From Thermococcus kodakarensis KOD1 (GTDB taxonomy: Archaea; Methanobacteriota_B; Thermococci; Thermococcales; Thermococcaceae): a stretch of 32,000 nt of DNA. This document shows, one piece after another, positions 1-32,000 of this stretch. Location: NCBI RefSeq assembly GCF_000009965.1, contig NC_006624.1:510001-542000 (forward strand). The letters are read 5' to 3'. Under the pieces are notes generated by a model. The model did no database searches and was not told the origin of the DNA. It was given only the letters and a program-made list of their open reading frames with translations. The position numbers and the translations under genes were made by a program. How positions within the stretch are numbered: the stretch's first letter is position 1; each line of letters opens with the position of its first letter.

Positions 1-169
1 GTTTTGTACTATTCTATAACCTTTTTTATAGAGATCGTTGGGGAATTTGGGTGTTGGGGTAGCAAGGTTTAGGATGATATTCATCAACTTAGTATGTGCT
101 TTCTGGAATTTTGATAACTCTTCAAGAGTACGGATTGGGGTACCTTCATATTTAGATAGTTTAAGATAT

Positions 170-1333
170 TTATCTAATCCTGATGCCATATTGGGGCACC
201 TCGAGATAAGCTTTGGCATCATAAGTCTGTTGGATGTTTGCAAGGAGCCTTAGTGCAGTGTTCCCGCAGGAGCCCTTTGGGAGATATAATCTAGCCCACC
301 AGGGAGTAACTTCTAACGAGAAATTATCTCCATTGTGAAGGTCAGTTCCGACTATAATATACATGTCTTTTTCTACTTGTTTTGCAAAGCCCCAAATCCT
401 GAATGGCTCTTTGGGTGTTGTAATTGCTTTTGCAAAGAGATCTAAATCAGAGATTTCTTTTTTGAACTCATATACGAGTGGGATTTTCTTTTCCCAATCC
501 CATGAGGAGTAATCAATAAGAGAGTCCTCTATGTATTTCAAGTTGTTTCTATATGTGTGTACAACACTATCGATAAATTCCAAATGTTCATCGAAGGATG
601 TTCCTTTTGCTGTGAATTTACCCCAATAATACAGATCTTCTAAGACGAATTTGTCGGGGTACTCTTTCTCAACGAGTTTAATCCCAATTTTTGTTAGTCT
701 GGTCATGTATCGGAACTTCTCATGCTCTTCAACGATCTCAAGGAGATCTTTAACCAATTCACCTGAGCCATCAATTCTTAGTTTGCTAACTTTGTTCTCC
801 TTTTTTTCTTCCTCGGTGCTAAAAGCAGTCTCGTCATGTTTAATGGAGATGCTTCTAAGATAAACATCTTTAAAGGATATATGCATGAATTTCTTTAGAA
901 GCTTGTTTGATAACCATAGTTTATCTAATCTCGATTTTATTTGGCTAACAAATTTGTTATAAGCACTATCAACGTCTTGGGCCTTGTCGAGAGTGAATAC
1001 TCTCCAGAATCTCGAATCTTTGGCATCTAAGAAGAAGTGAACTTGAAGTTTTTTATCCTTATCCGTGATATCTATTCTGTATAGTAGGTAATCTTCAAGA
1101 GGTTCTACTTTAATTGAATCAAACAAGCCTCTCAGGACGTATTTGAGGAATTTTGGTGAGATATTCGACTCAATGACATACGTTTTAACAAGATTTTGGT
1201 CTGGTTCCAATTTTTGTTCTTCCAGTATCTCAGCATAACTGCGAGCCATGTTTACCTCTAACCATTCGTAGAGATCTCCACGAGTCTTAATGTCTTGCAC
1301 ATGTGTTTGCTGTCCTAATGTTTGAGGACTCAT
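170..1333 (-). CDS. Hypothetical 387-aa soluble protein, no motif recognised (cargo gene)
   Basis: Long uninterrupted ORF in AT-rich DNA. ATG is preceded by GAGTGATGA (SD-like). No TM segments and no P-loop. The antisense ORFs in the track are short. Confidence 0.75.
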   Translation of the reverse strand: MSPQTLGQQTHVQDIKTRGDLYEWLEVNMARSYAEILEEQKLEPDQNLVKTYVIESNISPKFLKYVLRGLFDSIKVEPLEDYLLYRIDITDKDKKLQVHFFLDAKDSRFWRVFTLDKAQDVDSAYNKFVSQIKSRLDKLWLSNKLLKKFMHISFKDVYLRSISIKHDETAFSTEEEKKENKVSKLRIDGSGELVKDLLEIVEEHEKFRYMTRLTKIGIKLVEKEYPDKFVLEDLYYWGKFTAKGTSFDEHLEFIDSVVHTYRNNLKYIEDSLIDYSSWDWEKKIPLVYEFKKEISDLDLFAKAITTPKEPFRIWGFAKQVEKDMYIIVGTDLHNGDNFSLEVTPWWARLYLPKGSCGNTALRLLANIQQTYDAKAYLEVPQYGIRIR

Positions 1334-1360
1334 ACTTCATCACTCTAAATCTTTGATGAT

Positions 1361-1465
1361 TCAAATCTTAATTTTTTTGGTTAATGTTAATATGTCCTTG
1401 ACTCCATTCTGCAACTTCGCTAGTGGCTCGACGACTCTGGCTTCGCTGGTGTCCTGGTCGGGCAT
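1361..1465 (-). CDS. Possible 34-aa micro-ORF (MPDQDTSEARVVEPLAKLQNGVKDILTLTKKIKI) upstream of the 387-aa gene
   Basis: ATG at 1465 is preceded by GAGGGGTGA with 4-nt spacing. The stop lies 27 nt before the 387-aa start, on the same strand. It is below the ORF-track length cutoff. Confidence 0.3.
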   Translation of the reverse strand: MPDQDTSEARVVEPLAKLQNGVKDILTLTKKIKI

Positions 1466-1520
1466 TGGCTCACCCCTCTATGTTCTATCAAAATCAGAAT
1501 ATAATGTCTCCAAACATATT

Positions 1521-1553
1521 AAAACGTTTTCCAGCGTTTGGCAACGTTTAAAA
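1521..1553. promoter_or_regulatory. Helically phased CGTTT triplet with AAAACGTTTT palindrome in a divergent promoter region
   Basis: CGTTT occurs at 1525, 1535 and 1545 (exact 10-nt spacing). A 10-bp palindrome AAAACGTTTT lies at 1521-1530. The site sits between the minus-strand micro-ORF/387-aa unit and the plus-strand 118-aa gene, next to A/T-rich TATA-like stretches. Confidence 0.4.
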
Positions 1554-1602
1554 ATTAAATCGCACAATAAAAGAGGGGAGTAACTAGAGAGGGGGTTAGT
1601 GC

Positions 1603-1959
1603 ATGCTCTCGGATGATAATAATTGGGTTAGTGGTTTTAATCCTTTCGATGAGGGTAGCAAGGAGGTCCAGCGCGAGATAGAATATAGCTTCTTCAAAAA
1701 GGCCGTTGTTGAGTTGCTACTGATCCCTCTGCTCGTGTGGTCTATAATGGTGCTCACTATAACTCCTTTCGGAGCCGATCCCAATTTTGAGTTGTCCTTT
1801 AGAAGTTTCCACGTTAAGGGATCTATGTTTGTGGTAGGGCCGTTTATAGTTATGCTGTTGTTCCTCTGTAGATTCCCAAGTGTATGGTATCAGATGTATC
1901 AGTTTAAACTCAAGTATATGGAAACGATATTAGAATCTCTTAAGCGTTCTCAAGAGTAG
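1603..1959 (+). CDS. Small membrane protein, 118 aa, two predicted TM helices
   Basis: ATG is preceded by GAGGGGGT. Two hydrophobic stretches (VVELLLIPLLVWSIMVLTI and MFVVGPFIVMLLFLC). The 3' end overlaps the convergent 184-aa gene by 30 nt. Confidence 0.55.
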   Translation: MLSDDNNWVSGFNPFDEGSKEVQREIEYSFFKKAVVELLLIPLLVWSIMVLTITPFGADPNFELSFRSFHVKGSMFVVGPFIVMLLFLCRFPSVWYQMYQFKLKYMETILESLKRSQE

Positions 1960-2484
1960 CGCAAAGCTGAGTATTCCCACAGGTACTGTCTTATAAATAT
2001 TATCTTTCTTGGTTCTAGTTAGGGCTGTTGCAGTCTTGTTCACCCACCCTGTTATTGTGAGGTACCACGAGCCTTTTTCGAGAATGTAATAGTCCCATAA
2101 TGGAATAAAGAATGGAATCCATTCCGAATGGAGGGCTATTCCAATTAAGGAGTATATGGTAATAGTTATACCCATTAAAAGGAGGGAAATCACGTTAATC
2201 TTGTTATCTACTTCACCAGCCTCTATTTTGTTAGTCACAAATTTCGAGATTATGTGCCAGTTTCTGAGCGTGAAGGCAGTATAAGCCAGTGCAAAGCCTG
2301 CAAGGGCTGTTCCTATGTAGCTCTGGAGACCGTAATAGTAGAGGATTATTATAGTTGGAAGTGAGCTGAAGAGTGCAAAAAACCAGTTAACCATAGCAAA
2401 TACAAATATTATCTGTAACCATTCCATAGAGTCTTTCCAGGTTACTTTATAAGTATCTCTTTTTGTGAAAGTTACCTCGCTCAT
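1930..2484 (-). CDS. Polytopic membrane protein, 184 aa (4-5 TM)
   Basis: Several 20-residue hydrophobic segments rich in aromatic residues. The ORF fills the interval between two intergenic regions. Confidence 0.7.
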   Translation of the reverse strand: MSEVTFTKRDTYKVTWKDSMEWLQIIFVFAMVNWFFALFSSLPTIIILYYYGLQSYIGTALAGFALAYTAFTLRNWHIISKFVTNKIEAGEVDNKINVISLLLMGITITIYSLIGIALHSEWIPFFIPLWDYYILEKGSWYLTITGWVNKTATALTRTKKDNIYKTVPVGILSFALLLRTLKRF

Positions 2485-2651
2485 ACTTCTCCCTTCGCTT
2501 GGTACTATATACGAACTCCTTAATAATTTATCTGTGGTTTAATCAGTACTATATCATTGCCTAGCCCAATAATCGTGGCGAAAGTTTAATATAGCTTCTC
2601 GTAAGAACTCTATCGCTTAAACTGGTTAAACAGCGGAGGAGGGCCCGGAGG

Positions 2652-3488
2652 ATGAGCGAGGGTAATATTCCTTCGGTTAGGGATCTTGCTAAGCCAAAGA
2701 GAGTTCCTACGATTTATCCGGAGGGTGTTCGTTTCTCTAAGAAATTGCGATTCTTTAAGACAGCATGGGTGGGTGTTGCCCTTATTATTATAGCGTTCTT
2801 TGTGATGGGGTATGCGGCCGCAATGAGCCCTAAGTATTATTGGGATCCTGTTGACCACTGGTCTAAATCTTGGACAATTGGGCCTGGAGAAGTCTGGCAC
2901 AATAGTTGGACCTTTAAGGAGCCTGCGAAGAATGAGCTCTTTGAAATTAATATTTCAGTAGCTGGAGGTAATAATGACCTCAAGGTTTATGTGGACACTC
3001 CTAAAGGTCGGATAGATTACGGGAAGCTTACTTCCCCGATTCACTTGAAGTTGAATATCACAAAGTATGGCTCTGGAGAGTATGTAGTTTATTATGACAA
3101 TAGTTTTAGTGTGATTACTTCAAAGACAGTCCACGTAGTCCAAACCGCGTATGTCCTCAAGGAGGACACCACCGATAAGGATGGCCTATACTTTTTCGCA
3201 ATCTTCTTTCTCATGATACCAGGACTGATCTTAGTTGGCGCAGGGGTGAGGAAGGTGGCGACTTTGACGGTTGATGATGATGTTATCGAGGCCAAGTTAG
3301 TCATGGGCGGTAAGCTTGAGCTGAAGGTGAACAATTACAAGCTGGACGAGCGCATAGATCATGCAGTTAAGTTCAAGGCAGGAAGGGATGAAAGTAGAAT
3401 AGTGGAAATTAAGCCAATCAGAATTAAGTGGAACGCGCTTGGGTGGGTATTTTATGTGGATGACCAGGAGGTTGGCATGCTGCCGTGA
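2652..3488 (+). CDS. Two-TM membrane protein, 278 aa, with an extracytoplasmic beta-sandwich that carries a p24/GOLD-like sequence pattern
   Basis: GCGGAGGAGGG lies upstream of the ATG. TM1 is WVGVALIIIAFFVMGYAAAM and TM2 is LYFFAIFFLMIPGLILVGAGV. Between them lie FEINISVAGGNNDLKVYVDTPKG ... GEYVVYYDNSFSVITSKTVHV. Confidence 0.75.
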   Translation: MSEGNIPSVRDLAKPKRVPTIYPEGVRFSKKLRFFKTAWVGVALIIIAFFVMGYAAAMSPKYYWDPVDHWSKSWTIGPGEVWHNSWTFKEPAKNELFEINISVAGGNNDLKVYVDTPKGRIDYGKLTSPIHLKLNITKYGSGEYVVYYDNSFSVITSKTVHVVQTAYVLKEDTTDKDGLYFFAIFFLMIPGLILVGAGVRKVATLTVDDDVIEAKLVMGGKLELKVNNYKLDERIDHAVKFKAGRDESRIVEIKPIRIKWNALGWVFYVDDQEVGMLP

Positions 3489-3494
3489 GAAACA

Positions 3495-3502
3495 TTTATA
3501 TA
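3495..3502 (+). promoter_or_regulatory. Archaeal TATA box (TTTATATA) upstream of the GC-rich island
   Basis: Consensus-like TTTATATA in a 17% G+C stretch, about 25 nt before the onset of the GC-rich segment. The surrounding near-palindromic AT sequence could also act on the other strand. Confidence 0.35.
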
Positions 3503-3520
3503 TTACATAATATATAACCC

Positions 3521-3731
3521 ATAATGAGCCCGTGAGAATGATCGGGCGATGAGCCGCACTGGCATGAAGTCCCGTTGGGGACGGAGTTGGCGGGCCCTTT
3601 GAGTGGTGGCCCCGGCAGACGCTCATGAAGCCGGGGATGCACCGTGAGAGGGTTGGCGTCCCGAGAGGGTGCGGGCGATGAGCGACCGTGCCCGATGAAG
3701 ATGAAAAGGGACGCCTTCACGGTCCTTTTCT
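3521..3731 (+). ncRNA. Candidate structured non-coding RNA of unknown family (~200 nt GC island); strand assignment is tentative
   Basis: 118/180 G+C (66%) over 3541-3720 by hand count, against 17% just upstream. There are multiple nested helices, a 12-nt perfect direct repeat, recurrent RTGAG/ATGAAG motifs, a terminal 7-bp stem followed by a T-run, and no ORF with an SD site. Confidence 0.55.
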
Positions 3732-4268
3732 CAAGAGTTCTAAAAACTCAAGGTCATTCTCCAGGTATGCGATTCTTGCAAAGTACGCAATGTTATCCAC
3801 TAAGAGCATTAGGTGTTTGTACTGTTTTGCCGTTGTCTTGCTTTCTTTTTCTTCGATCGTCTTAAGGTCGGGATACTTTCGTTTCAGGATTGAGATAATG
3901 TCCTTATCTCCAAGTATGAATTTGCAGTCGGGATAAAGCTCTTCAAAGTCGTCATAGAAACGCTGTGGAAGATCTCTATCGCGAATTTTGCCAGTGACCG
4001 AGATTCTATAAACCCTTATGAAGTGTAAATGGCTGGTAAGGTTGGTGCGCTCTCCTTTGAGAGCGGCTTTTAGCATGTCCATTTTGGCCTTCTTCGCGCT
4101 TCCATATTTCTTTGCGTGCTTGAGATTGAGTTCTCTGAATATGATCCTTTTGAGATGTCCTACTTCAGAGTCCCAAACTCCGACTAATGCTAAAACAGTA
4201 AACCCTTTTCTAGTCTCATGCTCAGTGCTCCTGTCAATTATCACGATTAAGTTCTTAAAGCGCTTCAT
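3717..4268 (-). CDS. Hypothetical 183-aa protein, weakly DUF3800-like pattern (N-terminal IVIIDRS, C-terminal LLVDNIAYFA)
   Basis: ATGA start/stop overlap with the upstream 70-aa ORF suggests translational coupling. No TM segments. The family assignment is pattern-level only. Confidence 0.7.
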   Translation of the reverse strand: MKRFKNLIVIIDRSTEHETRKGFTVLALVGVWDSEVGHLKRIIFRELNLKHAKKYGSAKKAKMDMLKAALKGERTNLTSHLHFIRVYRISVTGKIRDRDLPQRFYDDFEELYPDCKFILGDKDIISILKRKYPDLKTIEEKESKTTAKQYKHLMLLVDNIAYFARIAYLENDLEFLELLRKGP

Positions 4269-4477
4269 TCAACCACCAGCCAGCGTGGTCTTTTTCCCTC
4301 GGGAATAAGCTTGGCCAGTTCCCTGAGTTCTTCTGGAGTGAGGATGTAAACTTCCTCTGGAAGTTCAGCCTTGGACGGGATGTAGATAAGCCTTTGCTCA
4401 ACGTTATAGACTTTTCCTCTTTTCTTTTGCTTTTTGATCTGCTTTCGAACCTGAACCTTAAGCATTCTCCTCACCAT
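4265..4477 (-). CDS. Small basic protein, 70 aa (lysine/arginine-rich N-terminus), possible nucleic-acid binder
   Basis: The ATG lies about 21 nt downstream of a TATA box (leaderless geometry). N-terminus is MVRRMLKVQVRKQIKKQKKRGK. It overlaps the 183-aa gene by 4 nt. Confidence 0.6.
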   Translation of the reverse strand: MVRRMLKVQVRKQIKKQKKRGKVYNVEQRLIYIPSKAELPEEVYILTPEELRELAKLIPEGKRPRWLVVE

Positions 4478-4479
4478 TA

Positions 4480-4518
4480 TACGGTAGAAGGCTTTGCCTT
4501 ATAAACTTTTCTACCGTA
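4480..4518 (-). promoter_or_regulatory. Promoter enclosed by a perfect 10-bp inverted repeat (operator-like)
   Basis: TACGGTAGAA (4480-4489) and TTCTACCGTA (4509-4518) flank a 19-nt spacer. On the minus strand the spacer reads AAGTTTATAAGG (TATA at 4498-4505). The left arm ends 2 nt before the ATG of the 70-aa gene. Confidence 0.5.
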
Positions 4519-4530
4519 GAAAAGAAAAAG
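4519..4530 (-). terminator. Oligo-T terminator candidate ending the long minus-strand operon
   Basis: The minus strand reads CTTTTTCTTTTC, 13 nt after the TAA of the 101-aa gene and just before the inverted-repeat promoter. Confidence 0.45.
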
Positions 4531-4542
4531 GCGGCTGAGGTG

Positions 4543-4848
4543 TTATTCTTTCTCCCTGCAGTCCACTCCTATTAGTTCACATGCAATACTATTCAGTATC
4601 ATCAATTGTTCAAGGTCGTCGAGGATCTCATTGATCAGGATCCTGTCCTCTTTCTTGGGAGCATCGAGGTAAAGAATGCGGAGGCGCCGGACTATTGCAG
4701 TGATTAACTTTTTGTTCAGCTCCTTTTTAGGCAACCTTCCGGGCCTGCTGTTGCTACCCTTGTCTTTTCTATTTTCTTCCGGTTTTTGTTCCTCCTCGGA
4801 GAGTAGGCTGTCAAGTTCGTCGTTTACTACTGTGTAGGCCTCAGCCAA
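4543..4848 (-). CDS. Hypothetical 101-aa protein (acidic N-terminus, helical C-terminus), TTG start
   Basis: The TTG lies 1 nt after the stop of the upstream gene and is preceded by GGAGGGT. There is no internal Met before residue ~83. Confidence 0.5.
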   Translation of the reverse strand: MAEAYTVVNDELDSLLSEEEQKPEENRKDKGSNSRPGRLPKKELNKKLITAIVRRLRILYLDAPKKEDRILINEILDDLEQLMILNSIACELIGVDCREKE

Positions 4849-4849
4849 G

Positions 4850-5539
4850 TTAGACCCTCCAGCGCTTGAATGGGTTGTCTTCGAAGGCCACTTCTATGCC
4901 GCCGAATTTCTCTTCTTTTGTTCCCTCATCAGGGTTCTGTTGTTTAGTGCTCATGTAGGTCTTTATTCTCGGATTCATCTTCATGGCGTCTTCGACGACT
5001 TCTGGCACGCGGTAGCGGAGGATCGTAATAAGGTCCCAAAGCATGTCATTTTCCTTCTTGAGGGCTAGATAGAGTTTGGCGTCAGTTTCATCCAGGGCAA
5101 GTGGGATTGCTTCGTATTCGTAGTATTCGTTCATGATGAAGGCACTGGCTAGAATTGTTATCGTCTCGTCGCCGAAATAAGCGATTTTCTTGGGGACGCG
5201 AATTATGGCCGTTGGCGGGCTTTTACCCACGATCCTCAAGAGGCTATGGACTAGACTGTCGAGCCAGCTCGGAGGTCTGACTTGGTAGAGGATTACATAG
5301 TCATTGAGGTCCTCGCGAAGGCCAATGGGATAGCCGATTACTCGGCTCTCTTTCCCATTGAACCAAATAATGACGTTCTGCTTTGGCTCATAGACTTGGG
5401 CGAACTTATAGTTGAGTTCTCGGAGCTTTCTAGCGTGCTCTTGGATGCGTGCATCTGGAACTATTGGGATGGTATCAACTCTATCGGGGTAAACTTTTGT
5501 CTGCGAGGATTTCTCCTTCTTTTTCCCAAATCCGAACAT
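4850..5539 (-). CDS. Hypothetical 229-aa soluble protein of the element core
   Basis: I prefer ATG 5539 (MFGFGKKK...), preceded by GAGGTGAGAAGA, over the track start at 5602, which overlaps the ATPase gene by 53 nt. Confidence 0.75.
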   Translation of the reverse strand: MFGFGKKKEKSSQTKVYPDRVDTIPIVPDARIQEHARKLRELNYKFAQVYEPKQNVIIWFNGKESRVIGYPIGLREDLNDYVILYQVRPPSWLDSLVHSLLRIVGKSPPTAIIRVPKKIAYFGDETITILASAFIMNEYYEYEAIPLALDETDAKLYLALKKENDMLWDLITILRYRVPEVVEDAMKMNPRIKTYMSTKQQNPDEGTKEEKFGGIEVAFEDNPFKRWRV

Positions 5540-5549
5540 TCTTCTCACC

Positions 5550-6851
5550 TCACAAGCTTTGTGGCGGGCGGAAGTAGATCCGCTCGGTGTACATTTTATC
5601 AAAGGAGAACCAACCTCGGCCCTTTAACCAGGGCTTCACGTCCTTATACTCGCGAAAGCTCTTCACTTTGGGGTTCTTGATGCGGTGGAAGTCCCTGATG
5701 ACTTTCCTAAGAAGAAGCTCATCATCAGCGCTGGCTATTCTTCCGATGATGCCGATGTGTGCCGCCCCGTAGATCAGAAACGCTGGCAGGCCGTACATGT
5801 ATTGGGTCCCGCTTATGATGTTTACCCAATTGGAGCGGCCCTCTCTATTCAGCTTATCGAGGGCTTTTCTGCCATCAGGATGTTCGAGAAGGTTCTGAAC
5901 TTCATCAATGACGAAGAAGACGGGGGTGTTCCTGAAGCGGACGAACTTGGTGACGATGTACATGACTAAATGCTTGAAGATCCATGCCTCTTCTGCTGGT
6001 GTTAGCTCGGAGTTTGCTGAGAAGTCAATTACATTGATGACATCCGTAGAGAGCTCCGAAGTAAAGTCTTTGTTTTTTGAGAAGATCGTATCACTCCTCA
6101 GCAAAGCGCAGACTTCGAGGATGCTGAGGAGCGTTGAGCTTGGCACGGTTGAGTTTGGGCGGTATTTTTTCTCCCACTCGTAGCCGAACCTTTCAAGCTC
6201 ATCAGGATCTCGTTTTTTCTCTAGATCCCAAGCCTGTCGGATGACGCGGCCATAAATAGTATTCCTGTTGATCTGTGCAAGTCTAGCTATGAAATCAAAG
6301 TCCACGTCTTTGTAGCGGATTTTCCCTTCTCTAGCGATGCAGTTGTTGTCTTTTTCTATTGCTTCTAGGTTTCTCACCGGACGGAAGACTATCCTCTTTA
6401 CGGGGAACGCCTTTGGTTTTAGGCCATGCCAACTGAGGATCGAGTGTTTATCACCTGGAAATGGGGGATATAAGGTGAAGGGGTAGTTGGGCCAGCCAAA
6501 GGCGAAGTCCCCTGGCTTTCCGTGGAGCACTCCATCGTTTTTAAGAATGTTGTAATACTGGAGTAACGGTTGAAAGTTCTCTTTCACGAAGTCGGGGCCT
6601 TTCTTCTTCGTTATAATGGTCAAGAAATCCATTAGGTCTTTTGCCTTGTTCTTATCGTATTTCTGCTCGATGACGACTACTAGTGCTCCAGGGATGTTTT
6701 GGAAGATCTCTTCAGCTATGGCTCTCATAACTGTGGTCTTCCCGCTACCGCTTGGCCCGAGGAAAGTTATGTGGTTGGCTTCGTTTTCCTTTAGCTCCAC
6801 GTAGCGTTTTTCTTTGTCTGTGTTCTTCCCAATATAGATTGATACTCCCAT
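5550..6851 (-). CDS. P-loop NTPase of the HerA/FtsK/VirB4 (DUF87-like) class, 433 aa
   Basis: Walker A is GPSGSGKTT near the N-terminus. Walker B is VFFVIDEVQNL. Downstream lies GRSNWVNIISGTQ. AGAGGTGTGGG precedes the ATG. Confidence 0.88.
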   Translation of the reverse strand: MGVSIYIGKNTDKEKRYVELKENEANHITFLGPSGSGKTTVMRAIAEEIFQNIPGALVVVIEQKYDKNKAKDLMDFLTIITKKKGPDFVKENFQPLLQYYNILKNDGVLHGKPGDFAFGWPNYPFTLYPPFPGDKHSILSWHGLKPKAFPVKRIVFRPVRNLEAIEKDNNCIAREGKIRYKDVDFDFIARLAQINRNTIYGRVIRQAWDLEKKRDPDELERFGYEWEKKYRPNSTVPSSTLLSILEVCALLRSDTIFSKNKDFTSELSTDVINVIDFSANSELTPAEEAWIFKHLVMYIVTKFVRFRNTPVFFVIDEVQNLLEHPDGRKALDKLNREGRSNWVNIISGTQYMYGLPAFLIYGAAHIGIIGRIASADDELLLRKVIRDFHRIKNPKVKSFREYKDVKPWLKGRGWFSFDKMYTERIYFRPPQSL

Positions 6852-7009
6852 CTAACCCACACCTCTGTCTGCTTTCTATGATTGCAGGGGTCTGCGTGAC
6901 ATATCACGATTTCACACTTTTGGGCTTCCTCTACCCGTCTTTTTCAAGATGGGGGTTTCTCCTCTTGTGCTTTGAAAATAAAACTATGCAACTCTCCCAC
7001 AATGCTTTT

Positions 7010-7810
7010 TTAGAGGCCGCCAAGTTCCCACGACCTTTTCTTCCTGTACAGGCCATACCCAATCAAGCCCACAACGATAACGCTGAACGCTATTGCCTTG
7101 ATGATGACAGAGCCGACCAGCTTCTCTTTCTTTGCCTTCTCGATGTAGCTCTGCTCGCTCTTCTGCGAAGCATCTTCGAGAAGGGTCTGTATCATCTTCC
7201 TGTACTCATCGTTCTGCTGTTCAAGAAAGTCCGCTTTTGCCTTGACTGCGTTGTACTGGTTCGTCAGGTTCGCTAACTGTGCCTTGAGCTCGCGATTTTC
7301 CCTCGTCAGGTTCAGAATCTTTGCGTTCAGCTCGGCTGTGTTGGGCTGGTTCTTGAGCTTGCTCTGAAGCTCTGAAACCTGCTGCTTGAGCTGTTCGTTT
7401 TCTTTCGCGAGCTTGTTGTATTTGGTCGTCAGGTTCGCCAGCTTTTCTCTCAACTCTGTGTTCTCGTTCCTCAGCTCCGCGGCCTCGTCTGGAGCACTGA
7501 AACTCACTGCGAACGGCTTCTCGCTTTCAACGTGAACGTAGCCCTCATCGCCGAGCGCCGCGAAGAGTATTTCCAGGCCCTTAGTGGTGTAGTTCTCGCC
7601 GTCGCCGAGAATCGTTTGAATCTGGCTATCCTGCTCAATGACGAGGACGGTTTCATTTGTCTTGATGTTCTTATCAACGAGTAGGCTCAGGTCGTTGATG
7701 TAAACGCGCTCGCCGACACTAAGGCTCCCGCTCCAGTCGTAGAGAGTCCCTCCTGACGCGAGGCTGGCAGTCAGCAGGAACAAGATAAAGGCGAAAACCA
7801 GCCGCTTCAT
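7010..7810 (-). CDS. Secreted, C-terminally membrane-anchored coiled-coil protein, 266 aa
   Basis: Signal peptide MKRLVFAFILFLLTASLASG, a ~110-aa heptad-rich segment with an internal repeat, and a C-terminal TM (VIIKAIAFSVIVVGLIGYGLY) followed by RKKR. Confidence 0.85.
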   Translation of the reverse strand: MKRLVFAFILFLLTASLASGGTLYDWSGSLSVGERVYINDLSLLVDKNIKTNETVLVIEQDSQIQTILGDGENYTTKGLEILFAALGDEGYVHVESEKPFAVSFSAPDEAAELRNENTELREKLANLTTKYNKLAKENEQLKQQVSELQSKLKNQPNTAELNAKILNLTRENRELKAQLANLTNQYNAVKAKADFLEQQNDEYRKMIQTLLEDASQKSEQSYIEKAKKEKLVGSVIIKAIAFSVIVVGLIGYGLYRKKRSWELGGL

Positions 7811-7811
7811 A

Positions 7812-8279
7812 TCACTGTCCCTCCGGGTTGTTTACGATGACCGTCAACTTTTCAGGACTCAGAATCGTGATGTTGGCGATGTAGTACGTCGTGCCCGTGA
7901 AGTAGCCAGTCCCAATTATTGTTATGTTGTTGATAGTGACGTTCATCGGCTCCCAATAGATCGTATCCGGGAATATGAAGAAGAACTTGCCCTTGTTGGG
8001 GTCGTAGTCGGGCCTAATTGTCAGGTTCAGCTCCTGGATCGTCAGGTTTCCGCCAACGTAAACCAGCTCCTCGTACCTGTGTATGGTGAGTTCCGAAGTT
8101 GGGATTGTGGAGTTTGTGCTGTTAGAGGTGTTAAGTGGTATCGTGTAGGTCTCGTTGCCAAAGCCGATTATGATTCCACCATCACCCCAACCAATGCACC
8201 CTGCGGTACTCACAACCGCCGCGAGGACTATTATCATATATAATATATGAATATATGACTTCATACCTATGAACTTCAT
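7812..8279 (-). CDS. Secreted protein, possibly lipid-anchored, 155 aa, 9 N-glycosylation sequons
   Basis: I prefer ATG 8279, preceded by GGGGTGAGAAGA. The lipobox-like signal end is VVSTAGC. Sequons present are NET, NTS, NST x2, NLT x2, NVT and NIT x2. Confidence 0.7.
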   Translation of the reverse strand: MKFIGMKSYIHILYMIIVLAAVVSTAGCIGWGDGGIIIGFGNETYTIPLNTSNSTNSTIPTSELTIHRYEELVYVGGNLTIQELNLTIRPDYDPNKGKFFFIFPDTIYWEPMNVTINNITIIGTGYFTGTTYYIANITILSPEKLTVIVNNPEGQ

Positions 8280-8284
8280 TCTTC

Positions 8285-8767
8285 TCACCCCAAAAGGCCT
8301 TTCACCGAGACCGCTCCCGTCTTCCGGTTCACCCAAATGAAGCCAGCAAAGAGCTTAGAACCACCAGTATCGAGCTTCAGCTCGAAAACCCAATACTTCT
8401 GGCCGTCCTTTTCCTTCTCAGTGAGGCTCTTTTTGTCTGGATAGAGCTTGTAGTTGTACTTCTCCAGTTTCTTGTTGTAGCTGGCTAGATACTGCCGAGC
8501 GATCTCGTACGCCTGCTCGGCTGTGACCGGATAGTCCTCAACATAGGCCCCCTGGACTATCGTGAGGTGTCCGTCAGCCCACCGTATTGTGTTGTTGCTG
8601 AAGATGAATCCCTCAGTCGGATAACCAAGCTCATACAGTCTTTCTTTTAGTGGGTCGTGCTCGGCAAACGTCGAATAGCTGAAATAAGCCAAAAAAATTA
8701 AGCTAACCACCGCGAAGAGCCTTAGAATGACTTTTGAAAAAGATGGGGTGGAGCGGTGGGCGTACAT
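8285..8767 (-). CDS. N-terminally anchored protein with a PepSY-like domain, 160 aa
   Basis: I prefer ATG 8767, preceded by GAGGTGG; the track start at 8782 is TTG. TM is VILRLFAVVSLIFLAYFSY. The C-terminal pattern YWVFELKLDTGG...VNRKTGAVSVKG resembles PepSY. Confidence 0.65.
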   Translation of the reverse strand: MYAHRSTPSFSKVILRLFAVVSLIFLAYFSYSTFAEHDPLKERLYELGYPTEGFIFSNNTIRWADGHLTIVQGAYVEDYPVTAEQAYEIARQYLASYNKKLEKYNYKLYPDKKSLTEKEKDGQKYWVFELKLDTGGSKLFAGFIWVNRKTGAVSVKGLLG

Positions 8768-8778
8768 TTCAGCCCACC

Positions 8779-9582
8779 TCAACTAGAGCTCTGCTCGGTC
8801 ACAACAACCGGCCAGGTAGCGGTCGCGTTGGCCTGAATCACATATGGGGCGGTCTCGTTGTAGAGCATGGCCTTGTTGCCGCTGATGTCCTCAACTACAA
8901 AGTAGAATGCATAGTAGTCATTCGCAGTGACGTTGGTGATAGTGATTGGCAGGGCCGTAGCGTTAACCTCGGTGAAGGTCGTAGTGTTGCTCACGGTGTT
9001 GCTGGTGCCTAGATCAGCCCAATAAACGTAGTACTTGGCTATCTGGTCATTGTCAGTCGCGTTGAAGTCAATGCTGAAGGTTCCAGCCGTGCTGTTATAA
9101 TCGAGGCTAACACTTGAGAGGGTCGGAGCGGTCGTGTCGGTAACAGTAATGCTCTGAACGTCGCTTTCAAGGGTCTTGTCAGTGTCATAAACGACCTTGA
9201 CCTTGTAGTAAACCACGTCACCGAATTTGCTTGGAATCTCAGCCTTGTATGTGCCGTTCTCGGCTGTGGCGTTCAGGGCAGTATAGGTCGCGTTGTTCGG
9301 ATCCGCGACGTTGAGCGCGTAAAGAACCTGAACGCTGGATATGTTGAAGTGCTCCTCGTTGGCCAGTTGGAAGCTCACGAGAACGTGGCCAGTGCTCTGG
9401 TCAACTATAGCCAAAAGGTTGCTGACGGCGAGTTCATAAGTGGTGTTCTCAGTACTGTTGTCGCTCAGGGCATTGGTTATGTCAACAAAGCCGCCTCCGC
9501 CGCCGTGATAGGCCCACCAGCCGATGGCGGCGAAGAGTAGTATCAGGCCAACGGTTATGATCTGTCTCTCTTTCTTTCTCAT
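8779..9582 (-). CDS. N-terminally anchored, heavily N-glycosylatable beta-rich (Ig/FN3-like) protein, 267 aa
   Basis: TM is IITVGLILLFAAIGWWAY. I counted 13 N-x-S/T sequons by hand. Composition is T/S/N/V-rich, typical of archaeal surface proteins. Confidence 0.8.
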   Translation of the reverse strand: MRKKERQIITVGLILLFAAIGWWAYHGGGGGFVDITNALSDNSTENTTYELAVSNLLAIVDQSTGHVLVSFQLANEEHFNISSVQVLYALNVADPNNATYTALNATAENGTYKAEIPSKFGDVVYYKVKVVYDTDKTLESDVQSITVTDTTAPTLSSVSLDYNSTAGTFSIDFNATDNDQIAKYYVYWADLGTSNTVSNTTTFTEVNATALPITITNVTANDYYAFYFVVEDISGNKAMLYNETAPYVIQANATATWPVVVTEQSSS

Positions 9583-9585
9583 TTC

Positions 9586-9816
9586 TCAAACACCTCCAAA
9601 CGACTTAACAAGTTCTGGAATCTGTTTCAGGAAAGAAAAGAAAGTGTCAACTAAGCCGAATGACTTTAAGAGTGCCAGGGCCCCGAGAGCGTAGAACACC
9701 AAGCTCACCTTGCCTTTTGCCAGGACGCCGATGAGGATGAGGATTAGGCCGAGCGCGAGGTATGGGTGGCTTCCTGCAAGGTTGTGGAGCTGATCAATGA
9801 TGCTGTTCGCGTCCAT
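9586..9816 (-). CDS. Small two-TM membrane protein, 76 aa
   Basis: Two hydrophobic helices (YLALGLILILIGVLA and LVFYALGALALL). Gaps to both neighbours are 1-3 nt. Confidence 0.65.
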   Translation of the reverse strand: MDANSIIDQLHNLAGSHPYLALGLILILIGVLAKGKVSLVFYALGALALLKSFGLVDTFFSFLKQIPELVKSFGGV

Positions 9817-9817
9817 G

Positions 9818-10153
9818 TCAATCCCTCCTGTTCTTTGCTGCTAATCCTGCCAGAACGCCAGCTAAGCCGAAGCCCGTGACTCCCTTAATGAATTCCAGGG
9901 CCGTTGCTGTTGGATCGCCGGTAATCGCCAGCATGAAGATTCCGCCGAGGATAAGGAATGCCGCCGCGTCCCAAAGTCCCCAACTGTCTAGGTCGCTGAT
10001 TCTGTACACTGCGAGCCCTATGAGGGCCGAGGGAATGAAGAGCGCCCAAAAGCCACTGAGGCCGAGGAGGTTGCCTGCTGTAACCATGCTGTTCTGGAAG
10101 TGGAAAATGCAAAGGAGGTAAGCGATGAGAGCTGCTGCAACCCTGCCGAGCAT
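9818..10153 (-). CDS. Polytopic membrane protein, 111 aa (3-4 TM)
   Basis: Almost entirely hydrophobic and Gly/Ala-rich. It is tightly packed in the operon. Confidence 0.7.
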   Translation of the reverse strand: MLGRVAAALIAYLLCIFHFQNSMVTAGNLLGLSGFWALFIPSALIGLAVYRISDLDSWGLWDAAAFLILGGIFMLAITGDPTATALEFIKGVTGFGLAGVLAGLAAKNRRD

Positions 10154-10164
10154 TGTCAGTCACC

Positions 10165-10692
10165 TCAGATCAGCCCGGGGATGTGTGGAAGTATTGAAAT
10201 GAATGCACCTTTTGTGGCGATCGTTGCGGCGGTCCAGAACCAAAGTATCAGCTCATTGTTGCCAGTCTCTGGAGCGAAGATGTATAGGCCGATCAATCCG
10301 GAGACGAAAAGATTTGCTGGCCCGACATCGCCGATGTTGAGCGTCATGGTTCCTGTGATTGCCCACATGACCCCTAGCATTCCGAGCGCTGCGAAGAGCA
10401 AACTGATGAGGATTGCACCTACTCTGCTCTTCTTTTTGCCTATTGAGCCGTAGATTCCCGCGTAGAGCTTGTTGTAGTAGTCGTTCTTATCTGCGAGCTT
10501 ATCGAAGAGTTCAACGAGCACTACGAATGCCAGCGGCACCGATGCCATTGCTTCTGTTGTCTGCTGTACTGTTATGCTGTGTTGTCCTGCATACCACAAA
10601 AGTAAACCAAGAAAGCCCGAGGCTAGGGCCGTCTTTAAGGCCCATTGCCCGGCCTTCAGTTTTTTTGGTTGTTGTTCCTCCCCCATCTTCAA
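10165..10692 (-). CDS. Polytopic membrane protein, 175 aa
   Basis: 4-5 hydrophobic segments separated by a charged loop (DKLADKNDYYNKLY...GKKKSR). Confidence 0.75.
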   Translation of the reverse strand: MKMGEEQQPKKLKAGQWALKTALASGFLGLLLWYAGQHSITVQQTTEAMASVPLAFVVLVELFDKLADKNDYYNKLYAGIYGSIGKKKSRVGAILISLLFAALGMLGVMWAITGTMTLNIGDVGPANLFVSGLIGLYIFAPETGNNELILWFWTAATIATKGAFISILPHIPGLI

Positions 10693-10700
10693 TCACCACC

Positions 10701-12839
10701 TCAAAGCAGTTTTCTCCAAACCACGAAAGCGCCAACTAACACGAACACTATTGCGAGAAGCGCCCAAAGTGGAATTCCGAGAATCTTCTTACTCAGCATG
10801 CTCTTTGCAGTTGTTAGGATGTCAATGTGTGGCTTGTACTCATCGGCAAGCTGACTCAGCTCATCACCCTTCTGTGCGTCAAGTTCGGCCTGTTCGTACT
10901 CGCCGTAGAGCGCCTTCTCAGCCGCGCTCATGTAGAAGTCTCCGGCCTGCTCAAGCTTTTTGGCAACGTTTAGCCAGTTGAGGTACTCTTGGACAGCATC
11001 GGTCTGTGTAATTTTGTTGAGAGCCTCAATGGCATCCTGGTATGCCTGTATCGCTTTCTCAGCGTAGAGGGAAGCCTTTTCATTGCCCTCGGCGTCTGCC
11101 TTCTTCTTGAGATCCTCGGCGGCAGTGATCTTCTCCTGGAGACCGTTAATGAGGCTGGCTGCGATCGCTTTAGTCTGATTGATCTCACTCGCTTCGAGCT
11201 TGCCATCGTCAGTAAACTGAACGAGCTGGTCTATCTGATTATCCGCCAACACTGTCCTTGTGTTCGGGATAACAGAGACCTTCGGATTGACAACAAGCCA
11301 GAGCGGTATTGTGATATTGTCATCTCTCGTGATCGTGAAGTAAGCCAGTCCATAGACCTTATAGGTTAACGTGCTCAGGTCTTCAGTGTAGTGGGCTGTC
11401 AGGAGCTTTTGAGTTGGAGTGTCCGGACTCATCGTGCCGAGGTTTCCAAATATTGAATCTGCAACTGTCCAGCTTAGATCCTTGTACTCTCTCACTGCTA
11501 CGAACCTGAAGTCGTCATTGAAGGACGGATTAAGAGGCTCAAAATAGCCTGGATTAGGCACAATATAGAACTTGTAGTCTGCTGTTGAACCAATGACATG
11601 AACTGGAGTCGCAAAGGTCAGTATAATGAAGTTTGAGAGCGCTCCAGCGTACTTCTCCTGATAAAGCGCCCATTTCGTTGAGGCTTCAGTATTGAGGAAC
11701 TTAACTGGTAGAGATGCATAGAAACCATCTGCAAGATCGGCGATGTCGTGGGCCATGCTCACGTGCCGCCAGGCGCTGGTGGTGTAAGCAGTATACTTAA
11801 TGTCATCATTCCTAACGAAGACGTAGCACGTAGAGGTGTTTGAGTCCCACTTATGGTTAGGTTGAGCAGTACAGGATGACTGATCAGTGTACTGCGGGTC
11901 GTTCTGCCAGACCTCACGGTAAGCGTCAACCTTAACGAAGATCTCCCACGTTGAAGTGTTCGCGCTGAATATCTGTTCGATCAAGTCTCTAGTGACCTGA
12001 CCGGTTTGAATAGCGTTCTGCACCTGGTAGACCCAATCGTCCGGAACCTTGAGAATTGTTGAATAAACCACACTTTGGCCGTTTAGGCCCTCGCTACCAG
12101 TTCCGTAATCCCAAACGCGCTTCCAGAGCGGGACGCTACTGTTCTCCTTCTGAAGATAGATCTCAACACTGCGAAGGTGTATGACGTTAAATGGTATGTT
12201 GCTCTCTTTTGTGTAGAGTTTAGCCTGGACGGGGAAAGCTGAAAAGCCATAGATCTTTGAGGGAGCATAGATCTCAATCCAGAGGTCGCCAGTTGCTCCA
12301 TCTTCCTTAGTGTCATACCTCACCAGATCAGAGCGGAGCTTCGCGGTAAGCTCTGCAATCCTTTCATATGCCTGCTGGTTAGCGTCGTCTATGACTTTAT
12401 TGAGTTCATCGTCATCGTTTTTGACGGTAGTTCCATTTGCTTGGCGCTCGTAAGTTATTGTTGCACCACTGTCACTATCTCCACCCCGAGACCCTCCAAA
12501 CGCTAGTTCTAGCGCTGAATATGTCAAACCTGCGGCTGCCATTCCCATTGCAACGCATGCACCTGTACCGAAACCCATGGTCCCTGCCATGCATGCTCCG
12601 CCAACGACAACACCCACTACTGTCGAGACGACCATTTTGCCGGTGTTGCTCGCCCTCTCTTTGACACCATTCCACCAGCTGCCGAAGTCAAACGCTAGGG
12701 CTGGCTGTGCATAGATGCTTGTGGTAAAAATGAGGAGTAACAGTAACCCTGACAGGCGCTTTTTTCTATTACAGGTTTTCCTTTCCTGCTCTTCTTCCTC
12801 GCCTCCTTTCTGCTCAAAAAGTGAAAAGAAGAGCCTCAT
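10701..12839 (-). CDS. Large secreted protein, 712 aa, with a Gly-rich hydrophobic segment, big beta-rich ectodomain, helical stalk and C-terminal TM anchor
   Basis: I prefer ATG 12839, preceded by GGAGGAGGTGAGGT. The signal peptide ends in IYAQPALA. The hydrophobic Gly/Ala/Met segment is VVGVVVGGACMAGTMGFGTGACVAMGMAAAG. The C-terminal TM is IPLWALLAIVFVLVGAFVVW. Confidence 0.85.
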   Translation of the reverse strand: MRLFFSLFEQKGGEEEEQERKTCNRKKRLSGLLLLLIFTTSIYAQPALAFDFGSWWNGVKERASNTGKMVVSTVVGVVVGGACMAGTMGFGTGACVAMGMAAAGLTYSALELAFGGSRGGDSDSGATITYERQANGTTVKNDDDELNKVIDDANQQAYERIAELTAKLRSDLVRYDTKEDGATGDLWIEIYAPSKIYGFSAFPVQAKLYTKESNIPFNVIHLRSVEIYLQKENSSVPLWKRVWDYGTGSEGLNGQSVVYSTILKVPDDWVYQVQNAIQTGQVTRDLIEQIFSANTSTWEIFVKVDAYREVWQNDPQYTDQSSCTAQPNHKWDSNTSTCYVFVRNDDIKYTAYTTSAWRHVSMAHDIADLADGFYASLPVKFLNTEASTKWALYQEKYAGALSNFIILTFATPVHVIGSTADYKFYIVPNPGYFEPLNPSFNDDFRFVAVREYKDLSWTVADSIFGNLGTMSPDTPTQKLLTAHYTEDLSTLTYKVYGLAYFTITRDDNITIPLWLVVNPKVSVIPNTRTVLADNQIDQLVQFTDDGKLEASEINQTKAIAASLINGLQEKITAAEDLKKKADAEGNEKASLYAEKAIQAYQDAIEALNKITQTDAVQEYLNWLNVAKKLEQAGDFYMSAAEKALYGEYEQAELDAQKGDELSQLADEYKPHIDILTTAKSMLSKKILGIPLWALLAIVFVLVGAFVVWRKLL

Positions 12840-12843
12840 TACC

Positions 12844-14730
12844 TCACCTCCTCCTGGCAAGTCCAACTAAAGCGAGAAGCCCAAGCCCGCCAACACCGAG
12901 CCAGAGCCAGGTGTTCCCACTTGAGCCGCCGAAGAGCGTGAACCCTCCAGAATCTCCAATGCTAACGGCAACCTTGTCCTGGAAGACCGTCGCGTTGCCC
13001 TGAAGAACCTGCACCTGGAGCTCGTAGGCGTCGTAAGTCAGGTCTTCTGGCACGGCGAAGGCTATGCTAACATCCTTCTCGGTGAGCGGGCCGACCGAAA
13101 TGCTCTGGTTGATCTCGCTCGGCAGGAAGCCGCCCGAGACCTTGATCGTGTAATACTGCACATCGCTCGACGGGTTCTTGAAGTGGAGGACAATCGTGCC
13201 CTCGCCACCCTTCTCGACTGTCAGCTGCTTCGTGGTGAGCGTGATTGCAGGATTCACGGTGACGTCATAGGTCGCGACCTGGCCGTTCCACTGGAGTTCG
13301 AGCGTGTACTGGCCCTCACTCGGCACGTTGACGCTGAAGGAGTACGCCTCGTAGGGGCTGAAGGCGTGGGAATCACTCCAAACCTCGTTGCCCTGGCTGT
13401 CCTTCAGAACCGCCGTGATGAGGTAACTCTGGCCACTGCTTTCCGAGATGCGAAGCTCATTCTGGCCGACCTGCCATTCAGAGGGCATCTGAACCGAAAA
13501 CGGGAGCGGCTCGACGGTGTAGGTGACACTCTTTGTCGTCGTGTAGGTCTTGCTCATTATTGCGTCATGACTCTCAAAGCTCAGAGTGAACCCGTGCTGG
13601 CCGACCGCGCCCGCCTTGAACTTGATGGAAATCTGTGTCGGGCCTGAAATGTCGCCGAGATAGTACTTGCCCGACTCGGGAGAGACGGCCTGGCCGTCTT
13701 TCTGGACTTCGAGGACGTTGGAGAGGCCGCTCAGGCTCAGGTAAGTGTTGTAAGCCGCGTCGGTGCTGATCGGCGAGAGAGTGAAAGTGAGCGTGTAAAT
13801 CGTGTTCTCGGGAATGCTGATGTCAGACGGGAAGTTTTCAAACTTGAAGGCGGCGCTGTCAGGGTACATCTCGACACTGACAGTCATGTCACCCTGGACG
13901 TCTATCGTCTTCGTGACGCTCCAGTACCCGCTTTTCTCGAAAGTGAGTGTATGAGTGCCCTTAGTTAAATCTAAACTTCCACCATCGTCCAGCGTGCCGA
14001 TAACGTTACCGTTCTCCTTCACCGTAACGCCCGTGAGGGGTTGATTACTCAGAGCATCCTTGAGCGAGAGCTGAATATGATACTCAACCTCATAAATCTG
14101 TATATTATTAAACTCGACCTTCCCCTGCCAGCCCAAGTTATTACCAATGCCTACAGCCGGAACACCAAAAACTACCTTCTCGATTGACAACGGGTCAATA
14201 TGCTGCTGAACATTCGTCAGATTATACAATAAGAAACCGTCCTTATATACCAGTAAATCCCACTCCGTGCCCCTCTGCTGAAACTCAATTCTAAAATGTA
14301 CGTACTTATTCCTAAAGCTCGTCCCTGCATCAATAGAACCACCTATAGTGTCGCTACTCCCATCATACTGAGGATAATTAGCCCCTGAGATTTTCCTAAC
14401 CTCGATTGAACCCGTATCATACTCAATGAAAGTTAAGCCAACCCCTGAACTCCCTGACATAAAAGACACACCAGATAAAACGTTATTTGCGTACGCCTGA
14501 TAATCAAACTCGATAGCCTGAAACTCAGTAACATTAAGCCAAGCCCTGACGTACTCAGACCCCGTAGCATCTAAGACCAACCGACCGTCCGATATTGTTA
14601 CATTAGACGAAGACCCAAAGATATACACCCCGAAATCTCCACTAGACGGAATATAAACAGCCCCAACCGTGCCCGTTGCCAGCGTTCCGAACAGCACCAA
14701 CAGAGCGAGCAAAACACCGAGTTTCTTCAT
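12844..14730 (-). CDS. Secreted adhesin-like protein, 628 aa: ConA/LamG-like lectin-type domain, PEGA/CarboxypepD_reg-like domain, Ig-like repeats, C-terminal TM anchor
   Basis: I prefer ATG 14730 (MKKLGVLLALLVLFG...), preceded by GGAGGGATGA. The PEGA-like segment is GVTVKENGNVIGTL...LTFEKSGYWSVTKTIDV. The C-terminus is WLWLGVGGLGLLALVGLARRR. Confidence 0.85.
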   Translation of the reverse strand: MKKLGVLLALLVLFGTLATGTVGAVYIPSSGDFGVYIFGSSSNVTISDGRLVLDATGSEYVRAWLNVTEFQAIEFDYQAYANNVLSGVSFMSGSSGVGLTFIEYDTGSIEVRKISGANYPQYDGSSDTIGGSIDAGTSFRNKYVHFRIEFQQRGTEWDLLVYKDGFLLYNLTNVQQHIDPLSIEKVVFGVPAVGIGNNLGWQGKVEFNNIQIYEVEYHIQLSLKDALSNQPLTGVTVKENGNVIGTLDDGGSLDLTKGTHTLTFEKSGYWSVTKTIDVQGDMTVSVEMYPDSAAFKFENFPSDISIPENTIYTLTFTLSPISTDAAYNTYLSLSGLSNVLEVQKDGQAVSPESGKYYLGDISGPTQISIKFKAGAVGQHGFTLSFESHDAIMSKTYTTTKSVTYTVEPLPFSVQMPSEWQVGQNELRISESSGQSYLITAVLKDSQGNEVWSDSHAFSPYEAYSFSVNVPSEGQYTLELQWNGQVATYDVTVNPAITLTTKQLTVEKGGEGTIVLHFKNPSSDVQYYTIKVSGGFLPSEINQSISVGPLTEKDVSIAFAVPEDLTYDAYELQVQVLQGNATVFQDKVAVSIGDSGGFTLFGGSSGNTWLWLGVGGLGLLALVGLARRR

Positions 14731-14734
14731 CTCT

Positions 14735-15088
14735 TCATCCCTCCACTCCGTAGTCAACACCAATGCCGCCGAGCAAGGCCAGCAGAAGCGCGAGGTTCTC
14801 AACAGAGTCCTTGAGCGCGTCGAGAAGAGCTGCACCGTTCGCCTGCCAGAGTGCCGCCAGGAAGCTCAAGAGCATCATGTCATAGAGGAGCACGCGCCAG
14901 CTTGATGTAAAGGGCTCGATGATTACTAAAGCCTTGTTTCCCTTGTTCGTGAGCGCCCAATGCATGAGCACGCCGCCAACAGCTCCGACCGCTAGAGCCT
15001 CCTTTGTCATCATGGGCCAAGCGATGTAGTACCACGCTCCCGCGAGCACAAAGAAGATGATTAGCTGGATGAGGCTCTTTGTCTTCAT
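14735..15088 (-). CDS. Polytopic membrane protein, 117 aa
   Basis: 3-4 hydrophobic helices. ATGA overlap with the upstream small ORF. Confidence 0.7.
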   Translation of the reverse strand: MKTKSLIQLIIFFVLAGAWYYIAWPMMTKEALAVGAVGGVLMHWALTNKGNKALVIIEPFTSSWRVLLYDMMLLSFLAALWQANGAALLDALKDSVENLALLLALLGGIGVDYGVEG

Positions 15089-15261
15089 ACTGCCATCACC
15101 TTGCGCGCCTTTTTGAGCTTAGAAACCTCTGCGAGGAGCTGTTGCTTCTTCCTCGTGACTCGCGCGAGCTCCCTCTGCGCTGCCTCAATCTGTCTCCTCA
15201 AACGCTCAGCGTACCGATCGAGAGTTTCAATCTCCCGAGAAATCCCATCTAGGTCGTCCAT
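15085..15261 (-). CDS. Small coiled-coil protein, 58 aa (MDDLDGISREIETLDRYAERLRRQIEAAQRELARVTRKKQQLLAEVSKLKKARKVMAV)
   Basis: Internal ATG 15261 is preceded by GGAGGCGGTAGT. The upstream part of the 109-aa track ORF is low-complexity, AT-rich and probably non-coding. Confidence 0.5.
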   Translation of the reverse strand: MDDLDGISREIETLDRYAERLRRQIEAAQRELARVTRKKQQLLAEVSKLKKARKVMAV

Positions 15262-15375
15262 ACTACCGCCTCCGGAGGGCTTTGCCAATTTGACGAGAAC
15301 TGATTTAAGCGGAGGAAGGCCCAAAGGCGCCAGAGAAAAGTCGCAGGAGGAGTTTAAAAGCAAATAAGAACATTT

Positions 15376-15391
15376 TAAGCTTAAATTAAGC
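15376..15391. promoter_or_regulatory. Overlapping AT-rich palindromes (TAAGCTTA and GCTTAA-A-TTAAGC) in a 142-nt non-coding gap just downstream of the RHH gene
   Basis: The palindromes are perfect: 15376-15383 and 15379-15391. They lie in the gap 15262-15403, which should hold the promoter of the long operon. Confidence 0.35.
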
Positions 15392-15403
15392 GTAAAAAAG
15401 AAG

Positions 15404-15580
15404 TCAGCCCTCAAGAATTTCCTCCGGCCTTGTGTTACCTAGTTCCAGCCGATAGAGTTTCAGAACCGCCTCTCTGAATACCTGGTTGATGCTCGTTCCC
15501 TTGGCCTTGGCAAGGGCTTTTGCCCTTTTCTCAACCTCCGAATCAATATATATTCCACGAACAAACTTAGATTGGGCCAT
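15404..15580 (-). CDS. Ribbon-helix-helix (CopG/Arc/MetJ-type) DNA-binding protein, 58 aa
   Basis: The N-terminal beta-strand RGIYIDSEV is followed by two helices (EKRAKALAKAKGTSINQVFREAVLKLY). ATG 15580 lies 8 nt after GGAGGTGA; the track start at 15592 is a GTG inside that SD. Confidence 0.75.
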   Translation of the reverse strand: MAQSKFVRGIYIDSEVEKRAKALAKAKGTSINQVFREAVLKLYRLELGNTRPEEILEG

Positions 15581-15588
15581 TCCTCCGC

Positions 15589-15726
15589 TCACCTCCTACA
15601 TTTTTTCAAATAGATCAGCACGAACACGAGGGCAACCATAACAAGTGTCAGCACGAAAAAGAAAGTCAATGTGAGACAAATCGTGTAGCAACTTGCTTGA
15701 TAGAGGGCCTTGTCGAGGGCAGGCAT
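15589..15726 (-). CDS. Possible 45-aa single-TM micro-protein
   Basis: ATG ORF encoding MPALDKALYQASCYTICLTLTFFFVLTLVMVALVFVLIYLKKCRR. The SD is weak. It is below the track cutoff. Confidence 0.3.
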   Translation of the reverse strand: MPALDKALYQASCYTICLTLTFFFVLTLVMVALVFVLIYLKKCRR

Positions 15727-15753
15727 GAGGTCAATCACTACCTCATCCTCCTT

Positions 15754-15894
15754 TCATTTCTTCATGACTTTGCCATATTTCTCGGCCCATTTGCGGGCCT
15801 CCCGCCACTCCATAAAGGCTTCGTAGGCAAATGCGGAGAGCACTACCGCGAAGACTCCGCCGAAAGCAAGCCAAATAACGGAGAGGATGGTCAT
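15754..15894 (-). CDS. Possible 46-aa single-TM micro-protein translationally coupled to the integrase
   Basis: ATGA overlap with the integrase stop codon. GAGGTGAGGAG lies upstream. Sequence is MTILSVIWLAFGGVFAVVLSAFAYEAFMEWREARKWAEKYGKVMKK. Confidence 0.45.
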   Translation of the reverse strand: MTILSVIWLAFGGVFAVVLSAFAYEAFMEWREARKWAEKYGKVMKK

Positions 15895-16844
15895 TTCTCC
15901 TCACCTCTCAACGAGATGCCCAATTTGGCGCGTTTCGAGCGCCAGCCGCCTTCTAAAACGAGCTTCAGGTCGTCAACAACCGAGGAATACCACTCATCGG
16001 CCAGGATCTCAAGGTTGAGGTAGTGTTTTTCCAGAACTCCGCGCTCGGCCCTGCCCTGGATGAAGTTAATGACCTCAAATGGGCAGCCTTTCCTCGCGAG
16101 GAACGTTGCGAACCACTCCCTTACCGCGGCCGCGGAGAACTGAACGCTCTTCTCAGTGTTTCTAACCGAGCGGAGCTTGACGCGTAGCCTGTTCTTTACA
16201 TGTTCATAGTCAAGGGGAAGTTGCTCAAGCTCAGTGAGGGCAAAGTCGCGCGGTAAGTAAGCGTAGAAGGCTTTTTTCTGGCCCTTCTGTTTGTGAATTG
16301 GATACTTGGCAATGTTTGGGTACTCTCTTGGGAGGATCAGTTTCTCAGGATCAAACTCATTGAAGAGCTCAATTACTGCCTTTAGTCTCAGGCCAGAGAA
16401 GACGAGGGTCTTGTAGATCGTCGCCAGAATAGGGTCTTTTTGTTCGTAGTACTTTAGAGCCTCCCTAATCTGCGCGTCTGGAACGTTCACTTTTCTCGGG
16501 TGTGTTGGCTTGACCCAAATAATCTCCTTCAGATCAAGGTACTGGTCGCGAGTGATTATGCCGCGATTCCTCAGGAACTTCGCAAAGCTCCTCAGGGCCT
16601 TGGTTATGTGTCTTTTGTAGCCTGTCTCGGCAAGGATCTCCTGGAGGTCTTCATATGTCTTGATAGCGTATGTATTGAAAAACTTCTCAAGGGTTGAAAT
16701 ATAGCGGAATTTCGTTTCCTCGGTGGAGACTCTGAGGGAGAGCCATTTTGCATAGGCATCTTGGAGCTGAGACCACTTTTCGTTTAGGCTTATATCTGGC
16801 GAGGACGTCCCCTTCTGCCTTTCGAGCCCGCGCCCCGGGTTCAA
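15891..16844 (-). CDS. int: SSV-type tyrosine integrase, C-terminal fragment of a gene split by integration (Int-C)
   Basis: Tyrosine-recombinase C-terminal pattern (AAAVREWFATFL ... GRAERGVLEKHY). The 317 codons contain no Met codon, and the track start is a TTG inside the tRNA T-loop. The first ~24 codons are the reverse complement of the tRNA 3' half. Confidence 0.88.
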   Translation of the reverse strand: MNPGRGLERQKGTSSPDISLNEKWSQLQDAYAKWLSLRVSTEETKFRYISTLEKFFNTYAIKTYEDLQEILAETGYKRHITKALRSFAKFLRNRGIITRDQYLDLKEIIWVKPTHPRKVNVPDAQIREALKYYEQKDPILATIYKTLVFSGLRLKAVIELFNEFDPEKLILPREYPNIAKYPIHKQKGQKKAFYAYLPRDFALTELEQLPLDYEHVKNRLRVKLRSVRNTEKSVQFSAAAVREWFATFLARKGCPFEVINFIQGRAERGVLEKHYLNLEILADEWYSSVVDDLKLVLEGGWRSKRAKLGISLRGEEK

Positions 16845-16862
16845 ATCCCGGCCGGGGCACCA
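16817..16862 (+). repeat. attR: 3' half of a tRNA-Glu(UUC)-like gene (anticodon loop to CCA), not a complete tRNA
   Basis: Reading left to right: anticodon loop CTTTCGA, stem strand GCCCG, variable CGCC, T-arm CCGGG-TTCAAAT-CCCGG, acceptor strand CCGGGGC, discriminator A, encoded CCA. The upstream sequence cannot form the 5' acceptor strand, D-arm or 5' anticodon stem. Confidence 0.8.
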
Positions 16863-16911
16863 GAATTCTTCAATAGGCTTTTTCTGGCAAGTTTAAACTT
16901 ACGGTTGTCGT

Positions 16912-16939
16912 GTGCCCTTTTATCTGTGCCCTTTTATCT
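16912..16939. repeat. Perfect tandem duplication, 2 x 14 nt (GTGCCCTTTTATCT)
   Basis: Read directly: 16912-16925 is identical to 16926-16939. It lies 50 nt outside the att site in gene-free AT-rich DNA. Confidence 0.9.
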
Positions 16940-17150
16940 TTAAGAGATGCTAAGAAGAGACAATATTCTCTGCACAAAAGAAAAAGAGCAAAAATCAGCC
17001 GTGTATAACTTTCACGATTTTTCCGTACTCTGTAACAACAACGGCTGTAACCTGAAGCTTGAACCAACATCAAAAACTTTTCGAGTAATCATCTGGTGGG
17101 TTAATATTGCGAATATCCTGGATTTATCCACAATTATGTCCATGCAAAGA

Positions 17151-17158
17151 TTTATAAA
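17151..17158 (+). promoter_or_regulatory. TATA box (TTTATAAA with AAAGA BRE-like flank) for the rpl37ae-rpoP unit
   Basis: Consensus-like archaeal TATA 57 nt upstream of the rpl37ae ATG, with GAGGTGA lying between the TATA box and the ATG. Confidence 0.5.
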
Positions 17159-17214
17159 ACGTCTCCAGGAAAACACTCCAGTCCGCGAATAGCGATAATC
17201 CTGAGGTGATGCTC

Positions 17215-17475
17215 ATGGGAAGGACTACTAAGGTCGGATCCGCTGGAAGGTTTGGCCCCAGGTACGGTCTCAAGATAAGGAGAAGAGTTGCGGCCGTTGA
17301 GGCCAGGATGAAGCAGAAGCACGTCTGCCCGGTCTGCGGAAGGAAGGCAGTCAGGAGGATAAGCACTGGAATCTGGCAGTGCCAGAAGTGCGGTGCCACC
17401 TTCGCCGGCGGCGCCTACCTGCCGACCACCCCGGCGGGGAAGGTCGCCAAGCGCGTTACGGCCTCCAAGGCCTGA
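17215..17475 (+). CDS. rpl37ae: 50S ribosomal protein L37Ae (eL43)
   Basis: [18 protein letters not shown]... with the zinc ribbon CPVCG...CQKCG. ATG 17215 lies 4 nt after GAGGTGA. Confidence 0.95.
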
Positions 17476-17501
17476 TCCTTTTTTCATCTTGAGGTGATAC
17501 T

Positions 17502-17651
17502 ATGGCGACCGCCGTTTATCGCTGTGCAAAATGCGGTAAGGAAGTCGAGCTTGACCTCGCGACCGCGAGGGAAGTCCGCTGCCCGTACTGCGGCAGCAAG
17601 ATACTTTACAAGCCCAGGCCCCGTGTTGCCCGCAGGGTCAAGGCCATCTGA
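17502..17651 (+). CDS. rpoP: DNA-directed RNA polymerase subunit P (Rpo12)
   Basis: 49-aa zinc ribbon MATAVYRCAKCGKEVELDLATAREVRCPYCGSKILYKPRPRVARRVKAI. GAGGTGA lies upstream. The track misses it as too short and shows an out-of-frame 91-aa ORF instead. Confidence 0.9.
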   Translation: MATAVYRCAKCGKEVELDLATAREVRCPYCGSKILYKPRPRVARRVKAI

Positions 17652-17704
17652 ACTATTTTTCCCTGCGAAAAGCTTTTATCAAACATTCCAAACAAGTGAT
17701 TGCA

Positions 17705-18331
17705 ATGATGCTGATAACAACGTCCCACCGGCCGACCAGGAGGACGAGGAGCTTCGGCCACGATCTTGAGAAAGTCTTCCCGAACTCACTTTACCTGACT
17801 AGGGGTAAGAAGACCATCCAGGATCTTCTCATGGAGGCCTACGATAGGGGCTACGAGAGACTCCTAATAATCAACGTCTGGAAGGGCAACCCGCTCAAGA
17901 TGACCTTCATCAAAGTTGATCCAGAGGACTGGGGATACATCGGCTACCTCTACCTTCACGGGATAAAGCTCCAGCGCGAGATTGGCTTCAGGAACATACC
18001 CCCGATAAGGGAGGAGATGCCCTTTGTGGTGACGACGGCCAAGAGGGTCGGGATAGATCACACGGCCTTCGCCCAGGTCTTCGCCGAACTAACCGGCGGA
18101 AAGTTCGTCCCGAGGGGCAACAAGAGCCTCCAGACGATAGCGGACAAGAACAACACAGACGTTATCGGCGTCATAGAGAACTACCCGCGCGGAATGGCTG
18201 TGAACTTCTATCGCTTTGACATAACCCGGGAGCGCCCGGTCGGTCCGCTCATCCTCGTCAAAATATGGATAATGGAAGACGGCCGGAGATGGGACTACAA
18301 GGAAGCACTCGGCATCAAGCCGAAGGAGTAG
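17705..18331 (+). CDS. Brix-domain (Imp4/Rpf-type) ribosome-biogenesis protein
   Basis: MMLITTSHRPTRRTRSF... is the characteristic archaeal Brix N-terminus. It is in conserved synteny after rpl37ae-rpoP. Confidence 0.9.
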   Translation: MMLITTSHRPTRRTRSFGHDLEKVFPNSLYLTRGKKTIQDLLMEAYDRGYERLLIINVWKGNPLKMTFIKVDPEDWGYIGYLYLHGIKLQREIGFRNIPPIREEMPFVVTTAKRVGIDHTAFAQVFAELTGGKFVPRGNKSLQTIADKNNTDVIGVIENYPRGMAVNFYRFDITRERPVGPLILVKIWIMEDGRRWDYKEALGIKPKE

Positions 18332-18370
18332 CCCGAAACCGTTTTTAACATTGAGAACCTAAACAATCCT

Positions 18371-18976
18371 ATGAGCCGCATGCATTTCTATCTCCGACAG
18401 CGTCTTGAAGAAGTCCGAAAGAGGGTTCTCTACGAGAGCTATGAGGCCCAGAAGCTCCCGGCGTGGGAACGGGCCGGAATCACGTGGCTGGCCCTCTTTG
18501 CATTCTGGATCATTATAAGCGGGAAGTTCTCGCCATCGCACGTAATTACCGGGGCACTCGTGACGCTTCTGATAGCGATTATAACTAGGGACTTTCTTAC
18601 CGACGATATAAGGCGGACGGGACACCTCCTCTCGAAGGCGGCCTACATATTCCTATTCCTCGTTCCGCAGTACCTCTTCATCATGGCCTTTCGACTGCTT
18701 GAGAGCAACCTGAGGGTCGTCAAGAACGTCATCCTCATGGATATAAACCCTGGAATAGTGAAAGTGAAGGCTGATCTTCACTCGGACACTGGTTTAACCG
18801 TCCTTGCGAACTCCATAACGCTCACACCCGGCACTCTAACGCTCGACGTCACCAAAAAGCTCGGCGAGGCCTACCTCTACGTCCACTGGATTGATGTTGA
18901 GACGCTCGACGGGGAGAAGGCCGGAATGAAGATAAAGGGGGAGCTTGAGGAATGGCTCAAGAAAATTTTCTGGTAG
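18371..18976 (+). CDS. mrpE: Mrp/Mnh antiporter subunit E (MbhA-like)
   Basis: MnhE pattern: VLANSITLTPGTLTLDV ... LYVHWIDV. First gene of the cluster. Confidence 0.85.
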   Translation: MSRMHFYLRQRLEEVRKRVLYESYEAQKLPAWERAGITWLALFAFWIIISGKFSPSHVITGALVTLLIAIITRDFLTDDIRRTGHLLSKAAYIFLFLVPQYLFIMAFRLLESNLRVVKNVILMDINPGIVKVKADLHSDTGLTVLANSITLTPGTLTLDVTKKLGEAYLYVHWIDVETLDGEKAGMKIKGELEEWLKKIFW

Positions 18977-19224
18977 TTCTGCCCTACGCGGTGGCTTTCC
19001 TCGTGTTTACAGCTACCTTGGTCAGTTACAGAGTTATCTTCGGCCCGACGCTCGCTGATAGGGCGGTTGCCCTGAACACTGCGACCACAAAGGCGGTGGT
19101 GATAATAGCGATGCTCTCGATCCTCTACGATGCCCCCTACCTGCTCGACGTGAGCATAGTGCTCCTCATGGTGAACGCCGTAGGAGGACTTATCATAGCG
19201 AAGTACCTGGAGGTGAGGGCGTGA
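18952..19224 (+). CDS. mrpF: Mrp/Mnh antiporter subunit F (MbhB-like)
   Basis: GPTLADRAVALNTATTKAVVIIAML..., a three-TM small subunit. Confidence 0.85.
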   Translation: MAQENFLVVLPYAVAFLVFTATLVSYRVIFGPTLADRAVALNTATTKAVVIIAMLSILYDAPYLLDVSIVLLMVNAVGGLIIAKYLEVRA

Positions 19225-19535
19225 TAGAGCTCCTATTCCTCCTCTTCGGACTGTTCATAATGTTCTTCGGGGCCCTCGGTTTGCTCCGCTTTCCCGATGT
19301 TTACACGAGGCTACACGCGACTGCGAAGTGCGATACGGGAGGGGCGATAAACATACTTCTGGCCCTGGCCCTCGCATCGGACTTTCCCCTCACGGGAAAG
19401 CTGAAGTTTCTGGTGATAGCGTTCACGATAGCCATGATAAACCCGATGGTCAGCCACGCGATAGCGAGGGCCGCTTACAAGAGCGGAATAAAGCCGAAAG
19501 CGGTGGTGGACATGTATGCTTGGGACAATCCATGA
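19221..19535 (+). CDS. mrpG: Mrp/Mnh antiporter subunit G (MbhC-like)
   Basis: GALGLLRFPDVYTRLHATAKCDTGGA signature. 4-nt overlap with mrpF. Confidence 0.85.
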   Translation: MIELLFLLFGLFIMFFGALGLLRFPDVYTRLHATAKCDTGGAINILLALALASDFPLTGKLKFLVIAFTIAMINPMVSHAIARAAYKSGIKPKAVVDMYAWDNP

Positions 19536-19746
19536 AGTTCTCCTTGCGGCGATAATACTCCTCTCTGTCTCGGTGGTCGAAGCCGAGAAACTTTCAGCCG
19601 CGGTGCTACGCTACGGCCTCCTCAGCCTGGCCTTTGTAATAGTTTTAATCCAGCTCAAGGCCCCCGATGTTGCCCTCTCTGCCGTCGTGGTTGGGGCGAT
19701 AGTCACGGGGCTCTTCCTCTACACGATAAAGGAGGTGGGGGAGTGA
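19516..19746 (+). CDS. DUF4040-type Mrp subunit (MbhD-like)
   Basis: 76-aa, two to three TM segments, with the LKAPDVALSAVVVGA motif. Confidence 0.75.
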   Translation: MLGTIHEVLLAAIILLSVSVVEAEKLSAAVLRYGLLSLAFVIVLIQLKAPDVALSAVVVGAIVTGLFLYTIKEVGE

Positions 19747-19988
19747 AGCGCCTCGTCGGAGCCCTCCTCGGTTCAGCCCTCCTGCTGGAGCTCCTCAGGC
19801 TTGACTATACCAAAGTCCCCTGGGGGAGCTACGCTTACTACTTAGCTAACTGGCGCGAGGTGGGAATACCAAACCTCGTGACGGCTATCCTCGCTGACTG
19901 GAGGGGCTATGACAGCCTGGGTGAGGCGACGCTCCTGTTTGCGGCAACCACCGGCTTCTACCTGCTCCTTGGGGGGAAGCGGAAGTGA
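19743..19988 (+). CDS. MnhB-signature small subunit (MbhE-like)
   Basis: NLVTAILADWRGYDSLGEA motif. 4-nt overlap with the upstream gene. Confidence 0.7.
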   Translation: MKRLVGALLGSALLLELLRLDYTKVPWGSYAYYLANWREVGIPNLVTAILADWRGYDSLGEATLLFAATTGFYLLLGGKRK

Positions 19989-20392
19989 AGATGAGCCTCG
20001 TTGTGAGGACGACTACAAAGCTCGTTGCCCCGTTCCTGGTTACCTATGGGGCCTACCTCACCATCTACGGCTACGAGAGTCCCGGAGGAGGCTTCCAGGC
20101 GGGGGTTATATTTGCCGTGAGCGTTATCCTGCTCATGACCGCCTACGGCTACAGGAGGACGAGAAAGCACTTCCCCCTCAGGACTGTCCAGCTTGTGGAG
20201 TCTTCAGCGGCCCTCTTTATAGTGGGGACAGCAATAGCCGGCCTTGCCTTTGGAGCCTTCTTCTTTAACTTCCTCCGGCCCTACATCCCCGGAGGCACCG
20301 TAATGACCTTCAACATAGGCGTGGCCCTCAAGGTGGGGACTTCCTTCGTCCTCGTATTCTACATCCTGTCGAGGTGGGTTGACCGTGATTAA
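19985..20392 (+). CDS. mrpB: Mrp/Mnh antiporter subunit B (MbhF-like)
   Basis: YESPGGGFQAGVIFA motif. Polytopic. Confidence 0.8.
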   Translation: MKMSLVVRTTTKLVAPFLVTYGAYLTIYGYESPGGGFQAGVIFAVSVILLMTAYGYRRTRKHFPLRTVQLVESSAALFIVGTAIAGLAFGAFFFNFLRPYIPGGTVMTFNIGVALKVGTSFVLVFYILSRWVDRD

Positions 20393-20675
20393 CACCGAGA
20401 CAGCTGGAATAATCGTGATGCTCATCGGCCTCTACGGCCTGATATCAAAGGATAACCCGATAAAGCAGGTGCTCTCAATCAACGTGATCTCCCTTGGCCT
20501 GGTACTTTTCTTCATAGGCGCTGGCTACGTTGAGGGTGGGGACTTTCCGATAATGCCGTCTAACTCGGTCGATCCGCTTCCTGCCACGCTGATGCTAACG
20601 ACGCTCGTAGTTGACGTTGCCATAACCGCGCTGGCCCTGGCGATGATACTGCGCATAGGGAGGGAGTGGACTTGA
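20379..20675 (+). CDS. mrpC: Mrp/Mnh antiporter subunit C (NuoK-like, MbhG-like)
   Basis: 98-aa, three TM segments, with the pattern GLYGLISKDNPIKQVLSINVISLGLVLFF. Confidence 0.85.
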   Translation: MTVINTETAGIIVMLIGLYGLISKDNPIKQVLSINVISLGLVLFFIGAGYVEGGDFPIMPSNSVDPLPATLMLTTLVVDVAITALALAMILRIGREWT

Positions 20676-22153
20676 TAGCGGTTCTGGTAGCCCTTCCGCT
20701 TCTCTTCGCGTTCCTCACTGCGCTCACAATACCCTTAAGAACGGAGAAGTACGCGAGGTACTTTTTCCTGGCAGGTGCGCTGTTTCCATGGTTGGTCTAC
20801 CTTCTCGTAGGGGAAAGAAGCGAGGTTGTGGGTGGCTGGCCGAGGATGGGTGGAATAGAGGTCGCGCTCGATACCTACAACTCCCTGTTAGTACTGGGTG
20901 AGTTAATCCTCTTCTCCGCCGTTGCCTTGTACTCCATTGACTACTTCAAAAAAGACGTAAAGCCCCTTGTACTGCTCCTCCTAGTTCACGCCGGCCTCCT
21001 CGGAGCTTTCATAAGCAGGGATCTCTTCAACTTCTACATTTTCATGGAAATAGCATCGGTCTCGGCTTTTGCCCTAGTGGGCTTCTCTGGAAGAAAAGAC
21101 GCACTCAAGGCGGCTTACAAGTACCTCATGCTCTCGCTCCTTGCCTCATACTTCTTCGTGTTCTCCATAGGGATTATCTACCTCAAAACGGGCTACCTGA
21201 ATCTTGAACTGATTTCCAAGTCTCCTCTCTCCCCCGAAGTGGAGGCTGCCGTCGCAGTTGCGTTCACTTCGCTCCTCCTCAAGGCCGGAATCTTCCCGCT
21301 CCACCTCTGGCTCCCCGATGCCCATGCCAACGCTCCCTCTCCAGTTTCGGCGCTCCTCTCTGGGGCAGTTGTCAAGGCCCCTGCTTACGGCATGGTGCTC
21401 CTCTCGCTTCACTTTCCGTTTAGCGGGGTTCTCAGGACGGTTCTACTCGGCACGGCCTTCGCCTCCATGCTCTTTGGAGTGGCCTTAGCCCTCATGCAAA
21501 AGGACATCAAGAGGCTCCTCGCTTACCATACCGTCAGCCAGATGGGCTACGTCCTCCTCGGGATAGCCACGCTTAACCCATTAGGCGCTGTCTATTACGC
21601 CTTCGCCCACATGCTCTTCAAGGGTGGCCTCTTCCTCTCCGCCGGGGCCATGGTGGACAAAGCCGGAACGAGGGAGCTTGATAAGCTTTCCTACAGGGGC
21701 GACCCCCTCCTGATGACCTCAGTCCTTATGCTCAGCCTTGCGATAGGCGGAATATGGCCCTTTGTCGGCTCTCCGGCGAAGGCTGCCCTTCTTAAGGGAC
21801 TACCCTATGGCAGGGAACTGTTTTACGCAGCTGGTCTGGGAACTCTAACATCGTTCACAAAGCTCAATTACTACCTGATGAAGGGGAAGGGAGGACAGCA
21901 CGGCTTTACAGTGCTTCCGTCGTTTATGATGGCGCTCACCGCATTCTTCGCAGGTATTTCACTCGGAGGCTCCCCAAAGGCAATGGATGCCTATCTGCTC
22001 CTGGGAGGGGTGGCGCTCTTCATGTTGCTCAAAAAGAGCGGCCTGCTTGGAGTAAAGCTCCCAAGGACGGAGATAACGCCGAAAGAGATAAACGTTGGCG
22101 CCGTCATTTTCGCCATCTTCCTTCTCCTGTTACTCCACCTCTCTCAGGGTTAG
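20666..22153 (+). CDS. mrpD: Mrp/Mnh antiporter subunit D (NuoN/NuoL-like proton-conducting subunit, MbhH-like)
   Basis: 495 aa, ~14 TM segments, with motifs FPLHLWLPDAHANAPSPVSALLSG and LLAYHTVSQMGYV. Confidence 0.9.
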   Translation: MDLIAVLVALPLLFAFLTALTIPLRTEKYARYFFLAGALFPWLVYLLVGERSEVVGGWPRMGGIEVALDTYNSLLVLGELILFSAVALYSIDYFKKDVKPLVLLLLVHAGLLGAFISRDLFNFYIFMEIASVSAFALVGFSGRKDALKAAYKYLMLSLLASYFFVFSIGIIYLKTGYLNLELISKSPLSPEVEAAVAVAFTSLLLKAGIFPLHLWLPDAHANAPSPVSALLSGAVVKAPAYGMVLLSLHFPFSGVLRTVLLGTAFASMLFGVALALMQKDIKRLLAYHTVSQMGYVLLGIATLNPLGAVYYAFAHMLFKGGLFLSAGAMVDKAGTRELDKLSYRGDPLLMTSVLMLSLAIGGIWPFVGSPAKAALLKGLPYGRELFYAAGLGTLTSFTKLNYYLMKGKGGQHGFTVLPSFMMALTAFFAGISLGGSPKAMDAYLLLGGVALFMLLKKSGLLGVKLPRTEITPKEINVGAVIFAIFLLLLLHLSQG

Positions 22154-22537
22154 CTCCTTGACTTCCTTCAGACCCATGAGGGCCCTTTTAAGCTCCTCAA
22201 GTGAAATCCTGCTCCCGCTGACGTCCACTATCGCGACTATCGCCGCGAGGCCCAGCTCGGACAGCTCCTCGCTCTCGTTGAAGAGGATGTTTATCCCGTG
22301 CTTTCCAAAGAGCCCGCTGATCTTGGCCAGAACTCCGGGCCTGTCCTCCACTACAAGCTCGACCTCAACGAGCTTCTTTCCCGGAAGGGCTATCCTCTCA
22401 AGATGGGCCTCCTTAAGGTCAGTGTCAATCTCAACAAGGAAGTATGCTCCCCTAACGAGTCCGAGTTCATAGGCAAGCTCAAGGGGAATCTCAATTTTTC
22501 CATCTTCCTTGACTTTTACAAGCTCGTAGTGCCTCAT
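22130..22537 (-). CDS. AbrB/SpoVT-like DNA-binding domain fused to an ACT domain
   Basis: The N-terminal VKVKEDGKIEIPLELAYELGLVRGAYFLVEI has the swapped-hairpin pattern. The C-terminal VVEDRPGVLAKISGLFGKHGINI has the ACT pattern. The 3' end overlaps mrpD by 24 nt. Confidence 0.8.
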   Translation of the reverse strand: MRHYELVKVKEDGKIEIPLELAYELGLVRGAYFLVEIDTDLKEAHLERIALPGKKLVEVELVVEDRPGVLAKISGLFGKHGINILFNESEELSELGLAAIVAIVDVSGSRISLEELKRALMGLKEVKELTLREVE

Positions 22538-22621
22538 ATTTGTCCCTCACTTTGTCTCCTAAAAAAGTTTGGCATCTCAAAATATTTAAAGGGAGGAAGC
22601 TAAAGCTTTTGGGGATGCGTC

Positions 22622-23761
22622 GTGGCATTCGACGTCATAGGCTACGTCTTCATAATAATCGCAGTTGCAAGGATTTTCGCCGAGGTCTTTGAGAGAATAG
22701 GCTATCCCGGCTTTCTCGGCGAGATTACGGCGGGTTTGATGCTCGGTGTCTTCCTCCATGATCTTCCCAGAGAAGACCTCACCCTAATGGCCGAGTTCGG
22801 CGTGTTCTTTCTCATGATGTACGCTGGGCTGGAGCTGACTCCTGAAGAAGTCCGCATCGGCGGGAAGAAAAGCCTCCCCATCTATGTGATCACGCTCGTC
22901 GTCATGTTCTTTCTCACCCTACCATTCACGGGTTACAGGATAGGAACGGACAACTTTATCGTAGCGTCTATTCTAGCCGTCGCTTCGGCGCCAATAGTCA
23001 TACGCCTTACTAGGTTCTTCGGCCAGGAGTTCCTCCACATAGCCCTCTCCTACGCAGTTATAAGCGAGGTGGGTACCCTTGTAATCCTCTACATCCTCAT
23101 AAACTTCGAGCTCCACCACCTCAGCTACTTTGAGCTCTTCCTTGAACTGCTTAAGGATGCGGTCTTCCTGACGATTGTTCTCGGCCTGAACTACGTGATC
23201 GGGATAAAACAGAGGCTCAGAATAATCCGGGCCCTCCGGAGGCTCCAGAGCGACGAGGCCGTTTTTGGCATGGTGATGATTTTGGCAACTTCCCTGGCCC
23301 TGATCAGCGAGGAGCTCGGGCTACACTTCAGCATAGGAGCCTTTCTGGTTGGACTCATGCTCCACAGCGACCTTCTTGGCACCAAGCAGTATGAGAGAGT
23401 GCACACAATAATATCGGGCGTGACCTACGGCATCTTTGCCCCCATATTCTTCGCATGGAGGGGAATAAACTTCGAGACCGAGTTTTCGCTTGAGGTTGTG
23501 TACTTCTTCCTAGTGATCTACCTCGTGAGGATACTCCTCACAACCGTCTTGGTCTGGGAGAAGGACTTAAAGGTTTCCCTGACGAGGGCTGCGGGCATTT
23601 CTAGCTTCGGCGTCCTCGGCCTGCTCGTTGGTGAGGTTGGCTATTCCTACGGCGTGCTTAGTGAGCACATGTATGCTCTGGCCTCGCTCGCCAGCGTTTT
23701 GGGCATATTCGTGTCCGCGAGCATCGGCCTCATACTTTCCAAGCTCTCTTCGAGTGGGTAG
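22622..23761 (+). CDS. Cation/proton antiporter of the CPA2 (Na+/H+ exchanger) family, GTG start
   Basis: N-terminus IIIAVARIFAEVFERIGYPGFLGEITAGLMLG, ~11 TM segments. Confidence 0.85.
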   Translation: MAFDVIGYVFIIIAVARIFAEVFERIGYPGFLGEITAGLMLGVFLHDLPREDLTLMAEFGVFFLMMYAGLELTPEEVRIGGKKSLPIYVITLVVMFFLTLPFTGYRIGTDNFIVASILAVASAPIVIRLTRFFGQEFLHIALSYAVISEVGTLVILYILINFELHHLSYFELFLELLKDAVFLTIVLGLNYVIGIKQRLRIIRALRRLQSDEAVFGMVMILATSLALISEELGLHFSIGAFLVGLMLHSDLLGTKQYERVHTIISGVTYGIFAPIFFAWRGINFETEFSLEVVYFFLVIYLVRILLTTVLVWEKDLKVSLTRAAGISSFGVLGLLVGEVGYSYGVLSEHMYALASLASVLGIFVSASIGLILSKLSSSG

Positions 23762-23825
23762 GCGGAGATTCGAGCAACACTTAAATAGTTTGTGAGTGTA
23801 CTTATTTCGCCGGGGGCGCGCTAAA

Positions 23826-24923
23826 ATGGACTACACTAGCATCATAGCCGCTGGAATCGCAATTGGTGCATCGGCCTTTGCAGTTTACTATTCCCACGAT
23901 ACAAGTGAAAAGGTCAAGAACAGGCTCTTCGAACTTAAAAAGGAAGCAGACTCTCTCGGCGAGAATTTTGAGTCCCTTAAGAAACAGTTACTTGAGAAAA
24001 TAAACGAACTTGAGAGAAAATCAACGACCCCGCAGGCCCCTTCTGAAGTTGATTACGATAGGATATCCCGCCTCTCGGAGCGTGTATCAAAGCTGGAGTC
24101 CCTCTTTAAGGAGAAGCTCAAAAGTCTGGAAAAGACCAACGTCCAGCTTGAATACGAGTTGGGTTCTCTCAAGAAGCGACTGGATGAAGTTGAGAGGGAA
24201 GTTAGTGAAGTTTCAGAATCTTTCCTGAGTTCAAGGGAGGAGATTAAGGAGGAGCTCAAGAGGGAGCTTTTAGCCGAGGTTGAGGAGGAGATCGAGCGGC
24301 TTGAAGAGCTGATAGAACGGAGAAAGGAGGAGGAAGTTGAGGAGTTCCTGGACATGCTGAAAACAGCAGTCACGATGAACCCCGAGAAGATAAGCGCGGG
24401 CCTCCTTGAGGCAAAGAGGGCGCTTCTCTCACTGCGAGACATAGCCAAGGTCTACGTTCTGACCGGAAAGGGCAGAGACGAGTTTCTGGCCCTCAAGGAG
24501 AACCTGCTTGGCCTCCTCAAAAACCTGCGCAAGCTGGTTATAGTTTCGGTCCCTGATGAGAACATTTACTCCAAGTTCAGGGACATCATAATTGAAGTAA
24601 AGCGCCTAGACCTTCCCATGAAGGATGAGAAAAGTGGTAAAGAGCTGAATCCCGAGAGGAGCTTCATAGAGATCCACAAGCTTGTTTATGCGCTAGCGGG
24701 CGGAATAGACGAGATAGCCAGCATGATAAACGAGCCCGTCCCAGTAACTCCAGTTGAGAAGGAATTCTATGAGAAGCTCCGCTATCAGTTCGAAGAGTTG
24801 AGAAAGCTCGAAAAGCAGGTCGAAATGCTCATGGCAAGACTGGGGGAAAAACTTCCAGAGGCATCAGCAGAAAAAGACGAGAGAAGGGAAATAGAGGATC
24901 TCCTGAGAGACTTGGGTGTGTGA
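23826..24923 (+). CDS. N-terminally anchored long coiled-coil protein, 365 aa, unknown function
   Basis: I prefer ATG 23826 (MDYTSIIAAGIAIGASAFAVYY), about 38 nt after TTAAATAG. The rest is E/K/L-rich with heptad character. Confidence 0.7.
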   Translation: MDYTSIIAAGIAIGASAFAVYYSHDTSEKVKNRLFELKKEADSLGENFESLKKQLLEKINELERKSTTPQAPSEVDYDRISRLSERVSKLESLFKEKLKSLEKTNVQLEYELGSLKKRLDEVEREVSEVSESFLSSREEIKEELKRELLAEVEEEIERLEELIERRKEEEVEEFLDMLKTAVTMNPEKISAGLLEAKRALLSLRDIAKVYVLTGKGRDEFLALKENLLGLLKNLRKLVIVSVPDENIYSKFRDIIIEVKRLDLPMKDEKSGKELNPERSFIEIHKLVYALAGGIDEIASMINEPVPVTPVEKEFYEKLRYQFEELRKLEKQVEMLMARLGEKLPEASAEKDERREIEDLLRDLGV

Positions 24924-25370
24924 TCACCATTCCTCCCCGAGGAGCTTGTCCAGGTCAACCATTATCAGCAATCTTTCGCCGTTGTTTATCTTCGCTATGC
25001 CCTTTATGAACCGGGTGTCCATTCTCGATGCGAGAGTCTTTGGCGTCGGCTCGATCTGATCCTCCGTGAGCGTGACAACGTCCGAAACTGCATCCACGAT
25101 TATGCCTACTATTTCTCCCTTGACCTCTGCTATGATGATCTTCTTGTTGCTTAGATCTTCATCGTCGTAGTAGCCTAGTTTCTTCTTGAGGTTCACGACC
25201 GTGGTTATCTGGCCGCGGAGGTTGATAACGCCCTCGACGTAGTCGGGAGCGTTGGGGACTCTTGTTATGGGCATCATTTCCTTTATTTCCCGAACCTTGG
25301 ATATCTCGAGGCAGAATTCCTCGTTCCCGACCCTGAAGGCAACGACCTGGATCTCGGACATTTCAATCAC
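24924..25370 (-). CDS. cheW: Chemotaxis coupling protein CheW
   Basis: Single CheW domain: VVAFRVGNEEFCLEISKVREI ... VINLRGQITTVVNL. Confidence 0.92.
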   Translation of the reverse strand: MIEMSEIQVVAFRVGNEEFCLEISKVREIKEMMPITRVPNAPDYVEGVINLRGQITTVVNLKKKLGYYDDEDLSNKKIIIAEVKGEIVGIIVDAVSDVVTLTEDQIEPTPKTLASRMDTRFIKGIAKINNGERLLIMVDLDKLLGEEW

Positions 25371-25372
25371 CT

Positions 25373-26701
25373 TTACACCTTAATATTGGACAGCGTGCCT
25401 ATAAGGTTACCTATTTTTGAGATGAGGCTTCCGAGACCGCTCTTTAGGGATCTGACATTGTCCATCACTGTACTTAATTCCTCCACGACTCTCTGGGACT
25501 GCTCAACAACCTCAGAGTTCTGGGCGGATATATAATCGACTGTGCTGACGAGGCCCTGTACTGAGCTGGCCTGCTGATCGATTCCGTTGGATATCTCGTT
25601 CATCATCGATGCTATCTCGTTAGCCCTCCTCGCTATGTCGTCGAAGGCAGCGATTAACTCCTGTATCGATTCGGCAACTTCCTGGGTTGCTTCGGTATTC
25701 TCGTGTATCGAGTTCACGACCTTGCCAACGCTTTCCTGCATCTCCTTGATCAGGTCTCCTATCTGTTTGGCCGAGTTCCTTGACTGCTCGGCCAGCTCAC
25801 GGACGCTGTCTGCAACGACCGCGAATCCCCTTCCCTGCTCCCCTGCTCTGGCAGCTTCAATCGCAGCGTTAAGGGCCAGCAGATTTGTCTGCTCTGCTAT
25901 GTCCGTTATGACGTCGACTATCTGGCCTATCTTCTCCGAGTAGTCAGACAGTATGGCAACGGCCTTCTCCATTTCCTTACTGACGTTGTTTATCTTCTCA
26001 ACTTTGAGGGCTGCCTCGTCTGATATCTCCTTGCCTTTCTCAGCCGCGTTAGCAGACTCAACGGTGAACTCGGCAACCTGCTGACTCTGCGTGCTTATCT
26101 CTTCTATTGCCGCGGAGAGAGCCTGTATGTGGTCGTTGAGTTCGGCCATTTTGACACTCTGATCTTCGAGGCGGTTTATAAGGTCCGTTAGCGTTTCGTA
26201 TATGTTCTCTAGTTCCTCTAGTGAATATGTGCCATCCTGTATCTCTTTCATTGCGTCTTGGAGCTCATGAAGGGTTTTCTGTATTTCGCTCATAAGTTCC
26301 TTCCATTTCGTCTTAACGTCCGAGTACACCTTTAGGAGGCCGGAAGTCGATGGAACTGGAGCACTTAGATCGCCCTGAAGGACTCTGTTTAGATCCTGTA
26401 TTAGAATCGTCGTGTCTTCCCCAGCCCGGGGCTTAAGCTTGAGGAGATAATCCCTAACGTCGGCCAGTTCTGGAGGTATGCGGACGTCTTCTCCCCTGCT
26501 CATTCTCCTGAGAATCTCTTTCAGCCGCATATACTTGCCAGAAGCGCTGGCTCTTGAATCAACGTACCATGCTACCAATGCTCCTGCCCCGATTCCCCCA
26601 ATGAGACCCAGTGCCGTTTGGCCTGAGTATGCGAGCGCCCCCGTAAGTATTGGCGGAATAGTGATGAGACCCAACGTTGTGGCTTTCATCCCCACCACCA
26701 T
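25373..26701 (-). CDS. Methyl-accepting chemotaxis protein with an N-terminal TM hairpin and no periplasmic domain
   Basis: Signalling-domain core [37 protein letters not shown]. An alternative start ATG 26689 is preceded by GGTGGTGGGG. Confidence 0.92.
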
Positions 26702-27004
26702 TTTTGGATGTTATCCAATCAGTGTTCTTTCCCGTACATGCCCAACTAACAGCACTGATCAGCCCGAAGTGCTACTAACTTATTCAACTTTACGATATAA
26801 AAGGTTTTCGACCTTTATTTCGTACTAATTGTTTGAAATTTTTCCCAGTATCCTCTTGGTAAGAGCATGCATATGCACCTACATAAACACATACACATAA
26901 TAATTTTTTAATGGAAGTGCCATAAACTATGAATAGGATTCAACGCGAAATACATTTGTTTTAAATTGGGGCCCACCTAGAGCAAAATCAGAACTGCAAA
27001 AGCG

Positions 27005-27853
27005 GTGGTTTGCGTGAACGAAATTAAAGATCGGGGATATCAGCTAATAAAGCAGGAACTGTTTCGGTATCTGAATGCCGACAGTAACGCCTACAAGGAC
27101 TCATACCTACTTCGGAGAATACGCGCCAGAATGAGGAAGCTCGGCATAACGGACTTCATGGAGTACTACAGGATAATAAAGAAAAACAAGCAGGAGCTTG
27201 ACGACCTCCTTCTAACCGTTGCAATAAACGTTACCGAGTTCTTCAGAGATCCAGTAGTCTGGAAGACCCTTGAAAGGAAGGTTCTCCCAGAATTAATTGA
27301 ATACAAGCGCAAGCACTACGATACCACGATAAGAATATGGAGTGCGGCATGCTCAACCGGCCAGGAGCCATACTCAATAGCCATGCTCTTCAGCGAATTC
27401 CTGGGGGATGATCTCAAAAGATACAGGCTCAAAATACTTGCCACCGACATTGACAGGGAAGCATTAAACACTGCCATCAGGGGTGCTTATCCCAAAGAGA
27501 TCGTCGAGAAAAGCGTTCCAAAGCCGCTGATAAAGAAATACTTCCTCCCTATGGGAGATCACTACCGCATTTCTCCTCAGATACGGAGATACGTTGAGTT
27601 CAGACATTTCAACCTCCTCTCAGACAGATACCCTACGGGCTTTGACATGATATTCATTAGAAACGTTCTCATATACATGACCAAGGAGGCCCAAGAGGAA
27701 GTCTTCAAAAAGCTGTACAATTCGCTTGAGGATCACGGTTATCTCGTACTCGGTAAAACCGAAACGATTCTGGGCAGTGCCGCCCGGCTGTTTAAACTCT
27801 ATGACCTGGTCGCTCGTATCTATGTGAAAAGGAAAAACGTGGAGGTGAAGTGA
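27005..27853 (+). CDS. cheR: Chemotaxis methyltransferase CheR
   Basis: SAM-binding pattern IRIWSAACSTGQEPYSIAM and IFIRNVLIYM. Confidence 0.92.
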   Translation: MVCVNEIKDRGYQLIKQELFRYLNADSNAYKDSYLLRRIRARMRKLGITDFMEYYRIIKKNKQELDDLLLTVAINVTEFFRDPVVWKTLERKVLPELIEYKRKHYDTTIRIWSAACSTGQEPYSIAMLFSEFLGDDLKRYRLKILATDIDREALNTAIRGAYPKEIVEKSVPKPLIKKYFLPMGDHYRISPQIRRYVEFRHFNLLSDRYPTGFDMIFIRNVLIYMTKEAQEEVFKKLYNSLEDHGYLVLGKTETILGSAARLFKLYDLVARIYVKRKNVEVK

Positions 27854-28216
27854 ATGGCACGCGTGCTTGTTGTTGACGATGCCGCGTTTATGCGGATGCT
27901 GGTTAAGAAGATACTGACTCAGGCCGGCCACCAGGTGGTTGGGGAGGCAAGCAACGGAAAGGAGGCGGTTGAGAAATACAAACAGCTGAAGCCTGATCTG
28001 GTGACTATGGACATAGTCATGCCCGAAATGGACGGAATTACCGCGGTCAAAGAGATCATGAAGATAGATCCGAACGCCAAGATCATCATGATCACCGCCG
28101 TCGGTCAGGAGGCAAAGGTCATGGAAGCCCTCAAGAGTGGAGCCAAGGGCTACATCGTTAAACCGTTCCAGGCTCCGAAGGTGATAGAGGAAGTGAACAG
28201 GGTTCTCTCCTCTTAA
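27854..28216 (+). CDS. cheY: Chemotaxis response regulator CheY
   Basis: Receiver domain with VLVVDDAAFMR, DLVTMDIVMPEMDG and YIVKPF. Confidence 0.95.
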   Translation: MARVLVVDDAAFMRMLVKKILTQAGHQVVGEASNGKEAVEKYKQLKPDLVTMDIVMPEMDGITAVKEIMKIDPNAKIIMITAVGQEAKVMEALKSGAKGYIVKPFQAPKVIEEVNRVLSS

Positions 28217-28236
28217 CTTTCATTTAGGGTGGTACT

Positions 28237-29304
28237 ATGCCGCTCAGCAAAAAGATACGGGTGATGGTGGTAGATGATTCGGCGTTTATGAGGCGGATAC
28301 TTAGGGATATCTTGGAATCTGATCCCGACATCGAGGTCTGCTGTGAGGCTCGTGATGGAATCGAGGCCATTGAGAAGGTCAAAACCGAGAAACCGGATGT
28401 GATAACCCTCGATATCGAAATGCCTAGGATGAACGGTCTCGATGCTCTCAAGTTCATAATGAGCAAGTATCCCACACCGGTAATCATGGTGAGCGCCCTC
28501 ACGCAGGAGGGTGCCGAGGCAACGATAAAGGCGCTCGAATATGGTGCCATAGACTTCATTCCCAAGCCGTCATCATCGATCTCGATAAACATGCGTGAAC
28601 TTAGGGACGAGATTATCGCCAAAGTGAAAGAAGCGGCAAAAGTGCCCAGAAGGTTTCTCCAGCTCCGGCGCAGGAGAGTATTGTCGGAGCAGCTGAAAAA
28701 GGCAAAGAAGGTTGGAGAACCCGCCAGAAGGGCGGTTGCGATAGCGGCTTCCACAGGTGGCCCCCAGTCCCTTCTTAAGGTGTTTGAAAAGCTTCCCGGC
28801 GAGCTCGACGCCGCGATACTTCTCGTTCAGCACATGCCCCCAGGTTTTACCAGATCCTTCGCTGCTAGGCTCGACAGAATTTCAAAACTGAACGTCAAAG
28901 AGGCCGAAGATGGTGAGGTGGTGAACAAGGACTGGGCCTACGTTGCTCCTGGTGATTATCACATGGAGGTAACCCTGAGGAACGGAAAGCCCACGATAAA
29001 GCTCTACAAGGGCCCAAAAATTCACGGCGTAAGACCAGCAGCCGATCCGATGATGAAGAGCGTTGCGGAGGTCTTTGGGCGAAGAACAGTCGGCGTCGTT
29101 ATGACTGGAATGGGAAGGGACGGTGCGGAGGGAATAGTTGCAATCAAGAGGAAAGGCGGCATCACGATAGCCCAGGACAAGGAGACGTCGATAATCTACG
29201 GAATGCCCAAGGCCGCGGCTGAGACCGGCATGGTGGACTACATTGTGCCGCTTGATAAAATCGCCGACACCATAGTGATGGCCCTCAGGAAGATACCGAG
29301 GTGA
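28237..29304 (+). CDS. cheB: Chemotaxis methylesterase/deamidase CheB (receiver plus esterase)
   Basis: N-terminal receiver ([25 protein letters not shown]). The esterase domain has [19 protein letters not shown] and GMGRDGAEG. Confidence 0.95.
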
Positions 29305-29310
29305 GGATTT

Positions 29311-31688
29311 ATGGAAGACATGTCCCAATACCTTGAGGAATTCCTTTCAGATGCCCGGGATAGGATCGACAGCATCAGCAACGCAGTCCTCCGGCTTGAA
29401 GAGGCTGTAAAAAACGGAGACGAGGAGGCAAAACGAGCTAGCATAGACCAGATATTCAGAGACGCCCACACCCTCAAGGGAACGGCCGCCACAATGGGGT
29501 TCATGAAGCTCAGCGAGGCCGCCCACAAAATGGAGAACCTCTTCGACGCCATAAGGAACGGCCTTGTTGAGGCGACGCCGGATGTCGTTGACCTCGTCCT
29601 TGAGTTCATCGAGGCAATCGAAGAAATGATAAACAACATTGAAGAGACGGGAAAAGAGGGAGACGTTGATGTTGATGAGCTCTTTGAAAAGGCCAACGCC
29701 CTGCTGAAGGGGTACACCAGGGAGAAAGGGGCAAAGAAGGCCGAGGAAGAAAAACCAAAGGTACCTTCTACTGAAGAGGGTCCCCCTCAGAGCCAGGAAG
29801 CGACTCCAACGGAAGTTTCTGGAAACGTTTACCACGTAAAAGCTATCTTCTATCCAGATGCACAGCTGAGAGGTGTCAGGGCTTTTCTGATCCTCCGCGA
29901 TCTGGAGGAGATAGGTGAAGTTCTCGAGACAAAGCCAGAGAGATCGATCATAGAGGACGGCTCCGCCGACGTTGATGAACTGGAGTTTAAGGTAGCCACA
30001 AAGGCTTCTCCTGAGGAGATAAAGAAGCTCGTTGGCAGACATCCCGAGATAAAGGACGTTATAGTGACGCTCCTAGAGGAGGGAACACCAAAGCCCGTCA
30101 AGACCGAAGAGGGGACTAAGACAGCCGAGGAGCAGCCTTCCGAGGGTGGAGGCATAACTTTGAGGATACTCCTAGAGAAGGACGCTCCTCTGAAAGGAAT
30201 TAGGAGCTTTTTAGTTCTCCAGGAGATAGAGAAGAGGGCCAAAGTCCTCTCAACCAATCCATCTAGGCTTGACATACAGAACGGGGACCTTATAGACGGC
30301 CACTACTTTGAGGTAACGCTCGCTCCCGATGCTAACTTGGACGAGATAAAGGAAGCCGTTCTAAAGCATCCAGATGTGGCGGGTGTTGAAGTCGTTGAAC
30401 CCGGCTCGAAACCACCGGAGAAACCCTCTGAGGCTCAGGGAACACAGGCAGAAGCCAAAAAACCCGAGGTGCAGCCAAAACCAGAAGTTAAAAAGCAGCC
30501 TCCCGCCCCCAGGGAAAAGATCAAGATGTCGAAGCTGATCAAAGTAGACGTTTCTCACCTAGACAAGCTGATGAACCTCGTCGGTGAGCTGGTCATCAAC
30601 AAGGGAAGACTTGAGCAGATAGCCGAGCGCCTGGGCGACAGGGAGCTCATCGAGACCCTCTCAACGACTTCAAGACTGATGGCGGAGCTCCAGGACGAGA
30701 TAATGCAGATGCGCCTCACTCCAGTTGCTGAGGTCTTCAACAAGTTCCCGCGCATGGTCAGGAGTTTGGCCAGAAAGGAGGGCAAGGAAGTCGAGTTCAT
30801 CATGGAGGGTACCGAGATAGAGGTTGACAGGACTATCCTGGACAAGCTCGGCGACGTTCTTGTGCACCTCTTAAGAAACGCCATAGACCACGGGATAGAG
30901 CCGCCAGAGGAGAGAGAGAGAAGCTTGGAAAACCGCGCAAGGGCAGACTTGAGCTGATAGCAAGGCGTGAGAGGAGCCATGTTGTAATCATAGTGAGGGA
31001 CGACGGCAGGGGCATTGACCCAGAGAAGGTAAAGAGAAAGGCCATTGAGAAGGGGTTAATCTCACCTGAGCAGGCAGCGGAGCTCAGCGACGAGGAGGCA
31101 ATAAACCTGATCTTCCTACCAGGGTTCAGCACGGCTGAGAAAGTTACGGACGTTTCTGGAAGGGGCGTTGGTATGGACGTCGTTCAGGATGTCATAAAGG
31201 CCCTTAACGGCAGTATAAGCGTCAAGACCGAAGTCGGCAAGGGAACGACCTTCATACTCAAGCTCCCGATAAGCATGGCCATCATACAGGCCCTCCTCAT
31301 CAAGGTCATGGACGAAATCTATGCCGTGCCGATAAACAACATCCTCGAGACTATAGAGGTCAAGAGGAGTGACCTGAAGTCCATAGGTGGCAGGGAGGTC
31401 ATAGTCCTGAGGGGGGAGATAATCCCAATAGTCTCGCTCCACGAGCTCTTCGGTCTTCCCGATTCGGAGTCCGAGGAGTTCCCGGCCATTATAGTTGACC
31501 TCGGCGCCCAGAAGCTTGCCATAAAGGTGGACGAGCTCCTCCACAAGAAGGACATAGTCATCAAGTCCCTCGGGAAGGCATTATCTAGTGTTAAGGGATT
31601 TGCTGGAGCTACCATACTTGGTGATGGTAGCGTGATTCTGATTATTGACATAAACAGCCTGCTGGGAGGTATCGGCGGTGGACTATGA
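29311..31688 (+). pseudogene. cheA: Chemotaxis histidine kinase CheA interrupted by a frameshift (pieces 29311-30957 and, in the -1 frame, ~30903-31688)
   Basis: Hpt (DAHTLKGTAATMG), dimerisation domain and N-box (HLLRNAIDHGIE) lie in one frame. G1 (DDGRGID), F (FLPGFST), G2 (GRGVGMD) and the CheW-like P5 domain lie in another. The frames switch inside the GA repeat at 30910-30921. Confidence 0.9.
30910..30921 (+). repeat. (GA)6 dinucleotide tract at the cheA frameshift point
   Basis: Read directly as GAGAGAGAGAGA. Removing one GA unit gives ...PPEEREKLGKPRKGRLELIARRERSHVVIIVRDDGRGID..., a continuous CheA. Confidence 0.9.
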
Positions 31689-32000
31689 GGAGTACATAAA
31701 GAATATGGACGAATTCACCAAGAGCGCTCTCCTTGAGACGTTCAACATAGGAGCATCCAGGGCAGCGGACGCTTTGAGCGAGATGCTGGGGCATCCAGTC
31801 ACGATCGAAGTGCCCCAGCTTGAGATAACGTCGCTGAAGAACCTTCCAGAGAAGGTTGGAGAAGACGTTAAGGTCGCTGTTTACGTCGGACTCGGAAACG
31901 AGTTCAGCGGGCACGCGTTCTTCATAATGGACTTCGACGACGCGACTAGGCTCTTCGACCTCATGATGATGCAGGAGCCCGGAACTACTACCGAGATAGA
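31678..32000 (+). CDS. cheC: CheC/FliY-family chemotaxis phosphatase, N-terminal part (runs off the window)
   Basis: FNIGASRAADALSEMLG motif. GTG 31678 overlaps the cheA stop, with ATG 31705 as an alternative start. The frame is open to position 32000. Confidence 0.8.
   Translation, partial: MDYEEYIKNMDEFTKSALLETFNIGASRAADALSEMLGHPVTIEVPQLEITSLKNLPEKVGEDVKVAVYVGLGNEFSGHAFFIMDFDDATRLFDLMMMQEPGTTTEI

Follow-up and report, generated by a model that had tools for sequence, protein, structure and literature searches.

What is the GC-rich, apparently gene-free island that lies between two convergent genes in a provirus of a hyperthermophilic archaeon, and what might it do there? The stretch of DNA analysed here, a window of 32,000 nucleotides from Thermococcus kodakarensis KOD1 (genome position = window position + 510000), lies inside the provirus TKV3, which belongs to the pT26-2 plasmid family. 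An earlier note made from the letters of this window had proposed that the island encodes a structured RNA with its own promoter. Its base counts and G+C figures are all exact on recount, with 118/180 = 65.6% G+C at positions 3541-3720 and 5/30 = 16.7% at 3491-3520; the whole window has a G+C content of 49.8%, and the flanks range from ~0.35 to 0.47 in 200-nt windows. The position given for the TATA box is equally exact, as is a 12-nt direct repeat, CGGGCGATGAGC, with exactly two copies (3543-3554 and 3672-3683), and all eight listed pairs of complementary segments match perfectly. The note had also pointed to a recurrent purine motif, and this too stands far above expectation. Between 3520 and 3720, RTGAR occurs nine times on the + strand (mononucleotide shuffles give 0.9 +/- 0.9, and 0/2000 reach 9) and twice on the - strand, and TGA is found 11 times in the island where 2.6 would be expected; as RUGAR, the motif is enriched ~10-fold. 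No credible open reading frame was found in the island, as had been claimed, because its homologues gain and lose whole modules without keeping any reading frame.

The island is a real, abundantly expressed, structured non-coding RNA of ~200 nt, and its transcript, strand, promoter and abundance are established. The dRNA-seq map of Jäger et al., 2014 (PMC4247193) lists an orphan transcription start site at genome position 513526 (+) in its Table S2, 31 nt from the first T of the TATA box, which bears out the idea of a + strand RNA gene with a promoter of its own. At least 10 homologues have a TATA-like box 29-32 nt upstream of the conserved UGAG start, and the sequence between box and start is unconserved. 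The transcript is not new to the literature: Table S6 of the same study holds it as a nameless candidate sRNA with a GC content of 0.64, 'conserved in Thermococcales', without structure or function (PMC4247193). A second abundant RNA end is a probable processing site (Table 1), since no TATA box lies upstream of it. In a circRNA data set, no fewer than 30 different chimeric junctions have an end within 513655-513663, and the junction 513538-513711 has a value of 5996 against ~100-500 for neighbouring entries, in an unlabelled column that we read as coverage (PMC9014305). Judged by its sequence, the T-run of the 3' tail is a probable oligo-T termination site, and a T-rich tail overlapping the gene end is present in all homologues.

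Table 1. Features of the RNA locus and its neighbouring genes (window positions).
Feature	Position	Strand	Basis
Promoter: TATA box TTTATATA (3495-3502) and preceding A-rich, BRE-like bases	3493..3502	+	sequence
Transcription start, G of conserved UGAG	3526	+	orphan TSS TTS0513526_+, dRNA-seq, Table S2 (PMC4247193)
Module A	3526..3592	+	hairpins A1 and A2
Module B, long hairpin	3593..3654	+	hairpin recovered by RNAalifold; absent as a whole block from some homologues
Module C	3655..3716	+	covariance model, compensatory changes
Second abundant RNA end, where modules B and C meet	3657	+	TTS0513657_+ in dRNA-seq (PMC4247193)
3' tail with T-run (CCUUUUCUC), antisense to the end of TK0597 (last codons and stop)	3717..3732	+	sequence
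TK0597 (t26-18 family, 183 aa), predicted RNase-H-like nuclease, convergent with the RNA	3717..4268	-	100% identical to TK0597
TK0598 (t26-17 family, 66-70 aa), very basic N-terminus	4265..4477	-	ORF list

The + strand folds at -95.9 kcal/mol (z = -3.4, with 0/200 dinucleotide shuffles as good), better than the - strand (z = -2.1), and the RNA is a set of interchangeable hairpin modules. In Module A, hairpin A1 consists of GCCCG/CGGGC (3528-3532/3543-3547) with UGA and GAUGAGC on its flanks, while A2 (GUCCC-GUUG-GGGAC, 3569-3582) sits inside CCGC/GCGG, an enclosing helix that is 7 bp long in T. barophilus. Module B is built from the helices CCC/GGG, GGUG/CACC and CCCCGGC/GCCGGGG, with GA-rich internal loops and AUGAA in its terminal loop, and it contains a C to U change that gives a U·G pair valid on the + strand only. 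The outer helix of Module C, GGCGUCCC/GGGACGCC (3655-3662/3708-3715), leads to an internal loop in which GAGA lies opposite RAUGA-A-NAUGA-NAA, followed by an inner helix, GGGUGCGG/CCGUGCCC (3667-3674/3686-3693), and then by G·A, CG/CG and an AUGAG loop. A covariance model of this module (R1) detects a single copy in the window, at 3652-3722 (96.4 bits, E 3e-24), and likewise one per homologous locus. Compensatory changes in related elements, a point at issue in the earlier note, do occur here: 94% of cells in the alignment are paired, three pairs show compensatory double changes, and the covariation score is 0.139 vs 0.094 in shuffles (0/500), statistics that are limited by a small family of closely related members. 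Module C also contains an invariant G·U pair, which, being valid only on the + strand, supports that strand as the RNA strand. The edges of whole-module indels coincide with the predicted hairpin boundaries.

The global architecture first suggested for this RNA does not survive comparison. Its nested pairings (3541-3547/3690-3696, 3554-3559/3669-3674, 3634-3640/3656-3662 and 3592-3596/3608-3612) are not conserved and are impossible in homologues that lack a module. What persists instead are two helices that had been listed as mutually exclusive alternatives, 3655-3662/3708-3715 and 3528-3532/3543-3547. The proposed closing stem, 3684-3690/3718-3724, is partly kept in homologues but competes with the inner helix of Module C. 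That inner helix is conserved and was missing from the original list.

Sixteen related RNA loci were found, in sources that include cultured Thermococcus and Pyrococcus and vent metagenomes. They were recovered by protein search and contig look-up, plus one metagenome pattern scan. Scanning genome contigs with TK0597 peptide patterns, which were too strict, gave two MAG loci only. Two scans of viral contigs, with 15- and 16-mers taken from the region of the 12-nt repeat, returned 72 and 70 loci, all of them rejected as chance matches because the longer conserved sequence is missing from every one. Module A is present in T. kodakarensis, pT26-2, T. barophilus, T. nautili, T. zilligii and the loci L144, L159, L162 and L163b. 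Module B is present in L144, L145, L159, L162 and T. nautili, leaves a remnant in L163a, and is missing as a single clean block from pT26-2 and T. barophilus. The combinations seen across the loci are A only, A+B, A+C, A+B+C, C only, and other 5' hairpins with C, and no module is universal among the homologues. Module C was considered as a universal core and rejected on the evidence of T. nautili (A+B only) and of T. zilligii and L163b (A only).

Between T. kodakarensis and pT26-2, Module A is 95.5% identical and Module C 100%, and the TK0597 gene is 82.4% identical, with 62.5% at third codon positions. By this sequence comparison the RNA is under purifying selection. The attention that had been drawn to the neighbouring 70/183-aa cassette proved apt: at 14 of the 16 loci a TK0597-family gene, or its remnant, is convergent with the RNA, and the gene's 3' end directly adjoins it. 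The other two are L163a, where no gene lies beside the RNA, and L162, where the contig is too short to show the neighbour. This linkage is kept at 24-28% protein identity (the T. nautili 161-aa type, the P0021 type and the T. zilligii type), and loci without the other neighbour, TK0596, keep it too. The RNA of P. kukulkanii, whose gene is broken, and that of L163a, which lacks the gene, have helix-breaking mismatches.

Does the RNA belong to a known class? A search of the whole window at the Rfam gathering threshold matched no family, relaxed thresholds brought nothing more, and Rfam cmscan found no DUF3800 motif at 3400-3850 with E <= 10 or at seven homologous loci with E <= 1 (Rfam 15 includes at least DUF3800-I and DUF3800-IX). 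The ARAGORN search for tRNA and tmRNA returned 0 genes. The C box UGAUGA and the D box CUGA are absent throughout 3526-3732, and the best C/D match in Rfam, sR-tMet, scores 15.6 bits against a gathering threshold of 50. The ACA trinucleotide is absent from the RNA, and the internal loop of Module C has a 5' strand of only 4-5 nt, in contrast to an H/ACA pseudouridylation pocket. The first reading, that this is not RNase P, SRP, tRNA, C/D or H/ACA RNA, agrees with these searches. Also considered and ruled out by ARAGORN, Rfam or missing signature sequences were an attP site or tRNA fragment, a CRISPR repeat mimic, a hammerhead and an H/ACA RNA.

The protein to which the RNA is linked has an AlphaFold2 model with a pLDDT of 86, whose best PDB match is the RNase HII of T. 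kodakarensis itself (2dff; E 1.9e-3, prob 1.0, TM 0.48). The residues D12, D121, E140 and D158, a D-D-E-D set, are invariant across the wider TK0597 family. UniRef names TK0597 a 'DUF3800 domain-containing protein'. HMM scans with Pfam, NCBIfam and PADLOC matched it neither to DUF3800 nor to anything else, Pfam PF12686 gave no match even at E <= 10, and an exhaustive profile search of 1.8 billion representatives returned six TK0597 relatives and no bridge to Pfam DUF3800. The family has D-R in place of the N-terminal D-E motif, and is without the QxxD motif. The DUF3800 label is based on the UniRef name and on a weak-scoring similarity (TM 0.48) of the modelled fold. TK0598, which overlaps the start of TK0597 by 4 nt, has 39 homologues and a poor structural model (pLDDT 57.6), and most of the loci examined have a gene of its family upstream of the TK0597-family gene, L152 being an exception. 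For TK0596, TK0597, TK0598 and their relatives, Pfam, PADLOC and NCBIfam were uninformative apart from one weak GOLD-like match for TK0596.

Taken together, our analysis leads us to favour, tentatively and with a probability of about 0.45, the view that the RNA works in trans as a partner dedicated to the RNase-H-like TK0597. Transcription would run from G3526, ~30 nt past the RNA's own TATA box, through modules A, B and C, and would probably end at the T-run overlapping the TK0597 stop codon; a cut near 3657, where B meets C, appears to process the precursor. The GA-rich, RUGAR-containing hairpins may then bind TK0597, and the bound RNA could either keep the nuclease inactive, as an antitoxin or sensor might, or confer specificity on it. 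RNA, TK0597 and the small basic TK0598 would together form a maintenance or defence cassette of the element. We infer the binding, the nuclease activity and the toxin/antitoxin or defence role. That the linkage spans divergent proteins, and that RNA and gene decay together, speaks for coupling between the two. Convergent sRNAs that overlap gene 3' ends are common in the compact genome of T. kodakarensis (PMC4247193), and position alone is therefore weak evidence for partnership. Since no module is universal, a model with one binding site must invoke a shared short motif and not a shared fold; modules that swap in and out, unusual for a conserved RNA, suggest in the same way that the partner reads a short structural motif.

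The same placement would also suit a cis-antisense regulator that acts through perfect complementarity to the TK0597 mRNA, in its last codons or in a read-through 3' UTR, and controls mRNA stability, translation termination or transcription termination, with hairpins whose main use would be stability of the RNA at 85 °C. In every homologue the stop codon of the TK0597 gene is overlapped by the 3' tail, the TK0597 mRNA probably extends across the island because no - strand T-run is present there, and linkage to the 3' end of the gene suits action in cis as well as in trans. We nevertheless consider a cis-antisense role unlikely. The unpaired loops (AUGAG and RAUGA-A-NAUGA) are conserved far beyond what stabilising hairpins would need, modules are freely swapped while the overlap with the gene is only ~15 nt, and the G·U pairs reflect selection on the + strand fold and not on duplex formation. 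Moreover, bacterial DUF3800 RNAs lie on either side and either strand of their gene (PMC5737381). Were the RNA a free-standing trans-acting sRNA of the element, pairing with host or element mRNAs independently of TK0597, its orphan, abundant transcript and its conserved, unpaired, purine-rich stretches would be in keeping; however, no duplex with the 5' regions of TK0596, TK0597 or TK0598 is favoured (z -0.9 to +0.6), and the linkage to very divergent TK0597-family proteins, together with the co-decay of RNA and gene, makes this reading very improbable.

The RUGAR motifs beside helices raise the further question of whether they form kink-turns or K-loops bound by L7Ae, in which case the RNA might be a scaffold, an L7Ae decoy or an unusual guide; the sequence is compatible with this idea, which goes back to the earlier note. 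The 'helix - 3 nt - GA' opposite 'GA - helix' signature is found at three sites in the window, namely at the base of A1 (UGA-GCCCG...CGGGC-GAU-GA), in Module B (CCC-UUU-GA...GA-GGG) and in the internal loop of Module C (GAGA opposite CCC-GAU-GA). The first hairpin of L152 has a wholly different helix sequence and yet keeps the flanks UUGA...GUU-GA-GC, and the ~10-fold RUGAR enrichment points the same way. Against this, the RNA has no canonical C, D or ACA box and its Rfam C/D and H/ACA scores are at noise, a start at G3526 leaves A1 with no non-canonical stem beyond two G·A pairs, the signature is absent from the first hairpin of L153 and L155, and the strict linkage to TK0597 is left unexplained. 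A kink-turn RNP seems to us distinctly unlikely. Least probable is that there is no RNA gene, and that the island is a DNA element (an origin, partition or recombination site) or a processed 3' UTR or terminator region common to the convergent genes TK0596 and TK0597. Its place between convergent genes would allow this, its repeated short motifs may resemble iterons, and the module boundaries look like recombination joints. But the island has its own TATA box at the canonical distance from a primary (orphan) start site in dRNA-seq, the RNA persists without TK0596, compensatory changes and strand-specific G·U pairs indicate selection on an RNA fold, and the predicted origin of pT26-2 is an AT-rich region elsewhere (PMC2926602).

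With the partnership with TK0597 as the preferred reading, a more speculative extension, which we regard as possible but doubtful, is that RNA, TK0597 and TK0598 make up a new three-part, RNA-dependent nuclease system of archaeal plasmids and proviruses. It would serve addiction, superinfection exclusion or antiviral defence, and the nuclease would recognise and process the swappable GA-motif hairpins as its units. Whatever its function, the locus adds a conserved non-coding gene, undescribed by the plasmid papers, to the annotation of the pT26-2 family, and supplies a structure, a gene context and a working hypothesis for one sRNA out of the 55 that the T. kodakarensis transcriptome map lists as anonymous orphans.

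Several known systems invite comparison. The high-GC ncRNAs of Thermococcales (HgcC/E/F/G) and the archaeal C/D and H/ACA sRNAs share with this RNA a GC island in AT-rich context, a BRE/TATA of its own, GA-rich internal loops and an overlap with the 3' end of a convergent gene. The RNA differs from them in having no Rfam match and no C, D or ACA boxes, and in being located on a mobile element and not in the core chromosome.

In type III toxin-antitoxin systems (ToxIN, CptIN, TenpIN), an RNA antitoxin is bound and processed by a protein toxin. These antitoxins are tandem identical repeats of ~34-36 nt, encoded upstream of the toxin on the same strand with a terminator between them, and the toxins are endoRNases of the ToxN/AbiQ fold. 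The T. kodakarensis locus resembles them as a small cassette, carried on a mobile element, in which a nuclease-like protein is combined with a neighbouring RNA that is abundant, structured and made of several units; this RNA shows signs of processing at a unit boundary (3657) and evolves fast and modularly. Unlike theirs, its modules are dissimilar and convergent with the gene, its protein is predicted to be RNase-H-like, and a third, small protein is present. No tandem near-identical repeats co-oriented with the gene were found; the sole direct repeat is one 12-mer that occurs twice. Type VII retrons with a DUF3800 effector (Mestre et al., 2020; PMC7736814) also combine an RNase H2-like protein with a structured non-coding nucleic acid in a defence-type cassette, but the loci examined have no reverse transcriptase next to the RNA-TK0597 cassette, and no msr/msd-like inverted repeats were identified.

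The closest likeness is to the bacterial DUF3800 RNA motifs. Weinberg et al., 2017 (NAR 45:10811; PMC5737381) described eleven unrelated RNA structures, DUF3800-I to DUF3800-XI (e.g. RF02969, RF02968), which neighbour DUF3800 genes in either orientation, before or after the gene, and in many cases precede a terminator. Their structures differ widely, they are not 5' UTR elements, and their function is unknown, though one common function is presumed for all eleven folds (PMC5737381). The DUF3800 protein is structurally RNase H2-like (PMC7736814; PMC10910872). The T. kodakarensis RNA is likewise a structured RNA tied to a gene for a predicted RNase-H-like protein; being convergent with TK0597, it is not a 5' UTR element, and the covariation-supported structure that marks these motifs is found in Module C, with its three compensatory pairs and 94% pairing. 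It differs from them in several respects: it matches none of the Rfam models for these motifs, its partner is not recognised by the Pfam DUF3800 HMM, its host is a plasmid or provirus of archaeal hyperthermophiles, and it is a mosaic of swappable hairpins and not one fixed fold. A UAA trinucleotide has been noted in the bacterial motifs, whereas in this RNA UAA is not prominent and RUGAR is. No mechanism for DUF3800-linked RNAs has been proposed in the literature searched. On balance, the RNA is likely an archaeal example of the 'DUF3800-associated RNA' class, and the locus appears to carry the phenomenon into the mobile elements of hyperthermophilic archaea. In T. kodakarensis genetics is routine, and the 5' ends and abundance of the RNA are already in public data. 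If the three-part system is real, it would be the first 'DUF3800 + ncRNA' member in a genetically tractable, transcriptome-mapped organism, and would make the function of the whole DUF3800-RNA class directly testable.

The GC-rich island is a real feature, and the numbers and pairings of the earlier note, which had proposed a structured RNA at 3495-3731, were all correct on recount. G+C is 118/180 at 3541-3720 vs 5/30 at 3491-3520, the TATA box (TTTATATA) occupies 3495-3502, the 12-mer CGGGCGATGAGC has two copies (at 3543 and 3672), and the complementary segments listed are perfect in 8/8 cases. RTGAR occurs nine times on the + strand, where 0.9 are expected (0/2000 shuffles), and only twice on the - strand. 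The folding energy of the + strand is -95.9 kcal/mol (z = -3.4), against z = -2.1 for the - strand. The core claim, a structured RNA gene on the + strand with its own TATA box, was borne out by a published orphan TSS downstream of that box, at 513526 (+), window G3526, in dRNA-seq data (Jäger et al., 2014; PMC4247193), 31 nt beyond the box's first T. Table S6 of that study lists this TSS among the candidate sRNAs (GC 0.64, conservation 'Thermococcales'; PMC4247193) without a name or a known/predicted flag, hence the transcript was known before as an anonymous entry, catalogued yet uncharacterised.

A second + strand 5' end has been mapped at 513657 (window 3657; PMC4247193), and in circular/chimeric RNA data at least 30 different junctions have an end at 513655-513663 (PMC9014305). 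The junction 513538-513711 has a value of 5996 vs ~100-500 in neighbouring entries, in an unlabelled column read here as coverage (PMC9014305). The junction data therefore point to high abundance and to a conspicuous RNA end where modules B and C meet, and we infer that 3657 is a processing site because no TATA box lies upstream of it. Between the stop codon of TK0596 and the RNA start, overlapping the TATA box, lies a 20-nt AT-only palindrome (TATATATTACATAATATATA, 3497-3516), whose Rfam match to nos_TCE is at chance level; it could be a TATA element in both directions, or a termination zone for TK0596 and read-through TK0597 transcripts. TK0596 itself (2652-3488, +) encodes a 278-aa membrane protein that resembles GOLD/emp24 proteins only weakly (PF01105, E 0.003, below cut-off).

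Modules of the RNA in the window
Feature	Position	Strand	Description
Module A	3526-3592	+	two hairpins
Module B	3593-3654	+	hairpin module
Module C	3655-3716	+	hairpin module

Searches from TK0597 and TK0598 homologues with contig look-ups, one metagenome pattern scan and a plasmid match gave 16 distinct related loci, the window included, from pT26-2, T. barophilus, T. nautili, T. zilligii, Pyrococcus sp. NA2, P. kukulkanii and, for the remainder, hydrothermal metagenome contigs. Across these loci the RNA is pieced together from hairpin modules in different combinations. Module B is missing as one clean block in pT26-2 and T. barophilus, module C stands alone immediately 3' of its own TATA box in Pyrococcus NA2, and module C follows unrelated 5' hairpins in loci L152, L153 and L155. 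A different first hairpin precedes B and C in locus L145, T. nautili has A and B and no C, and T. zilligii and one metagenome copy (L163b) have A only, so that no module is common to all loci. Common features are a conserved UGAG start preceded at a distance of 29-32 nt by a TATA-like box (in at least 10 homologues), at least one GC-rich hairpin bearing RUGAR motifs, a T-rich tail, and convergence with a TK0597-family gene whose last codons the RNA overlaps. This last arrangement holds in 14/16 loci, the others being L163a, with no gene alongside, and L162, whose contig is too short to show a neighbour.

Several loci have distinctive surroundings. The L163 metagenome contig carries two copies, at 410-539 and 4459-4523: an eroded B+C without an adjoining TK0597-family gene, and an A-only copy beside a remnant of a P0021-like gene (the divergent 160-aa type). 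In T. zilligii (L167, 4069-4540), ~350-800 nt separate the RNA from a 5S rRNA gene and two tRNA genes, which would fit the remains of a pT26-2-type element that integrates at tRNA genes. The T. nautili cassette (L165, OX281345.1; 1-2906 vs 3001-3813), comprising a t26-17-like gene, a divergent 161-aa TK0597-family gene and an A+B RNA, lies ~95 nt past a CRISPR array of >44 repeats, the last of which are degenerate; the other T. nautili assembly (L166) has a different upstream flank, which suggests a rearrangement breakpoint beside the cassette.

Searched with a covariance model of module C, the window has a single match (3652-3722, 96.4 bits), as does each homologous locus. In the alignment 94% of cells pair, compensatory double changes occur at three pairs (G-C to A-U at the first outer pair, G-C to C-G at two inner ones), a further pair occurs as U·G, C-G and U-A, and one G·U pair, which the opposite strand would turn into a C·A mismatch, is invariant. 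None of 500 shuffles reaches the covariation score; given that the sequences are related and only 14 are distinct, the support is moderate and falls short of proof. Run on the four A+B+C sequences, RNAalifold gives hairpins A2, B and C. It also suggests a long-range helix that joins 3544-3553 to the 3' tail, varying only by G·U to G-C changes, which we set aside because it competes with hairpin A1 and is impossible in homologues without module A. Likewise, the nested pairings proposed earlier (3541-3547/3690-3696, 3554-3559/3669-3674 and 3634-3640/3656-3662) are impossible in homologues lacking the respective module and find no support; conservation is seen instead in the two pairings that had been called alternative. 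At its 5' end the RNA (3526-3545, 20 nt, GAGAAUGAUCGGGCGAUGAG region) resembles the sense strand of the last TK0597 codons (vs 3716-3732), so this stretch can pair with the RNA's own 3' tail, as in the RNAalifold closing helix; this may be a functional switch or a coincidence.

Between T. kodakarensis and pT26-2, identity is 95.5% in module A and 100% in module C, against 82.4% for the TK0597 gene (62.5% at third codon positions) and 63.7% at the nucleotide level for TK0596 and t26-19, which amounts to strong purifying selection on a non-coding sequence. The two pT26-2 papers do not mention an RNA at this position, and the predicted origin is an AT-rich region away from it (PMC2926602).

The protein at 3717-4268 (-), 183 aa, is TK0597 of T. 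kodakarensis KOD1 (100% identical); adding 510000 to the window positions of TK0596, TK0597 and TK0598 gives the published ones (PMC4247193). It has no match in Pfam, NCBIfam or PADLOC, and an exhaustive profile search found only six relatives. Its AlphaFold2 model (pLDDT 86) best matches T. kodakarensis RNase HII (2dff; E 1.9e-3, prob 1.0, TM 0.48), followed by other RNase H2 structures including human 3puf, and a viral library gave RNase-H-superfamily matches only. Across the 183-aa, T. nautili 161-aa and P0021 160-aa types (24-28% identity), D12, S14, K50, H51, D121, E140, D158, N159, A161 and R165 are invariant, among them a D-D-E-D group characteristic of RNase-H-like nucleases. In UniRef, both TK0597 and its T. 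barophilus homologue carry the name 'DUF3800 domain-containing protein', and DUF3800 has been described as RNase H2-like (RaptorX templates 3pufA and 1EKE; PMC7736814) and, by AlphaFold, as an RNase H fold with catalytic rearrangement (PMC10910872). Taken together, TK0597 is probably a distant DUF3800-like protein and a candidate member of that family.

RNA and gene also decay together: in P. kukulkanii the gene is broken (102 + 65 aa) and module C has an A·C mismatch, and L163a has no adjacent gene and two badly eroded module C helices, which supports functional coupling. The T. zilligii gene is apparently truncated or frameshifted (called 91 aa), with a family-like C-terminal ADNLCNYLR still readable. 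The TK0598 (t26-17) family has 39 matches in many Thermococcus, Pyrococcus and Palaeococcus genomes vs 19 for the 183-aa TK0597 type; its partners in T. nautili and T. zilligii are TK0597-family genes that have diverged strongly. This suggests a cassette in which the small protein stays conserved, as an anchor, while nuclease and RNA diversify. The TSS assigned as primary for TK0597, 514381 (window 4381, -), falls within the TK0598 coding sequence, and another, 514230 (window 4230, -), within TK0597 (PMC4247193); therefore the overlapping pair may not be expressed simply as one operon.

We infer that the RNA is most likely the partner of the RNase-H-like TK0597 protein. TK0597 would bind it through the short GA-rich hairpin motif common to all modules, the RNA would keep the nuclease inactive or confer specificity, and both, with the small basic TK0598, would make up a cassette for maintenance or defence. 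That the RNA acts purely as a cis-antisense regulator, at the TK0597 3' end where the two overlap, is unlikely. An L7Ae/k-turn RNP is less probable again: the k-turn sequence signature occurs at three places in the RNA, and L152 has it at the base of its first, unrelated hairpin, but it is not universal among homologues. The RNA is independent, abundant, structured, strongly conserved and on the + strand, and is linked to the TK0597 family in every locus with a neighbouring gene or remnant present; an unrelated trans-acting sRNA appears slightly more doubtful still, and a DNA-level or 3' UTR element highly improbable.

Rfam (4227 families, the cmscan check) and ARAGORN gave no match, and a C/D or H/ACA sRNA, which the earlier note did not recognise in it either, is excluded by the absence of UGAUGA, CUGA and ACA. 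Type III antitoxin RNAs differ in orientation and in having tandem identical repeats. Weinberg et al., 2017 described DUF3800-I and ten further 'DUF3800 RNA motifs' adjoining DUF3800 genes in bacteria and archaea, structurally unrelated to one another (PMC5737381). While our RNA matches none of the Rfam models of these motifs (Rfam 15 holds at least RF02969 and RF02968), its genomic context fits that published description. The modular structure and its conservation, the covariation, the link with an RNase-H-like gene and the tie to this unexplained DUF3800-RNA class are new here.

What the first reader, a model, noticed from the sequence alone, without database searches (positions are those of the whole stretch)
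4543..15088. Thirteen-gene envelope module: one HerA/FtsK/VirB4-class ATPase plus ten secreted or membrane proteins and no recognisable virion or T4SS parts
Thirteen minus-strand genes run from 15088 to 4543 with spacers of 1-11 nt or 4-nt overlaps; the only larger gap is 158 nt at 6852-7009. The block ends in an oligo-T stretch (4519-4530). The products are as follows. Four are small polytopic membrane proteins (117, 175, 111 and 76 aa). One is a 712-aa secreted protein with a Gly/Ala/Met-rich hydrophobic segment, a large ectodomain, a helical stalk and a C-terminal anchor. One is a 628-aa anchored adhesin-like protein with lectin-like, PEGA-like and Ig-like parts. Two are sequon-dense surface proteins. 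The rest are a PepSY-like protein, an anchored coiled-coil protein, a 433-aa P-loop ATPase (GPSGSGKTT, VFFVIDEVQNL) and two soluble proteins (229 and 101 aa). This gene content matches what is known for the conserved core of the pT26-2/TKV family of Thermococcales and Methanococcales integrated plasmids, whose function has not been established experimentally. I recognise no capsid, portal, pilin with a class III signal peptide, relaxase or coupling protein. The pairing of small membrane proteins with a VirB4/HerA-like ATPase is loosely reminiscent of the crenarchaeal Ced DNA-import system. My inference is a dedicated envelope-spanning machine for DNA transfer, cell-cell contact or particle/vesicle formation.
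Basis: partly seen in the sequence, partly recalled or inferred. Interest (0 to 1): 0.78.

Follow-up and report, generated by a model that had tools for sequence, protein, structure and literature searches.

The report
Known pT26-2 plasmid core in TKV3
This gene block is the already published conserved core of the integrated plasmid TKV3 of Thermococcus kodakarensis: one HerA-type motor ATPase plus many membrane and surface glycoproteins, probably a DNA-transfer or cell-contact machine whose function has never been tested.

Summary
Thirteen tightly packed minus-strand genes lie at 15088-4543. All have syntenic homologues under purifying selection.

The window is T. kodakarensis KOD1, genome 510001-542000. 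The block is TK0611-TK0599 of the integrated element TKV3. It is the "highly conserved region" (t26-4p to t26-16p) of the pT26-2 plasmid family described by Soler 2010 and Badel 2019, who already proposed a novel DNA/protein transfer system.

What I add:
- The ATPase (TK0601) folds as a HerA-clade ring translocase. Foldseek gives HerA E 1e-11; A32-type packaging ATPases score about 1e-4; no VirB4 appears in the top 50.
- Its family is tiny: 13 representatives among 1.84 billion.
- The block is at least two transcription units. A published primary start site lies in the 158-nt gap, 26 nt below a conserved TATA-like box.
- It probably starts one gene earlier, at an unannotated 58-aa gene.
- The 628-aa protein has a hypervariable head.
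- The ATPase and its partner swap as a cassette.

No T4SS, Ced, pilin, capsid or defence component was recognised. The "PepSY-like" and "lectin-like" labels are unsupported.

My best reading (confidence about 0.45) is a contact-dependent DNA-transfer apparatus not recognisably related to T4SS. Novelty: already known.

The parts
15088..15261 (-). 58-aa soluble coiled-coil protein, homologue of t26-3p. Its stop overlaps the start of the next gene (ATGA), so it is the probable first gene of the envelope unit. It is not annotated in the KOD1 gene table.
   Evidence: tblastn to t26-3p gives 76% over 58 aa. Sequence read. The gene table jumps from TK0611 to TK0612.
14735..15088 (-). TK0611, 117 aa, t26-4p homologue; small polytopic membrane protein
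   Evidence: a homologue is also present in pMEFER01 (hmmsearch E 1e-18)
12844..14730 (-). TK0610, 628 aa, t26-5p core protein. It has a signal peptide, a hypervariable N-terminal head of about 215 aa, a conserved CarboxypepD_reg/PEGA-like domain plus beta-rich stalk, and a C-terminal TM anchor.
   Evidence: Pfam sub-threshold hits. Head identity is 15-32% against 63-78% for the rest. TM segments.
10701..12839 (-). TK0609, 712 aa, t26-6p core protein. It has a charged leader plus signal-like segment, a Gly/Ala-rich glycine-zipper hairpin, two Ig-like domains and a helical domain (fold solved as PDB 2WB7), and a C-terminal TM anchor.
   Evidence: Pfam PF22092/PF22265/PF20984 at E 1e-59 to 1e-73. 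PDB 2wb7 at E 1e-136. Glycine-zipper families hit in homologues.
10165..10692 (-). TK0608, 175 aa, t26-7p core polytopic membrane protein (4-5 hydrophobic helices)
   Evidence: no Pfam, NCBIfam or PDB relatives
9818..10153 (-). 111 aa, t26-8p homologue, four TM helices; also conserved in Methanococcales
   Evidence: hmmsearch E 6e-11 and 9e-11 in L010 and L002
9586..9816 (-). 76 aa, t26-9p homologue: two hydrophobic helices joined by a KGK loop
   Evidence: profile search of PDB finds nothing meaningful
8779..9582 (-). TK0605, 267 aa, t26-10p homologue: N-terminal anchor and an ectodomain with 13 sequons
8285..8782 (-). 165 aa, t26-11p core protein: N-terminal TM anchor plus an alpha/beta ectodomain of unassigned fold
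   Evidence: PepSY hit only at E 0.063 in 1 of 8 members; no PDB relatives
7812..8279 (-). TK0603, 155 aa (174 aa from the TTG): signal peptide with a conserved lipobox (..AGC/SGC), sequon-dense. This is the variable 'position 12' gene.
7010..7810 (-). TK0602, 266 aa, t26-13p core protein: signal peptide, small beta domain, about 125-residue coiled coil, C-terminal TM anchor and a short basic tail
   Evidence: Pfam and NCBIfam coiled-coil hits, including TIGR04211 SH3_and_anchor at E 7.5e-7; TM segments
6852..7009 (-). Conserved 158-nt intergenic region. A TTTTATTTT box lies at 6975-6983. The published primary TSS is at 6953. A 102-nt leader and a GAGGTG ribosome-binding site follow.
   Evidence: sequence; alignment with pT26-2, pGE2 and L001; TSS table of Jager 2014, genome position 516953 minus strand
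5550..6851 (-). TK0601, 433 aa, t26-14p core ATPase of the HerA/FtsK superfamily (DUF87). Invariant residues: Walker A K38, Walker B D316/E317, R336/R339, Q350.
   Evidence: Pfam DUF87; alignment A1; AF2 model pLDDT 93.6; Foldseek against PDB, top 50 all HerA/TdpA/DndH; profile against PDB
4850..5539 (-). TK0600, 229 aa, t26-15p core soluble protein: basic-aromatic N-terminus (MFGFGKKK), a beta domain with weak PRC-barrel resemblance, and a long helix. It co-varies with the ATPase.
4543..4848 (-). TK0599, 101 aa, t26-16p homologue: acidic N-terminus, helical C-terminus
   Evidence: co-induced with TK0600 and TK0601
4519..4530 (-). Oligo-T run (archaeal terminator-like) closing the ATPase unit, followed by a TATA-like AAAGTTTATAA box ahead of TK0598
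15891..16862 (-). Context: the C-terminal fragment of the SSV-type integrase (TK0614), ending in the att site. The att site is the 3' half of a tRNA gene on the + strand (about 16815-16862). This marks the right border of TKV3.
   Evidence: Pfam PF16795 at E 2e-60; the integrase aligns only from residue 67 of t26-1p; sequence; split-integrase model in PMC7253208

Best explanation
The block is the conserved core of the pT26-2-family integrated plasmid TKV3. I think it most likely builds a contact-dependent DNA-transfer (mating) apparatus that is not recognisably related to type IV secretion.

Shown:
- The products are a cytoplasmic HerA-type P-loop ATPase with intact catalytic residues, two soluble partners, four small polytopic membrane proteins, three single-anchor proteins and four glycoproteins.
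- The order is conserved across two archaeal orders.
- All genes are under purifying selection.
- The ATPase-TK0600-TK0599 trio has its own promoter.

Inferred:
- The ATPase forms a hexameric ring that pumps DNA, as HerA, FtsK and CedB-type motors do.
- TK0600 tethers the ATPase to the membrane through its basic-aromatic N-terminus and beta-barrel domain.
- The small polytopic proteins (4p, 7p, 8p, 9p) form the membrane platform or channel.
- The coiled-coil protein 13p and the anchored 11p bridge the space under the S-layer.
- The 628-aa protein uses its exchangeable head to recognise a partner cell.
- The 712-aa protein uses its glycine-zipper segment to perturb or fuse the partner membrane.
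- The sequon-dense proteins decorate the structure.
For: Family identity and synteny.

ATPase evidence:
- The AF2 model has pLDDT 93.6.
- Its best PDB folds are all HerA-type DNA translocases (E 1e-11, TM 0.5-0.59).
- The family profile hits HerA at 3e-6.
- Invariant K38, D316/E317, R336/R339 and Q350 in 25 homologues.
- The best NCBIfam hit is the DNA importer CedB, though far below threshold.

Envelope evidence:
- Ten of 13 products are membrane or secreted proteins.
- The same architecture recurs in Methanococcales.
- The variable head on the 628-aa protein fits partner recognition.

Other evidence:
- The ATPase and 15p are inherited together as a cassette, with a breakpoint inside 13p.
- The ATPase unit has its own TSS and is co-induced with RPA genes in a chromatin mutant.
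- No virus hallmark was found and there are no relatives in virus collections.
- Published authors reached the same working hypothesis.
Against: - No transfer of any pT26-2-family element has been shown.
- There is no relaxase, coupling protein, VirB4, VirB6 or pilin signal. PLSDB types the three plasmids as non-mobilizable, though that only reflects the missing known relaxase.
- The envelope genes TK0602-TK0608 and TK0611 are nearly silent in culture, and no primary TSS was mapped upstream of them.
- The proven Thermococcus conjugative plasmid pT33-3 uses recognisable VirB4 and VirD4 homologues, which this module lacks.
- HerA-type ATPases also serve repair and defence.
- Pairs of 5p and 6p homologues exist in M. 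maripaludis without the ATPase.
Confidence: 0.45

Rival explanations
1. Capsid-less particle or vesicle module. The two large type-I glycoproteins would be spikes, the small polytopic proteins internal membrane proteins, and the ATPase would load DNA into budding vesicles, as proposed for pleolipoviruses and plasmid vesicles. The element would spread as an enveloped particle.
For: - The gene content resembles spike plus membrane proteins plus NTPase.
- The glycine-rich hydrophobic segment after a signal-like cleavage site, together with a C-terminal anchor in the 712-aa protein, has the topology of a fusion protein.
- The SSV-type integrase is shared with fuselloviruses.
- The ATPase belongs to PHROG 7035 and weakly hits a packaging-ATPase PHROG at 1e-9.
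- Authors of the 2026 virome preprint concede that some 'plasmids' may be viruses with unrecognised capsids.
- Badel 2019 also considers vesicle spread.
Against: - No virions were seen, and neither element DNA nor element proteins were found in vesicles (Soler 2010, data not shown).
- There are no relatives of the ATPase in 2.9 million IMG/VR contigs or 50,697 phage records.
- The other twelve products hit no PHROG; the coiled-coil protein's PHROG hits lie over its coiled coil.
- A32-type packaging ATPases match the model poorly (E about 1e-4, TM about 0.25), against HerA at 1e-11.
- PHROG 7035 membership may only reflect predicted proviruses in that library (my inference).
Confidence: 0.25
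2. Domesticated cell-surface system kept for the host's benefit (adhesion, cell-cell contact or fusion, envelope remodelling), with no role in moving the element itself.
For: - The core is retained under purifying selection in an element whose integrase is split, and in elements that lost replication genes.
- TKV2 and TKV3 deletions impair growth (Tagashira 2013, as cited).
- 5p/6p pairs occur alone in M. maripaludis.
Against: - The envelope genes are almost silent in culture, so the growth effect may come from the variable region.
- A DNA-translocase-type ATPase is an invariant core member.
- CRISPR spacers target the family, according to Badel 2019.
Confidence: 0.15
3. Defence or exclusion system built round a HerA-like ATPase, with surface proteins blocking entry of related elements.
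For: The ATPase hits the PADLOC model mad8 at E 3e-16 and weakly hits HerA and DndH defence models. The best PDB folds include the Sir2-HerA, DUF4297-HerA and TdpAB defence complexes.
Against: - Only the ATPase matches; none of the nine other products scanned hits a matching defence component (the other PADLOC hits are coiled-coil or weak Drt4 matches).
- No nuclease, Sir2 or methylase partner is present.
- 15p has no invariant acidic residue typical of a nuclease (Glu64 and Asp94 are invariant in the 25-row A6) and no enzyme fold.
- Ten membrane or secreted proteins are unlike any known defence operon.
Confidence: 0.05

Closest known systems
pT26-2 plasmid family core (pT26-2, pGE2, pMEFER01, TKV2/TKV3, TGV1, PHV1; Soler 2010, Badel 2019)
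   Same: Same genes in the same order: t26-3p/4p through t26-16p. The ATPase is 91% and 15p 93% identical to pT26-2. The same 158-nt gap is present. The integrase is SSV-type and split at a tRNA att site. This window is TKV3 itself.
   Different: Nothing essential differs. TKV3 is a mosaic. Its t26-13(C-terminal part)-to-18 segment is pT26-2-like (78% nt). Its 6p gene and the head of 5p are too diverged for nucleotide alignment.
Ced (Sulfolobales) and Ted (Thermoproteales) DNA-import systems, domesticated T4SS derivatives (Beltran 2023)
   Same: Both combine a HerA/VirB4-superfamily ATPase with several small polytopic membrane proteins in archaea. A 76-aa two-helix hairpin with a basic loop has the topology of a VirB2/CedA1 pilin. 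CedB is the top NCBIfam hit for the ATPase.
   Different: The CedB hit is 23.6 bits (cut-off 700) and covers the P-loop region only. No CedA, CedA1, VirB6 or VirB2 similarity was detected by Pfam, NCBIfam or PDB profiles. The ATPase is 433 aa and closest in fold to HerA. This module adds large anchored glycoproteins that Ced and Ted lack, and it is carried on a mobile element.
Archaeal conjugative plasmids (pNOB8 family; pT33-3 of Thermococcus)
   Same: Both are mobile elements of hyperthermophilic archaea with clustered membrane proteins, FtsK/HerA-superfamily ATPases and no recognisable relaxase.
   Different: Those plasmids encode sequence-recognisable VirB4 and VirD4 homologues that are required for transfer. 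This module has a single HerA-like ATPase and neither of those.
HerA ring translocases (HerA-NurA repair; Sir2-HerA, DUF4297-HerA and TdpAB defence)
   Same: Best structural and profile matches. It has a DUF87 domain, Walker A/B motifs, conserved arginines and a glutamine sensor.
   Different: There is no full N-terminal HAS barrel, only a short beta hairpin before the P-loop. There is no nuclease or Sir2 partner. It sits in an operon of envelope proteins.
Pleolipoviruses and haloarchaeal plasmid vesicles (comparison from my own knowledge, not tested beyond PHROGs and BLAST)
   Same: Similar parts list: anchored spike-like glycoproteins, small internal membrane proteins and an NTPase, with no capsid protein.
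   Different: No sequence relation was found. No particles have been observed for this family.

Membership tests
pT26-2 plasmid family (core module) | Homologues of the seven core genes t26-5p, 6p, 7p, 11p, 13p, 14p and 15p | tested here: met
   tblastn of all seven against pT26-2, pGE2, pMEFER01 and a Methanothermococcus locus, E 1e-7 to 0; Pfam T26-6p domains
pT26-2 plasmid family (core module) | Conserved gene order t26-4p to t26-15p | tested here: met
   Collinear with the GU056179 annotation
pT26-2 plasmid family (core module) | SSV-type integrase split at a tRNA att site when integrated | tested here: met
   PF16795 at E 2e-60; N-terminal 66 residues missing; tRNA 3' half at 16815-16862
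HerA/FtsK superfamily ATPase | P-loop fold with Walker A/B, conserved arginine and polar sensor; HerA-like structure | tested here: met
   DUF87 at 29.9 bits, above the cut-off of 23.2; invariant residues; Foldseek against HerA, E 1e-11; nearest outgroups are DUF87/AAA_10 proteins
Type IV secretion / Ced / Ted | VirB4/CedB-family ATPase | tested here: not met
   CedB model gives 23.6 bits against a cut-off of 700, over residues 5-66 only. No VirB4 in the PDB profile hits or in the top 50 folds.
Type IV secretion / Ced / Ted | VirB6/CedA/TedA-like polytopic channel protein | tested here: inconclusive
   The 175-aa core protein has 4-5 TM helices, but no Pfam, NCBIfam or PDB-profile hit. Ced and Ted components are themselves unrecognisable to each other by sequence, so absence of a hit is weak evidence.
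Type IV secretion / Ced / Ted | VirB2/CedA1/TedC-like pilin | tested here: inconclusive
   The 76-aa hairpin has the right topology but no hits. The TrbC/VirB2 hit on the N-terminus of the 712-aa protein is E 0.03-0.008 and found in only 2 of 6 homologues; the others hit glycine-zipper families. PDB profile hits are compositional.
Type IV secretion / Ced / Ted | VirD4-type coupling protein and relaxase (conjugative T4SS) | tested here: not met
   No such family hit for any product of the block or its flanks. The 183-aa 't26-18p, TraG-like' protein has no P-loop in its sequence and no Pfam or NCBIfam hit.
Virus (virion module) | Major capsid protein, portal, or A32/terminase-type packaging ATPase | tested here: not met
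   The only PHROG hits are for the ATPase and, over its coiled coil, for the 266-aa protein. No phage or IMG/VR relatives. A32 ATPases score E about 1e-4 and TM about 0.25. The family is treated as plasmids for lack of an MCP in the literature.
Archaeal type IV pilus | Class III signal peptide pilin, PilB/PilC-type ATPase and platform | tested here: not met
   No T2SSE/PilB or PilC hit. None of the N-termini read has the G/A at -1 before the hydrophobic stretch (inspection only, no dedicated predictor).
HerA-based defence systems (Sir2-HerA, DUF4297-HerA, MADS) | HerA-like ATPase paired with an effector (Sir2, nuclease, methylase) | tested here: not met
   The ATPase hits mad8 at E 3e-16, but no partner component is found. 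The 15p model has no enzyme-like fold.

The most novel reading that the evidence does not exclude
The pT26-2 core is a third, T4SS-independent kind of prokaryotic DNA-transfer machine. A HerA-type motor would be docked by a PRC-barrel-like adaptor to a platform of small membrane proteins. Partner choice would be set by an exchangeable head on one glycoprotein. Membrane breaching or fusion would be done by a glycine-zipper glycoprotein of unique fold. This could be tested directly in the genetically tractable T. kodakarensis.
Probability: 0.3. Interest if true: 0.8.

Novelty: already known. Interest (0 to 1): 0.36.

Why it matters
How plasmids move between hyperthermophilic Euryarchaeota is largely unknown. 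Only pT33-3 has been shown to conjugate.

The pT26-2 family is distributed worldwide in Thermococcales and Methanococcales. Its invariant core has no assigned function fifteen years after its description.

If the core proves to be a DNA-transfer or cell-fusion machine unrelated to T4SS, it would be a new class of horizontal gene transfer apparatus. The copy in this window sits in T. kodakarensis, the main genetic model of the group, so the question can be tested experimentally.

The scan adds no new object, only refinements of a known one.

Tried and rejected
1. VirB2/TrbC pilin domain at the N-terminus of the 712-aa protein. Pfam gives E 0.03 (0.008 on the isolated 150 aa), but only 2 of 6 homologues hit it. 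The others hit Gly-zipper_Omp/YMGG/Rick_17kDa. The best PDB profile hit (9p0a 'Pilin') is the signal peptide of a Tat-dependent haloarchaeal bundling pilin, and the next is SlyB. I reject it as compositional.

2. NurA-like nuclease partner for the HerA-like ATPase (15p). There is no invariant acidic residue in the 21-sequence alignment (Glu64 and Asp94 are invariant in the 25-row A6). The AF2 model is only moderate (pLDDT 65.7; the core at residues 50-170 is good). The best folds are PRC-barrel proteins at E 0.04. Rejected.

3. Family-profile searches of PDB with 7p, 9p and 11p found nothing.

4. 'PepSY-like' (11p) and 'lectin-like' (head of 5p): not supported.

5. Virus link through collections: no phage-record or IMG/VR relatives.

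6. Defence reading via PADLOC mad8: only the ATPase matches.

7. Technical dead ends:
- The pT33-3 paper is not held.
- ARAGORN and Rfam find no complete tRNA or RNA family in the window.
- The genome-contig scan returned only 7 loci and not the source genome.

Full report
**What is in the sequence.** Spacers are 1-11 nt or a 4-nt overlap. There is one 158-nt gap at 6852-7009. An oligo-T run lies at 4519-4530. A Kyte-Doolittle scan finds hydrophobic segments in ten of the thirteen products. The 267-aa and 174-aa proteins carry 13 and 9 sequons. The genes are not chance ORFs. Each has homologues in the same order in pT26-2, pGE2, pMEFER01, a Methanothermococcus chromosome and Thermococcus MAG contigs. 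Nei-Gojobori dN/dS is 0.02-0.30 wherever synonymous sites are not saturated. It is lowest for the ATPase (0.03) and its downstream partner (0.018), and highest for the 628-aa surface protein (0.24-0.30).

**Where the window comes from.** Exact look-up shows three products to be proteins of Thermococcus kodakarensis KOD1. The ATPase is BAD84790.1, the 712-aa protein is BAD84798.1 and the 229-aa protein is BAD84789.1. The gene table in the supplement of Jager et al. 2014 gives TK0601 at 515550-516851 and TK0609 at 520701-522839. Window coordinate is therefore genome coordinate minus 510000. The block is TK0611-TK0599 inside TKV3 (TK0575-TK0614).

The right border of the element is in the window. 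The integrase (15891-16844, Pfam PF16795, E 2e-60) aligns to the pT26-2 integrase only from residue 67. It ends in the 3' half of a tRNA gene on the opposite strand (...GGTTCAAATCCCGGCCGGGGCACCA, about 16815-16862). This is the split 'suicidal' integrase arrangement described for this family. No complete tRNA is in the window, so the other end lies left of position 1.

**Identity of the module.** The block is the 'highly conserved region' of the pT26-2 family.
- The 712-aa protein carries the three Pfam domains defined on t26-6p (E 1e-59 to 1e-73). It matches the crystal structure 2WB7 at E 1e-136.
- The ATPase is 91% identical to t26-14p.
- The genes map one-to-one on t26-4p to t26-16p.
- All seven published core genes (5p, 6p, 7p, 11p, 13p, 14p, 15p) are found in the two Methanococcales loci.
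- Those loci also keep a t26-8p homologue (hmmsearch E about 1e-10), small two-helix membrane proteins and a protein with 15-17 sequons at the same positions.

The literature already describes this region.

**The ATPase.** An AlphaFold2 model built on 25 homologues is confident (pLDDT 93.6, pTM 0.91).
- Foldseek against the PDB returns only HerA-type ring translocases in the top 50: HerA-NurA of T. kodakarensis, Sulfolobus HerA, Sir2-HerA, DUF4297-HerA, TdpA and DndH. E runs from 1e-11 to about 1e-6, and TM (query-normalised) from 0.37 to 0.59.
- The family profile finds HerA at about 3e-6 in PDB sequences and no VirB4.
- Against predicted viral structures the best hit is 5e-7 (an unnamed protein). 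A32-type packaging ATPases score about 1e-4 with TM about 0.25.
- Walker A Lys38, Walker B Asp316/Glu317, Arg336/Arg339 and Gln350 are invariant, so the enzyme is probably active and oligomeric.
- An exhaustive HMMER search of 1.84 billion representatives finds only 13 at E <= 1e-30, then a cliff. The next hits are generic DUF87/AAA_10 proteins and giant multi-FtsK-domain proteins.
- NCBIfam's best hit is the DNA importer CedB, but at 23.6 bits (cut-off 700) over residues 5-66. PADLOC's best hit is mad8 at E 3e-16.

The correct label is 'isolated HerA-clade member of the HerA/FtsK superfamily'. 'VirB4-class' is not specifically supported.

**The other products.**
- *628-aa protein.* It has sub-threshold CarboxypepD_reg/PEGA hits. 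Its first 215 or so residues are essentially unalignable between family members (15-32% identity), while the rest is 63-78% identical. This pattern is typical of an exchangeable recognition head. 'Lectin-like' has no profile support.
- *712-aa protein.* It has a charged leader, a signal-like segment ending A-x-A, and a Gly/Ala-rich hairpin that in homologues hits glycine-zipper families. Then come the solved ectodomain and a C-terminal anchor. The weak TrbC/VirB2 hit is compositional.
- *175-, 111-, 76- and 117-aa proteins.* These membrane proteins have no relatives in Pfam, PHROGs, NCBIfam or PDB.
- *165-aa protein.* It is 'PepSY-like' only at E 0.063 in one of eight homologues.
- *'174-aa' ORF.* It is better read as the 155-aa TK0603 with a lipobox conserved in four homologues.
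- *229-aa protein.* The model is moderate (pLDDT 65.7, core 81-92). It shows a beta domain plus a long helix, with only weak PRC-barrel resemblance (E 0.04). The alignment shows no invariant acidic residues in the 21-row alignment A2 (the 25-row A6 has Glu64 and Asp94 invariant), so a NurA-like nuclease is unlikely.

**Operon anatomy.** The block is not one operon. Published differential RNA-seq lists a primary TSS for TK0601 at genome 516953 on the minus strand, which is window 6953. It lies 26 nt downstream of the centre of a TTTTATTTT box (6975-6983). That box is conserved in pT26-2, pGE2 and a MAG. The leader is 102 nt.

TK0599, TK0600 and TK0601 are co-upregulated (values 5.1-5.7 in the paper's table) together with RPA genes in a histone mutant. 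The same 2014 supplement gives very low read values for TK0602, TK0603, TK0608 and TK0611 (3-7), against 36-48 for TK0601 and TK0600. No primary TSS is listed upstream of TK0611.

At the upstream end, a 58-aa t26-3p-like gene (15088-15261) overlaps TK0611 by ATGA. It is preceded by an oligo-T and an AT-rich stretch. It probably opens the envelope unit and is missing from that gene table.

**Mechanism.** I commit, at about 0.45, to a contact-dependent DNA-transfer apparatus not recognisably related to T4SS. A HerA-type hexamer would act as the DNA pump, tethered by TK0600. The four small polytopic proteins would form the platform or channel. The coiled-coil protein 13p and the anchored 11p would act as spacers under the S-layer. 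The 628-aa protein would serve as adhesin. The 712-aa protein would be the membrane-active partner.

Only the parts list, fold class, conservation, selection and transcription structure are shown. Every functional step is inferred.

Against this reading:
- No transfer has ever been shown.
- There is no relaxase or coupling protein.
- The envelope genes are silent in culture.
- The one proven Thermococcus conjugative plasmid, pT33-3, relies on recognisable VirB4 and VirD4 homologues.

The rivals are:
- a capsid-less particle or vesicle module (0.25). It is supported by the spike-like topology and the SSV-type integrase. It is opposed by negative particle and vesicle searches, the absence of relatives in virus collections and the poor match to packaging ATPases;
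- a domesticated surface system useful to the host (0.15);
- a defence or exclusion system (0.05).

**Verdict.** The functional inference is plausible, but it is the published hypothesis and remains unproven. Novelty is 'already known'. Interest is moderate, because the open question sits in a genetically tractable host. The refinements found here could guide experiments: the HerA-clade placement, the separate ATPase promoter, the variable head, the ATPase-15p cassette, the lipobox gene and the unannotated first gene.

Noticed in passing
window 16815-16862 (+) and 15891-16844 (-): The 3' half of a tRNA gene (T-arm plus acceptor end and CCA) lies inside the 5' end of a truncated SSV-type integrase gene. 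This is the att site and right border of TKV3. The complete tRNA and the integrase N-terminal fragment must lie left of the window.
   Followed up: partly
window 15088-15261 (-): A 58-aa coiled-coil gene, 76% identical to t26-3p, overlaps TK0611 by ATGA. It is absent from the KOD1 gene table used by Jager 2014 (TK0611 is followed directly by TK0612).
   Followed up: partly
window 15404-15592 (-) and 15600-15894 (-): TK0612 is a ribbon-helix-helix-like protein (t26-2p homologue, weak RelB-antitoxin hits). Between it and the integrase lie two tiny hydrophobic ORFs, one annotated TK0613, that have no counterpart in pT26-2.
   Followed up: no
window 14065 and 14083 (-), inside TK0610: Two published internal transcription start sites fall at codons 216-222 of the 628-aa gene. 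This is exactly where the hypervariable head ends and the conserved stalk begins. TK0610 also has the highest read value of the envelope genes.
   Followed up: no
window 3655-7292 versus pT26-2 9596-13290: Mosaic structure. One continuous 78% nucleotide match starts in the middle of the 13p gene and runs through the ATPase, 15p, 16p, 17p and 18p. Other Thermococcus elements (L005, L007) carry ATPase and 15p only 37-41% and 25% identical, although their 5p, 8p, 10p and 11p are 63-78% identical. The ATPase and its partner therefore swap as a cassette.
   Followed up: partly
window 7812-8279 (-); L008 (pT26-2) 8626-9108 (+): The 'position 12' gene encodes a signal peptide plus lipobox (xGC) glycoprotein on the same strand as its neighbours in TKV3, pGE2 and two MAGs. 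A non-homologous one sits at that position in pT26-2, where GenBank instead annotates t26-12 on the opposite strand. In L007 the slot holds a 103-aa ORF of unknown function, not examined further.
   Followed up: partly
window 12839 and 5539 (N-termini of the 712-aa and 229-aa proteins) and homologues: Both families start with a similar short motif of aromatic residues followed by lysines (MRLFFSLFEQK.. / MFFNFFKKK.. against MFGFGKKK.. / MFERFRKKK..). It could be a shared membrane-targeting or partner-binding signal.
   Followed up: no
window 1-3000: GC content drops to 0.37-0.41 in the variable part of TKV3. A 2025 preprint reports that the AT-rich variable regions of TKV2 and TKV3 denature and cluster on heat shock when reverse gyrase is absent.
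   Followed up: no
window 4265-4510 (-): Directly after the oligo-T there is an AAAGTTTATAA box about 25 nt before the ATG of the 70-aa basic protein (TK0598, t26-17p). TK0598 has by far the highest read value in the region (264). No primary TSS for TK0598 itself is listed in the table.
   Followed up: no
window 10701-12839 (-): RefSeq re-annotations carry a 644-aa version of TK0609, against 712 aa in the original record. The shorter start would remove the leader and signal-like segment that are conserved in homologues.
   Followed up: no
window 170-1333 (-): A 387-aa protein of the variable region matches PHROG 22469 (unknown function) at E 5e-53 over its whole length. Like PHROG 7035 for the ATPase, this may only reflect predicted proviruses in that library.
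   Followed up: no
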